Positions 1 to 64,000 of a stretch of DNA of 64,000 nt are shown piece by piece. The stretch is from Podarcis vaucheri. Taxonomy: Eukaryota. The stretch lies in NCBI GenBank assembly GCA_965113315.1, contig OZ220363.1, one strand, 5' to 3'. The translations under genes and the position numbers were made by a program. The notes below the pieces were generated by a model. It saw only the letters and a list, made by a program, of their open reading frames with translations. It ran no database searches and was not told the origin of the DNA. Within the stretch, counting starts at the first letter, position 1. Each line of letters starts with the position of its first letter.

Positions 1-251
1 CAAAAAATACGGTAAGTTGCTACACAATACATGTGAATTCTTAGGAATGTTTGGAATGGAAAAAGTGTCCACATAGCCACTTCCTTGGGTACAAGAGCTG
101 CCACATCCCTTTTACAGGTGTTTCTCTCTGCATGGTTTGAGCCTTGTGCCAGACCCACACAAATGCTATCCATATATTAGGGAAAGATCTGAAAGGGAGA
201 TTCCTGCTGTCTTTCCTATGAACTGGAGCCCTGTGTTATAGAATTATTATA

Positions 252-492
252 CAGTGGAACCTTGTGTTACATACCATCTACCTTACAAGTGCCTCGAGTT
301 ACGAGCTCCATTGACCCGGAAGTAGATACCCCTAGTTGCAAACGTTGTCCTGGGATGCAAGTGGAAGTTGAGCGCTGGCGGTGCGGCAGCAGTGGGAGGC
401 GCCATTAGCGAAAGCACGCTAATGTTAAGAATGGTTTTGGGTTACAAACAGACCTCTGGAATGAATTAAGTTCGTAACTCAAGGTACCACAG
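252..492. mobile_element. TA-flanked Tc1/mariner-type MITE (CAGTGGTACC-type ends), degenerate
   Basis: ta|cagtggaacctt...aaggtaccacag|ta; right end similar to the element at 63044-63269. Confidence 0.7.
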
Positions 493-821
493 TATAGTTT
501 AAAAGTGTGCTGGCAAATATCTACTCGTCTGCATTTTTAATGAAGGGATCCAGAAATGACTATAAGTAAAAAAAAAAATTTTTTTTAAACCCATCAAATA
601 CTTCCAAAGATTTTGGATACTTTGGAAAAGGTGAGTAGGTTCGGACCTCTGTATTGCATCTCTGATTTCACAAATAAGTAAACAAGTAATAATCAAGTTG
701 TTGTGGTCTTGAAAAAAAAGTTCACCTGAAGTTGAAGCCACAATTCCTCTTCTGAGTTTGAAAACTGATTTTAACTTTAAATCACATGTAACAAAACCAA
801 GTTTCATTTTCTTCCCCCAAG

Positions 822-973
822 AAATCTTGTGCAGTGCAAAAAGGCTGAAATTGCTAATGCAACCACTGAGTTCCATTCACGTGAGAACAGAAGCTCTGGC
901 ACTGACAAAGCTAGAGGTCTGGTGGTATTTACTGATGAGGTTGGGACCTCATCTCCCAGCCCACTTTGAGCAG
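822..973 (+). CDS. RIF1: RIF1 exon (ILCSAKRLK...HFEQ)
   Basis: cccccaag acceptor, CAG|gtaatc donor; HEAT-repeat region. Confidence 0.92.
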
Positions 974-3900
974 GTAATCTCATCTTTTATATTAACGCTA
1001 ATATTAACACTAGTTAAAGCAGATTTCCCAAAAAGTTCTTAGCTTTGTTTTCTCTTATTTGACTTGTGCATTAACTTCATTGGGTCTAGTCTGATTAGGA
1101 CTAGTATTGAATACCACCCTTACCTGCATAATGGAGAATTTATAGTTATGATATGTCTAGTAGTTGATAGGAACAGATAAGACCTAGGAGACCAAAGTTC
1201 AACTCTCAATTCAGTCATGAATTTCACAGGATGATCTTGGGCCAGTTACTGTGTCTCAGCCTAACCTTCCTCACAGGGTGGTTGTGAGGCTAAAACAGAA
1301 AGAAGTATGGCCATGTAAACCTTGAACTACTTGGAGAAAAGGTGGGATATAAATGTAATAAATATGTGATTAAAGCTGATCTGCAGAAACCATTAAACCA
1401 GAGTATTTGGATTTATGCTGATTTTAGTTCAATTGAGCTGGCTGAACTAGTTTGTGGGTGGCATTTAATATTAGTGCCCAAATGCATCACTGTTGCCTCT
1501 TACTGTCGAGACTATGGAGCCTTAAGCACACTTACTACAATCATGGAACTACAAGTACAGCTGAAGTCTATTAAAACCTTATTTTCATTCATGTGCTAGA
1601 TAAAGACTTTAGTAGATTCCTACATGGAAGTCTGTTGTTTGTTTGGGCAGTTTAGCCCCAACCTGTTAAGTTGCTTCTGTTTGTGCCTCATGGTGTTTTT
1701 TCCCCTTTTAGGTTTGTGTGCCATTGATTCAGAGCACTTTAAGCTTAGATTCCGTTCTACAAGGAAATTCATCACGGTTAGCTATTAACCAGAGTTTACT
1801 AACACCAGGTTCTGCACACAAATCAGGTAGGAGGGAAATCTCTTTCTGACTATGATTCAGATGCAACAAATCTGAAATCTAAAAATTCAAATACTGTGTT
1901 TTATATCATGGGGTTACATATGCATGGACTTATCCTTAGCACCACCTACCCTGTTGTAATGGATATATTTCAGTTTGTACAGCCTCATATGGAAAGGTTC
2001 TTCAGTATGTGTACTTAAGAATTTGTCTTTTTTGCACATTTGTTGCATCTGAATCATATCTCCAGTGTATTAAACTATAAGATTCTGTGGCTACAGTCTT
2101 TAAGAGCTCTTGCAATTACTTCTCTAAAACAAATATTCAGACTACATGTAAAGCTTTGAGATTAGCAGCATAGTCTGAGCCTGTTTTTTGAAATAGAAGC
2201 CATGGTTAAGTCTTTTGATCTCCCCTCCCCCCAAAATCATTTGTTTATCTATCATTTTTGTGTTTTTTCGTGTATATAAAAGTTTCTGTGGTTGAAGTAA
2301 TGTACTACTGGTTTTATTTAGGTGCTTTCCCCAACGGAACCCCTGCAAATCAAAGGATGAGCCTGAGTTCTAGTACAGGAGTTACAGCCATTCCATCAAT
2401 TCAACTTCTAGGAATCGAAATGCTACTTCACTTTTTCATGGGACCAGAAGTTTTGACGTTTTCCAAAGAAAACAACATTGCACTTAGTTTAGGTAATGTT
2501 ATACATTTTTTGGAAAGTTCAAGCAGCTTATAATACCACAACACAAGTCTACGCTGCTAGCTGCTCTGACAATTGATAAGAATGATAGAACTTGTGCTTT
2601 CTCTTCCCACTTAGAACCTCTTCAGCACTCAGTAATCACCAGTCCTTCGTTCTTCTGTAAGCATGCCAGCACATTCATAAATGCAGTTCAGGTTGGCTTC
2701 ATTGCAGTTGGAAAAGATGCTTCTGGTAAGATTATTTCCCCCCCCCCTAAGAATATTGCTTCGTGCTATGCAAGTTGATAGAAAGGATTCTTCTAAATGG
2801 GCAGTAGTCAAAACTTGATTTATCTAGCTCTTCATTGGGTTATTAATTTGCCCTTAATTCATTCTCTGTCTTGCAGATACTAGTCTAAGTGCTATATGGA
2901 AGGCAATGATTCGTTTTGTGAAAGGGGCAATTGAATCAGGTAAGTTGATATATTAATGTTCTGGTGTAGACTATAATAAAAGCTTATGAGGATTATTGGA
3001 AAGTAAGAGTGTGGACAAGTAAGTGCACCATCCAGGTAAAAGTATTCTAGGCATGAAGAACCTGGCTCTAACACTCAGTGTCCAGGAACTGGTGCTAACT
3101 TAAACTGAGTAACAAATGATAGAGTTGAAAAACACATACATTTTTCAGTTCTGCTTAGAGCTGTGTCTAAACAAATTGGTAGAACATTTAACACGAACAA
3201 AGTGAATTCCAGGCCACTATTTCTAAACAGCAATAATTTACCTGAAAGCAGAACTCGGTTTAAAATTTGCAGCAAGAGCATTAATGCAGCTCTGTCCTTT
3301 AAGGTGGGCAATGCTGCAGGTTTTGCAAGACCAAATTGTATTCAAGGCCTAATTTTGCGTCGCTTGTTTTTAGGGAGCAAGAGAGAACGGCAAAGCTCAG
3401 ACGTACTCACTATGTTACTTCAGGCCTTAAAAAACATTGTTGTGTCAAATGAACTATCTGTGTTAAAGTCAATGGTAAGTTGTTTATTATAGTCTATAAG
3501 TGTTTATATAGCTATTAAATTATGATAAGAGGTGGCATATCTACAGATTATATGATCTCTGAACTGGTCCCATTGGACATTGTTTGGGACAGCATTTGCT
3601 CTGGTGAGTAGCGCTTGCTCCCAGTGCTGATATTCATTAAGCTAATGTGCTATACAGCACTCGCTGCTTAGTTGGCACAGGATTTTCAAGCTAAGTATTG
3701 TTGGAATTGGTCTTTCCAGTCTTGTGGATCACTGCTTCTGTTAATCCTTGATTTCCTCTTTGTACCCCTAACCTTATGAAACAAGATGAATGTTTTTTCC
3801 TCATGTTTACAGATAAGGTTTAGTATTCATGCTACGTAACTATTTTAGATGAATAATTATGTTTTGTTTCCTCCTTTAGTCCCTGATAGAAATCACAATC

Positions 3901-6900
3901 AAAGAACTGCCTCCAAAAGTACTAGGATCCCCAGCCTATCAGGTTGCTGACATGGATCTTCTGAATGTAAGTGGGCTTTGTGTTTGTGTGTATAAAGCTT
4001 ATCCTACCCATCATGTCACTTGTACAATATATAATAGGCAGATGACCTTTGTTCTCTTGACAAAGCATAACTAGTAAGACGCATGTATGCTTTAGCTAGA
4101 AATGTTTCTGAGTATTTATGTATACTACAGCATAGTATATAAGGAGCCTGACTCCTTTTCTTTGAGTAGTGACCATACCAGAAAATATTGGCAGGAGTCG
4201 GATGGAGGGCTCCCTGTTTAAAACATTAACTATTTTAGCCTAAGATTGCCAAGGTTCTATTAGTAAGAAAAGCTGGAAAGAGAGATATTGACATTTCTAG
4301 GGCGCAACAAAATACAATATGCCTTGAATATAAAAAAGGTAAAGGGACCCCTGACCATTAGGTCCGGTCGCGGATGACTCTGGGGTTGCGCATTCATCTC
4401 GCCAGCATGACTAAGTCGCTTCGGGCGGACCAGAGCAGTGCACAGAAACGCCGCTTACTTTCCTGCCGGAGCAGTACCTATTTATCTACTTGCACTTTGA
4501 TGTGCTTTTGAACTGCTAGGTGGGCAGGAGCTGGGACAGAGCAACGGGAACCCACCCCATTGCAGGGATTCGAAACACCAACCTTCTGATTGGCAAGCCC
4601 TAGTCTCTGTGGTTTAGACCACAGCGTGACCTGCGACCCTTGAATATACCAGTTTCTTAATCATAAGCTGAATGTGTATCTGATTGTAGCATCAAGTGTA
4701 GCATTTCTGAGATCAGAGATCATAAATAGATTGTTGTAGCTGATTAATAGCCATTTAAGGGCTTCAGGTTTTCCCCACTAGCTCTCTTTCTTTGAAAAAT
4801 TTCTTTCCAAAAGTCTTATACAAGGTGTGACCGGAAAGTTTGGTGAATGGTCACAGAAATTGGACAGCAAGAAATATTCAAACATGCATGGGTTGCAGGC
4901 CTTCAAAGTAGGCTCCCTCTGATACAATGCACCATTGACAACGTTCGTAGAACTGTTGGAAACTTCTGGAGAAGTCCTCTTTTCATACTGCTTTCAGTTC
5001 CCTCATCACAGCAGCTTGGACATGTGAAATGTTGGGAAATCTGTGCGTTTTCAGTCAGATTTAAGTTTTGGAAAAAGAAAGAAATCCGGTGGGGCCAGAT
5101 CTGGAGAATATGGAGGGTCGGACAACTCAGTAACATCAGTAATGATTTCACGCAGAATATGCAATTCTTCCGCCATCATTCAGATGGACGAACGCTGATC
5201 TCACATCAATAACTCACAAACTCTCTCGAAATTTGCTGCTGTTCTGCTCGTTGATGGTCTGCCAGACAGGGTCATCTTCGATGGTTTGCTGCCCTTCACA
5301 GAAATGCTTGAACTACTCATACACGTGTCTTTCGAGTTACAGCTTCATCTCCATACACAATTGTGAGCATTTTGTGGGTTTCCGATGCTGATTGTATGTT
5401 CAAATATTTCTCGCTGTCTGATTTCTGTGACCATTCACCGGACTTTCCAGTCACATTTTGTAATTGCATATGAGCACGGTGAACACAGATCACATTTTGG
5501 GATTGAATCATTTAGCAATGATCTGTTCCTTGAAACTGAAACATAATTGTTGACCCCTGTAGCTTAATCCAGCGAGCAGGTGTTGTTGATGCTTCTACGG
5601 GATAGAATACGTAAGACAGAATAGAGCCATATGTTTGTGAAATATTGCCAAACATAGCAGACTTGTTGACTAAGTACTGTGGCTTTTTTCCTTGCTAGGG
5701 GACTCCAGCATTGTTTTTAATTCAGCTTTCTTTCCATGAAGATCTGTTGAAATGCTATGTTCAAGATGAAAGGTAGGTACTAAGAGCAAAGCTTTTCTAT
5801 ACCCTGGTATTTATATATCCTAATATCTGAATTCATTTGGGCTGATCTGATTACTATAATGTTCTGCTTTAAAATGTAACTAATATTTTTTCTTTTCCTC
5901 CTCAATCTATAAGTCAAAGTTATTACAACTTTGTTGAATGATGTAGTTGCTAAATAATTTGAAGTTGCTGAGTGTTTCTTCTGTTTTCTTTTAAATCAGG
6001 TTTTTCTTGAACTATGAATCACTTGTAGGATGTGTTTTGTCTGGCCCTACATCTCCTCTGACTTTTAGTGAGTCTGTATTCACAATTGTCAACCAAAGCT
6101 CAAAGTATCTGGAAAATAAGGAGCACCTCTGGAGAATGTGGAGTATTATAGTTAACCCCTTAACTGAGTGGATTAACCAGGTACAGTGTGTTGGTTCTAC
6201 CTAAATGACTATACATGGAAATACCAAAGAATGTAAGTTGCTGGAATTGCATTTTAAAAGTATAGTGTCTGTAAAATGATCTCGGATCCAGTCAGGCACA
6301 AAAAGCCAGAATTCCCATGTGTCTTAATGATGATGCATGTCTAGAGTAAAAGTGAAAAATATTTTAGAAAAACAAAGCTAAGGATACCAGGTTTCTTTGA
6401 GTGTATAAAGTTCAGTTGTTGTTGTTTTTTCCCTTTAGACAAATGAAGTAAATCAAGGTGATGCTTTGGAACATAATTTCAATGCACTTTACAGTGCATT
6501 GTTCCTCCCTGTGAATACCATATTCCCATGTTCTGAATTTCCACAGGTAAGAAACTAATTGCATTTTTTTTTTAAAAAAAGAAAGAAGTGTGTGTAGCAG
6601 TAATCTTAGACCAGAAAGAACTGTGATCTCTGCTTCTTTTCTTTCATTACAGCCTACAATGAAAACATTGCTCCGTTCCTGGTCAGAGCTCTATAGAGCA
6701 TTTGCCCGTTGTGCTTTGCTGGTAGCAACAGCAGAAGATAATCTATGCTGTGAAGAACTCTGTGCTAAAATAATATCTGGATTAGAAGATGAAGCAGATA
6801 TTGTAAGTACAGTCATCTGTGCGGGAGGCACGTTCGCAACCTGCAGTGCCGTGTCTGCACACGCGTGGGTTGCAATTTGGCGCTTCTGCACACGCGCGAT

Positions 6901-9281
6901 TTAGCGGTACTGCACATGTGCGAGCGCCAAAATCCAGAAGTAACCTGTTCCCGTACTTCGGGTTCGGTGCGGTGCACAACCCAGGGTATGACTGCATAGG
7001 CTGCTCTTAATACAAAATGTGGTTGGTGTTTATGTAAAATCTTATCCCTTGTTTTTCATTCTATACTGATGTGGTAAATATATTTCTTTTCTTTCAGAAT
7101 CAGTCCATGTTGGATGGCCTCGCTCACATCACGTCAGTTATGGTTGACTGCATCAATTTTGCACCTTATGGCACTAAATACCAACCATCAAATAGATGTA
7201 AGGATAATAAGTGGAATCTGCAACTAAATGTTGCATTGGGGAGTGGTTCATTCCATTCCTTCTCCTGATTTTCTGATACTTCCTCTCTCTTCGCTCACCT
7301 CCACACCTTGTCAGTCAGCTTTTCTTGCCCAGTGAGCCTGCTCAGTCCTCATTTGACTGTTTCAGGATTTCCCCCCTCAGTGTTTTTTTTCTAAAGGTTT
7401 TTTTTTTGTGCTTCTGCATCGTTGGGGTTTCCTTTATTCCTGCTACCTTCTTCTTGTGCTTGAATGTTGTTTTCTTAGGCTATGTAAGAATCGGCATTCA
7501 TAATATTGATTTCAAATGTATCTAGGCTTCCTGTATTATGAAACAGAGAGCTACTGAGTTGCTGTACATGTTTGGTCAGTTTACTGTTTTGACAGTTGAA
7601 TTGATTGTGTTGATCAAGAGCTGTGCTCAGACTTCTAGTAACAAGCTTCTTAAAGTTGTATAGGCTCGTGTTGTTTGGTAGTTTGACATAAATTCTGAAG
7701 CCTCTACTGAAGTCAGCAGTGCAGTGAACTACTTTTAAAGTTAGTCTGGATTAAGTTCTTCAGCTGTGCTATTAAATACTTTAAGTAAAATGCTTGTCAT
7801 GATGGGAGGCAGGGTACGTGTGGAGTGAGGGATCTTGAAACTTGCAAGGAGTCCCTGGGATGTATGTGTGTGCACCATTCCCTTACATGGGAGAATAGGC
7901 TCTCTTGCTGTATTGCCCTCCTCCTTTGGAAGGGCTGTTGCACATGGTTAAGAGGCGAGCAGGCCATTAGGATCACATGTACTTTCCCCTCCTGTGAAGA
8001 TCCCTTCATCCTATCCCATTGCCCTTAATCATCTGCTGTGATGTTAATTACAGCTACTTCATGTTCTAGAATTTAAAATATGGGAGCAGGAAAGGGAAGG
8101 GAGTACACAATCTCCATATGAACTCTTAACCCTGTACAAGGAATATAGCTGTAGTATTGAATAACACTCTCAATATTCGGCATGTTGAAAGGGAAAGGAG
8201 GAATGGTATTTATAAATAGATGCAGGTGTGGTGGTCCTTGCTATTTAAACCTTAACTTTAATATAAACTACCTTATTTGCTAAAATAAATGTTGTCAACT
8301 TAACATACTGATCCTTAGCCCCACAGATGCCTGCCGACTGGTCCAAAAAGAAAAAAGATCCCCTTGGAAAGCTGTCGTCCTTAATTAAACTTTTGGTGAT
8401 ACTAGTAAACTCACTTCAGATGATTGTGTCCAAGGAATCCAGCCCTGAAAGAAAGACCTCTATCAGCACTTCCGTTATCGGTGCTCTTCAAAATATCATT
8501 GGCCACATCTCCCTACCTTCAGTCATCAGGCCTCTGTTCAGAACTATTGCGAAACCGTTATCAGCATTTTATGAAAAAATAAAGTGAGTGCTCTGCTATA
8601 TAGCTATGCAGTACTGACTTTGCAGTTGTATACTACTTTCGTTACTATGGCTAACTTGTTTCATACATGTGATTGAAATAGCTTAGGAAACCTACATGGC
8701 TATACCACTAGTCCAATGATGTTCCAGAGGTACTTTATTGATGCTACATTGAGAGTTGGATAGCAGCTTACGTAGCACCTTGTTCCATTTGCAATCTGTA
8801 ATCAGATTTATTAATTTTAAATTTTGCTTTTACAGCTGTTTTTAAAAATATATTTAACACAAGTATTAACTGCAGAGAGCACACAGTTTTAAGAGATGTC
8901 ATTTCCTATGACACAGAAGGGGGAGCGATACTTTTTTTTAAAAAAAATGATGCCTCCTTAAGAGATGTGTGCTTCATCCAAAAATAAGAAAGTACCCCAC
9001 TTGCTTCAGAGTTACCTTTCTATCAATATACAAGTTTGGTCAGTAGGCCGAAGCTCATCATTGATCAAACTGAGAGTTGCTTAATTGGGTGATAGCCCTA
9101 AAAGCTACAGGAGGCTAGAATCAACTGCTTACTGAAAATTCACTCTTGGCAGCCTTGATTTGGTTGGCTATTTGATGTGTCCCAAAATGGTATGTTTCTT
9201 TAAATGTATATAAATGTTATGGTTATGATAAAATTAGAATACTATCCAGTTTTTGAGTTTTTTCCTATATTGAGCTTCCTC

Positions 9282-9314
<33 letters not shown>

Positions 9315-12300
9315 CCCTTCATCTTAGCATAAAGGGGAGGTCACAGCTTTAAAAACATTATTGAAAACACTTTGCCACAATTTTAAACTATAAAAATAAG
9401 GTAGGTCCTATATTGTACCTTATGTGACAGAATCTATTTTTAAGACTAATTGTACGCCTGAGGGCAGGCATAGTCTTAAAACTTTTTTTGTAAGCTACTC
9501 CCAGAGCTTTTTTTGGCTAAGGGGATATGAATGCTGTAACCAGTAAATAAAGAAGCAGAGGTTATTCCTTATATGAATACTCATCAGTTATCTCCTTTCC
9601 CCCATCAGGTCCACTAATGCATCTAAAGTGACCAATGGGCTCAACAACAAGGTAATTTGGACTGGTGGTGGTGGGAAGCTTTTCTGTCTCTTGAATACGT
9701 TTTTTAATACCATGCAGCCTAGTAGCATAATTCCATAAAAGGAGCTGCCCTTGCACATAGTGTATAGTGTGTGTGTGTGTGTGTGTGTTTTACCAGCATC
9801 TCTGTTGTGCTACCACAGACTTCGCTAGTTCCTCATAATTAAGTGGGTGTTGCATGATTAAACCCAGGCAAGGAATTGCCTAATCAGTGCATGGAGTTTG
9901 AGGAGGGGAAAAAAAATTGTAGTAAATAATTGCTTCATTGTGCATTATTTGGGTCTAGTGTAGGATTTTGCCATGATCTCCTGTGCCATCTAGCCTAGAG
10001 AATAGGGCTCCGGGGTTGTAAACAGCGTTCCAAGAACTTCCTTATATTATTGGCCTTCTTGCTTTAAGTTTTACATTGTAACTTAGTAGACAATGCTTAG
10101 CCCATCATCTGCTGTTAACACCTTTTGCAGCTATAACCTTTTTGATACATTTTTTTATTCTATTTTCCAGTTTGAAAAGTTATTGGCAGAAAGTATTAGT
10201 TGTTTTCAGTCTTCCTATGCTGGATCCTTTGACAGTGATCTGCTGCAAGAGCTTTCTCCATTGCTGTGCATAATGCTTTTGCACAAGAATAAACAGCTAC
10301 GTAGTCAAGCGGCTCAGTTCTGGAATGCAACATTTGGTAAAGCTGTAGTGCTGACATACCCAGAAGAATTAAAGTAAGAATTTTGTAGCTTGTCATATAC
10401 GTATAGACTTGTGGACAAACTCAATTTACATGTGTAGAGCCCCATCCCAGCTCACGGCCAATCTTAAAAGCATTCTTATCCATTTTCCAGTCTGCTAAAC
10501 ATGAAGCACTTCTGTCGGAAGCATTTTGTTGGGGGGGACTTGAAAAACGGTAGATGCATATGAAAACAACTATATCATAACTGTCCTGACATGGGGTTGG
10601 GTCACTGTGACAGTTCCTTTAATTAAAAACCAGAAGAACTCTTTAGACCATACTTCCTCAACCTCGGCCCTCCAGATGTTTTGAGACTACAATTCCCATC
10701 TTCCCTGACCACTGGTCCTGCTAGCTAGGGATCATGGAAGTTGTAGGCCAAAAAAAATCTGGAGGGCCAAGGTTGAGGAAGCCTGCTTTAGACGCTGCAA
10801 ATCTGAGCAGAAGAATGGTTAGAGGAAAGGGTGGCTTAACCCTGCCTCTTGTGTAATCCTTCCTGTACAAAATTTCATGTAAGGACTTCAAATGGAACTT
10901 TTTGACTAGAACTGCTTTCTCCTTTTCTCTATCACTCCTCTGGTCAAGCTTATAAATACCAGGTACCTTCTAGTGGTTCTTTTTGGTTGGGGAAAGGTTG
11001 ATGTTGACTGACTGCTAATTACTTCTGATTTGGGATTAATGAAGTAACTTGTACAACAGAAGCAAAGTAATAGTATTGTTTGTCCTCCAGAATTTCATAT
11101 TTCACTTGGCGTTTCACACAATAAACTAGTATAGAATTCATATACAGACAATCAAAACAGGTGAAAGTTTTGCATAATGTTTGGGTTTGGATATAGAATA
11201 CCAAGCTGCATCATCTTGAAAATGCATTGTAACTAGCAACTCAAAGCTTCATTCTTTGCTTATAAGTTTTCAAGTGTAAACATGGTGCCAAAAACTAATT
11301 GTTCCAAGTCTGAATATCGGATTCAAAGATTTTAAATGCAACTTTCATGATTGCTTCCTTTCAGATGTGTTTTGTGCCAAGCCAAGCAAAAAAATTTACT
11401 CTCGTTGCCTGGCTTTGAAATCACGGACATAGTGGGAGAATGTAACGGGACATGCTCTGATTCTGTAAGTATTAGGGTTTGGCATTGGTTGTAGTAAACC
11501 TTTTTATTTTTCTGAGTAAATAGGTCAAAATGCACACCTTCATTCAGTTTACAATTGCTAAAGTAGGAGTGTGGTGGGGGTTTTTTTTTGTTTATTAAAG
11601 GTAGTTGCAGATAAATCTGTGGAGAAACTTAGTTGACAGCACTTCTGACAATCTGAATTGGTGAAACTAGGACCTCTTCTTCCCACATGAACTTTGTTTA
11701 TCTGAGACTTTTCTCTGTGTGTCCCTCCAAGAGAGATGCAGAGGGTATCAGCATGAGAACAGACCCCCTCGGTGGGTCCCCATTTATGAAATGCTCTCAA
11801 CGTAGCAAGCAATAACATTTCTTTTGCACCAAACCTTTGGCCTTTAATTATCTTTGGCCTCATTCAGTGATGGGCTTTCTCAGTCCTGCCCTTCTATGAA
11901 TGTGTTTTTAGCTTTCACTTTGTTTTAGTTTCATGTTGTTCTTCAGCTATGTGCTATTTTTGTAAGTCACTTTGAGTTACTTTTCATTAAAAAGCAACTG
12001 AAGAAATAATAATAATAAATTTATTTATATGCCATCCGTCTGACTGGGTGAGCCCAGCCATTCTGTGGTAATAGTACATTACTCTTATTAAATTGTAGTT
12101 TAATAGTAAGAACTACAGTAAGAACTCAATTAAGGTATTATAATACTCTTATTAAATTTTAATTTTGTTACAGCAAACAGAGAATTCCCAGTGGGATGCA
12201 AAGATAAGTGGAATAGAAGTAAATCTTAGTGGGAAAAGAGACTCCTTGCTGGCACAGACCAATGAACTAAAGCAGAAAAGTATTAATTCCCCCGTAACAC

Positions 12301-15300
12301 CTTCAAAGGTAAGACATCAGTTCATTAAATGAAATGGTTTCTTATTGGCACTTACATCTCCAGCAATAATACCCAGTTTTTTTCTATTCTAAGCATCAGT
12401 TATTTTTCTTGTTGATAAGGAGAGATGAATCATGTAAGTATGGGGCTCACTTGAAGATTGCAGTGGAATTTGCAATTGATTATAGACAGAATCCCCAAAT
12501 GTGAACAGAAACCATTTTCACTCAGCCACAGCTCAAGGTTTACAGCATTGTCTGATATGTACTGTTAGTGTTCATAAGCTGCAAATTATTTACACTCTTT
12601 ATTTTTACTTTTTCTCATGAAGCAGATGAAACTAGAAAACTCGCTGACAAAGACAAATCGAAAAAACTTGCTCCTGGAAGAGGAAAATACTGTTGACTTT
12701 GTGTTTATTCCTCCAGAAACAAAAGAGAGAGTGTTGACAGAGCACCAAAAAGAAGTGCTAAGAACTAAAAGGTTTGTAACTTAGTAACTTAAGAGTCAAG
12801 AAATGCACATTTTCTGTGTGCCACCAGGTCTGAAACTTTCTAGGTAGCTCATCTCCTTCATTGCCAAGAGCTGGCAGAAGAAGAGCTTTCAAGTTGGTCC
12901 CACTTCCTCTGCCCAGCTAGGTTCAGTAACCAATAAGGGAGCTTATTGCAACCCTGGGTAGAATGGTTCCTACACAGGCCCTAGAGCAAGCCTTCAAATT
13001 TGAACAGTTGCTAGCTTAAAATGCCATTCTTTATCAAATGTATTAGGACTACTCATTTTATTGGAATGTTGACCAGTTCTATTTTTTGCAGGATTGATAT
13101 TCCTACAATGTACAATAATCTTGATGCATCCCAAGATACTACCTTGTTTTCCCAGTATACACAGAGCCAGGAAGATTATCCGTAAGTATTAGGAACCAAC
13201 AGTGCTTTGAAATGTAAAATGTTTGAATTTTCCGTGCATCTAAGTAAGTCACCTTTATTTTAGGGATAAGCCAGCCTCTGTGGATATGAAGGAAGAACCT
13301 GAGAAGGAAGAGAACAAAACAGTGCCCCAGGTATCTTCATATGTTGACAGTTGCTGGGAATTGATAGTAATGGTATTTTTTTAAAAAAAATCTTTATAAA
13401 GGACTTATAGGGAAAGGGATGTAGCTTATAGCTGGAGTAAAGCACATGTAGCTGCTGACACCAAGTGTCAAACTAACAGCCACAAAAAGGTTTATATTGA
13501 CATCTGAAACATTATTGAAGTACATTGGATGGCTTTTACTTCCTTTTTGAGTGAAGGCATAAGCCTATCTGCACCCTGCCATGGTGCCTTGGGATGTATG
13601 GGTTGCTTCAGGCCTTCCATTATAGAAAGTGCATAGTCTATACTTGAAGGACTGTCACCAGTTTCTAGTTGGAACAAATGACTAGATTTTTGAAGCTAGC
13701 AAACTGTTTTAGTGAATAATTGGAACTGTCAACCCCTCCCCCTGCACAAGTTTTGCTGGATTTTCCTGCATATTCTTACCTGGAACAAATCCTGGAATTG
13801 CAAAAAACACAAATTAAATTGTAATGCTTGCAATTTTGGTAAAATAACAGAAAAAGTATCCAAAGTGATTAAGTGATAAGACTTTTTCTTTCTTTCTTTT
13901 GTTTCTTTACGATAACTGTTGGACAAGGATATGGCCTGAAGGTGCATGCTGTAGTAACTTTGCTGTAGTTAAATAGATCTGGCTGTATGGATGCCTAGAA
14001 CTGGCACATAATAATGCCTTGAGTTTCGAGGAAAGGTGGGATGTGAAGTAGGCAGTATAGTCAAAAAATGTATAATGACACTAAGCTATTTTCAATGCAG
14101 GATGAAAAAGCATCAAGTGACTTGCTTGGCATTGCCCAGGAAGTAACTGAAAGTGGGAAGGCAGATGTACTTCCAGAGGACAATAATTCCACCAGTCCTG
14201 AACAGCTTACCACTTTTGGCAAACAGAGCTTAGATCCAAATTGTGAGAAATTGGAAACATGTGCTCCTAAATCACTTCCAGGGGAGACTTCAGTATTGGA
14301 TTGTTCTCTAAATGAATGTACCTCTAATGTCAGCAGCTGCAGCTCTGCTTCTAGTGATGTCATCTCAGGAACCCCACAGCCTGTAAGCAGAAGACAGTCT
14401 TTCATAACTCTGGAAAAATTTAATAGTTCAGAAAACAGACCATTCAGTCCTACAACTTTCACTGTGTCTGGAACATCTGCAAGTACTCCTTTATTAGCCA
14501 AACAGGAATGCATGATTGCTTCAGATGCTTCTTTCAAAGGAATTCCAGATGTGGAGAATAATAACACCTTCAAACACAAAGTGGAAAAAGCCACCCCCAG
14601 GCCTAAAAGGTCAAACCTAGAAATCTTAGGTGCACTGGAGACTTATGTCAAAGTCAAAAGATTGAAAGATGAAAATAAGGCTAATTCAAAATTGCAACCT
14701 GAAAGTACACTTGGGATTAAAAAGTCAAGCCTTAGGCAAAATAAAACAGATAATTCAGAAGAAGAAAAATCAAAGATATCACAGTTGCAACAGGAGAAAA
14801 ATATGCAAGAGTCTCCTGCCAACCTTGTAGAAGATAAGTGTGAATTGCCTGGTGAAATACAAGAAGCAGAATATTTGCTAGACATCCCTTCTCAAGTTTC
14901 TGAGTTGAATGCAGTAGGATGTACAATAGAAAATAAACAAATTTTGGACAATGTTGCAGAGACCAAAGCAGGAGCAAACTTAGATTCTAAAGAGAATACC
15001 CCTCCAGAGCTGACTTTAGCAGCAGCTACAATATCTAATGTTGGCCAAAGTCCACAAGTTTCACCTCATCCAAAAGCGTTAAGACGTTCTTTAAGACGAA
15101 AACCAGAAACTGCAGAAGGAGCTTCAGGTAGTCCAGACAAAGAGAACAGTCAACAGAAAAAAGATGGGCGTAAAGATGGTGAAAAGGTTCTGCCAAAGAA
15201 GATTTCACAAAGTAAAGAGGCTTCTGCACAAAAGCAAAAATCTGTTCCTGATAAAACAGTAGATGCACACGGAAGTATAAAGAAAGAAATCAATGTACAT

Positions 15301-18300
15301 GGGAGCAGGACTGCAGAAGGTACGATCTTGAAAGACTCCCATGTTTCAAGAACTATCCAAGAGGAAACTAGCATAACTAATGAAAAATCTGAAGGAAGTC
15401 AATCATCTGACATCAGTGACTTGCAAGATTCTGTTCCAGAAACAACTGGTGAGAAACCTAAAGGGTTTCCACGGTATCAGACAAGAAGAACCTCACAGGG
15501 ATTACTTACCAGTATAGAAAACTCTGAGTCTGATAGTTCTGAAACAAGAGAAGAAGGAACCAAGAGGAAAAGGTTAGGAAGATCGAAAAATAAAAGTAGT
15601 TCACTTGAAAACAGTTCAATTGAAAGCCAGGTGAAGGAAGTGCTAGAAAGCCAAGAGTTTCATGCAAAACCTGCAACAGAAATCCAGACCATGCCACCAG
15701 AAAATAAAGATGTAATGCATTCTGATGAACACATGGAAATAACATTACTGTCTGGTGTTACTGGTCAAGAGAGAGAGAGAACTTCCCTCCCACTTAGTGA
15801 ATGTTCAGGACTTGAGCAAGATATGGACACTTCCCTTTGTAGAGACTCTTCAGATACAGAGAGAACTGCTGCCAGAATGCTGACACGCTCCACTTCAGAG
15901 TCATCTCTAGAAAGCAGGCAGAGAACGACAGTTATGGATAAATGTTCTGATTCCCCTGCCAAAGGTTTGGAAAGTGGTGCTTATACTGCTGCTATCAGTG
16001 TCTCTTCTTCACCTGAGAAGTCTTCAGAGACAAGTGAATGTCAGCACAAAAGAAGCAAGCGGACAAGGAAATCAAAGAGCTGTAACTGCTGTGGTGAGGA
16101 GCAATCTCCACTGTTGGGAAAGTCTATCACTGAAATAAAAAAAGAAGGTAGCCCAAAAAAAGAAGGTAGCCCAAAAAAAGAAGGTAGCCCAGAACTAAAG
16201 TTAAAAGAGTCTAAAAAGATGGCTAATAAATCAACAATGGCTTTGCCAAGCATTCCTGCTGCTGATTCTCAGTTTGCTGAAAGGCTCAATATGGAACCTT
16301 GTGCAGCGAGCACACCACTGTCCTCCATTAGCAATTCCTCTGCCCTGAAAGATTCACATGAGGGTATCCGATCTGAAGAGGATTTGCTAGGAGGTGACAC
16401 TCCAAAAGAGGAACTCAAGAAATCATCCTGTGTCAAAGATGAGAGTGGCACATCTGTTGCAGAAAATCTGGATTGTGTTGGCTGGGCTGAAGCAACTTCA
16501 GAACCAAGTTCAGTAGACTCTGATTCAGTAGAACACATTGTTCAGTGTCCATCCTTAAAAGCAGACACGGACCCGGGTGCTATAAAAACGGGAGATAGTA
16601 TTCAAAATGGTCATCCAGAAGGTAGGACTGACGTAGAGATGAGTGTGAACCAACCTGAGGAAATAAAGGCCAGCGAAACAAAAGCTGACATTGTTCAGAA
16701 TGTTGTAGACAAGACACCAGTATCTGTAACAGAGGTACCAGAACTTCAGGAACAGGATGCAGAAAGTGATATAGCCAGCAGATCAGAAGAACATGAAATC
16801 TCAGCCTTGGTACAGAAGGAAAATAGCTCAGATTCCCCTCTAAAGTTTCAGGAAATTTATGCTCTTTCTGTAGCCAAGATTAGTGAAAGCCCTAATGGAG
16901 TGCAGGCACGCTGTATTTGGTCTCCATCAGCTTCTCCCTCTACCAGCATTTTAAAGAGAGGTGTAAAAAGACAAAAAGAAGAAGATTCTCCATCACCTGC
17001 AAACAAGGTACTTGAAGTGGCTTTTGTAAATTTATATGTGAATATCTCCGTATTGGATCTATATCCTTTATACAGTTCAGTATCCATTTCTTCCTTAATA
17101 AGAGCTAAAACCTACAAAATCTCCATGATTTTTTCATATCTCCCTCCCTTTTAAGGCTTAAATATATATTTTTTTCCTTTTATACCCCGCCTTCCCCGGC
17201 CAGAACTGGGCTCAGGGCAGCTAACACCAATAAAATTACAATAAAATGTAATAGAAAAAGAAAAAACAGTTAATTAAAATACGGGTTAAAAATACAATTT
17301 TAAATGCAGCCTCATTTTAGTAGTAGCCTTTTAAATCTTTGTGGAGGAAATGTCTTTTGTCAATTCAGAAGCTTCTTTTTTGCTTGTAAGAGATTAAGCT
17401 GCTTATCTTAACATAATGTATCTAACTTACCTAGAAACCTGGGCATCTGTTATAGCAACATCTGTAAACTCAGTGGTGCAACTTAGAATACTGAATATCC
17501 TGTATTCCCAAATACCCTGCTCCCACACACTGTGCCTTGAATTGTGACCATTCTTAATCAGTGCACACTGTTTCTACTGATGCCTCACTCCGTGTATCAT
17601 TTAAAACCATCTACTAGCCTTTGATGTTTATCACCATTTGCTCCACAGTCAGGCTTCTGGATTGCTTCGTACTACAGTTTTTCATTCCTACGAACAAAAT
17701 TGTGTTCAGGTTCTGCTCTCAGGCTATCCATAGGCACCTGCCTACTTTATATTGCATTTATCTGATTTTGTGTGTGTTGTGTTTTCATTGTATTTTGTAC
17801 ATTGCCCTGAGACATGTGTGGCAGGTGATTAATAAATAATAGTTTTATTTAATTAGTAGTCACTGCACTCACCAATGTGAAATATCTCAAATATTGCTGA
17901 AATCTGCCAGTTTATCTCATTCAAACCAGAGATTAATGTAGATCAGTAGGTCTCAAAAGTGTAGTATAGTTCACAACCAGATCTGAACATGAAAAATGCA
18001 TAATTTATTCTTTTTAGGGAGCCACATGTCTCCTGTGTTACCCAGACGTAGACAGTTGTCCAAAGTTTCTTACAGTACATCCTATATATGTCTACTGAGC
18101 TATAGAGTGGAAACTCATGCAAAGCATTGCATTGCAACTCAAGTCTACTATGTTAAAATTATGTCACTTGCCATTGCAGGCTCACTCCCTTTTCCTAGTC
18201 ATGACTAGTAGAACTTATTTTTGCTTTAGGGATTTCCCCCCTTTTGTTAAGTATGTGCACTTGGGCACACTTTGAGGACCTCTTATGGTATATTGGATGG

Positions 18301-21300
18301 GTCTAAATCAGCTGTACTGACGTAATGCTTCTTTCTATATCAAGTTTGTCAGTCTTGTTTTGAAAATATATGAATGCTAGCTACTTTGCTGGAAAAAATC
18401 AATTTCCCTTGAAAAATCAGTCAACACTTTGTGGCCTTGGTATATGTTTATTGTATAAGACCTTGTTCTTAAAAATCCATTGAATCTCTATGAACAGAGC
18501 CGACGAGTTTCCTTTGCCAATCCGATCTACCAGGAAGAATTGGCAGATGACATTGACAGGCGAAGTCCCGTGGTTAGAACCCATTCTTCCAATGGTTCTC
18601 AGTCTTTCCGAAGTATTAAATCTTCACCTAACCACCAAGCCAAGGTAATACCTGGAATTCTCTTATTTTATTTTTACTGAGAGAATGATCTCTGCGACAT
18701 TGAAGAACATTGCAATAAACTAAGCTGCTTATAATCATATAAAAGAGTTGAGGCTTGGATTTGGAGATCTCTGTGCACAAGTAGAAAGCCTTTTCTGCTC
18801 CTCCGTCCATCCTAATTTAGCTGTTTGCGCCCCACCATAAACCACTCCTGTAGGTCAGTGGACCTTCCAGAGCAGTATGTGATGTGACATCTGCTGGTGG
18901 TGGGGAACCACCCACTTGTGTACATGATTATATGATTATTTTTTACGGCTCTACATTCAGGGAAGTAAAAATGGCAAGGTAACATGCCATTCTCTTAAAT
19001 GTGGTTCACTAATGTAGTTTACTGAAGAAGTATTGGCTGTCAATAGTAGTATGATCCATTCCTTTGAACTAGCTTTTGTCCCATTTTAGGCAAATGATTT
19101 TAATAAGACTAGTCATGAGGTGTTAGGTAATTCCTATGATCCTGAGAGAGCTTTTTTCCTCTTTTCCTATCCAGCTTATTACTACTCCAACCAAAGGATC
19201 TCTGTCCCCAGGATCTCGTAGCCATAAATATAAGAGCTCAAAGAAGTGTTTAGTAAGATTTGCTTCGGCTTTATGTATATCTTCTCCATTTTCTCCTGTA
19301 TTCAGCTTTTAAACTTAGCCAAATTAATAATTTTCTGTATTATTTAAGATCACAGAAATGGTCAAGGAGCCGCTACCAAATCCTACAGAATGCATATATC
19401 CTGCATTAGTGGGCTGTAAAGCGCCTGTCGACACAATTTTGCCTCAGATTACTTCAAATATTTGGTAAGTAGGAAGTTACTGGGAAAGATTCCTGTGTCA
19501 AATGTTGAAGTATTATTGATAAAGAAGACTGCTTGGGGCGTATGGGGGAAGGAAAGGGTATCTTCAAGGTGCAATTATTTTAATTAATTAATTTCTATAC
19601 CTCCTTTCATCCAAGGATCAGAGGGTGATTTGCAATATAAAAGCAGAAAAATACTATATTTTTCCGTGTATAAGAATGCTTTTTGCTTATACATGGATAG
19701 TGAATGCAGAGGGGGGACGTGCGATTAATTGCAGCAGCAAGCAGGAGATTTGCAGCGGCGATCGGGCAGGTGATTGGTGGCTGCGGCAAGGCCTGCTGGC
19801 GATTGGCTGTGGTTGCAGCAATAGGCAGGTGATTGGCGGCTGTGGCAAGTGGGCGGGTGGGCTGTTGGTGGCAGTGAGCGGGCAGACAATTGGTGGCTGT
19901 GACAAGGTGTGTGATCGACAGTGGCAGGCAGGTGAGTGAGCGATTGACGGAAGTGACCTCCCCTACCCCCCTAAAAGCTAATCAACTTAATTTCTTAATT
20001 TTGGGTTTAAAATGTCTTATACATGGGGGCATCTTATACATTGAAAAATACGGTACATAACATAGTAACAACAACAAAAACACCTCTCACTGTGTGCACA
20101 GTTTAAAAGGGCATTGATTGTATAATCCAAAGGCCTAGGAGAAGAATGTTTTTGTCCAGTGCCTAAAGATATGTAATGGATGTGCCAAGCAAGCATCTCC
20201 GGAGAGAGCATTTGATAAACGAGCCACTGCTAAAAAGGCCCATTCTCATGTTGCCACCATCCGGGCCTCTCATGGAGGGGGCACATGAAGAAGGGCCTCA
20301 GATGATGATTGCAGGATCTGGGTCGGTTTTTTAATCTGGCCACCCACTAAGCGTGATAAGTGGGTTGTTTTTTAAACTTTGGTGTGCATAGCTGGAGGAA
20401 GTTCCAGTTTGGTCCGGGAGATTGAGACCTCCTCCCTAGCAGAGAAGCAAAGCTGGCCCTGTCTCCTGTTGATGGAGTGACAAACCAAATGTCTTCCTTA
20501 TTCTCACCAGAACATGTCTTCCTTCACACAGTGTTTCTTGACATACAAATTTCAGAAGTAGAGCTGTTACATGCAGATAAATTGGGGGTGGGGCTCAAGT
20601 GCCTGTCCCACCTTCCAGCAAATTCCCCACACAGCCACCAATAATAATAATTAATAATAATTTATTATTTGTACCCCGCCCATCTGGCTGGGTTTCCCCA
20701 GCCACTCTGGGCGGCTTCATAGAAACCAAAAATACAGTAAAATATCACAGATTGAAAACTTCCCTGAACACCCAAGCTCCTGAATAAAGGATTTATGCAT
20801 GCACTTTGAAAGTAGAAGAGTTGCATATACATAGACTAGATATTGGGTAATTTAATTGTAGAAATCCTGTGTTAAAGTAGAAAAATGATTTTTGAAAAGA
20901 GTCCCTTTGTCTTTCAAAGATAAGCATTTTAATGTGGTTGTCTTTCTTACCTTGTCCATAGAATGTTATGTAAGAAGAGGTGGGGGACTAACACTTCTCC
21001 CTTTGATTTGGCTAAGGGCAAGGGGATTAGGACAACTCATTCGAGCAAAGAACATCAGGACTGTAGGTGACTTGAGTTCTCTGACATCAGCTGAGATCAA
21101 AACTCTTCCCATTCGTTCTCCCAAAGTATCCAATGTTAAAAGAGCTCTTAAAGGATATCATGACCAACAGGTTAGTTTCTTTGCATTATAATAAAATAAA
21201 TAAAATCTGAAATGTGGGCTTGTTTTTGTATCAGAAATCTTTTTTGCGGAACACTTAGTCCAAGAGGAATTATTTTATATTGTTTATATTACAGTTTTAT

Positions 21301-23560
21301 GTTGTGAACTTCTCTGAGATCTAAAGTTATAGGGCAGTATACAGATTTAAATCATCATCATCATCACTACTATTTGAAATTAAAATAAAAAGTAAGAACA
21401 AGTCGGATCACACAACAAGATGTTGCCATGTATCCACTATTCATAACAGGAGTGCTTCTGTCCAGGGCTTTACCAGTGTGGAACTTTGAGCCTTGTTTGA
21501 GTTTAGCAGGTGAAAGGGAAGACTGCTCTCTTACTACTGCTCTTCTTGTTTTGCATTTGTTGGGAAATGGAATAATATCTACAAAGATATATATTCTTTT
21601 CTTGTTTCCTATCCTCCTGAAATCACTGTATTATAGAGCACTTAGGCTCTGGTATAGAGTTGACTTCCAGGCTCCAGTACTTGAGGACTTTACTGCTATG
21701 CAGCAGAAGGAGGAAAGATTATAGAGAGTGTAAAAGGAGCAAGGTGTCAGCTTCCTCACCTTTATGAAAAAAAACCCACATAGCATGGGGATGGGAGGTA
21801 ATAAAACACCTTGTGGAAGCTTACCTGCTTCCCTTCCCTCTCCATGCTAAAGCTGTCACACTTCAGCAAACCAATGTCCCACTTCTTCCCCTTCCTTAAT
21901 TTAAAAAATCTTGAACTGGACTCAACTGCCCTCAATATTTCAAATGTCCTGGAACTCAATGAATGTAGGTTTTTGTTTAGTCATTTGGGGGTTCCTCTCC
22001 AAAATGTACAGCTACGTTTTTTAAAATGTAAGCTTATAGTTGCAAGGTAGTCCTGCTTTTTTTTTTGTACAAAAAAATCTATCCTACCTTTATGTTGCAT
22101 ATGCAATACTCAGGGTGAGTAAGAGCAGCTAAAACAAACTGTGAACTGCAGTAGCATTCCAAAATACATAACTGGGAAATTAAAGACAACATGGGTGGTA
22201 ACAAAGATGGCAGCTATAAGAGGGATATGGCATTATACAAAGAAAGAGATATAGTGTGTTCTAAAATACTTTGCTCCACACAATACATTCTGCTTGACTT
22301 ACAACATTGTGTAACACAATGCTGGATCCGCAAGCACCTATGAATTGCAAGACCAGAGAATAATACTCATGCAGAGTATCTTATCTCTCCTGAGCAGAAA
22401 CACTTCTTCTTTGTCTGGATTAATTCTTTTTAACAGTTAGCAGCCATCAAACCCATTACTGGTTCCAGACACTGATTCAGAACTTCAGCAGCTTTCCTGG
22501 TACTCATGGCCACCAGATACCCCCTCCTCCTGTTGAAGAAGGAATGCTATTAATTAGCTATAAATTATATTTCTCATCTGTATTCAATTTTGCTTCCAAT
22601 TGAAATATATTGCAATAAAATCTCTTCCCCCCTCCCCCAAATTTGCAGGTACGATCTCGTGGATTTGAAGAAAATGCTGGCCTGGATGATGTAGAAAAGC
22701 CAGTGAATGGCATTGATGAGAAGTCCTGTTCCACAAATGAAGATAAAATGGAAACAGGTAAATATTGCTTGCTATTGTGCAGTTTCAATGCCTGATCTGG
22801 AATGCAGACTGGGTATGTTTGCTTCCCAGGTTAAATCCGTTGTCTACATTACCTGTAGCAGTGTGATTGCTGTCATTCCACAGCTGGTCCAAAAAGGGCA
22901 AGCAATTTCTCCTATACAGTGGTGCCTTGCAAGACGAAAATAATTCGCTCTGCGAGTCTTTTCGTCTTGCGATGTTTTTCGTCTTGCGAAGCACGGTCCG
23001 TCGCAACTGCGCCTCTTCAAGCGGCTTTAAGAAAAAAGCACAAGACGTTTTCGTCTTGGGAAGCAAGCCCATAGGGAAATTCGTCTAGCGAAGCAACGCA
23101 AAACCGAAAAACCCTTTCGTCTAGCGAGTTTTTCGTCTTGCGAGGCATTCGTCTTGCGGGGCACCACTGTATGATTAAGGCTGTTACACACCATTCTAGC
23201 ATTGCCTACCCATTAGGGCTATAGTTAGTATGGTATGTAATTGCACAAATAAGAATTGTGGACTTGCTGAATTTGAGTAGGGCTCTAGTTTGATTCTAAA
23301 TAGGAAATCTCTGTATGTGTGAACTTTCTTTCTTCCTAGACTTGAGCGAGCCAGTTTCCTCCACTGCAGATGAGCAATCAACTACAGACCTTTTTGCCCA
23401 GATTGATATACTTGCTCCGCAGTTTACTTCTGAAAATCTTCTCAACTATTCAGTGAGTGAACTCTTTGAAATGCAAGAGAAACTACATAGCATGACAAAC
23501 TGTATTATGAAAAGCCTCCAGGCTCGTTGGAAGTCACCAACCCAGGAAAGCACTGTTTAA
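822..23560 (+). CDS. RIF1: RIF1 (replication timing regulatory factor 1), spliced CDS span, 5'-incomplete, 27 coding exons
   Basis: Exons join in phase into ILCSAKRLKLLMQPLSSIHVRTE...SPSTSILKRG...RRVSFANPIY...ARGLGQLIRAKNIRTVGDLSSLT...WKSPTQESTV*, recognisable as vertebrate RIF1; all introns GT-AG. Confidence 0.97.
1160..1365 (+). mobile_element. tRNA-derived SINE remnant (CORE/MIR-like)
   Basis: ggagaccaaagttcaa...cttgggccagttactgtgtctcagcctaacc...ggagaaaaggtgggatataaatgtaataaata; similar to 48760-48966. Confidence 0.55.
1712..1826 (+). CDS. RIF1: RIF1 exon (VCVPLIQST...HKS)
   Basis: tttag acceptor, gtagga donor, phase 0 to 1. Confidence 0.9.
2322..2492 (+). CDS. RIF1: RIF1 exon (AFPNGTP...IQLLGIEMLLHFFMGPE...LSL)
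   Basis: tttag / gtaatg, phase 1 to 1. Confidence 0.9.
2615..2725 (+). CDS. RIF1: RIF1 exon (PLQHSVITSPSFFCKHA...KDAS)
   Basis: cttag / gtaaga, phase 1 to 1. Confidence 0.9.
2877..2939 (+). CDS. RIF1: RIF1 exon (TSLSAIWKAMIRFVKGAIES)
   Basis: ttgcag / gtaagt, 63 nt. Confidence 0.88.
3374..3474 (+). CDS. RIF1: RIF1 exon (SKRERQSSDVLTMLLQALKNIV...KSM)
   Basis: ttttag / gtaagt. Confidence 0.9.
3880..3966 (+). CDS. RIF1: RIF1 exon (SLIEITIKELPPKVLGSPAYQVADMDLLN)
   Basis: ctttag / gtaagt. Confidence 0.92.
4333..4639 (-). mobile_element. Sauria SINE, near full length
   Basis: aaaggtaaagggacccctgaccattagg (ACCTTT tail on minus strand) to ggtttagaccacagcg; tRNA B-box-like gggattcgaa; TSD ttgaatata at 4324-4332 and 4640-4648. 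Confidence 0.88.
4821..5460 (-). mobile_element. Internally deleted mariner DNA transposon
   Basis: 40-bp TIRs (35/40 match) flanked by TA; minus strand keeps SASETHKMLTIVYGDEAV (HTH) and PPYSPDLAPPDFFLFPKLK (mariner YSPDLAP motif) fragments. Confidence 0.9.
5699..5772 (+). CDS. RIF1: RIF1 exon (GTPALFLIQLSFHEDLLKCYVQDE)
   Basis: tgctag / gtaggt. Confidence 0.9.
6000..6180 (+). CDS. RIF1: RIF1 exon (FFLNYESLVGCVLSGPTSPL...WINQ)
   Basis: aatcag / gtacag. Confidence 0.92.
6439..6546 (+). CDS. RIF1: RIF1 exon (TNEVNQGDALEHNF...EFPQ)
   Basis: ctttag / gtaaga. Confidence 0.92.
6653..6802 (+). CDS. RIF1: RIF1 exon (PTMKTLLRSWSELYRAFARCA...EADI)
   Basis: ttacag / gtaagt. Confidence 0.92.
6810..6994. 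mobile_element. CpG-rich MITE with CAGTCAT...ATGACTG ends, immediately after a RIF1 splice donor
   Basis: gtaagta|cagtcatc...gggtatgactg; abrupt GC/CpG-rich segment in an AT-rich intron. Confidence 0.65.
7098..7197 (+). CDS. RIF1: RIF1 exon (NQSMLDGLAHITSVMVDCINF...SNR)
   Basis: tttcag / gtaagg. Confidence 0.9.
8319..8583 (+). CDS. RIF1: RIF1 exon (PQMPADWSKKKKDPLGKL...FYEKI)
   Basis: ccttag / gtgagt, phase 1 to 2. Confidence 0.9.
9287..9314. repeat. (GATT)n microsatellite
   Basis: gattgattgattgatt run. Confidence 0.9.
9609..9651 (+). CDS. RIF1: RIF1 43-nt exon (STNASKVTNGLNNK)
   Basis: catcag / gtaatt; required to restore phase 2 to 0 between flanking exons. Confidence 0.82.
10171..10373 (+). 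CDS. RIF1: RIF1 exon (FEKLLAESISC...QFWNATFGK...PEEL)
   Basis: ttccag / gtaaga. Confidence 0.92.
10649..10785. mobile_element. Palindromic hAT-type MITE
   Basis: cttcctcaacctcggccctccaga...tctggagggccaaggttgaggaag inverted ends; perfect 8-bp TSD ctttagac (10641-10648, 10786-10793). Confidence 0.85.
11365..11464 (+). CDS. RIF1: RIF1 exon (CVLCQAKQKNLLSLPGFE...SDS)
   Basis: tttcag / gtaagt, phase 2 to 0. Confidence 0.87.
12174..12308 (+). CDS. RIF1: RIF1 exon (QTENSQWDAKISGIE...TPSK)
   Basis: ttacag / gtaaga. Confidence 0.87.
12626..12771 (+). CDS. RIF1: RIF1 exon (MKLENS...DFVFIPPETKERVLTEHQKEVLRTK)
   Basis: aagcag tandem acceptor / gtttgt; conserved LTEHQKEV motif. Confidence 0.88.
13092..13181 (+). 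CDS. RIF1: RIF1 exon (IDIPTMYNNLDASQDT...EDY)
   Basis: ttgcag / gtaagt; DIPxMYNNLD motif. Confidence 0.92.
13264..13330 (+). CDS. RIF1: RIF1 67-nt exon (DKPASVDMKEEPEKEENKTVPQ)
   Basis: ttttag / gtatct; needed to convert phase 2 to phase 0 before the giant exon. Confidence 0.8.
14101..17007 (+). CDS. RIF1: RIF1 giant 2907-nt exon, intrinsically disordered region ending with SILK motif
   Basis: atgcag acceptor, AAG|gtactt donor; 969 open codons with RRQSFITLEKF, RYQTRR and WSPSASPSTSILKRG motifs. Confidence 0.95.
16138..16191 (+). repeat. Perfect 18-bp x3 in-frame coding tandem repeat (KKEGSP)3 in RIF1
   Basis: aaaaaagaaggtagccca repeated three times. Confidence 0.95.
18498..18644 (+). CDS. 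RIF1: RIF1 exon with RVSF PP1-docking motif (SRRVSFANPIYQEELADDIDRRSP...)
   Basis: gaacag / gtaata. Confidence 0.93.
19175..19252 (+). CDS. RIF1: RIF1 78-nt (26 aa) S/K-rich cassette exon (LITTPTKGSLSPGSRSHKYKSSKKCL)
   Basis: atccag / gtaaga; same length, position and KSSKKCL end as the mammalian RIF1-L-specific exon. Confidence 0.88.
19349..19464 (+). CDS. RIF1: RIF1 exon (ITEMVKEPLPNPTECIYPALVGC...ITSNI)
   Basis: tttaag / gtaagt. Confidence 0.9.
19654..20053. mobile_element. TA-flanked non-autonomous DNA transposon (CCGTATTTTTC-type TIR) with GC-rich internal minisatellite
   Basis: ta|ctatattttttccgtgtataagaatgc ... gcatcttatacattgaaaaatacgg|ta; the same right end occurs at positions 1-14. 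Confidence 0.7.
20640..20770 (-). mobile_element. 3' end of a non-LTR retroelement with (TTA)-type tail
   Basis: ataataataattt...gtaccccgcccatctggctgggtttccccagccactctgggcggctt; related fragments near 12005-12066 and 17180-17226. Confidence 0.55.
21017..21170 (+). CDS. RIF1: RIF1 exon, C-terminal domain (ARGLGQLIRAKNIRTVGDLSSLT...YHDQQ)
   Basis: gctaag / gttagt. Confidence 0.93.
22649..22757 (+). CDS. RIF1: RIF1 exon (VRSRGFEEN...KMET)
   Basis: ttgcag / gtaaat. Confidence 0.88.
22917..23169. mobile_element. TA-flanked Tc1/mariner-type MITE, CpG-rich, internal TTCGTCTTGCGA repeats
   Basis: 22-bp TIR cagtggtgccttgcaagacgaa / ttcgtcttgcggggcaccactg (2 mismatches), TA on both sides. Confidence 0.9.
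23340..23560 (+). CDS. RIF1: RIF1 last coding exon (...LFEMQEKLHSMTNCIMKSLQARWKSPTQESTV*)
   Basis: tcctag acceptor, TAA at 23558-23560. Confidence 0.93.
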
Positions 23561-24369
23561 TCATCTGTACTTATCTCTCAGAAGAGAAGACTTCATAGTG
23601 AGACATTTTTGTTTCTAAAATCCCTTTATTTTTATTTGAGCTGAACACTCACTTAAAAACATCCCAGAAGAATAAGAGATCTTCGTCACTCAAGGCAGGT
23701 ATGGCATCAGTCTGTATATCTTAATAAGTAAGTTTGGTACATTCACTATTCAAGTGTTTTTATTGCCGTTGCGCACAGTTTCCCACAAAAAAATCAACTT
23801 GCTGAGTATTTTAACTATATTTTTGAATGCAGATTTATATTTTATTTCTATATTTAAAAACAACAACAAAGTTCACTATGCGGAATGAATCTTGAGATGC
23901 TGAGTGATTTACCAAAAGTGATGCCAACTTTTTTGCTACTGGTGTTTTGGAAAACAGTGGCTCTATAGTCTGTCTTCATATTAAGATGTGCTGTACTTAA
24001 TTAGTGCTTCAAAAAAAAAAGTATTTCCAAACAATTTTTCTACCATTTCACAGTTCTATTTTTGCATGCAATTATGCAAAAAGGAGAAAAATGTATATTG
24101 GTATGAAATTCTGATGCAGTATTTTCAAGCTAAAATCTCATGTGCTACAGAATTTTTATATTTATCAGAGTTATACTTGTCCCACTCTCAGAGTCATGTC
24201 AGTTAGACATAAATAACTGTACATTATGTGTAGATAATAGCAATTCTAGACATTATTAATTATGATCTGAGATTTGTTAAAACATTGGATGGGAAAAATT
24301 GTGTTTGTATAAAGCACACAGTTTGCCGTTCTGGAGAAGTAACAATGGGATCTGTTTCACTTATTTGGA

Positions 24370-24397
24370 AATAAATATATATGTATATATGAATAAA
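24370..24397 (+). terminator. Candidate RIF1 polyadenylation signals (two AATAAA)
   Basis: AATAAA at 24370-24375 and 24392-24397, about 0.8 kb after the stop, followed by T/GT-rich sequence. Confidence 0.5.
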
Positions 24398-26831
24398 ATA
24401 ATGAACTCTTATTTAGAATTGTATTTTGAATAGAACTTGGTTTTAATTGTGTCTTGATTTAATGGATCTGGCAGTTCCTTTTTCATCTAAAGCTGTTGAA
24501 ATGGGCTTTGAAAAGGGAATCTAAGTAGAGCTTGGAGAGATACCCTCCTCCCACTTGAGGTCTTGCGTGGTCCTATTATTTAGTGTCTTTTAGTGCTTGT
24601 CCTTCATTGGGCTAGTTTCAGGTTACATAGTGTGTGGCCTCTTCATGCTGTTTTGCTGGCTGGGGTTGATGGGAATTGGGCCTAAAACTCCGGGAGGGCA
24701 TCATGTTGCAGGAGGGCACTCTAAATATTTTTCTTTGAAATATATGCTTATATGTCTACCCAGAACTTTACAGTTTGGTATGTGGGTGTAGATTGATCAA
24801 CATCATGATATGAGATACTTTGTTCTGACTGAATTCAGTGCTGAGCTTTTAGATACTTATAAGGTTAGTATGTATTGCTACTAGCATTTAATCACTCTGT
24901 CATGTGGCAGTGAGCTACACCCAGAATTAGCCTGTCGTCCCCCCCAAATCTGTGTTAGATACAAACAGGTTTCAATCTGAGTAGGGTTCTCAGCTGATAA
25001 CTGAGTCTTTTTTCATTGTATATTTGCATATGAAAGAGGTCTGAAGGGAAAATGTTTTGTTGCAGTAAGTGATTTCTTTTGTGTGTGTTTTTAGGTTTTT
25101 ATTGTTTAATTGGTTTTAGTATTTAATTTGTGTCTGTAAGTTGATTTGAGTCATTTATTAAGTGTTTTACTCAGAAAAATATGAATGATTAAAGAGACAT
25201 TCTTTCTGCTAAGATACAAAATCAAGGAAACTTTGTAGTAGCTTAGAGTTTTTAATGTAATGAATTCCATTGATTGTTGCGTCCCATCTATATAGACGCA
25301 GATAAAATAAGAGGATGTATTGCAGAAGAGGCAGGTTATGTACTATGTTGGTAGAGCTGGTAGGAGCTTTGTTGAATTCCCAAGGGATGGGAAACTGCTT
25401 AATATGGAGTCACAGTTTGAGAGTGTGCTATGGGCCACATTTCACTCCCACCCTTCTGTGGTGGCTACTCTTACCTTGCAGCTGCATTTCTCAGATTTCT
25501 TCAGGTGAAAGATGCTCTTCTTTAGCAGTGTAACTTGTCTCATCCCAGAAGGAGGTGTTTCTGCAGGAGCTAGTCAAACCATTCATCACCACAGTTGCGA
25601 GAGACAGTGCCGAGGTATGTTAGCCCTAAGGTGTTTGGGGGATCCTACAGCAGGCTTCTCCTGGCTCTTGGGAGGAGGGTGTGTGTTAGTAAATATTTTC
25701 CCCTTCGCTGGGTGATACGCTACAGTGATACATTGCAATATTGAAAAGCTTGATGTTTGGCTGGTGATACAGCACAGTGCTGAAAAGCAGGGGGAGGAAC
25801 AAGCTGCATCCGCCCCAAACGACCCTGGTGTGTTGCAGGACTGGGGCTAATGCAGCTTGTTCCTCCTTCTGCTGCACTGAGGAAGGAATGAGTTGCATCA
25901 ACTCCAGCGCCTTCACCCTGTGGTATCGTGGGTGAAACCACCGTTGCACTCTGGTCCTGTATCGTCCTGGGCGATACATCAGTTGATGAACGGTGTCAGT
26001 TAAGGTTCCTTTCCTCTCAATGACATCAGATGAATAGCAAGAGTCTGTTGGCTACAGGGAAGAACTGGGAGGAGCTAGCAGCATTTGTGCCTATCCATGG
26101 TTCTGGATTTCCTCTGCACACATCCATTTGGAATTGAGCATCCAGTGTTCTGTTTCTCCCCTCTCCCCACCTCCAGCATAAATTAAGCACATACCTACAT
26201 TTGCAGAGCTGTGAAATTTATTAGTCACCACTTGGAGAGGGAATCACAGTACCAGAACCAAAGAACACTCAGATGAATAAGGCATGCATCAGCGTTCTGT
26301 AAGCAGACAAGAGGAGAGGCTTTCCCACATATAGTTTGGCTGGTTTGAGATGTTAGCTTTACATAATTGCTTACTTGAAACAGAAATAAATACATTTGGC
26401 TATTTTTATAATATCACAGGAGAACACAACATCTCTTGATAAGAAAAGCATTAAAACCAACACAGATTAGATGTTTCATTAAAAAAAGAATAAGATTAGT
26501 TTGGACTATGAACTTGATTCCAAACAAAGAGGTTGACAATACAGTGGAACTGAGAGCCAAACAATTCTCTTTTAGATAATGTTTGAATACACAAGTCCAT
26601 TTAATCAAGGTAGTGATGGAGGCTGCCATGTTGGTATTTCCCACTGGTTCTGTGATAACTAGAATGAGAGAATGTTTGTTGTGTAAAAGGCAATGCATAT
26701 ATCATATATCAATGGGAAAATAATAAGGCACCTGAGAAAGTGTTTAAGGATTATAGCGGGCAGCCATTTTGTGAGGTGCCTTTTTATTTACCTTGTCAAA
26801 ATGTCTCATGGAATATTCCCTCCATTTTGGC

Positions 26832-27005
26832 TTAAACAGCTTCTACATAGTTAGCTGGAAGCATGCCTGTTTTGCCTGTTCTTTGCACAGTCCCATACAT
26901 CCAGCCTTCATCAATGGCCTGGACATTGACGATTGCATCACCATCTTTGAAGGAGACTTCATCAGCATCTGCTGCAGTATAGTCATACATGGCACGATAC
27001 GTCTT
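26832..27005 (-). CDS. NEB: NEB last coding exon, SH3 domain ([19 protein letters not shown]...[11 protein letters not shown])
   Basis: ccacag acceptor; TAA at 26834-26832; canonical SH3 motifs. Confidence 0.96.
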
Positions 27006-30000
27006 CTGTGGTGGTCATTTTAAAAGAAGAATAAATGCTATTAGATTATTACCGTACATGCAGTATGTTGGGATAATCCATTTAAAATACCTTCAGTTTG
27101 CATTAAATTGCAATAATTTATTGAACTCTTATGATTATAGTGGTAGAAATGCTGGTCATCAAAAAATTTTTTTTATTGTGAGTTGCTTTGAGCTCAGCTT
27201 TGTTGGTATAAAAGATTATATAAATATTAAATGAGTGTTTAGAAATAAGACTTGTTCTCTCTTCCATCAGTAAATGTACATTCAATATAACAATGCTGAC
27301 CATTAATTTAGACATGTAGGTTTTTCTCCCCAATGCAACACAGGAATGCAATTCAGAAATCTATTTCTTTGTACTTGTTACTCTTGCCATATGATAATTT
27401 ATTTTCCTTACCCCTGCAGTAGATGGATGAGAGGGGATGGAAGAGACTGTTGTCTGCTGGGTAGCAACAGAAGATGACCGTTGTTGTGGCAGCTCTACAG
27501 TTTTAGCGTGTTTGTAGTCCACTGGAAAGGGAAATGAAAAAACTGAATAATGAGAAACCAGCTGGAAGCTTTGATTCTCTTCAATAATTTCGCTGTGTTT
27601 TAATAAAACTTAAATGGGGCTTGGTTGCATTTTATGAAGGAATGGTGACAGCAGATGTAAATCAGCAAAGATGATGTGGCTGTATCATTTTAGATAAATC
27701 GTCCTACTTTTTTTAAAAAAAGCAAGAATATTGGTGTACAGAACTATATTCTACCAGTGTGCTAACCCCCCCCCCCCCCCGGGCTTGTCCAACGTTTGCT
27801 ATTTTCTGCCCAAAAGGACTTAGAACTATTATCTGAAAGATAAATAAAGCTCTTTAGGACAAAGTGTCCCTGCTATCTCTAATAGTATATAGCAGCTTGC
27901 ATTGAACTAGCTACTGCATTTTTTGGCAATTCTGATTTGTTAGTGCTGCCTGTCCATTATAATCACACTACCCAAATTCACCTGAGTTGAGTTTTGAAAC
28001 ATTACTGCATCATTTATTCCCTGTCTCCCCAGCCTGGCCACCTTCACTCCATGTTCCTGTATGATCAGATTTGCAAGAAGCCCCAACTTAATAAATATTC
28101 AAATTTGTAGTTATGTCACTGGGGGAAGAGGGACAGAATTGTTTCCTGCAAAGCCTCTTTGTCTTTGGTCCTTATGAAACATATGGAAAAGTAACCATAA
28201 CAGACGGTCTTAATGTTTTTTTGTTTTGTTTTTACAATTTAATTGTTAATATTATTAAAAGGCAAGGCTTTGAACCTTGCCCCCCCTCCCCCATCGCCTT
28301 GAAATAGCAGTACACACAACCTGAAAAGGTATCCCTGCAAGACGAGTGCAGTCTTGAGTCCCTTGTACCTGCTGTAGTTGTGGTAAAGAAGCCTCCATTG
28401 CTGTAATAGGACATGTGCTGATCGGCAGCCTCTGAATGCTCAGATTTTTCATCTCCAGCACTGAGGCTCAGTGCACTGGCAGAGCGGGATTGCTCTCGGC
28501 TACGTCGCTGGGCTTGAACTAGGCAAGAAAGATGAAGAAATTTACAGTGATGTCTTGAGGAGGAGCGTACTTGGTCAAAGGCAAAATTAACTAAAAATCA
28601 AAATGGAAAGTTACATTGTGGAGTGTTTAAAGCAAGTTTGTATCCATCCACAGCCATTTGCATAATGTTAGAGGATGCAAAACATACCAGTAATCAAGTG
28701 TAAGCTTCTAGATTGAATGTTGTCTTCTGCTGGGTCATAGTCAAAGACTGATCCAGGATTAGTACGCCACACACGAAGATCTGCAGAAGACAGGTGGGTG
28801 GGGTATTTTAGTTTTATCCTTCGCCTCTGACTTCATAGGTATAAGAAAACACATTTGCAGAATCCAACAGGTCTTAAAATGGAATCCACACAGCAAAAAA
28901 CTAATTTAGGAAATGCTTTGCAACTCACAGCTGAAATGTGACTTGACCAGAATTCTTAATGAATGGGAAAGAATGTTTTTCTTTTACATTTTAACACTGT
29001 TGACCCACCACCAACAAAAAAAGTTGCACCATTAGGGAAGAGCCCTTAGCGCAGTTGTCGAATGTATCATTTGCATGTACATTCTCCAGTATCTGGTAGG
29101 TAGGATATGTGCCTGGAGCACCACTGATAGCAGGAGGTGACCAGCCCCAGATGGAGTGCAAATACAGTGCAGCCGTAAATGGTACAGATAAGTGGTTGGA
29201 GTAGATGATAGTAGGCCAAATGGACCACTTCAGTATAAGGCACTTTCTCATGAATTAGTATGTGTGGTCCTCGAAAATATGTAAGGTAAGGAAGAAGTGA
29301 ATTGTCCAAGCAGATTTGGTTAACTGGGAACAATTACAAGCATAGGATTCAGGACTCATGTATTCAATATCAATTTAACAAGGCAGAAGAGTGTGTGTGT
29401 TTGATTGTTTATGATGTGAAATCACATCACTATAAATAATTTTCTACATATATTGTCAGCTGTGACCATTATGTGAAGTTAACTTACAGAGGGGGAAAAC
29501 CAAAGCATAAAATCAGAGTACCTGTATTCATTTCTTGATCTTGATCTATCCGTTTTCGCTCCATTTCCACAACTCGTCTCTGAATGCCCCTGTAGTTAAT
29601 ATCACTGAAATCCTGCATGTTCTTCTTGACACGTTCTGTTATGGGGTCAGTAACTACAGGTGTGAAGCTGCCTTTGCTCTTTTCAAAGTCTTCATGGTAT
29701 TTCACCTGGAATTTTCAAGGTAAGACATGGGTAGCTGGAATGGACATGCCATTAATTGTAGAAGGCAAGCAGAAATATAAATTCCTTATCTAGGTCAGAA
29801 GTACAAGTAAACTTCACTGTGTTCACCAGATATGTCCATTTATTGCAGTTTCTGTGACAGCAAACCTGATCTCTGCATTAGGGCTAGGCGATATTTGGTT
29901 TTCAGCATCATCATATGTCACCAGCTAAACATACACTATATACAGATACCACGATGTCTGAAATAAGGATGATAGCTTCATGGTTTTCCCCGAATTGGGA

Positions 30001-33000
30001 TTTTTGCTGGTGCCTACTCTTGTGATTTGCTGTCCCCTGCAGGAGGCAGGGAGAGCTGAGCCAACAGAGTTGACAGGCTGCGGGAATCAAGAGAAGCATT
30101 GGCTGACTTCAAATTCCCCCCCCCCCATGTTTATTTTTGCAAAGCATGTGTGCGCACAGCATGATTTGCAATATATTGCCAGGTCAAAAATTATGAAACT
30201 GATATCATAATAACAAATTCAAGGCAGTTTTTGAAGAATATATCACCCAGCCCCACTCTGCATTTACCTTTTAATTAAATTTGTGCCTGGAACAGTTTCA
30301 TCTTAAGGCATACTGAATACTGCTAAATAAGTCACCATGGCTGGTTTTACTTGTGCAGCCAGTTTCTTGGCTGCAAATACTTACAGTGGAAATGTGTCGC
30401 TGCGTCTCCCGAACACGTCTCATTTCAGGGGTATCCAGGACAAAGGCCGCTTTACCTTGTACTTGTTTCCGGAAACTATCAGAGTAGAGGACCTAACAAA
30501 ATGAGTAGATGTGAATAAACGTGCCCCAGCCAGTGAGAGAGCAGATTTTAAGAGAGGTTTTATGTAGACGTAAGAAATGAGGCATGAATGAAGAAGTGCT
30601 GAAGGCAGATGCAAACATGATGTGATCACTATTGACGGGCTCATCACAAGATTATGGCACAGATTTTTTTTTACTAACTATGAATTCTGTGCCTTTAGAA
30701 GGTTATGGCTAATGTAAGAGCATTGTTGATTTACATCGTTTCCAAACCCACCCCAAGAACTGTAGGCGAAGCATAACACTCAAAAGAATAGCATTAAAAT
30801 AACAGAATACAGAAAGCTGCCTTAAATCAGGTTGCATTCTTTGTCTCTCCAGCCTAGTTTTGCCTGCTCTGACTCAAGGGTCTCGAGCAAAGGAAGTCTT
30901 TCACAGCACCTGCTATCTCCTTTTAAACAAAGGATGCCAGCTCTTACACCTGGGACCTTCTGCATTTGAAGCATGTACTCTTAGCCTACCACTGACCCAG
31001 AGTCCTTCCTAAAATAAAATGTTAACTAAGTGAGCAATACTCTGTTACTCGAAAGCAACCCCAGTTTAATGATGCAAGCCTTCATTCCATGGTGTTCTTA
31101 TTTTATAGCACTTCTAGAAAATGCTCAGGCTGAAGACTTCCACAGTCCCATGGCAGCCATCAAGAGACCACCTCTCCTTGCCCTTATTGTGGCAACTCAA
31201 AGCACAGATGATATGCTCTCATTAAGGAATATAAGAAAAGTGGGTCTCGGGCTGTTTCCAGCACCTTGAATTGTGTCTAGAAAGAAACAAAGGGACACAA
31301 CGGACCATAAAGCACAAGAATGGGTTCTAGGTGTCCTACTCCCATCAAGCATCTCTTCTTCCACTGCATTGATTACCAGCAGAAGTTGTTAAAAAGTAAC
31401 CAAGGACAGCCCAGTGTGGAGTGTGTGGTAGCAATCCAATCAAAAGTTGCATAGACAACAATGACTCTTGGAACGTTACAGCAAAATTTCACCAGAAATG
31501 TATGGAGGTGGCCTCCCCAGCAAATGAGTGGGTAGTGATGTCAAGAGTCCATCCTTTCCACGCACCCTACCTTTTGCTTGGTCATAGCAACAGTTGCTGA
31601 TATAGAAAAACATATATAATCTGGTTAGAAATAGTGGTCAGTTCGTCCATTCTTCAGAGCCCTCCTGGCTTTCCAAACAGATTCATTCTCTGTATTCAAA
31701 ATGCAACTCCCCAACTATTCCCCAAACAAACCACCTGATTTTTTCCCCCCTGTCTTGAGACACAGCAGTAGATCATATGAATTAAAATGTTATCAACTCT
31801 GCTATTTCCCAGGCTGGATCTATACTGATCTTCTAAACGTAAAATAAAACATTCTATAGCATTTAATGGCAGCTTTTCTTTGCCGGTGGCTCGCTGCTTT
31901 GTAGCACCCTCTGGTGTCACATTTTAGTAACACATTTTAAGCAAGTGTAGATCTGTCCCCAGTTGTCCCTCCTACATATATAGGCTCTTGACCAGGAGAT
32001 GGTTGGCCAGAGGGACTGAACGGCCCTAAATGGACCCTGGGAGATGGAAGAAAAGCAATGGTTAGTGCTGCTGTCTCCAGCAGCTTTATTTCCCATAGAA
32101 CTTAAACATCAATTAACTTAAATAGAATGTACTAATACCCACCCCGCCCCAATAAGATTCTGCCACCCTATGCTGATTTTCTCTATAACCATTTATTTGG
32201 CTAGATCCTGCAAAACCAGCCTGCAAGTGTTGCCATCAATTAAGTACTAATGGACACACAGTAATAAAGGTCCTTCAGCCTTCAGTGCAAACTTTTGGAT
32301 GAGAACAGGGACAAGAAAGCAAGCTATAATTTTGACCACCTCTTGGTCATGCCAATTGTGTCAGCTCTGATGCTGTCCTTGTTGAACTGGCTCAACAACT
32401 GGCTCTCTCTTTGTAAATCTTGCTGTGAAAACATTTAAGATTGAAGTAGGCTTCTCAGATCAGTTAAGTACAAAAGGGGAGACTTGTATGCAATATGCAA
32501 ACAGAGCTCCCCCTTTGAATTCATTTGGTACCTGCCTCTGGGTTTTGTATGCTGAATACATTTCTGAAACGAGCTGGTGCACAGAATACTGAGCACTTGC
32601 CAATTTAATTAAGCTGCTCTCTAGGCCTGGGAACAAAGCATTTGCTACGCCCCTTCCCCTGAGCTAGGGACACCATCTTGGACCTTTGTATTTATGTAGA
32701 CTATCGGCTGTTTTAAAGAAAGATTTAAAAAACACAGAACAAACACAATTTCATTTGGTTAAAAACATCAGTAAACACATGATGTTACAAAATGTTTAGA
32801 AACCATTCAACTGTTATTTGAGGTCAGTGGTTGCTTAGAAATCCTTAAACTATATTTCAATGTAAATTCTACATAACTAGGAATAAGAAACAATTAGAAA
32901 CATTTTAGGTGACATTTTTAGTATTTTAAATGTCAAAATAAAGTTATAATATTAATAAAGTTAATAGTTGCGTAAAGTGTTTAAATTGAGTAGGGAAAGT

Positions 33001-36000
33001 ATTATACTTTTTAAGGTGTTAAAAAGAAGTTATATATTTTCTAGATCATTGAGGGGTTATTTTCCTCCTGAAAAATACCGAGCTAATGTTTTCTTGATTG
33101 CGTTTAGCTCTCTCCATCTCTGGAGTGATAGATGTCGGGGTTCCTTTTCCCATGCTTTCTTTGTACAACACCTACAGCATACAAGAAAGTGTCCAGAAAT
33201 CAAAGAATTAGATTATTGTTGAAGAACCATTGTGTTAAGTTGTGTTACTGTTTAATCATCATCACTGCATAGGTGGGTAAAGAATTCAAGAAACAAAGTG
33301 GTTAAAAAGTTATTGGATAAAGCAAAAAACAAGAAGGGGGGAAGGAAAAAGAAAAAGTATTTAAAAAAATTAAAAGGAGTGTTTTCTTTAGGAATATGAA
33401 AATGGATAAGATTCAGATAAAATAGATGCAGGACAAGGTTATATCTGATGATGTTACTTTTTTTAAAAAAAAAGTATTTTTAAAAAATTCAATACCAAGC
33501 TAACGTTTTCTTGATTGCGTTTGACTCTTTCCATCTCTGGAGTGATAGGTGCTGGGGTTGCTTGCCCCAAATTTTCTTTATACAAAACCTAAAGATTGTA
33601 AAAAGTATCCAAAAATCACAAAAATATAATGTGAATAAGACTATTGTTTGAAGGAAAAGTATAATAACTGGGGCGGCACTTCAAATGTAGGCATTTTGCA
33701 AAAACAATTTAAAAATTTAATAAAAAATTATAAAGACACCAGTGTAAAAAGTCACATAATAGAAACTGATCTGTCCTGGTACAAGTGAAAGGCAAAATCC
33801 AAGGAGAAGAATGTACAACAGTGAATTAAGCAGGTAAAATAATTAAAAGAGGAATGTATTATTTTGAGATCAGGATTCTATCCAGTAGGCAACATCCATC
33901 ACTGTGTAATAGCTGTGCCCAGGGAAGTCATCACATATAAACTCATGGTCCAGTTTCTTGTCCTAGTTTTAACTACCGAATCACAAAGTATCTTGTGTCT
34001 CTCATTAGCTACATGAAGCTTTTTTTGTTCAGTGTGCTGTTGGAAGACCACTTGGGCAGCATGTTTTTCATGCTGGTGTTGGTTGTTCTGTTACTGAAGG
34101 GTGTTCCTGACTTTTGAGTCCTAAAACTCATGAATGCTGAGGCCTATGAATGCTGAATTCTATGGAGATTTATATTGATAGGGTGGGGAAACTATTTTAA
34201 AGGCCTTTTTCTGAAATCCCATTATCAACAATGTACCAATTTGGAAAGTAACAGCATCAATCATGTTGTTGTCTGTTCCTGCCTACATGCGATTTCCTAT
34301 GACATCTTGTGAAACCACCAGTTCATAAGTGTATGGGATGTTCAATCAAAATAATTTAGTGATTGTAGTATTATTTTTCTCATTATTACAAATTCGTTTA
34401 TCAAGAAATTTGTTATGTGGACCAGAAATCATATGGTCTAACAGTGTCTGGATAGAGTCCTATAGTCACCACTGCAAGGTTATAAGAAAAACCCTCTATG
34501 GTCAGATTATTAAATACCAAATATCAGATTTACGGTATTTTATGAGTAAAATGTAAGTAGTTTAAATAAACTTAAGGAAGAAAGTATAGTTTTAGATACT
34601 AGAGGGGAAACAATTCCCACAGCTTGTTAGGATGTTATTTAAAATATGTATATTTGTTTTTAAAATGTACCGAGCTAATGAACTCTTGATTGCGCTTGGC
34701 TCTTTCCATCTCAGGAGTGACAGGTGTCTGAGTCCCTTTCCCCAATCCCTCTTTGTACAAAACCTACAGGATACAAAAGAGTATCCAGAAATCATATCAC
34801 GGCAGATTGCAAACAAACATTATTGGCTTGTAATGTTAATAATTGGATCATGCCAGCTTTCCAGGAAAGCTGGCTGGCTGTTGATTTCCGTGTCACCTAG
34901 AAGAGACACCAATCAATCAACACCCATAAAGGGAAAGAATCTAGTAGGATGAGAAAGTTGGAAAGGTATAAATACAAACCAAACGTGAAATTAAGCCAAC
35001 TCCTAGTACTTATGTGTTAAAGCTTAGGTTGCAAAGAGAGTTCAGAAGATAGGGTGATTATGCCAAGAGGTGAGACTGGGTGCTATATTTGATTAGGAAG
35101 CATGGATCTTTATAACACATCTAATGTTATGGTAAACCATTCGGATCTTTTTTCTTCTTTTGAATACCGAGCTAATGTGTTGTTGATTGCGCTTGACTCT
35201 CTCCATCTCAGGAGTGACAGGCGTTGGTGTACCTTTCCCCAGTTCCTCTTTGTACAAAACCTACGGGATACAAAAGAGTATCCAGAAATCATAAGGTGCC
35301 AGTGATGGCATATCAAGATTAATAGTTTGTAAATGTTAACACTGGGGTCACACCGGCTTCCAGTAAAGCTAGCCATTGATTTTAGTGTCATCTGAAAGAG
35401 AGGACCCATGTAAGAAAACAATCTAGTAGGATGAGGAAGTTGGAAAGGTAGAAAATAAAGACGGAAATCCTATGTTTGCTGAAAAATAAAAAGGAGTAAG
35501 TCCTAGTAGTAGTGAGTTAAAACTTAGGTCACAGAGGGAGTTTGAAGGGGAGAATTCTTATGCTAAGTGGTAAATAGGAACTTTTGTTTTGTTAGAAAGC
35601 ATAGATCATTAACACATTGGATGTTATTTTTTAGAATCCAGGTCTTTGTGGGGTATTTTGCTTGTCTTTTGAATACCGAGCTAATGTGTTCTTGATTGCG
35701 TTTGACTCTCTCCATCTCAGGAGTGACAGGGGTCGGAGTTGCTTTCCCTACGTTTTCTTTGTACAACACCTGTGAGACAGAAGAGCAGCCGAGTAAACTA
35801 GCAATAAATGAATTGCCATGTTTTTGTTATTGAAGCATGAGGGGTAGAGTTCTGATTTGGTTGTGATTTATTCTGCAGGGTGTTTTGGGTTACAGTTTTA
35901 AAACAATGCATATAAGCACTTATTTTTGTCTGGGGAAAACAAGGACAAAGTATTGTCTTAATACATGGTCATGCTTTTGAATAATGGGCATTTTTTGCAT

Positions 36001-39000
36001 CCAAGTATAATATGCATAGAATGCCAAACAACTGGTGTGGGAAAGACAACAGATTGTTATGTTTTGGGAGGAATGTGAGTATAAGACCTAGAAAGGAAGA
36101 GAAGGGTTAAAAAGTCTCAGGATGTGACATTCTCCCACAGTGGAAAATAAAAGACAGGGAGGAGGTTTCACAATAGGGGTATATAACTCCATCTGCAGGA
36201 AGAAGCTGGGATGGAGAGCAGGGGTGAGTTAATCATATTACAAAACAGATTTTAAAATAACTGTTTTCCCAGAAGTACCGAGCTAATGATTTCTTGGTTG
36301 TGTTTGACTCTCTCAATCTCTGGCGTGACAGGAGTTGAGATTCCTGCCCCTAGGCTTTCTTTGTATAGCACCTGCATGATGACAAAGGGGAATACAGAAA
36401 TAAGAAAAATAAGGAAGGAAAACAACAGTTAATTTTGATCTGCAAAAAAGGGGGGAGGAATATGGTCTTAGATCTCCTGGGTATGAGCCTGTAGGTGAAT
36501 GTCCCATTTCCACAATCAATTTCCTGTGGTTTCATGCTTCCCCCCATCCTGTTACGTATCAAACATGGGTGCATTCATGTAATTCCCAATGTGTATGAAT
36601 CTAGCCAAATGGACGTACTTTTAAGTCCCATTGATTTTAGTAGGAGGGATTCAGTGAGTTTAATGCTACTATTGACGGCGGTGGGACTTAGAAATGCTTA
36701 ATTGGTGGATTGTACCCAAGGAACTCATTAGGATACCAAGGTGGAGGGTTTTGGTTGTTGGGCTGAGGATGAATAACCATAAAGCTTTGATTTACACTGG
36801 GAGTTTTGTAACGTTACTTCTTGCAGATCTCCACTTTCTATATTGTGTGTGCCACATCACAGTGGGGCAGGCTAGGGATTCATAATAGGATGTGTCTGGC
36901 CATTTCTTACAGAGAGCCATGTTGGTGAGATCAGCCGGTGGTTCTGGATAAGGTTTCTCTTCACCTTGGCAAAATAATGCAAGGGAAGGCATCGGAGAAG
37001 CAAAGAAACCACTGAGAAAGATATCACAATGTATGGATTTCCCAGGCAGAAATATAGTGTAACAGCAAGCTTAGAAGACCGATTCAACGGTGAATATTTG
37101 AGTATAAATATTATTTCATAAGATGCAAATGCTTCCATTGCCTTATTCCAGAAGGAATGCAACAATGGTAGCTGCAGAATGATTTTTCTAGTGCATTTTT
37201 GGCTGAAAATGTGTCGCACTACTTGTTCAACCCAGCTGGAGAAAGACCATATACTTTTTACAATAGCACACAGAAACAAACAGTGACTTAGAAAAAATCA
37301 AAATCAAGAAGGTCAAAACAGAGAAAGAGATAGGGCTGGGACAGTGAGAAGAGCAGTTAATAATATCCAAAATTATTGATTCCTTTTTTAAAAAGTGCGC
37401 CAAAAAAGAAGGCAGGGGGGAAATGACAATCAGTATACACCAAACATGGAGCCCTACACTGAAGTTCAATTCCCATTAGCCCTAGCCAGCACAGCCTAGA
37501 GTCAGGAATGATGGGAATTGAAGACCAAACAGTGGCTGGAGGGCACACTGGAGATGATAAATGGATTTTTTTCCCTGGAAGTCAATTGCATTAATGGAAA
37601 TAGAACAAACCTGGAACAAATATTTAAAAGTTAATTTTTAAAGGGTTGAAATGGAACTTTCATATTTGAACTACCAAGCTGTAGTTTTCTTTAATGCATG
37701 CAACTCTCTTGTTTCCGAAGTGAGGTGAGTTGGTTTTCCTGTTCTCAATTCTTCTAGCACTGGGCAGACGGATCCTGCTGGGAGGTTAAGGTGCAGATGT
37801 ATTGCACCCATTCATTGCACTCCCCATGTCTGAGGTCCATCCCTATGCCCTTGGGATGCTTGAAAAATCAGATATTGGTGAATTCTGATACAGTATAACA
37901 TGAGTCACACCTCCCAGACTCACATGCAGATTAAGAAATCTTTCATATTTCACACTTTTTCTAATTCTGCTAAACGGTTCTCAACATATTTTTAAAAAAA
38001 TATGTATTTTGGGACTGAATATGTTTAGAAATGTGTACGTTGTGAAAAAATACATTTTTGTTAATTAGAATTTTCTTGCAGGATTAAAAAATATTAATGT
38101 GGAATTGGGAGAGGATCAATATTATTTAAATCTGGTTGGAATGCATAGAGCAAAAATTGGCCTTGTTCAGCTGGGAGCAAATTCAGCACCATTCATGGAC
38201 TCAAAAAGAAATACTATCATTGAAATCATATCAAGATAGCTATGTTATGGAGGGGTTAAGGTTCAAGATGGTTAATTATATTTGGGGATGAAGTTAAAGC
38301 TCATTTTAGCGACAAAAATACCGAGCTAAAGTTTTCTTGATTGCGCTTGATTCTTTCCATCTCTGGAGTAATAGGTGTTGGAGTTCCACTCCCTAAATTC
38401 TCTTTGTACAACACCTGTGTGACAAAGAAGTGTCAAAAACAAAAAAATTATCTCAAGATACACCATCAGCAAAGATAGCACAATCTAATTTTCTGTTTTG
38501 CCTTATGGTGTTTAAAACACAGTCCAGAAAAAAATCAAAAAATAAAAATCACAAAGAGAAAGAAATGCTATATATTTTGACTTCCTGTCATGAAGAAAGT
38601 TGCAATCTGTGACCAAGTTTATTCAAATGCAGTAATATTTTCCCACCTAGAATGACAAAAACTCAGGCTATAAAAAGGGGAGGAAATTGTCAGAGGGTAC
38701 TAAAATCAAGTTTAATTATGTAAAACATGAAAGGTTAATCTTATTTGGGAATGATGTTATAGGGCATTTTTGTAACAAAAATACCAAGCTAAAGTTTTCT
38801 TGATTGCGTTTGACTCTCTCCATCTCTGGAGTAATAGGTGTTGGGGTTCCACTCCCTAAATGCTCTTTGTACAACACCTGTGGGACAAAGAAGTGTCAAA
38901 AACAAAAATGAAAATTAAGGGGCACATCTTAAGATACACCATCAGCAAAGAGAATGCAATCCAGTTTTCTGGTTTGCTCTATGAAGTTTAAAAAACAGAT

Positions 39001-41657
39001 CACAAAAAAATAAAAAGTGCATACAGAGAAAAATACCGCATATTATAACTTAAAACACCTATCATGGATTAAATTACAATTTGTGACTGAGTTTAGACAG
39101 CTGCATTGTTATTTTCACACCCTAAAACTACCCGTTTTGTTCTGAAAGACTACAATAGCATAAATAACATTTTATTATTCTATTTTTAAGAGAGGGGTTA
39201 CGGTTTTATTCTAAGTTTGCACTGCACCAACACAAATGCCAAAGGCTATTAGAAAATGTTTCCTGTTATAAGGATATATTGAATCCACTCTGAATATCAT
39301 TTGTTTTGAAACAAATAATATTGCCACTTGAGGGGAAGTGAATAGGGTAAGAAAAATAAACAGAGCTAAAGAAAACCCACTGCAGACGTATGTCACAGTT
39401 AGTGCTTTAATTTTTTCCTTCAGAGACTGACATTTTAGTGATTTTATTAAAATGAGAAGGATTCAAAAGCTTGTGGAAGGATTAAAATATATTTATCAGA
39501 GTGTGGCAATGGTTAAAGGGATTTATCTATAGATATTTTGTGATATACCGAGCTAACGTTCTCCTGATTACGCTTTACTCTCTCCATTTCTGGGGTAACA
39601 GGAGTTGCCGTTCCTGTCCCCAAGTTTTCTTTGTAGGACACCTGTGAGGTACAATAAAGTATCCACAAAAGACACTCAAAAATACTGGCTAGTACTTTGT
39701 AGTTAACGGCGCATGTTTAAATCCCATGCTTAGTCGAGTATCGAAAAGGAAAGATGTGAATAAGGGGAGAGTAGTCATTAAAATGTGAATGGAAAAGAAA
39801 AAGTCAGAAGAAGTACATTAAGAGAAGTGAATGTGTGCAAAGGGAGCACATGGTTAATCTTATTGAAGATCATAGGTATTATTGTCATTGTTTTATTTAT
39901 TTCTTTTAAAAAACTGCATAAAACTGTAAATTGATGTTAATGCACATCAGAATGAATGAGTCATGAAAATGGCATGTAGAAGATGATAGTTAGAATGTTG
40001 TTATTATTTTTTAATGAAAAAGATGAGTTATGGTAGGTTTGATTTCATGGAGAAATACCGAGCTAATGTGTTCTTGATTGCGTTTGACTCTCTCTATCTC
40101 TGGAGTAAGTGGAATCGGGGTTCCTTGCCCTGCATTCTCCTTGTACAAAACCTGCAGAATACAAACAGCCACAAAGGTAAGAAAAAGGTAGCTGAAAACC
40201 TTTCTGCAATGCAGAATGTTAATTAACACACTGACTTTGCATATAATTATTTGGACATTGCCCATTGGGAGTATAAAACTGCCCGAATACAGGTGTCTCC
40301 ACAAAATGCCATCCCTGTTCACATGTTTCCACTTCTAGATGCCTCTGGGGAAAAAGTGCCAATCACCTGGAATTACAGGTATCTCTTTTTTGTGGTGTAG
40401 TTCTTTTTAAAAGTTTGGGGCTATTGCTGCTGGAGAGACGTAAGCATTTCGAAACCTCCTTGATAAAACTTGTTATATTGGTATTGAATAGCCAATGAGA
40501 AATCAGTTTTTGTTCTTACACCATTACCCTTGTCATGAGTTTTGCTTTGAGGCCAAATCTAAGAACAAAATCTGAGGACTGAGAGATTTAAGCCCTGTTT
40601 TGGTTTTATTTAAAAAAGAAAAAAGAAAAGAGATAGACTGAGAGAGAAAGAACAAAACTGAAGTCCTTGGCAGTTTTTTTAAAAAAAATGTCCTGCATTT
40701 CACTCCTTTTAAAAAGTGCCCTCTTCCCCAAATGGAAAAAACAAAACAAAACAGTTAAGTCAAAAAGGCATTCAGTCAGTTCAAAATGTCGAAAGCAAGA
40801 GAGGTAAATTTGTAGTTAGAAAAGGGTAACTAGTTTGCCTTCCTGTAACTTGATTATGCAGAAATGAATTTTGAAAACAATTAGTATGGTGAAGAGCTCA
40901 GGGTAAAAGGGAAGGCAGAGCGGGAAAGAGAGGAGAAAGAACCAGCTGGAACCAGTTCCTTGATAAATGTCACTACATCTTCTCCTACTGAAACACTCAA
41001 GAATACCCATCACTTAAGTGGCCAAATGATGCTAGACAGAATTCCCATGTTCTAATAAATGAAATCCTACCCATTCAGAGGATGGCCCATTAAGATTTGA
41101 ATAAAGCAGGAGGCCCACTTAAGTGGGCAAGAATAAATTGTTTGGATTTTCAGACCCAAGACTCAAGAAGCAACAGGTGCTCAGACTTCAAGAAGCAGAT
41201 ATCCCATCTGACACATAATTAAGCCCATTCACAACAATGGTCTTAAGTACACTTTGTGTTCGCTTGTGGCTAGTGTGTCTCTGAACATGTACAAAGTGCC
41301 TTTCACCACAGCCAGGTTCCACATGTCGCTGAGCACTCCCCTGACCAGTAGGTAGGTGGGTATAAAAGTAAAGGGGACCCCTGACCATTAGGTCCAGTCG
41401 TGACCGACTCTGGGGTTGCGGCGCTCATCTCGCTTTATTGGCCGAGGGAGCCAGCGTACAGCTTCCGGGTCATGTGGCCAGCATGACTAAGCCACTTCTG
41501 GTGAACCAGTGCAGCGCACGAAAACACCGTTTACCTTTCCGCCGGAGCGGTACCTATTTATCTACTTGCACTGTGACATGCTTTCGAACTGCTAGGTTGG
41601 CAGGAGGTAGGTGGGTATAGCAGGGGTCATAATTTTGTCAGTTACTACTGCTATTAT

Positions 41658-41692
<35 letters not shown>

Positions 41693-42928
41693 TTTTATCC
41701 TCTTGGTCCATTTCTGTCTGCTCAGCATTAAATGGGTCTATATTCTCCTCTCAAGGTGCACAGAGAGTAAATCTTAAAGCTAATGGATGTTAAAGCCCGA
41801 GTAATACTAGAGGAATGCCATACTAAGGATGAAGTTGATGATAGCATGTTAGCAGGGGCAATAGATGTCTGTTTAGTAAGGTGAACAGCACACTGTTACT
41901 GCCCAGTGCACACACAAATCAGCATAGAAAATATCAGCCACTACCGAGCTGATGTGCTTCTGTGTCTCCTTGACACGTTTTACTTCAGGAAGATCAGAAA
42001 TGGGAGTTCCTTTTCCAATTTGATCCTTGTACTTAATCTACAAAGTGGTATTCAGTTCAGAAAACAAGACAAAACAATAATGACTTACATTATGTACATG
42101 AAACAGATATCCATTTCACATAAAAAGAACAAGAGTAAACGAATATAATCACAATTGTAGGAGCTGAAAGCATTGCATGCACCCATGTCGAAACAGACAT
42201 CTGTGGAAAACGAGTTTTTGCAAAGATTTAAAATTCGATGTATAAAACCCAATCTCCAATTTGATAGAGGAGGAAGAGCCATGGATGGACACCTTGACTC
42301 AACAATCTTACCAATGTAGTAGAAACAGGAGGATGAAAGCTTCCCACCAGGTTCCTTGCTTTAAAAGCTATTTTAATCGTCAGTAAACAAGTATGAGATT
42401 ACTGTATTTTGCAGCTCAAGTGCAACCTGGCCGAAAAAAATAGATTTTTGATCATGGCATCCATTACAGAGCTTCTCCTTTTTAAGCCCCTGGCCCTGTT
42501 GTACGACTACCTTGTGTTGACAATGCCAGGCAAATCTTCAGAGAGTAGCCTGGAGTGGCCATGCATCTCCTCAGCTGCATCCCAATGGGACACTGTTGTT
42601 GGGATGCTGTTCTGAGACCTTCCCACGGCCATTGTCAATACTGGGCCCCTTGCAATTGTGCTGGCTGCTGATATCAATCAAATTTTCAGTCCAGTTTAGG
42701 AGAGTGTGCCTAAATTGTTTCAACTCTAGTAACTTTCTTTGGATTCATTCCCACTAGATTCCGGAACCTAGACTTGTGGCCATAGGTTTTGTATGCCGTG
42801 GGGTTTTTCCCTCACACAGGAAATAGGTAATGTGCACTGAAACACACGGCACTGGCCAACGCAGAAGCATGTGAATGAGCCTCTGCAAACTGGAACCTCT
42901 GCCTATTCAGAGGAGACACTGGGCTAGG

Positions 42929-42977
<49 letters not shown>

Positions 42978-45900
42978 TAGTCTCCAATGCATTATATTTG
43001 AAATGAGTAATATCGGTGCTTCCTATCCACCTCCCGTTCTATCCAGCATGGGTGACAATACATGTACAACATTCAATAAAAACATTTTTTACCTCTTTTT
43101 TAAACCAAATGTCAAAAAAGGAAAGTAAGACATTGTGCGGAACACAATCAAATGAAAAATAATTTTGGCAATCCTACCATACGTACTGGGGTTTGGGGGG
43201 AGATGAAGTAGAGAGAGAAAACAAAAAATATCAGAAATAATTATCTAAAATTATTGTTAGTTTTAAAACGTAGTCACTATATTTGCTACCATGAGTATCT
43301 CATCGACATTTCGGACAAGATCAAAATGTGAATTTAGTTTCAGTATTTTATGAAATGATAAACATTAGTTGAACATTAGAAAATGTTAATAGTTAAGAGT
43401 TTTTGAAATGTGGAGACTATTTTACATAGGAAAGTAAAAGTAGAATGGAAGAGCTAGTTAGCAAATTATGTTTTGATTAATTACGAAAAACCTTGACTTT
43501 TCAAGTTATTCCATAACTGCTGTTAGGATCATGTAAGGCAAATGAAGTTTTATAAGTTGGGAACAGCACAGGTAAGAGTGTTAACAATCCACTGGGTTTT
43601 GTACCGTGCTTATTGCATCCTGGGTTTGTTTAATTCTCTGCATCTCGGGCGTCTTTTCAATAGCTGTTCCTGTTCCAATATCTTCTTTATATAAAATCTT
43701 AACCAAGACAACAAGATTGAGCATAGAAAAACAACAACATTGTCATTTGCTACAGAAAGACTACAAAACAGTGGAATATTAAGAAACCTCTAACTGGTTC
43801 CTTGATCATCAGTGCATTCACTCACACAGAAGAGATTCCCATTGATTTCAGAAGCTTTTGCTTCCAAGCAAGATTATCCTTAGGTAATATGTGTACTTCT
43901 CCATATTTTGTGATGTAGTTCTCCAACAAAAAAAATAGTGTGCAAAACGTGTATATTGGGGGAAAGTATGCATAAAACGCACAACTGAGTGAAAATATTT
44001 TTAAATGCACCAGATATTTACTAAAATGTATATATTAGGCAAAATGCATACAATGGGAGAAAGCACATTGAAATGCTGGTGAGTTTTTTGAGGCTGTTCT
44101 TTTTTATTTTTAAAGCAAACGAATGCAAAAACAGAACTGAACTTAAGATAAGAAAAATGTTAACTCAAAACTAGACAGCTTCATCCATCCCTGTTTTCAG
44201 GATCTTGGGGACTTGTGGAGGAGGGAATTTCTGCTTCAACTATCCTGGTTCATGCATGCCTGTTACATTGTCTAAGTAAAATGGGAATGGCACTGATTTT
44301 AACGTAGACATGGCTTTCCACTGTTTTGATCAGACATCCATGGATAGATCTTCATGGTTAAACTTGCTAATTAAGAACAAAGCAGAGCATACACGAATTA
44401 GCTGCTAAAAGACGACACAGCAAGCCTATAAACAGCTACAAATCCATAGCCACATTGCAAAACAAGGGCAGATATTTTGTACTTCTACTGTCAGATGTGG
44501 GGTACACAACCCACTGTGCAATGATGGAAGCAGTTGAAGGAGAGAGTGTGTAAAGGAATAGCAACACCTACACATATAATAAGGTACACATAATTAGTGT
44601 AAAATTGCATGGCCCTGACCGCCGACATAAAAGCCTGGATATACATAGTAAACAAGAAGCACCATTCATATCAAGGAAGATTCCTGTATGCTGAAGGATC
44701 TGCAAAAGTAGGGCAACAAAATTAAGGATTCGCTTTGTGGTGTAAAATAAGGTTACCGTGCTGAAGTTCTTCTGGTTTTCTTTAACTCTTAATATCTCTG
44801 GTGTTTCATTTACAACTGTGACTTTTCCTTTGCTGTCCTGTAGATCATGCTGGTACTTGAGCTGTTAGGAGAACACATATTTTTGTTTATTGCCCTTGCA
44901 ATAAAGAATTCAGTCTTGCACCTTTATTTCGTTGGTATTCTGTATAGCTTTCTTATAAATAAATTTAAAAATCATTTAGGAATACTGAAATTTGAAGTCG
45001 CACCTGACATCTGGGTCATCTAAATTCAGCTGCTGTTTGAACACATGAGATTTCCAATGGGCACCCAGATAAAAGGACAGAATCTTCAATCATCACGAGG
45101 CATTCTCTCAGCATTTACAGAGAATGGAGAACCCCATGCATCGTAGGGTAGGGAGTCTGGGTGCACAGAAGATTTTGCTATTGGGGCCCACATTTACCCA
45201 TTCATGTTTCCATCAGCTGGTGCTGTTTTCAAACACATGCGACCTCAGGTAAACTGCACTACGATCTGCACATATGCTGTATCCTCACCATCCACCCACA
45301 CTTTTGTAACCTTGTATTCCACCTGTCCTGCATCCCAGCCACCCAATTTTCAGTTTTTCACTGTAAGGTATGATGCACAGAGACAAAGGCAGTGTTGAAA
45401 CGGTCATGAGGAACAGTGTACTACATCCTTCTTGAAAGGGGAGACTTTGACTGAAACCATGCCTCTCCTCTAAGCCACACACACACAAACATGCACATAC
45501 AAAATGGGTAAGTTCATACAAGACCCCACAGCCTTTCAGGTGTTGCTGGACTCCAGCTCCCATCAGCCCCAGCCAACATGACCAGTAGTCAGGGATGGTG
45601 AGAGCTAGAGTCCAAAGACATCTGCAGGGCCACAGACTCCCCATCCATAATGAGACGTTGCCTGACACCACCTCTGATGTTGTTGAGCGAGGAAGAATAA
45701 AAGACAAATAAAACCTTCCCATGCATCGTGAGAGCTGGTTACGCCAGGACAGCGCAATGCAAGAAAACAGCTTTAGTGCCATTGCTTCCAAACAGGAACC
45801 TCATCTGTGCTTGCACAGTCACCATGGAGATTTCTATCCATCTATCTGTAAATGTGTGTACACACGCTTTTACATCTTCGAACCTTACACAATTACTTTT

Positions 45901-48900
45901 ATCTTAACCCAAGCAAGCAAGAGGCATTCTTACAGCTCTGGGATGTGTTCCAGCCATGCAAAAGCTCTTGAGGAGTGTGTGAGGGATGTAGCCTGAGGAG
46001 GTGGAATATTTGTCCTCAAAAGCGGAATCTTCTGTCCTGTGCTCTGCATGGGTCTGAGCAAGGTGTAAAACCCAATTTATCAATGGATGAGCAGGGGTTA
46101 AACCCTGCCCTGTTGGCTGTGGGGCATGGCATGAGCTGCAAACACAGAACTGAACCCTGCCCATCAGCTGATTGTCAGGTGGGTGTGGGGTTATTTTTTG
46201 GGGGGGGGAATTGTCTCAGGAGTCAAATTGGACCCTGCCAAGCTTGGCCTGTGGTCTGGAGTTTTCCCACCTCTGGCCTACATTCTGCACAGGACTTCAC
46301 AGCATCACATATTTATAAATAATCACACTTTTCACTGTGTTTACAATACATTAATACCTACCATGCTGAAATTCTTTTGGTTCTCCCGGACTCTCTGCAT
46401 TTCTGGTGTGTCTAAAACAGACACATAGTATGACATAGTTCTCTCTGCATCCTCCTTATATTTTTTCTGTTAGTTGGGGGGAGAGAGGATCAAGATTTAT
46501 TGTTATGGTAAAAAAAAACAACCAAAAAGAAATGTATGCGCTCAATGTCCAAGAGGCAATTTGCACAAAAACATGTTTATGGTTATCTGGAGTTGAGATA
46601 TGTGTGAAATGGTTCCTACGTGAAAGAAGCTCCTATCAATAGGGAGCAAGACCCTCCTTTAAAAAAAAAAAAATCTGGCAAAGCTAGTTGAAAACAAACA
46701 CGATCATTACCTGACTTGAAAAGTTCTTCACATGGTGGGCATGGATGATGTCTGGAGTGTCAACCACCGTGGTATAGTGGGCTTTTTCCATTTCTGCAGA
46801 CTGCTTATATTTGATCTGTTGGGGGAAAGGTCACAAGCAGATATCCACAGTGAGTACATTTATGAACACAGCTTCCTCTTGATTTCCCCATAGGAAATCT
46901 ACAGAGAAGGTTCCCCTTAAAATTACTCCCAAGTGTTATTAGTGCCTGGCTGTTCTCACTGACCTGGCTAGAGATGTCCATAGCATTCTTTGCCCTCATA
47001 TAATCAGGCGTTTCTGTGGTATGGCCTGTCAAGCCTCTTCCTTTGATTTCCATCTCTAGAGCTTTCTTGTATTCTTTCTGTTGTGGTTTTTTTTTTTTAA
47101 AAAAAAGGATTAATAGAGATGAGACCATCACAATGGGGCAGGTTTTTCAAAAGTAACACTTATCCCAATTCACCAAGGGTGATCTTGATGTGACTCAAGC
47201 TGCTGCCCATACAACATGCAAAAAAAGTGTGTCCCACAGAAGAGAAACGTATGCAGTCGAAGAAGCATTCACTCTTCACAGGCAGTCTAAGTCATTTGAC
47301 CATTTGTGTTGCCTAAAAGGCTCGTTTTCTGGCTAACACCTCAAAAGGAAATTATCTAACTTAATTATCTATCAACAAATATGTTGATTTCCTAAGATTT
47401 AAGAAGTGTCTAATACACAGTTTAGGAAGTTTGCTTAACTTAGCTTTTCACACACGCTAATTTCAGAGGATTAAAAACGTTTGAAACACAGCTCAAATAG
47501 CACACAAGGGTCTAGCTATCACCTTGCACAGGACACAAGCTTAATTAGCTGTATGTTTCCTAGCACCTACAAACCCATTACAAAAATTGACCTGGGCAGG
47601 TAAGTGGGATCTGACTCTGAGATATAATCAATGCTTCAGAAATTGCTGGAACCCAGGCGTATAATTTCTCTTTAAAGATAGCTTTGTTGGAATTCTTCCT
47701 ATGAAAGGCCGTTCTGACATTACGCAAACAGCCTGGGAGAGATGCTGTAGCACTGCTCATTACCATGCCAACGTTGTCCTTCTTCTGGGAGTCATAGGGT
47801 GGAGCCACATCATGCATTTCTCCCTAATGTCTGGGGCTTTTGACATTAATCCAGTGCAGAAGAAGGGGGCCATGCTGCAGTGGCCCCCAAGGGAAGTTAG
47901 CCTAGCTATGTGCCTCACCTCATTCAAGATATAGGTTGCATTCTTTGCTCTGAGTAGGTCTGGGGTCTCTTCCAAAATGGTTAGGCCTTTACCTTTGACA
48001 CCTTCTTCCAAATCTCTCCTGTATTCTTTCTAGAGGGGGTGGGGAGAAAAAGAAAACTGAAGAAACCAAAGAGAGAAAGAGCTTCAAGGAGGATGAAGGA
48101 GACCCCCCTCCCCTAAAAAGAGTTAGTAAATGGCCTTCAGATTATCTTAAAGCAAGACTTAGTTAGGGTGTTCAAGGTTCAACCTTCTAGATAGTCACAC
48201 AGCTTGACACAACAACTTCAGTAAAGAACACAACATATAGTGAAACAATGATCTCTGTTCCACCAACAGGAAAACATTAATGCTGCTAATACAATTAACA
48301 ATTAGTGATTTAAAAAAACCACACACCAATGGACTAGAACAAGCAACAAACACAGATTAAACCATGCATTTAAGAGAAATGTTTAAGGCTAGTAAAGAAG
48401 GTAGTGAAGGGACTGCTTTGGTAAGGACAATTAATGAAACTAGTAGGGTGGTTCACAGCAGAAGACAACAGAGCAGGTGCTACCTCGCTTGCTATTTTGG
48501 TGGCATATCTGACATGCAAAAGAGATGGTGTGACCTCCAGGCCAGTAAGGTTCCTGCCTTTCATGGACTCTTCAAAGTCTTTTTTATATTCTTTCTAACA
48601 GGAGTAGGAAGAAGAAGAAGAGGAGAAGGGGAAAAAACAGAATTTATTTTGGATCTGTGCAGGAAGAATATTTTCAAGTACTGTACTGTTAGTTTTGGGT
48701 CCTGTCTTGCCCTTGTTGTGTCAAGTTTGCTGGTCGGCCATTCGGTGTTGGGTGGGGGTTTAGCAGCGTGGTGTAGTGGTTAGAGTGTTGGACGATGGCC
48801 TGGGAGACAAATTCAAATCCCAACTCAGCTATGCAAATCACTGGGTGGCCTTGGGACAGTCACCATCCCTGGGGCTAAAATGGAGAGGGCAGAACCATGT

Positions 48901-51900
48901 GCCCCAACTTGAGCTCCTGGAGGAAAAGGTGGTGTATAAATGTAAGGAACAAATAAAATAAAAATACATTGCAAGCGCCCACTTTGTGTCTCTGACAGCA
49001 ACAAGGCTTTGGATGAACATGTGATTCACAAAAGGTAGGGCTCCAGTCTTCCAGTGTGCTCAGTTGGTAAGATGCCCTTAAAGCCTACAGTAGTGTCATT
49101 CCTATGCTTTAGACTCACTAATTGTTATGATCAGTCTAAGGAATGGAAAATCCCAGAGCCAAAAGGGTAGGCATCCCATAAACCCCGGGGGAGGGAATGT
49201 CTAATTGCATGGTAATATATTGAAACAATTGACAGAATCACCCAAAGGACCTTATACCAGTATTTTTGCCTTGTATAAGTTTCGCTCTTGGACAGAACAA
49301 TGCAGACACATCAAATAGGCTATGAAATCATGGTTAAACAAAAAGCTAATATCAGGGGGAAGGTGGTGCTGTAACACTTAAAACAGGCAGGGATTTTCAG
49401 TGCTGAAGCACAACAGTTTCACATCTAATCTTGCTGATATAAAAGGAATGTATATGAAGAGGATGGTGCGTGAAATGGAAGGGGTGAATGGCATAGAGAT
49501 GGGCACCAGGGGTCCCAAGACACAATAGGTATCTATTGACCACTTATTTAGTTAGGATAAATATTAAGGCAAACGTTAACTCTGATTTAGCACTGGCTTG
49601 TAAGAAGCAATGTGAACTTTGCACCCTTTCAATCGCTGTTCAGGCACTGTATTGGGAAATGATGCACAGAAGTGGCTTTGAGAAAGTGCAGCTGGAAAGT
49701 GTTTCAAAAGACACAAGAGAGGATGCTTGGCAAAGCCTCCAGGGAATGGGAAAGGGTAAAATAATTGCGTTCTCTGACTGCTTATCTTCTGTTTCTTTAG
49801 AAAAATGTGAGAGGCCTCCTGGGCTCAAACCCAGGGCTCAAACTTCCCTGTATCCAGACCCCTTGCACCTGCATAATGGGGGATTGTTCTTTATCAGGTA
49901 TGGCACACACCTGCAGTAAGGTGTCAATGGTTGCATATGGCAAAGACAGCAAGGATCTGTAGAGGAGGGAGCAGGCAAGCCCATGGGCCTGGCTATGGCG
50001 GGGAATCAGGTCTGTACTCCTGCTTGTCTCTGCAGTGCTGTGTTACTTCCTGCTTTGGAGACCAGAAGCAAGCAGACCATAAAACACAGATGGTTGGTTA
50101 TGGACCGAACTGTGCAACAGAGTCTTTATCTCATGTTTTGATCTTGTCCTCTGGCACACAGACTCTGAGATAGTTGTGTGGTGAAATATTGGGGGGGGGG
50201 GAGACCCACCCTGAAACAATTGACAGAACCACCCAAATATTATCGACCAAACACCTTATACAAGTGTATTTCACCTTGTATAAATTTCACATTTGGGACA
50301 GAACACTGACAAAACTGAGTTCAATGGAAGGTCAATGGAAAAACTATAACTGGACACAAACAAGGCTTGAATGGTGTCAGCGAAAGTTGTTTATTACAAA
50401 TTATATACTGCTACTTTTAGCAGCCACTCTAATCTTCTGGTAGCCCGGGGAAAACTGACAAACTGCAAGTCCTTTTTTGAATCAACACTCCCGTTATCAC
50501 CTTAATTCCACAAATACAAAGTAAATATAAAGTAAATTAATAGCTTAGAGTCTGTTGCCTCGCTCCTAAACTTATTTTATTTTGCAACCGTGAATCAGAT
50601 TGTAATAAAGTGCAGCCTGTGTTTCCCCCCAGAGATTTTTGACTACAACCTCCATCATCCCTGATCCTTAGTCATCTGGTTGGGGCTGGTGGGAGCTGTA
50701 TGTCCCCCCAAAACAACCCTAGAGGGCACCAGGTTGAACAAGGCTGCTATAGAGGCATGATTATTTCAATTCTAGTTATACCTTCAGAAAGCATCTTCCC
50801 CACTAACTGCCTGTACCTGAATGGAAATAATACAATACCATGTTGTTATGCCTTCATTTTCCAACATGAAACCAGGCTGCATTCTGCCACAAAGCACCTT
50901 ACCTCGCTTTGCATGTGCTGAGACTCCTTAGCCGTGAGGTATGTTGGTGTTTCAAAGTCCAGCATGGGCTTCCCTCTTTCCTTTTCATATTTTTCCTTGT
51001 ACTTCACCTGCCAAGAGGGAGATAAATATTATTTCCAGTGCATTGCTAGATATAGGCTACAAATGTACAGGGGTGGCCCTGGAACGTGGAAGGGAATTAG
51101 GTCTCTTCCCCAAGCCGCGCTCAAGAAACAATCATGTCAGTCATGAAAACCACATGTCACGGTGAGTGACCTGTTGGGTGCCCCCAACACAGTCTGCTGC
51201 ACCTCACAGAGGAGGGCTGAGAAGCACTGAAATGCTGCTACCAGATGTCAAGGGTCAAGGCCAATTTCTATGCTCCAATGGCAACACGGTTGCTGTCCAC
51301 TTCTTCACATGTCAGGGCCCCATTTTGCAGCCGTAAAGATATGAAGCCACAATTGCCGGTTTGCATAGCTAGTTCACACAGCATTGCCTATGTGGAATTA
51401 TGGCAATTTATGAACAAGGGTTCAGAGAATGGTCTGAAAACCAATGTACAAGAGTTTTTTGTTCAGTCAGAAAATAGCACAGATAGTTAGAGAGAACATT
51501 AACAACAGGCAGGTCCCAAAACATTTTAAGACCTGGCAAATTTTGAATTAAATAAACAACTCATTTCTAACCAATTTATTGGAATATAGGCAGCTATATC
51601 TCACATGCAAGAAGTAAGCAAAAATATATATTCACAACAGACTTTAAAATGACATTCAATTACATTTAAGTGCCAGGGCTTTTTTCCAGCAAATTCTGTG
51701 AAGTGAGCTAGGAGCTCTAATTGGAGGTTTCTAAGCATCTTTATAAAACTATTATTCCCGGAACTCCTTGGGAAAAGCAACTTCTTCATTTATATTGTAA
51801 ATGTACTCCAAGATCAAAAGGAGTTTAATGCTGAAATAACTTTACAGCAATACTTTTTTTTTCTTATTAAGTGGTGTATTTCCCCCTTCTTGGCACACTG

Positions 51901-53417
51901 ACCCTTCTAGATTCTAGAATGCAATGCAATGGGTTGTGAACGAGAAATAAAAAGCAGGAAACACTTATCTATGACTTACTATGCTCTGAAGTTCTGAGGC
52001 CTCCTTTAGATGGATCTGTTCAAGGTTATCTGGAACCACATGGTAGTGACCTTTACTCTTCTCATATTTCTTCTTGTACTGGTACTAAAGGGGAAGGTGT
52101 CAAAAACCACCTCAATAACAAAAAGGCCTAACCTGATCAGCTTTCTAGCTCCAGCCGATCCAACCATTTCAACAGAAAAACAAGAAACCCAAAGCATTTT
52201 TTTTTAAAAAAAGGAGAAGAAGAAGAAAAAGGAATCCATAAAGGGGTGGGGGAGGGAGGAAAAAAATCTCAGACTAATGCCGAAGCACTTGTGATAGCTA
52301 TTTTTCCCTTGCAACATTATGCAAGAAGGAACAAGATATTGTAAGTAAATAAAAAGAAAACCCCCAAAAAAGAAAGAAGGAAGAACAAAAGAAATATAGT
52401 GAATATGTGATACAATTAAAATGGAAGACAACGCCACATCTTCTTCTCTTGTTAGCATATTCATCACTCTGTGGTATAATAGCAGGATGATAAAAGTTCA
52501 GCAAAAGCAGAATTAATTTTGAAAAGGTTTTAAAAAGTTAAAAGAAGAAGTATGTTGAAATAATATTAAGCACAAAAAATATTGAAATCAAAAGGAGGAA
52601 AATGGTATTCCTGTTAGTCAAAAAGGAAAGTTAAAAAGAAAAAAAAAAGCCATTTACATGTGGTTAGAGGTTTTACAATATTAGCAGTTCTACAGCTAAT
52701 AGAAAATGCTTGAAAGACCAGGGATATTAATTAGTCCGCATGAGGAACACTCATTAGGCAGGGGAGAAGAGAGATCACTACCAGGTGATTTCCTAGGAAC
52801 AGTCAAGGAGGAAAGCTGTTACAGAAATTGTTAGCAGCTATTATCTCAGAAAGGCAGATGGATGAAATGCTAAAGTGAATATGGTCTGAGATGAGCTAAG
52901 AGGCTTACAGAACTGGCGAGCTGGCTGGTGTTCAAGACATGATGCATCGACAGGGATTCAGACATGTCTGTCACTGGTTTGTGAAGTTTCTTCAGGTCCG
53001 CCTTGTATTTAATCTGATGGGGGAAGTTCAAAGAAACGCAGTAAAGGAAAACGCAAACAACACTTAGAAATCGGACGCATTAAAAAGGAACAGGACTCAG
53101 TCAGACTTTGCATCAAAATGTTGTGGGGGCGGGGCACTGGGCAAGAGATGGTTAATGAGATCAGCATTACTGCAAATGTTCCTTAAATGATTTGTAGCAA
53201 AGTTGCCAGGCACATGTTCCCTTAGGGAAATTCAGGTACATGGCCCAAGAAGGCTAGGAGATGGTTGAAGGTGACAACTCATCATCACTATTTTCTGTGG
53301 TCGTGCCTGCTTGTGGAATGTGCTCGTCTGACACCTTCATTACATAACCTTAGGTGCCAGGCAAAAAAAATCCTCTTCTCCTAGCCCTTTGGCTAATTAA
53401 ACAATCTGTGGCCTTTT

Positions 53418-53466
<49 letters not shown>

Positions 53467-53554
53467 TGTTGTTTGATACTAAAGCATGTATTTTTGTATT
53501 TTTATATTGTAAACTGCCCTATGATCCTCAGATGAAAGTTGGTATAGAAATTTA

Positions 53555-53609
<55 letters not shown>

Positions 53610-55693
53610 TCCCTCCCTTCGGCCAGTATTATGTTCAGGGGCTCAACTCCCAGTTCTGCCTCATACTTGGTTTCATGGGCAAGCTGCTTGTCACTTATGA
53701 CTAGCTACACCCCTCAAGGCAGCCATTTTGCGACTAGCCATAGTTTTCCAGCTGCCATTATGTGGTGATACTCATAAGCTTTTCCAAATGGGCCCATGAG
53801 CCTGAAAAGGGTTGGTAACTACTGGCCTAAAGGCCCACACATACCTCGCTAGCGATGTGGTGGGCATCTTTTAAGGTCTTGTAGATCTTGGCTTCCTTCA
53901 GGTCGTATCGCGGCTTATTGCCCTTCTCCTTGTCAAACTTCTCTTTGTATTTGATCTAATTCCAAGAGGAACAAGTGTTAAAACAAGGTCCTGAATTTTA
54001 GCTTGTCTGGTGCCACGGGAGAAAGAGTCCACATTCAGATTGTCAAAACAGATTCCGATTGCAAGCAGACAGGTTGAACAATGCAAGCCATAAGACCTCT
54101 TTGAAAAAGAAGATACCATTAACGAAGGTCTGGAATATTCACGTGATGCAGCAACGAACTTGGCACACACTGCATTTACAAGATTTCATGTTGCGTCTTT
54201 CATTCAGTAGTTGTGTTTCAGCTCCACATTTGAAATATATAACTCATTCATTGGGGGGGGGTCTGAATGTTGTGTGTGTGCAGCATGGCTATCAAGAGAC
54301 ACAAGAGCAAAATTATGACTGCATTGTGCATTTTTCTGTGGCCTAAAATGGGTGTTTCCTGATACAGGGCAATAGAAACATCTGACTTTCTAAATATTTC
54401 TTTCCTGCCTTCCCTCCCAGGGATTTTGAGCAGCATTCAAGTCTCAGGGTAGATCTACACACAGGGGGGAAACCACTATAAATAAGTCAGAAACTAGATC
54501 GTTATAACAAAAAATTTAAAAACCGCTATGGAAAATTTTCCTGCTCTCTGGCGTCATCTGGTGTTCAAATCATTGTTTCTTTACTAATGATGAAAGTAGG
54601 TTTGTCGGAGACTGTAATTTGCCCAAGACTCCTCCCAGTAAATTTTACAGCTCAGCATGGTTTTGAACCAAGATTTGCTACACTGGAGCCCAATGTTCTC
54701 CCAATACACTGCCTAATCAAAGAGGCAGTTGCATTTGATCTGATAACTATCATTACTGGCTTTAAGAGAAATTGCAAAAAGACTGTGATTTTGAATAAAA
54801 AGACATGTTCATGATAGAGAATAAAGGTCCTGCTAGATGCTCTATTCTCTCAGTACTAGAATTCCGAAGAATACTATAATGCACTTTTATTTACAATGAC
54901 TTTCCTATGTCCTCTGATGGACAGTCCAGTTCTGCCTGACAACTGAAGTGAGCAAATGCGGCTTGGTTACTTTCATTCTAATGGAGGAATAAACAGATTC
55001 ACCATGTTTTCAGTCGAAGAACTTGCCAGGGGATATTACTGCTTACTATTACTTTGCACTGTTAGTGTGGAAAGTACACAGAGCAAGGTTCTTAAGACTG
55101 AAAAGCTTCATTATCAAGGAACTCCATAAAAGAAGAGGTAAGATATTAGTCATTTGCTAGAGAGAAAGAGAAAATAGCAGTTATACAAATCCTGGCATGA
55201 GCCAGCAAAAATTAAGCACCTGGATTCCAAATGATTTCAACGAGAGCTTATGGTGTATTTTAGCCCTCTCACATTGAAATCAATGGTTTGATATGCTTAA
55301 TTTTACATGGATGGCACCCAGTCTTCACCCCACCCCTGGCAAGAGCTGATTGACGTAACTGATGAAAGGAATAGATCATGCTAGGGAGCAATGCACAGGG
55401 CTGAAAAGAAGAAAAGTTTAACGTTAGAAAACTGGAAGATGCCGCAGTGCAGATTTCAATTCCATTCCACGATTCTGGATGTCTAAAACATGTTGGCATG
55501 TTTTTATCCACACAACCCTGTATCCTTCATGCTGGATAGCCTCATCTTTTGGACATGGGTTGACAAAAGATGCCAGTGGTCAATATTCAAGTGACAGTCA
55601 AGTACACTGTTTATGTTTACTTTTTTAAAAATGCAGGACACTCTGGGCACTGACGCTCTTGGGAAGGAGAAGACTCTTCCTACAATGACACAG

Positions 55694-55726
<33 letters not shown>

Positions 55727-58700
55727 AACACAAATGACATATTACAGGTAGGTGGGGACCATTATGGGCCACCACAATTCAGAGATGCATTTTGTGTCTG
55801 ATTTCTGAATGAATAGTGGCTCCACAGGGCACAAGCTACTTTCTTAGAATACTATGTGGGTTTCAAAAGCATTTTGACATTTGTCGTGAGGACCCACTAG
55901 ATCAAAATGCAAGTCTCTCATTAATACTTGTGATTTCCATCAGGATTCCGTACTTGCTAAACAAGATTTGTTAATGGATATGAGATAATGAACAAAAAAC
56001 AAGAGGCAGGGGGACTTGTTTCAATATTAAAACAAAAAGCAGCAACAAAACCGTGAGACACAGTAAACAAGAGTATCAATAGCAGTGACAGCATAGATGA
56101 CGCAAGACACTGTGTAGATGGTGTTTTGACAGTTTTCATGGCAAATTCCTGCTGTTTCTCACAAGTAGAGAAGGACAGTTTTTGACATGCAGCTGTTCCA
56201 TGCAACAATCACAAAGAGAAATGGGAAATAAAAACATCCCCCTTTATTCCTTATGAAATTTCTGCCCATAACCTGTAGAAAATTGGTGCAAATATGTCAT
56301 TTACTTTCTGAACCATTTGAGAGCAAGTGAAGAATCATCTGAAAATGTCTGTCCACAAATAACAGTAGTTAAGGAGCTATTTGCAAGAGTTTAGGAATTT
56401 GTTGGAAGGTAATTCATCAGAAGCCTTTCCCCTAAATTGGTGGCTTTTAATAGGGGTGTCCATATTGTTATATTCAATGAATGTAGACTTCGAGGACTGT
56501 GTACAGAAATAGTTGAGCTGTTCACTCGTACAATTTTTTACATGCAGCATTCCACAAGAGCATATTTTGTGTACCTGCAGCAGTTAAGCTATAAGAGCTT
56601 GTACCTGTGCTCAGTGAAATGTGTGGACAAGCTTATTCTGTTTCAAGAAACTCTGGGTTCTTAGTGAGAAGGTCAGTAATGATGAACTAGCTTCCCTGAA
56701 CAACAGCTTGTCCACTGCTACTGCTCTTCCTCTGCGATCCTAGGTTCTAGGCTCTGTGGTTTAACCCACAGCACCACCAGTGTAAATGTTTGACTAAATT
56801 CCCCACTTTCATGTATTTTGGGCACCTCAAGCCTTTTCTTGAAGCCGAGACATTCTCAGAACAAATTCACTGTCAAAGAAATTCCCAAGCAGAACTTTGC
56901 ATAAGGAAGAAAGGGGAGGCCTCACAAATCCACAAGGTTTTAATGTTCTTTTTTAAAAATGAAAAAATAGAAGCAGTGCCTCAAACACTTAGGATTGTGC
57001 CAAGAATATAGGCTCTAGCAAGAGACTTGTGAAATTGGTAGCAGCGTAGGAGACCCGCTGAAAATCCATCTTACATGGCTACTTAGGACATTAGCTTTCT
57101 TAACGTGTCTCATCATGGGCGTGTCGTATGATGCAGCCCCATGGCCCCTCATGCGTCCTTTGATGTATTCTGCCTACAAAGCGTAGCAAGATAGCAAGAT
57201 TAGAATGGCAAACCTCCAAGATGGACAAAGCAAGAAGCTGAGGTAGAAGAGCCGGTGATATTCCCGTCTTTGTGGGGGGGCAGGGAGTCTCGTGGGAAAC
57301 AGCATGGGTCAGAAATGCACCAAGTGAAGTCGGTCAAAGTTTGGCAGAGAGGAAAGAGGCATACGCTAGCACCAAAACGCAAAAATGTTAACACATTGTT
57401 TGAAGCACTTTTTTAAAAAAAACATGCCTGAGGGGAAAGTCCAGTGCTGCTACCCTCACTATAGAAATATATAACAGCACAAACATTAAAATGTCTGCCA
57501 AAGAAAATTGATAAGGGAATAACTGGAGAAAAGACAATAAAAACAAAACATTTTGCCTCCCAGTATACAGCAAATGACCAAACATTTATGGCATGTTTTT
57601 TTAACACAAAAATTGTTTCAGGTCATTGGTATGGGAGCCCGGTGCCTTCCATATGTTGTTGGACTTCAGTTCCTATCACCCGCAGCCAGCATGGGCAATG
57701 GTCAGGGGAGATGGGAAGAGTTGGCCAGAAAATATTAACCACCCCGATCTCAAATAAATTATCTCTAAAGCTGCTTTATCTGTAAAGTCAACATTACATC
57801 AACATGATTGCAAAAGAAAATGTGTGCCATATGGTTACAAGTTGAAGCAGCCACCTGTTCATACCTGGCTTGTAAGTCTGGACACCTCCTTGGCAAGTTC
57901 AATATCTGGACGTCCAAGCATGCTGACTCCCAAACCAGCTTCTCCACGAGCTTTGGCTTTATATTCAATCTAAGACAAATATATGAAATGTCAAGGGGTT
58001 ACAAAAACAAAAACAACCCCCCCTCTGGCTTCTACATACTGAAATGAAACTATTTATATGCATGCTGTCATATTGCCACAAGTTACTGAACAGTTACACT
58101 GATAAAGTACTTACATCACTGACTAAATGGGAGACTTGGGTGGCTTTCTTAATATCAGGGCGATCCGCCACACTAGTGTAATGGAGCTTGGATTTGGCAT
58201 CCTTTTTGTATTGGATCTAGGTGAAAACAAGGATAAAGAGAAGCAGTTACTGTTGTGTTTTCTTTTTAAGGAAAGAACAAGATCCTCTTGATGATAATGT
58301 TTTCACCAGAGCTATTGTTGATGCCCACCACCCATGCGAAAACTGCATACGCTTCACTGTAATGAAACAAAGTCTGCATGGAAAAGCTACAGCCACCCAT
58401 GTCAACGTGTGTTTCTCCTATGGCCCACGGCTTCGAAAGGATTATTCCTTATATTGCCCATCCAGGGTTTTAATGACATAACTGGAGGAATAACTTACAG
58501 TGCTCTGATTCTTTGCAACTTCCATGGCGTGTTTCACATCAGGAGGCTCCAGCATGATTGAATAGTCTGACTTGCCTTTCTCCTTGTGGAATTTCTTTTT
58601 ATAATTTGTCTGTTTCGGAACAGAAAAGAGTTGTGTCACACATTCTTCACCTGAGGCTTACTTTGCCGACATTTATAATAAGAAACATAGGTGATGACTT

Positions 58701-61700
58701 CTACACTTAAGGAAGACAGGTGCACGCTCACACATGCACTTGTAGGTTAACTAGCTTTGTTTCCTGATCTGCTGCAAGTTTTCCTCTACGGTCAGAAGCT
58801 CTCCACATTAAAAAGAGAGAGGGAGAGATTCAAAGGGCAGCTACATAAATGAGAATAAAGTTGACTGTAAGGATTGGTCCCTATGTGGAAAGCCCATCAG
58901 TCAAAAACATTTTGCTTACAGCTGTCAACAAACAGATATTGTACTGAATGGGTGTTCCCCTGCTGATTTATGCCTATTCAATCCAGCAAAGATTTTCGTC
59001 AGTCAAACAAAGATCAAGGTGATCTTCAGTGATTGCTCCTTCCTACACCAACCCTATGCTCCTGAGTGCTGGGGAACCCTTTGGAAGAATATAAAAGATG
59101 GGACATGTACCCAAAATCATAGGGGGCAAGCACCAAGCAATTACTTAACTTATGTCTCAATTGCTGCATCCATATTCTATTTACAGTTATTTTTAAATGA
59201 CTAGAAAGAATTGACTGCAATGAACCCAATTCTGCATATGTGTATACACACACACACTTTTGTAGTTCTTCAGCCGCTACCACTGCCACTCATTTCTATC
59301 ACACTCTTTAATTTGTAAAGCGTTTCAAAACCTTTGCTCTATGTTCATAATCAAGTCCCTTACCAACAATTCATTCAAACAGGCATGGATCGTGCAAACT
59401 CATATCAGAAGAAACAATTTCCAGATTTGACAGGCTACAGAAATATACTTGAAGGCATTCTCTCTCTTTTTCAACGTGCTAAGCTTCCATCTACATACGT
59501 TTTCAGAAACTCTGTTCAACCACGTTATTAAACTTATGCTGATATTTAACTATGTGGGCTGACAGGCTGGTGTAAGTAACATCAGCCCCGGTGAAGAGGG
59601 AGCAGCACCCTTTTAGTAAGCCATAATTAGTGTGAAGTATAATTTATAGCGGAGCAACAACAGTTTCCATCACCGAGTAAACAAAACAAATGCAAGCGTC
59701 AACTCAACCGGTGATGTGGCTATAGTAATGCAAAAGCAGTTTACCTCACTGACATTCTTGGTTACGTTTTTTACATGAACAGTGTCTCGTGTTTCTGGCA
59801 ATTTTGTAAAGGAGCCATGTGGCAGGTGCTTCTTAACATGTTCTTTGTATTTGTTCTGATGATGAAGAGAAACAACGGTTATTGAAGTAATATATATTAA
59901 ATAAGGAATAAGTGCTGAAAACTGGAGAATTACATACATACACATATAAATAATAAATTACCTCAGACACAAGAGCGCTAACAGTCTTTGCAAGAAGGAT
60001 CTGAGGAGTATCTGGAACTGGGTGGATAGTTCCCCTTTCCTTGTTATGCTTCTCTTTATATTTTAACTGGGATATGAAATGGAAAGGTATTAGTTTCAAG
60101 CAGTGTATAATAAACAGGGCTACACAAATGGGCTCGTCACTGGTGAGCATGTGTTTTATTCTGGTGTGAGTCTCCATCCTTCTCTGGACTACAGAAAGGC
60201 AAGAGCTAGCTCAAATTTTGCATTAACTATTGGAGAGCTTTGAAGGACTCTGTTCTAAAGTCAAAACATAATAGTCTGGGGAAATTTCTGCCCTTCTTCC
60301 AGTATGAGAAAAGAGTGGGGGATGTCCTGACATTGTACTGAGATCTGGTGATGTTCAGTGTGGCAGAGACAACTCTATGCCCTTCAACCAGTTTGGAGTG
60401 GGGGCACTGGATGGCTTTAGCAATGCAATTGTGCTGGGCCCTGGAGATGTCTGAAGTACATCCAGAGCCCAGAAAGGCACTAGTAAGAAGACAGTGACTT
60501 GGGCTGGTTACAAAGGCTACAGGAAATTTGAGGACCCCTGTAAATCATGGTAGGTATTTCTTTCCTAACCACTATTACCAGAACTGAACCTGACATTAAA
60601 AGGTGTTTTTGTTATCCAATGCTGAAAATGTTTCTCAGTGTGATTGGTTTGCCACACCTATTTAGAAAAGTACAATCATTTGCTAAGGTTTACATGCTGA
60701 TCTGAGTGTCCAAGACTTAAAAAGGGGTGGGGTGGGGAAGCTTCCATTAAAAGGATTTTAGAATACTCACATCACTCGCCAAGATTGCATTCTGCAAAGC
60801 CAACACTGTGTTTTTGTCATCTGTTACGGATAGCTTGCATCCTCTATAGTACTCTCGGTCATATTTGTAATCATACTACAAAGAAACAGGAGAATAAAAA
60901 GTGTCAGAAGTGCAGCCTGTGGCCCCAGAGGTATGCCTTGCTATGTCAGGAAATAAAATGGGTGCATATGGTTTTAGTTTCCTTACATCACTCTGTTGCA
61001 AAGATGATTTGGCAGCTTGGATGAAGTCCGGTCTGTCCACAGTCCAGTGCCAGTGAGCCTTGGCAGCTTCATATTTCTTCTTGTAATCCAGCTGTTCAAA
61101 GAGAAATAGATTAAACAATGTAAACATAGACTCAGACCATTCTTGTAAAAGGGTCACCATAAAACAAGAGTGAAAAGGATTTTTTTTTATTCCTAAAAAT
61201 AAATACGTAACTAAATGTTTGGTGGTGCAGACGCAAACTCCCCATAAAGTTTCACTTTCCCTTAGCCATTTATGTTGGCCATCCAAGGCTGAGCAGTTGA
61301 TAAATCTCCTATTTTTACCAGTAGGCAGGGAATGCAAACACACACCCCCACCAATATATAATAATGAGTGGGCTATGTTTGCCATGGCTTGCAAGGCTGC
61401 AGACAAACAGGTCTATCACTTTCTACTTTTCCATCCATATCTGCCTTTTTCTCGCTCTTCTACAGAATTTTAGCTCTGCTTGTGCTGCTGTGGAACAAGC
61501 ATGGGGAAAGGCCTAGCCTTAAAAGGAAAAAGACAAAAGATTAGCCAGGTAGTGGGTTTTATGTTTGGAATGACCACATTTTTTTAGCTGTCAGGAATAC
61601 AGCATGTTAAAAAGGATGGTTTGTTCATACATGGCTCTTTCAGGAAGCTGGAACCTGGGAATTTGCACCACCTACAATTTGTACTCTGCCCAAAGGGATG

Positions 61701-62945
61701 GGGGTGGACATTTCTCTATCCCACACATATCTAAAGTTGGCATGAGATGCACTGCCTCATCCGATCTGGCTAGGAGTTTCCGTAAGCGTATGGAAATTAG
61801 GCACCGAAAGAGGCCTCAGCTGAGTGGGACCTGGGAGCCCTACACCCTCAGTTTCCTTTGTAAGGCTTAGTCACCGGCAACAATAGCACTGGACTCACAT
61901 TGCTGTTTACTTTGTAGGCCTGCTTGGCAGCTTTGATATGAACGGAATCCGGTACAACGTTGCAGTGAGACTTATTCTGTTGATAGACTTCTTTGTATTT
62001 CAGCTATCGAAAGAACAAGAAGGTTAACGTTGCACATCTCTTTATACGGCTAAACAGAAATCACCCCAGGGAAAATTGTGCTAATCTGCCCTGGTAGGTC
62101 CAAGGAGGCACTGAATTTAGCAAACATCTGAACAGTGGAGCCCCATTTGCCCTAAGAGAACAACCTCCACTGCATCAAAGTATCCTCCTCAACCAGCAGC
62201 CTCCAGCACCACCTCCCACACTGTTCCAGAAGTTTCCCCCCAGCCCACCAGAATTGCATGAGGGTTGTGTTAGGAGCTGCAGGAGAGAAACAGGGATTTG
62301 GCAAATGTCACTTCCAACCTTCTGCCAAATGGGAGAGCCTGCTCCTGCTGGTGGAAGCAAAGTCTAGTACCAACCCATAATACGTAAGCCTATGGGCCTT
62401 TCTCTTAATCCCCATAAAAAGGTAAGCAATCTGAGTGGTACATAATGTGTAAATATGAGAAAATTCATTAATTCATTAATAAATTCATTCATTCTCCTAC
62501 CATGAATCTATTGTTTCAACAAGTATTGGCTTATAGCAAATAACCATACTTATAAACACTGCTATGAAATGTGAGCTATGTTGAAAATAAATAATTATAT
62601 TTTAAATAGTCTAAGGCTTAGCTTTTATAGTGATGCAAACAAAATCTAATATATATCATCTTACAGACTAATGAGCAAAAAATGAATTTGGAACTTTGCT
62701 AGACACAGTTTATATAGAATGATTGGTCTCACCTGAAGTGTAGATTTGCGAGTAGGGATGCTGGAGTCAATGAGCTGAGTCATGTCCTATTCCATTGGCT
62801 CCAGCATCCTGCGAGGTAGAGGATATTGTTTACTTACATCGCTTACTCTGTCCTTGACCTTCCGTACGTGGAGTAACATGGGAGTATCATGGATTGTGGT
62901 ATATCCCTTTGGCTTGGCCTTGTTATATTCCAGTTTGTAGAGGAT
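26832..62945 (-). CDS. NEB: Nebulin, spliced CDS span of the 3' part (38 coding exons in window), 5'-incomplete
   Basis: Phase-0 exons of 93-114 nt encoding nebulin modules (S-x-x-x-Y-K spanning exon junctions), then [19 protein letters not shown], the serine-rich region and a C-terminal SH3; tail-to-tail with RIF1 as in mammals. Confidence 0.97.
27412..27521 (-). CDS. NEB: NEB Ser-rich exon ([36 protein letters not shown])
   Basis: ttccag / gtaagg. Confidence 0.93.
28369..28518 (-). CDS. NEB: NEB Ser-rich exon ([17 protein letters not shown]...TTTA)
   Basis: cctag / gtacaa. Confidence 0.92.
28688..28780 (-). CDS. NEB: NEB exon ([30 protein letters not shown])
   Basis: ctgcag / gtatgt. Confidence 0.94.
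29522..29705 (-). CDS. NEB: NEB exon ([12 protein letters not shown]...[13 protein letters not shown]...EMNT)
   Basis: ttccag / gtactc. Confidence 0.94.
29879..30255. mobile_element. hAT-type non-autonomous DNA transposon
   Basis: tagggctaggcgatat...atatcacccagcccca inverted ends; perfect 8-bp TSD ctctgcat (29871-29878, 30256-30263). Confidence 0.85.
30385..30492 (-). CDS. NEB: NEB exon ([36 protein letters not shown])
   Basis: gttag / gtaagt. Confidence 0.94.
33079..33171 (-). CDS. NEB: NEB 93-nt Z-repeat exon ([31 protein letters not shown])
   Basis: tgtag / gtattt. Confidence 0.92.
33496..33588 (-). CDS. NEB: NEB 93-nt Z-repeat exon ([31 protein letters not shown])
   Basis: tttag / gtattg. 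Confidence 0.86.
34671..34763 (-). CDS. NEB: NEB 93-nt Z-repeat exon ([31 protein letters not shown])
   Basis: tgtag / gtacat. Confidence 0.9.
35168..35260 (-). CDS. NEB: NEB 93-nt Z-repeat exon ([31 protein letters not shown])
   Basis: cgtag / gtattc. Confidence 0.9.
35677..35769 (-). CDS. NEB: NEB 93-nt Z-repeat exon ([31 protein letters not shown])
   Basis: cacag / gtattc. Confidence 0.92.
36279..36371 (-). CDS. NEB: NEB 93-nt Z-repeat exon ([31 protein letters not shown])
   Basis: tgcag / gtactt. Confidence 0.9.
37675..37760 (-). pseudogene. Degenerate (frameshifted) nebulin Z-repeat pseudo-exon
   Basis: Minus strand GTGCTA GAA GAA TTG AGA ACA GGA AAA CCA ACT CAC CTC ACT TCG GAA...AGA GTT GCA TGC ATT AAA GAA AAC TAC AGC TTG|gtag aligns to the 93-nt exons but lacks the YK codons and has a 1-nt deletion. 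Confidence 0.75.
38322..38414 (-). CDS. NEB: NEB 93-nt Z-repeat exon ([31 protein letters not shown])
   Basis: cacag / gtattt. Confidence 0.92.
38785..38877 (-). CDS. NEB: NEB 93-nt Z-repeat exon ([31 protein letters not shown])
   Basis: cacag / gtattt. Confidence 0.88.
39549..39641 (-). CDS. NEB: NEB 93-nt Z-repeat exon ([31 protein letters not shown])
   Basis: cacag / gtatat. Confidence 0.9.
40059..40151 (-). CDS. NEB: NEB 93-nt Z-repeat exon ([31 protein letters not shown])
   Basis: tgcag / gtattt. Confidence 0.92.
41365..41604 (-). mobile_element. Sauria SINE, 5'-truncated
   Basis: High similarity to 4333-4639; 15-bp TSD aggtaggtgggtata at 41350-41364 and 41605-41619. Confidence 0.88.
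41644..41691. repeat. (ACT)n microsatellite
   Basis: tactactact run. Confidence 0.9.
41945..42037 (-). CDS. NEB: NEB exon ([31 protein letters not shown])
   Basis: tgtag / gtagtg, 93 nt. Confidence 0.92.
42934..42975. repeat. (GT)n microsatellite
   Basis: gtgtgt run. Confidence 0.95.
43605..43697 (-). CDS. NEB: NEB exon ([31 protein letters not shown])
   Basis: ttaag / gtacaa, 93 nt. Confidence 0.92.
44757..44861 (-). CDS. NEB: NEB exon ([35 protein letters not shown])
   Basis: aacag / gtaacc, 105 nt. Confidence 0.93.
46362..46466 (-). CDS. NEB: NEB exon ([35 protein letters not shown])
   Basis: aacag / gtaggt. Confidence 0.93.
46711..46815 (-). CDS. NEB: NEB exon ([35 protein letters not shown])
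   Basis: aacag / gtaatg. Confidence 0.93.
46964..47077 (-). CDS. NEB: NEB exon ([38 protein letters not shown])
   Basis: aacag / gtcagt, 114 nt. Confidence 0.93.
47919..48029 (-). CDS. NEB: NEB exon ([37 protein letters not shown])
   Basis: tctag / gtgagg. Confidence 0.93.
48484..48594 (-). CDS. NEB: NEB exon ([37 protein letters not shown])
   Basis: gttag / gtagca. Confidence 0.93.
48760..48966 (+). mobile_element. tRNA-derived SINE (CORE/MIR-like)
   Basis: A-box-like tggtgtagtggttagagtgttggac, B-box-like attcaaatcc, A-rich tail aaataaaataaaaata. Confidence 0.7.
50613..50748. mobile_element. Degenerate palindromic MITE related to 10649-10785 (other copies near 37455-37545, 45530-45640, 57630-57730)
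   Basis: gactacaacctccatcatccctga...gggagctgta core; gcagcc...ggctgc ends. Confidence 0.55.
50903..51007 (-). CDS. NEB: NEB exon ([35 protein letters not shown])
   Basis: ggcag / gtaagg. Confidence 0.94.
51980..52084 (-). CDS. NEB: NEB exon ([35 protein letters not shown])
   Basis: tttag / gtaagt. Confidence 0.94.
52909..53013 (-). CDS. NEB: NEB exon ([35 protein letters not shown])
   Basis: atcag / gtaagc. Confidence 0.94.
53310..53610 (+). mobile_element. LINE 3' end with embedded (GT)n and terminal (TAA)n tail
   Basis: gtgccaggcaaaa...ttgtaaactgccctatgatcctcagatgaaag...tatagaaatttaa followed by (aat)n at about 53560-53609; (gt)n at 53422-53465. Confidence 0.6.
53845..53955 (-). CDS. 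NEB: NEB exon ([37 protein letters not shown])
   Basis: attag / gtatgt. Confidence 0.93.
55694..55721. repeat. (AC)n microsatellite
   Basis: acacac run. Confidence 0.9.
57075..57173 (-). CDS. NEB: NEB 99-nt divergent repeat exon ([33 protein letters not shown]), apparently extra relative to human
   Basis: ctttgtag acceptor, CAT|gtaaga donor, phase 0, open, DTP...HVKKA...LSS nebulin signature. Confidence 0.8.
57865..57969 (-). CDS. NEB: NEB exon ([35 protein letters not shown])
   Basis: cttag / gtatga. Confidence 0.93.
58115..58216 (-). CDS. NEB: NEB exon ([34 protein letters not shown])
   Basis: cctag / gtaagt, 102 nt. Confidence 0.93.
58499..58609 (-). CDS. NEB: NEB exon ([37 protein letters not shown])
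   Basis: aacag / gtaagt. Confidence 0.93.
59745..59855 (-). CDS. NEB: NEB exon ([37 protein letters not shown])
   Basis: atcag / gtaaac. Confidence 0.93.
59962..60066 (-). CDS. NEB: NEB exon ([35 protein letters not shown])
   Basis: cccag / gtaatt. Confidence 0.93.
60771..60875 (-). CDS. NEB: NEB exon ([35 protein letters not shown])
   Basis: tgtag / gtgagt. Confidence 0.93.
60987..61091 (-). CDS. NEB: NEB exon ([35 protein letters not shown])
   Basis: aacag / gtaagg. Confidence 0.94.
61899..62003 (-). CDS. NEB: NEB exon ([35 protein letters not shown])
   Basis: gatag / gtgagt. Confidence 0.93.
62838..62945 (-). CDS. NEB: NEB exon ([36 protein letters not shown])
   Basis: gccag / gtaagt, 108 nt. 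Confidence 0.94.
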
Positions 62946-63043
62946 CTGGCAGCAAGAAAGGGCCAAGTTAAGTACAAGCAGTCATTAGAAATAGCATTTT
63001 AATTTCTTTTTTAAAAAATACCCAAAGTGAACAGATATGTATA

Positions 63044-63269
63044 CAGTGGTACCTCGGGTTACATACGTTTCAGGTTACAGACTCTGCTAACCCAGAAATA
63101 ATACCTCAGGTTAAGAACTTTGCTTCAGGATGAGAACAGAAATCGTGCTCCTGTGGCGCGGCGGTAGCTGGAGGCCCCACAGGCTAAAGTGGTGCTTCAG
63201 GTTAAGAACAGTTTCAGGTTAAGAACGGACCTCCGGAATGAATTAAGTACTTAACCCGAGGTACCACTG
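63044..63269. mobile_element. TA-flanked Tc1/mariner-type MITE with perfect 18-bp TIRs
   Basis: ta|cagtggtacctcgggtta ... taacccgaggtaccactg|ta; internal caggttaagaac repeats. Confidence 0.92.
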
Positions 63270-64000
63270 TACAACAATATGCATTGTTGTAGTTTACCTT
63301 AGACTGCCTGAAGGAACTGGAGAAGGCCTGCTCCATCCTCTTTCCCATTCACTCCCATGGGTTTTCCACTGATGTGCTGAACAGGACTGGATTGGAGGAT
63401 ATATCTCCCCAGTCAGAACCTTACCCACCCAGTGCACTGTCCCAGCCTCCAAGCTGGTCCTGCTTGTGGATTTCACAACTGATTGGTGAGGATGCTGGAC
63501 TGTGATGGGCCTTTTGACCAGATCCGGCGGGCTTCTTCTTACGTTCTTCTATCCTTAACCCACCCTCCATGTGCATGAGGAAGCACACAGTTCCTCCCCA
63601 TCTCCTAGTGAGCTGTCTCCTACCTGTAAACGTGGGGACGGGATGTCCAAATGTTGCCCAGGTACACACAGTCTTGCCCAGGTGAAAAACTGCATGCTTG
63701 ATTACTGCACTAAAGTAGGAAATCAGCTAGGCAGTTTTCACCTTCATGATCTGAGCACTCTCTACACAGGCAGCATTGGGATGTTCTGCTTTGGCAGGTG
63801 GAAGTGGTAGAGGGAGGGATGATGTGCTAAGCGTTTAGGATCATAATCATGGCTATCAGGCTTGGACTGCAACCCTTCCAACCATTGGCACTTATCTTAT
63901 CTGGACCTGCTTTTTACTCAAAAGTCTGCATGAGCGCATCCTTCTGGTAAGCTTTCCACTTTCCTAACGTATGCTTTGAAGTGCAGGAAGAGCAATGGAG

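Follow-up and report, generated by a model that had tools for sequence, protein, structure and literature searches.

The 3′ part of the nebulin gene, carried on the minus strand of the window (the whole 64,000-nucleotide stretch of Podarcis vaucheri DNA analysed; own-genome position 106206001-106270000), contains a 99-nt cassette exon at 57075-57173 which is real and whose open frame is not due to chance. Very probably it is an ancient cassette, held from lamprey to human and spliced in and out in close relatives, whose inclusion would insert one simple repeat, long enough to span one actin subunit (~5.5 nm), after the last super-repeat and before the Z-disc region. The exon is already known in print as a possible exon: in the available parts of their paper, Gohlke et al. 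(2020, J Gen Physiol; PMC7754682, Fig. 3 legend and Data S2) present a 'newly identified possible exon' at M163/M164. Since the exon is thus in print, the novelty claimed for it by the initial annotation is gone. What is new here is the splice evidence for both inclusion and skipping, and a lamprey orthologue which dates the exon to the common ancestor shared with lamprey.

The cassette exon and its splicing in close relatives

The exon and its neighbours are listed in the order of transcription.

58115..58216, minus strand: last exon of the last super-repeat, spliced to 57969
57865..57969, minus strand: upstream exon, the first linker exon past the last super-repeat, which joins the cassette or skips it; presumably human exon 154
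57075..57173, minus strand: nebulin linker-region cassette exon, 99 nt, phase 0/0, 33 aa
57069..57074, minus strand: donor gtaaga of the cassette (CAT/GTAAGA), agreeing with the U1 consensus at 7 of 9 positions
53845..53955, minus strand: downstream linker exon, whose first 30 bases form the loose ends of inclusion and skip reads; presumably human exon 155

Read on the minus strand from 57173 to 57075, the sequence is cgctttgtag/GCAGAATAC...AGCCAT/gtaaga (slashes mark exon borders), giving the borders tttgtag/GCA and CAT/gtaaga and a frame without a stop that encodes 33 aa in phase 0 at both ends. Sequence and frame check agree with the initial annotation, which had described an open, phase-0, 99-nt nebulin exon with this peptide. 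The exon has one match in its own genome.

The splice sites were scored with leave-one-out matrices built from the window's own nebulin exons. The donor, which had been called strong, does follow U1 at seven of nine positions, though it ranks only 25th of 33; the acceptor, described as pyrimidine-rich, is among the weakest on the window matrix, at rank 31 of 33. The exon had also been called atypical. This holds for its YI in place of YK, a departure found in three further exons among the 33, but not for its length, since 33 aa lies inside the published range of 31-38 aa. The four non-YK starts (YI, YR, YQ and YS) belong to the cassette and to the exons at 47919, 44757 and 30385, and the remaining 29 exons start xxYK. 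The non-YK exon at 30385-30492 (minus strand, VLYSD...) is probably orthologous to exon 178 (as we number it), which is highly conserved.

Nebulin (PF00880) was the sole Pfam family matched by the cassette (E=0.022; 15.2 bits against a gathering score of 20.1); the Pfam unit is split by exon borders, the upstream neighbour reached 14 bits, and of five exons scanned three had no match at all. A PDB sequence search returned 0 matches at E<=10. When the 52-aa open frame was compared by word index with proteins of 92-2000 aa, 2 candidates came up, none at E<=10.

The last super-repeat ends with an exon of the 58115-58216 type (PMC7754682, the available part of Table S2), and the cassette is therefore the second exon past the super-repeats. 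Its position corresponds to the linker repeats (M163/M164), outside the Z-repeats. The neighbours 57865-57969 and 53845-53955 are as the initial annotation gave them; each has an annotated human orthologue, and these two human exons are adjacent. The available text of PMC7754682 describes annotated human and mouse nebulin as lacking the cassette. Counting from exons 143/144, the human copy would lie in intron 154.

Other exons of the region were also recorded. Linker exon 46964-47077 (minus strand, 38 aa) has a gtcagt donor and the lowest acceptor score of the 33 exons: an A-run replaces the pyrimidine tract just before the AG, with a T-run further up. Possibly this exon is alternatively spliced, or else the A-run is an assembly error. 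A scan that may miss some exons found at least 12 of the Z-repeat type, each exactly 93 nt long, within 33079-43697 (minus strand), a count falling within the 12-15 exons of this type reported for three reptiles in the available part of PMC7754682.

Four of the 24 listed runs were compared with 56800-58300: X1 and X2, as contigs presumed to be RNA, and X23 and X24, as raw RNA-seq. About 12% of each raw run's reads was used, and the main weight was placed on these two. The RNA reads come from close relatives (organisms A and B) rather than from the window's own organism; DNA runs of organism A had 0.57-0.60 of sampled words in common with the window. Exon 53845-53955 lies outside the compared stretch, and the downstream and skip junctions were therefore taken from loose ends.

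The joint 57865>57173 was found in all four runs, with 24 reads in X23 and, in X24, 4 reads plus 3 with a short overhang. Loose ends at 57075, identical to the first 30 bases of the exon at 53955, were found in three of the four runs (30 reads in X23, 5 in X24 and one X2 contig), corresponding to 57075>53955. The skip form, in which 57865 is joined to 53955, was seen in 3 reads of X24, a low count from one of the two raw runs; X23 had no skip row among the rows listed (those of at least 3 reads). All three junctions were thus seen in close relatives, and inclusion in X23 and X24 together with skipping in X24 supports the earlier suggestion of a probable alternatively spliced cassette. Reads joining the cassette to both neighbours rule out mutually exclusive splicing with one of them.

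Inclusion differed between runs. It was near complete in X23 and partial in X24, where two measures disagreed (0.60-0.67 by junctions vs ~0.3 by depth). Exon:neighbour depth was 38:19 in X23 vs 6:20 in X24 (Fisher p=3e-4), and 38:26 vs 6:14 at a second reference position (p=0.04); the junction-only comparison gave p values of 0.007-0.08. In the X2 contigs, the cassette path had a depth of 8.8 against 21.4 for its flanks (ratio 0.41). Cassette reads in the raw runs always had their first mate on the plus strand, as expected for minus-strand RNA in a stranded library. One variant was listed in the cassette, a synonymous one, and three in the upstream exon, two of them changing amino acids.

In X2, X23 and X24, nebulin-sense coverage within 56800-58300 was confined to the three exons, the rest being an intronic repeat fragment. 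This fragment, a dispersed repeat at 57636-57824 between the cassette and its upstream exon, aligns over short segments and in both orientations with many unrelated contigs and reads, which then continue into unlike sequence.

The upstream intron contains one further feature.

57174..57473, minus strand: candidate MBNL repressor element, with 11 YGCY in 300 nt beside the weak acceptor

The upstream YGCY count of the cassette ranked first of 32 exons (one of the 33 being omitted) at each of four window sizes, and its count of 7 was reached by 1 of 426 non-overlapping 150-nt windows. Against dinucleotide shuffles the excess was only borderline (p values of 0.02-0.06), and it was one of 8 motif-by-side counts. 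CELF-type motifs numbered 4 on each side of the cassette, and RBFOX and QKI motifs 0 on either side. Because the acceptor is weak and the YGCY cluster lies upstream of it, inclusion of the cassette is likely regulated. MBNL binding upstream of an exon generally promotes skipping, according to the available parts of PMC7564762 and PMC3880588, and putative repression by MBNL is our best guess, though less likely than not; it would agree with low inclusion in adult muscle, which in turn would account for the missing human annotation.

Proposed function of the included repeat

In a cryo-ET model (bioRxiv 10.1101/2021.10.06.463400, in the parts available), a repeat of 31-38 aa spans one actin subunit, the exon borders fall inside the SDxxYK motif (positions 18-23), and the contact residues are S18, D19, Y22, K23, D3, K11 and K30. 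On this scheme the cassette would supply Y22 with Ile at 23, and then D3, P5, K11 and S18 of the next repeat. Inclusion would create a degenerate SQ/AEYI, in which Tyr22 is kept and Asp19 and Lys23 are lost, followed downstream by a canonical SH/IKYK; skipping would give SQ/IKYK. As the repeat keeps Asp3, Pro5, Lys11 and Ser18, it would still follow actin, and the added unit would lie along one actin subunit, ~5.5 nm, with a weaker grip. A single nebulin repeat in isolation would not fold as it does on actin.

The place of the exon in the protein is also compatible with its being optional. Partial super-repeat changes are not tolerated, according to the available text of PMC7754682. The cassette lies outside the seven-repeat tropomyosin register, and its gain or drop would be tolerated; it would therefore be skippable, which fits repeated loss.

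Possibly, but in our judgement improbably, what the module is retained for is chiefly the docking of a partner, desmin or CapZ (M160-M170), rather than actin binding. In the available parts of a review (PMC7109182), the CapZ site is placed at M160-M164 and the desmin site at M163-M170, in the same region as the cassette. Furthermore, conservation within the exon is highest in the HGAASYDTP loop, with ASYDT kept in 41 of the 53 rows of the published alignment (Data S2, as available), and not in the actin motif: the residue following Tyr varies among L, I, V, T and K, and all 6 teleost rows with the exon lack Tyr. The Tyr22 grip on actin is therefore not universal. However, both docking sites were presumably mapped on annotated nebulin without the cassette, which would then not be needed for them, and the helix of a repeat ordinarily begins with the DTP...K...S pattern, according to the available cryo-ET description (bioRxiv 10.1101/2021.10.06.463400).

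Conservation, origin and the human copy

The available part of the PMC7754682 Data S2 alignment holds 53 vertebrate rows, which include no lacertid-type lizard and no lamprey. The cassette is present in 45 of them (partly filled in horse and carp). Eight rows are all gaps in this published alignment: three mice, rat, pig, cheetah, ermine and trout. Open orthologues occur in 12/12 primates, human included, 23/30 mammals, 8/8 birds, 3/3 cartilaginous fish and 6/7 teleosts. Compared by eye with rows of the same partial source, the window peptide is identical at 29/33 positions to turtle, at 29/33 to alligator and at 25/33 (76%) to human, and is better conserved in human than its two neighbours (21/35, 60%, and 20/37, 54%). 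The pig protein P0005 shows the skip form.

A phmmer search of 1.84 billion representatives gave 5 matches at E<=0.001. The orthologous module, in the same context, occurs in three of them: sea lamprey nebulin XP_032807711.1 and two nebulins of teleosts. Of the remaining matches, one is to a paralogous module in pig nebulin and one to an amphioxus protein. In sea lamprey RefSeq nebulin the module sits at the same place, has 33 aa and is identical at 22/33 (67%), the second highest identity of the 18 window exons aligned (34-69%). It is present in all 15 isoforms listed of a 20-member cluster. An orthologue in lamprey makes the exon older than the split between jawed and jawless vertebrates. 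By sequence comparison, the cassette exon is ancestral from lamprey to human, and the gaps in the alignment are scattered, affecting at least four lineages (murid rodents, pig, carnivorans and trout). The ermine and cheetah gaps may mark one carnivoran loss. The ermine is a carnivoran. The Fig. 3 legend of PMC7754682, as available, puts it among rodents.

Within the window, several comparisons single out 62838-62945 (minus strand) as the paralogous module closest to the cassette. The cassette could be an old copy of an exon of this type minus its first four codons, so that its Tyr would be that repeat's second Tyr rather than part of a decayed YK; we consider this rather unlikely. With the lizard exon as query, the 62838-62945 type was the best of 170 lamprey modules, the best of 65 pig modules and the second of 122 teleost modules, and the pig alignment sets Tyr3 of the cassette on the second Tyr. 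Yet with the lamprey exon as query it was best only in pig, third in teleost and outside the top 4 in lamprey; moreover, the two exons are 9 apart, not 7, and scores were low (52-64).

A decayed pseudo-exon, spliced in only as noise, would account for the degenerate actin motif, the weak acceptor and the loss or non-detection in 8 of the 53 aligned species. We regard this as very improbable given the near-complete inclusion in X23, the lamprey identity of 67% (17 other exons: 34-69%), and the identity to human exceeding that of both neighbours. The initial annotation's view that the module was lost in mammals or gained in reptiles agrees with annotated human and mouse nebulin lacking the exon (PMC7754682, available Fig. 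3 legend) and with the mouse and rat gaps, but stands virtually no chance against the open human orthologue and those in the other primates, most mammals, all birds, all cartilaginous fish and most teleosts of the alignment, and in lamprey.

The remaining question concerns the human copy. Perhaps, although we lean slightly against it, the orthologue presumed to lie in intron 154 is a live, regulated NEB exon that the 183-exon reference omits. Adult muscle would then repress it, possibly through MBNL, and it would be spliced in where muscle is fetal or regenerating, in certain muscles, or in myotonic dystrophy. Among the genes for nemaline myopathy, NEB is the main one. If the human copy is live, NEB diagnostics would overlook variants in the exon or at its splice sites, and the 'constitutive' linker region would serve as an adjustable spacer separating the Z-disc from the tropomyosin-registered filament. 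Exon-inclusion analyses rely on the annotated isoform NM_001271208 (PMC11026289, available parts), and an unannotated exon would therefore go uncounted. Mouse models could not reveal the cassette because the mice in the available alignment are without it.

In the mainly open-access literature covered, no paper was found that identifies the human copy as expressed, and none on NEB 'intron 154', although expression data may exist in print elsewhere. The cassette is not identified in the available parts of PMC7370890, PMC11026289, PMC11153343, PMC10415210, PMC7863720 or PMC7564762. The DM1 'NEB exon 116' of PMC7564762 may or may not equal the cassette, as may one of zebrafish exons 107, 121, 123/124 and 128/129 (PMC11153343), judging from the same partial sources. 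As the exon was in print, the reptile finding itself is ordinary. The added value is modest, and would be larger if the human copy were expressed.

Comparison with known nebulin exons and repeats

Compared with the nebulin simple repeat (PF00880; SDxxYK), the cassette has a length within 31-38 aa, an exon border inside the motif, and Tyr22, Asp3, Pro5, Lys11 and Ser18. It differs in having Ile for Lys23 and Gln for Asp19, the Gln coming from the upstream exon, so that across the border SQ/AEYI keeps the Ser and Tyr of SDxxYK without completing it; its 15.2 bits also fall under the Pfam cut-off of 20.1.

In the available parts of PMC7370890 and PMC11026289, the human Z-repeats of exons 166-177 are alternatively spliced and exons 143/144 are mutually exclusive. 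The cassette resembles both as an in-frame, single-module case of alternative splicing in NEB. Unlike a Z-repeat (93 nt, 31 aa), it has 99 nt and is without SSVLYK. It also differs from Z-repeats and exons 143/144 in being a simple cassette in the linker region, which these sources, as available, do not give as alternatively spliced.

The closest counterpart is the exon of Gohlke et al., as far as the available parts of PMC7754682 describe it. It shares with the window exon its position and flanking exons, with the M163 exon (...GRPD...SQ) on one side and the following linker exon on the other, as well as the HGAASYDTP core and the xEY start. The difference lies in the evidence: PMC7754682 calls the exon 'possible' and gives no splice evidence for it, whereas here it is joined to its neighbours by splice junctions and has an orthologue in lamprey.
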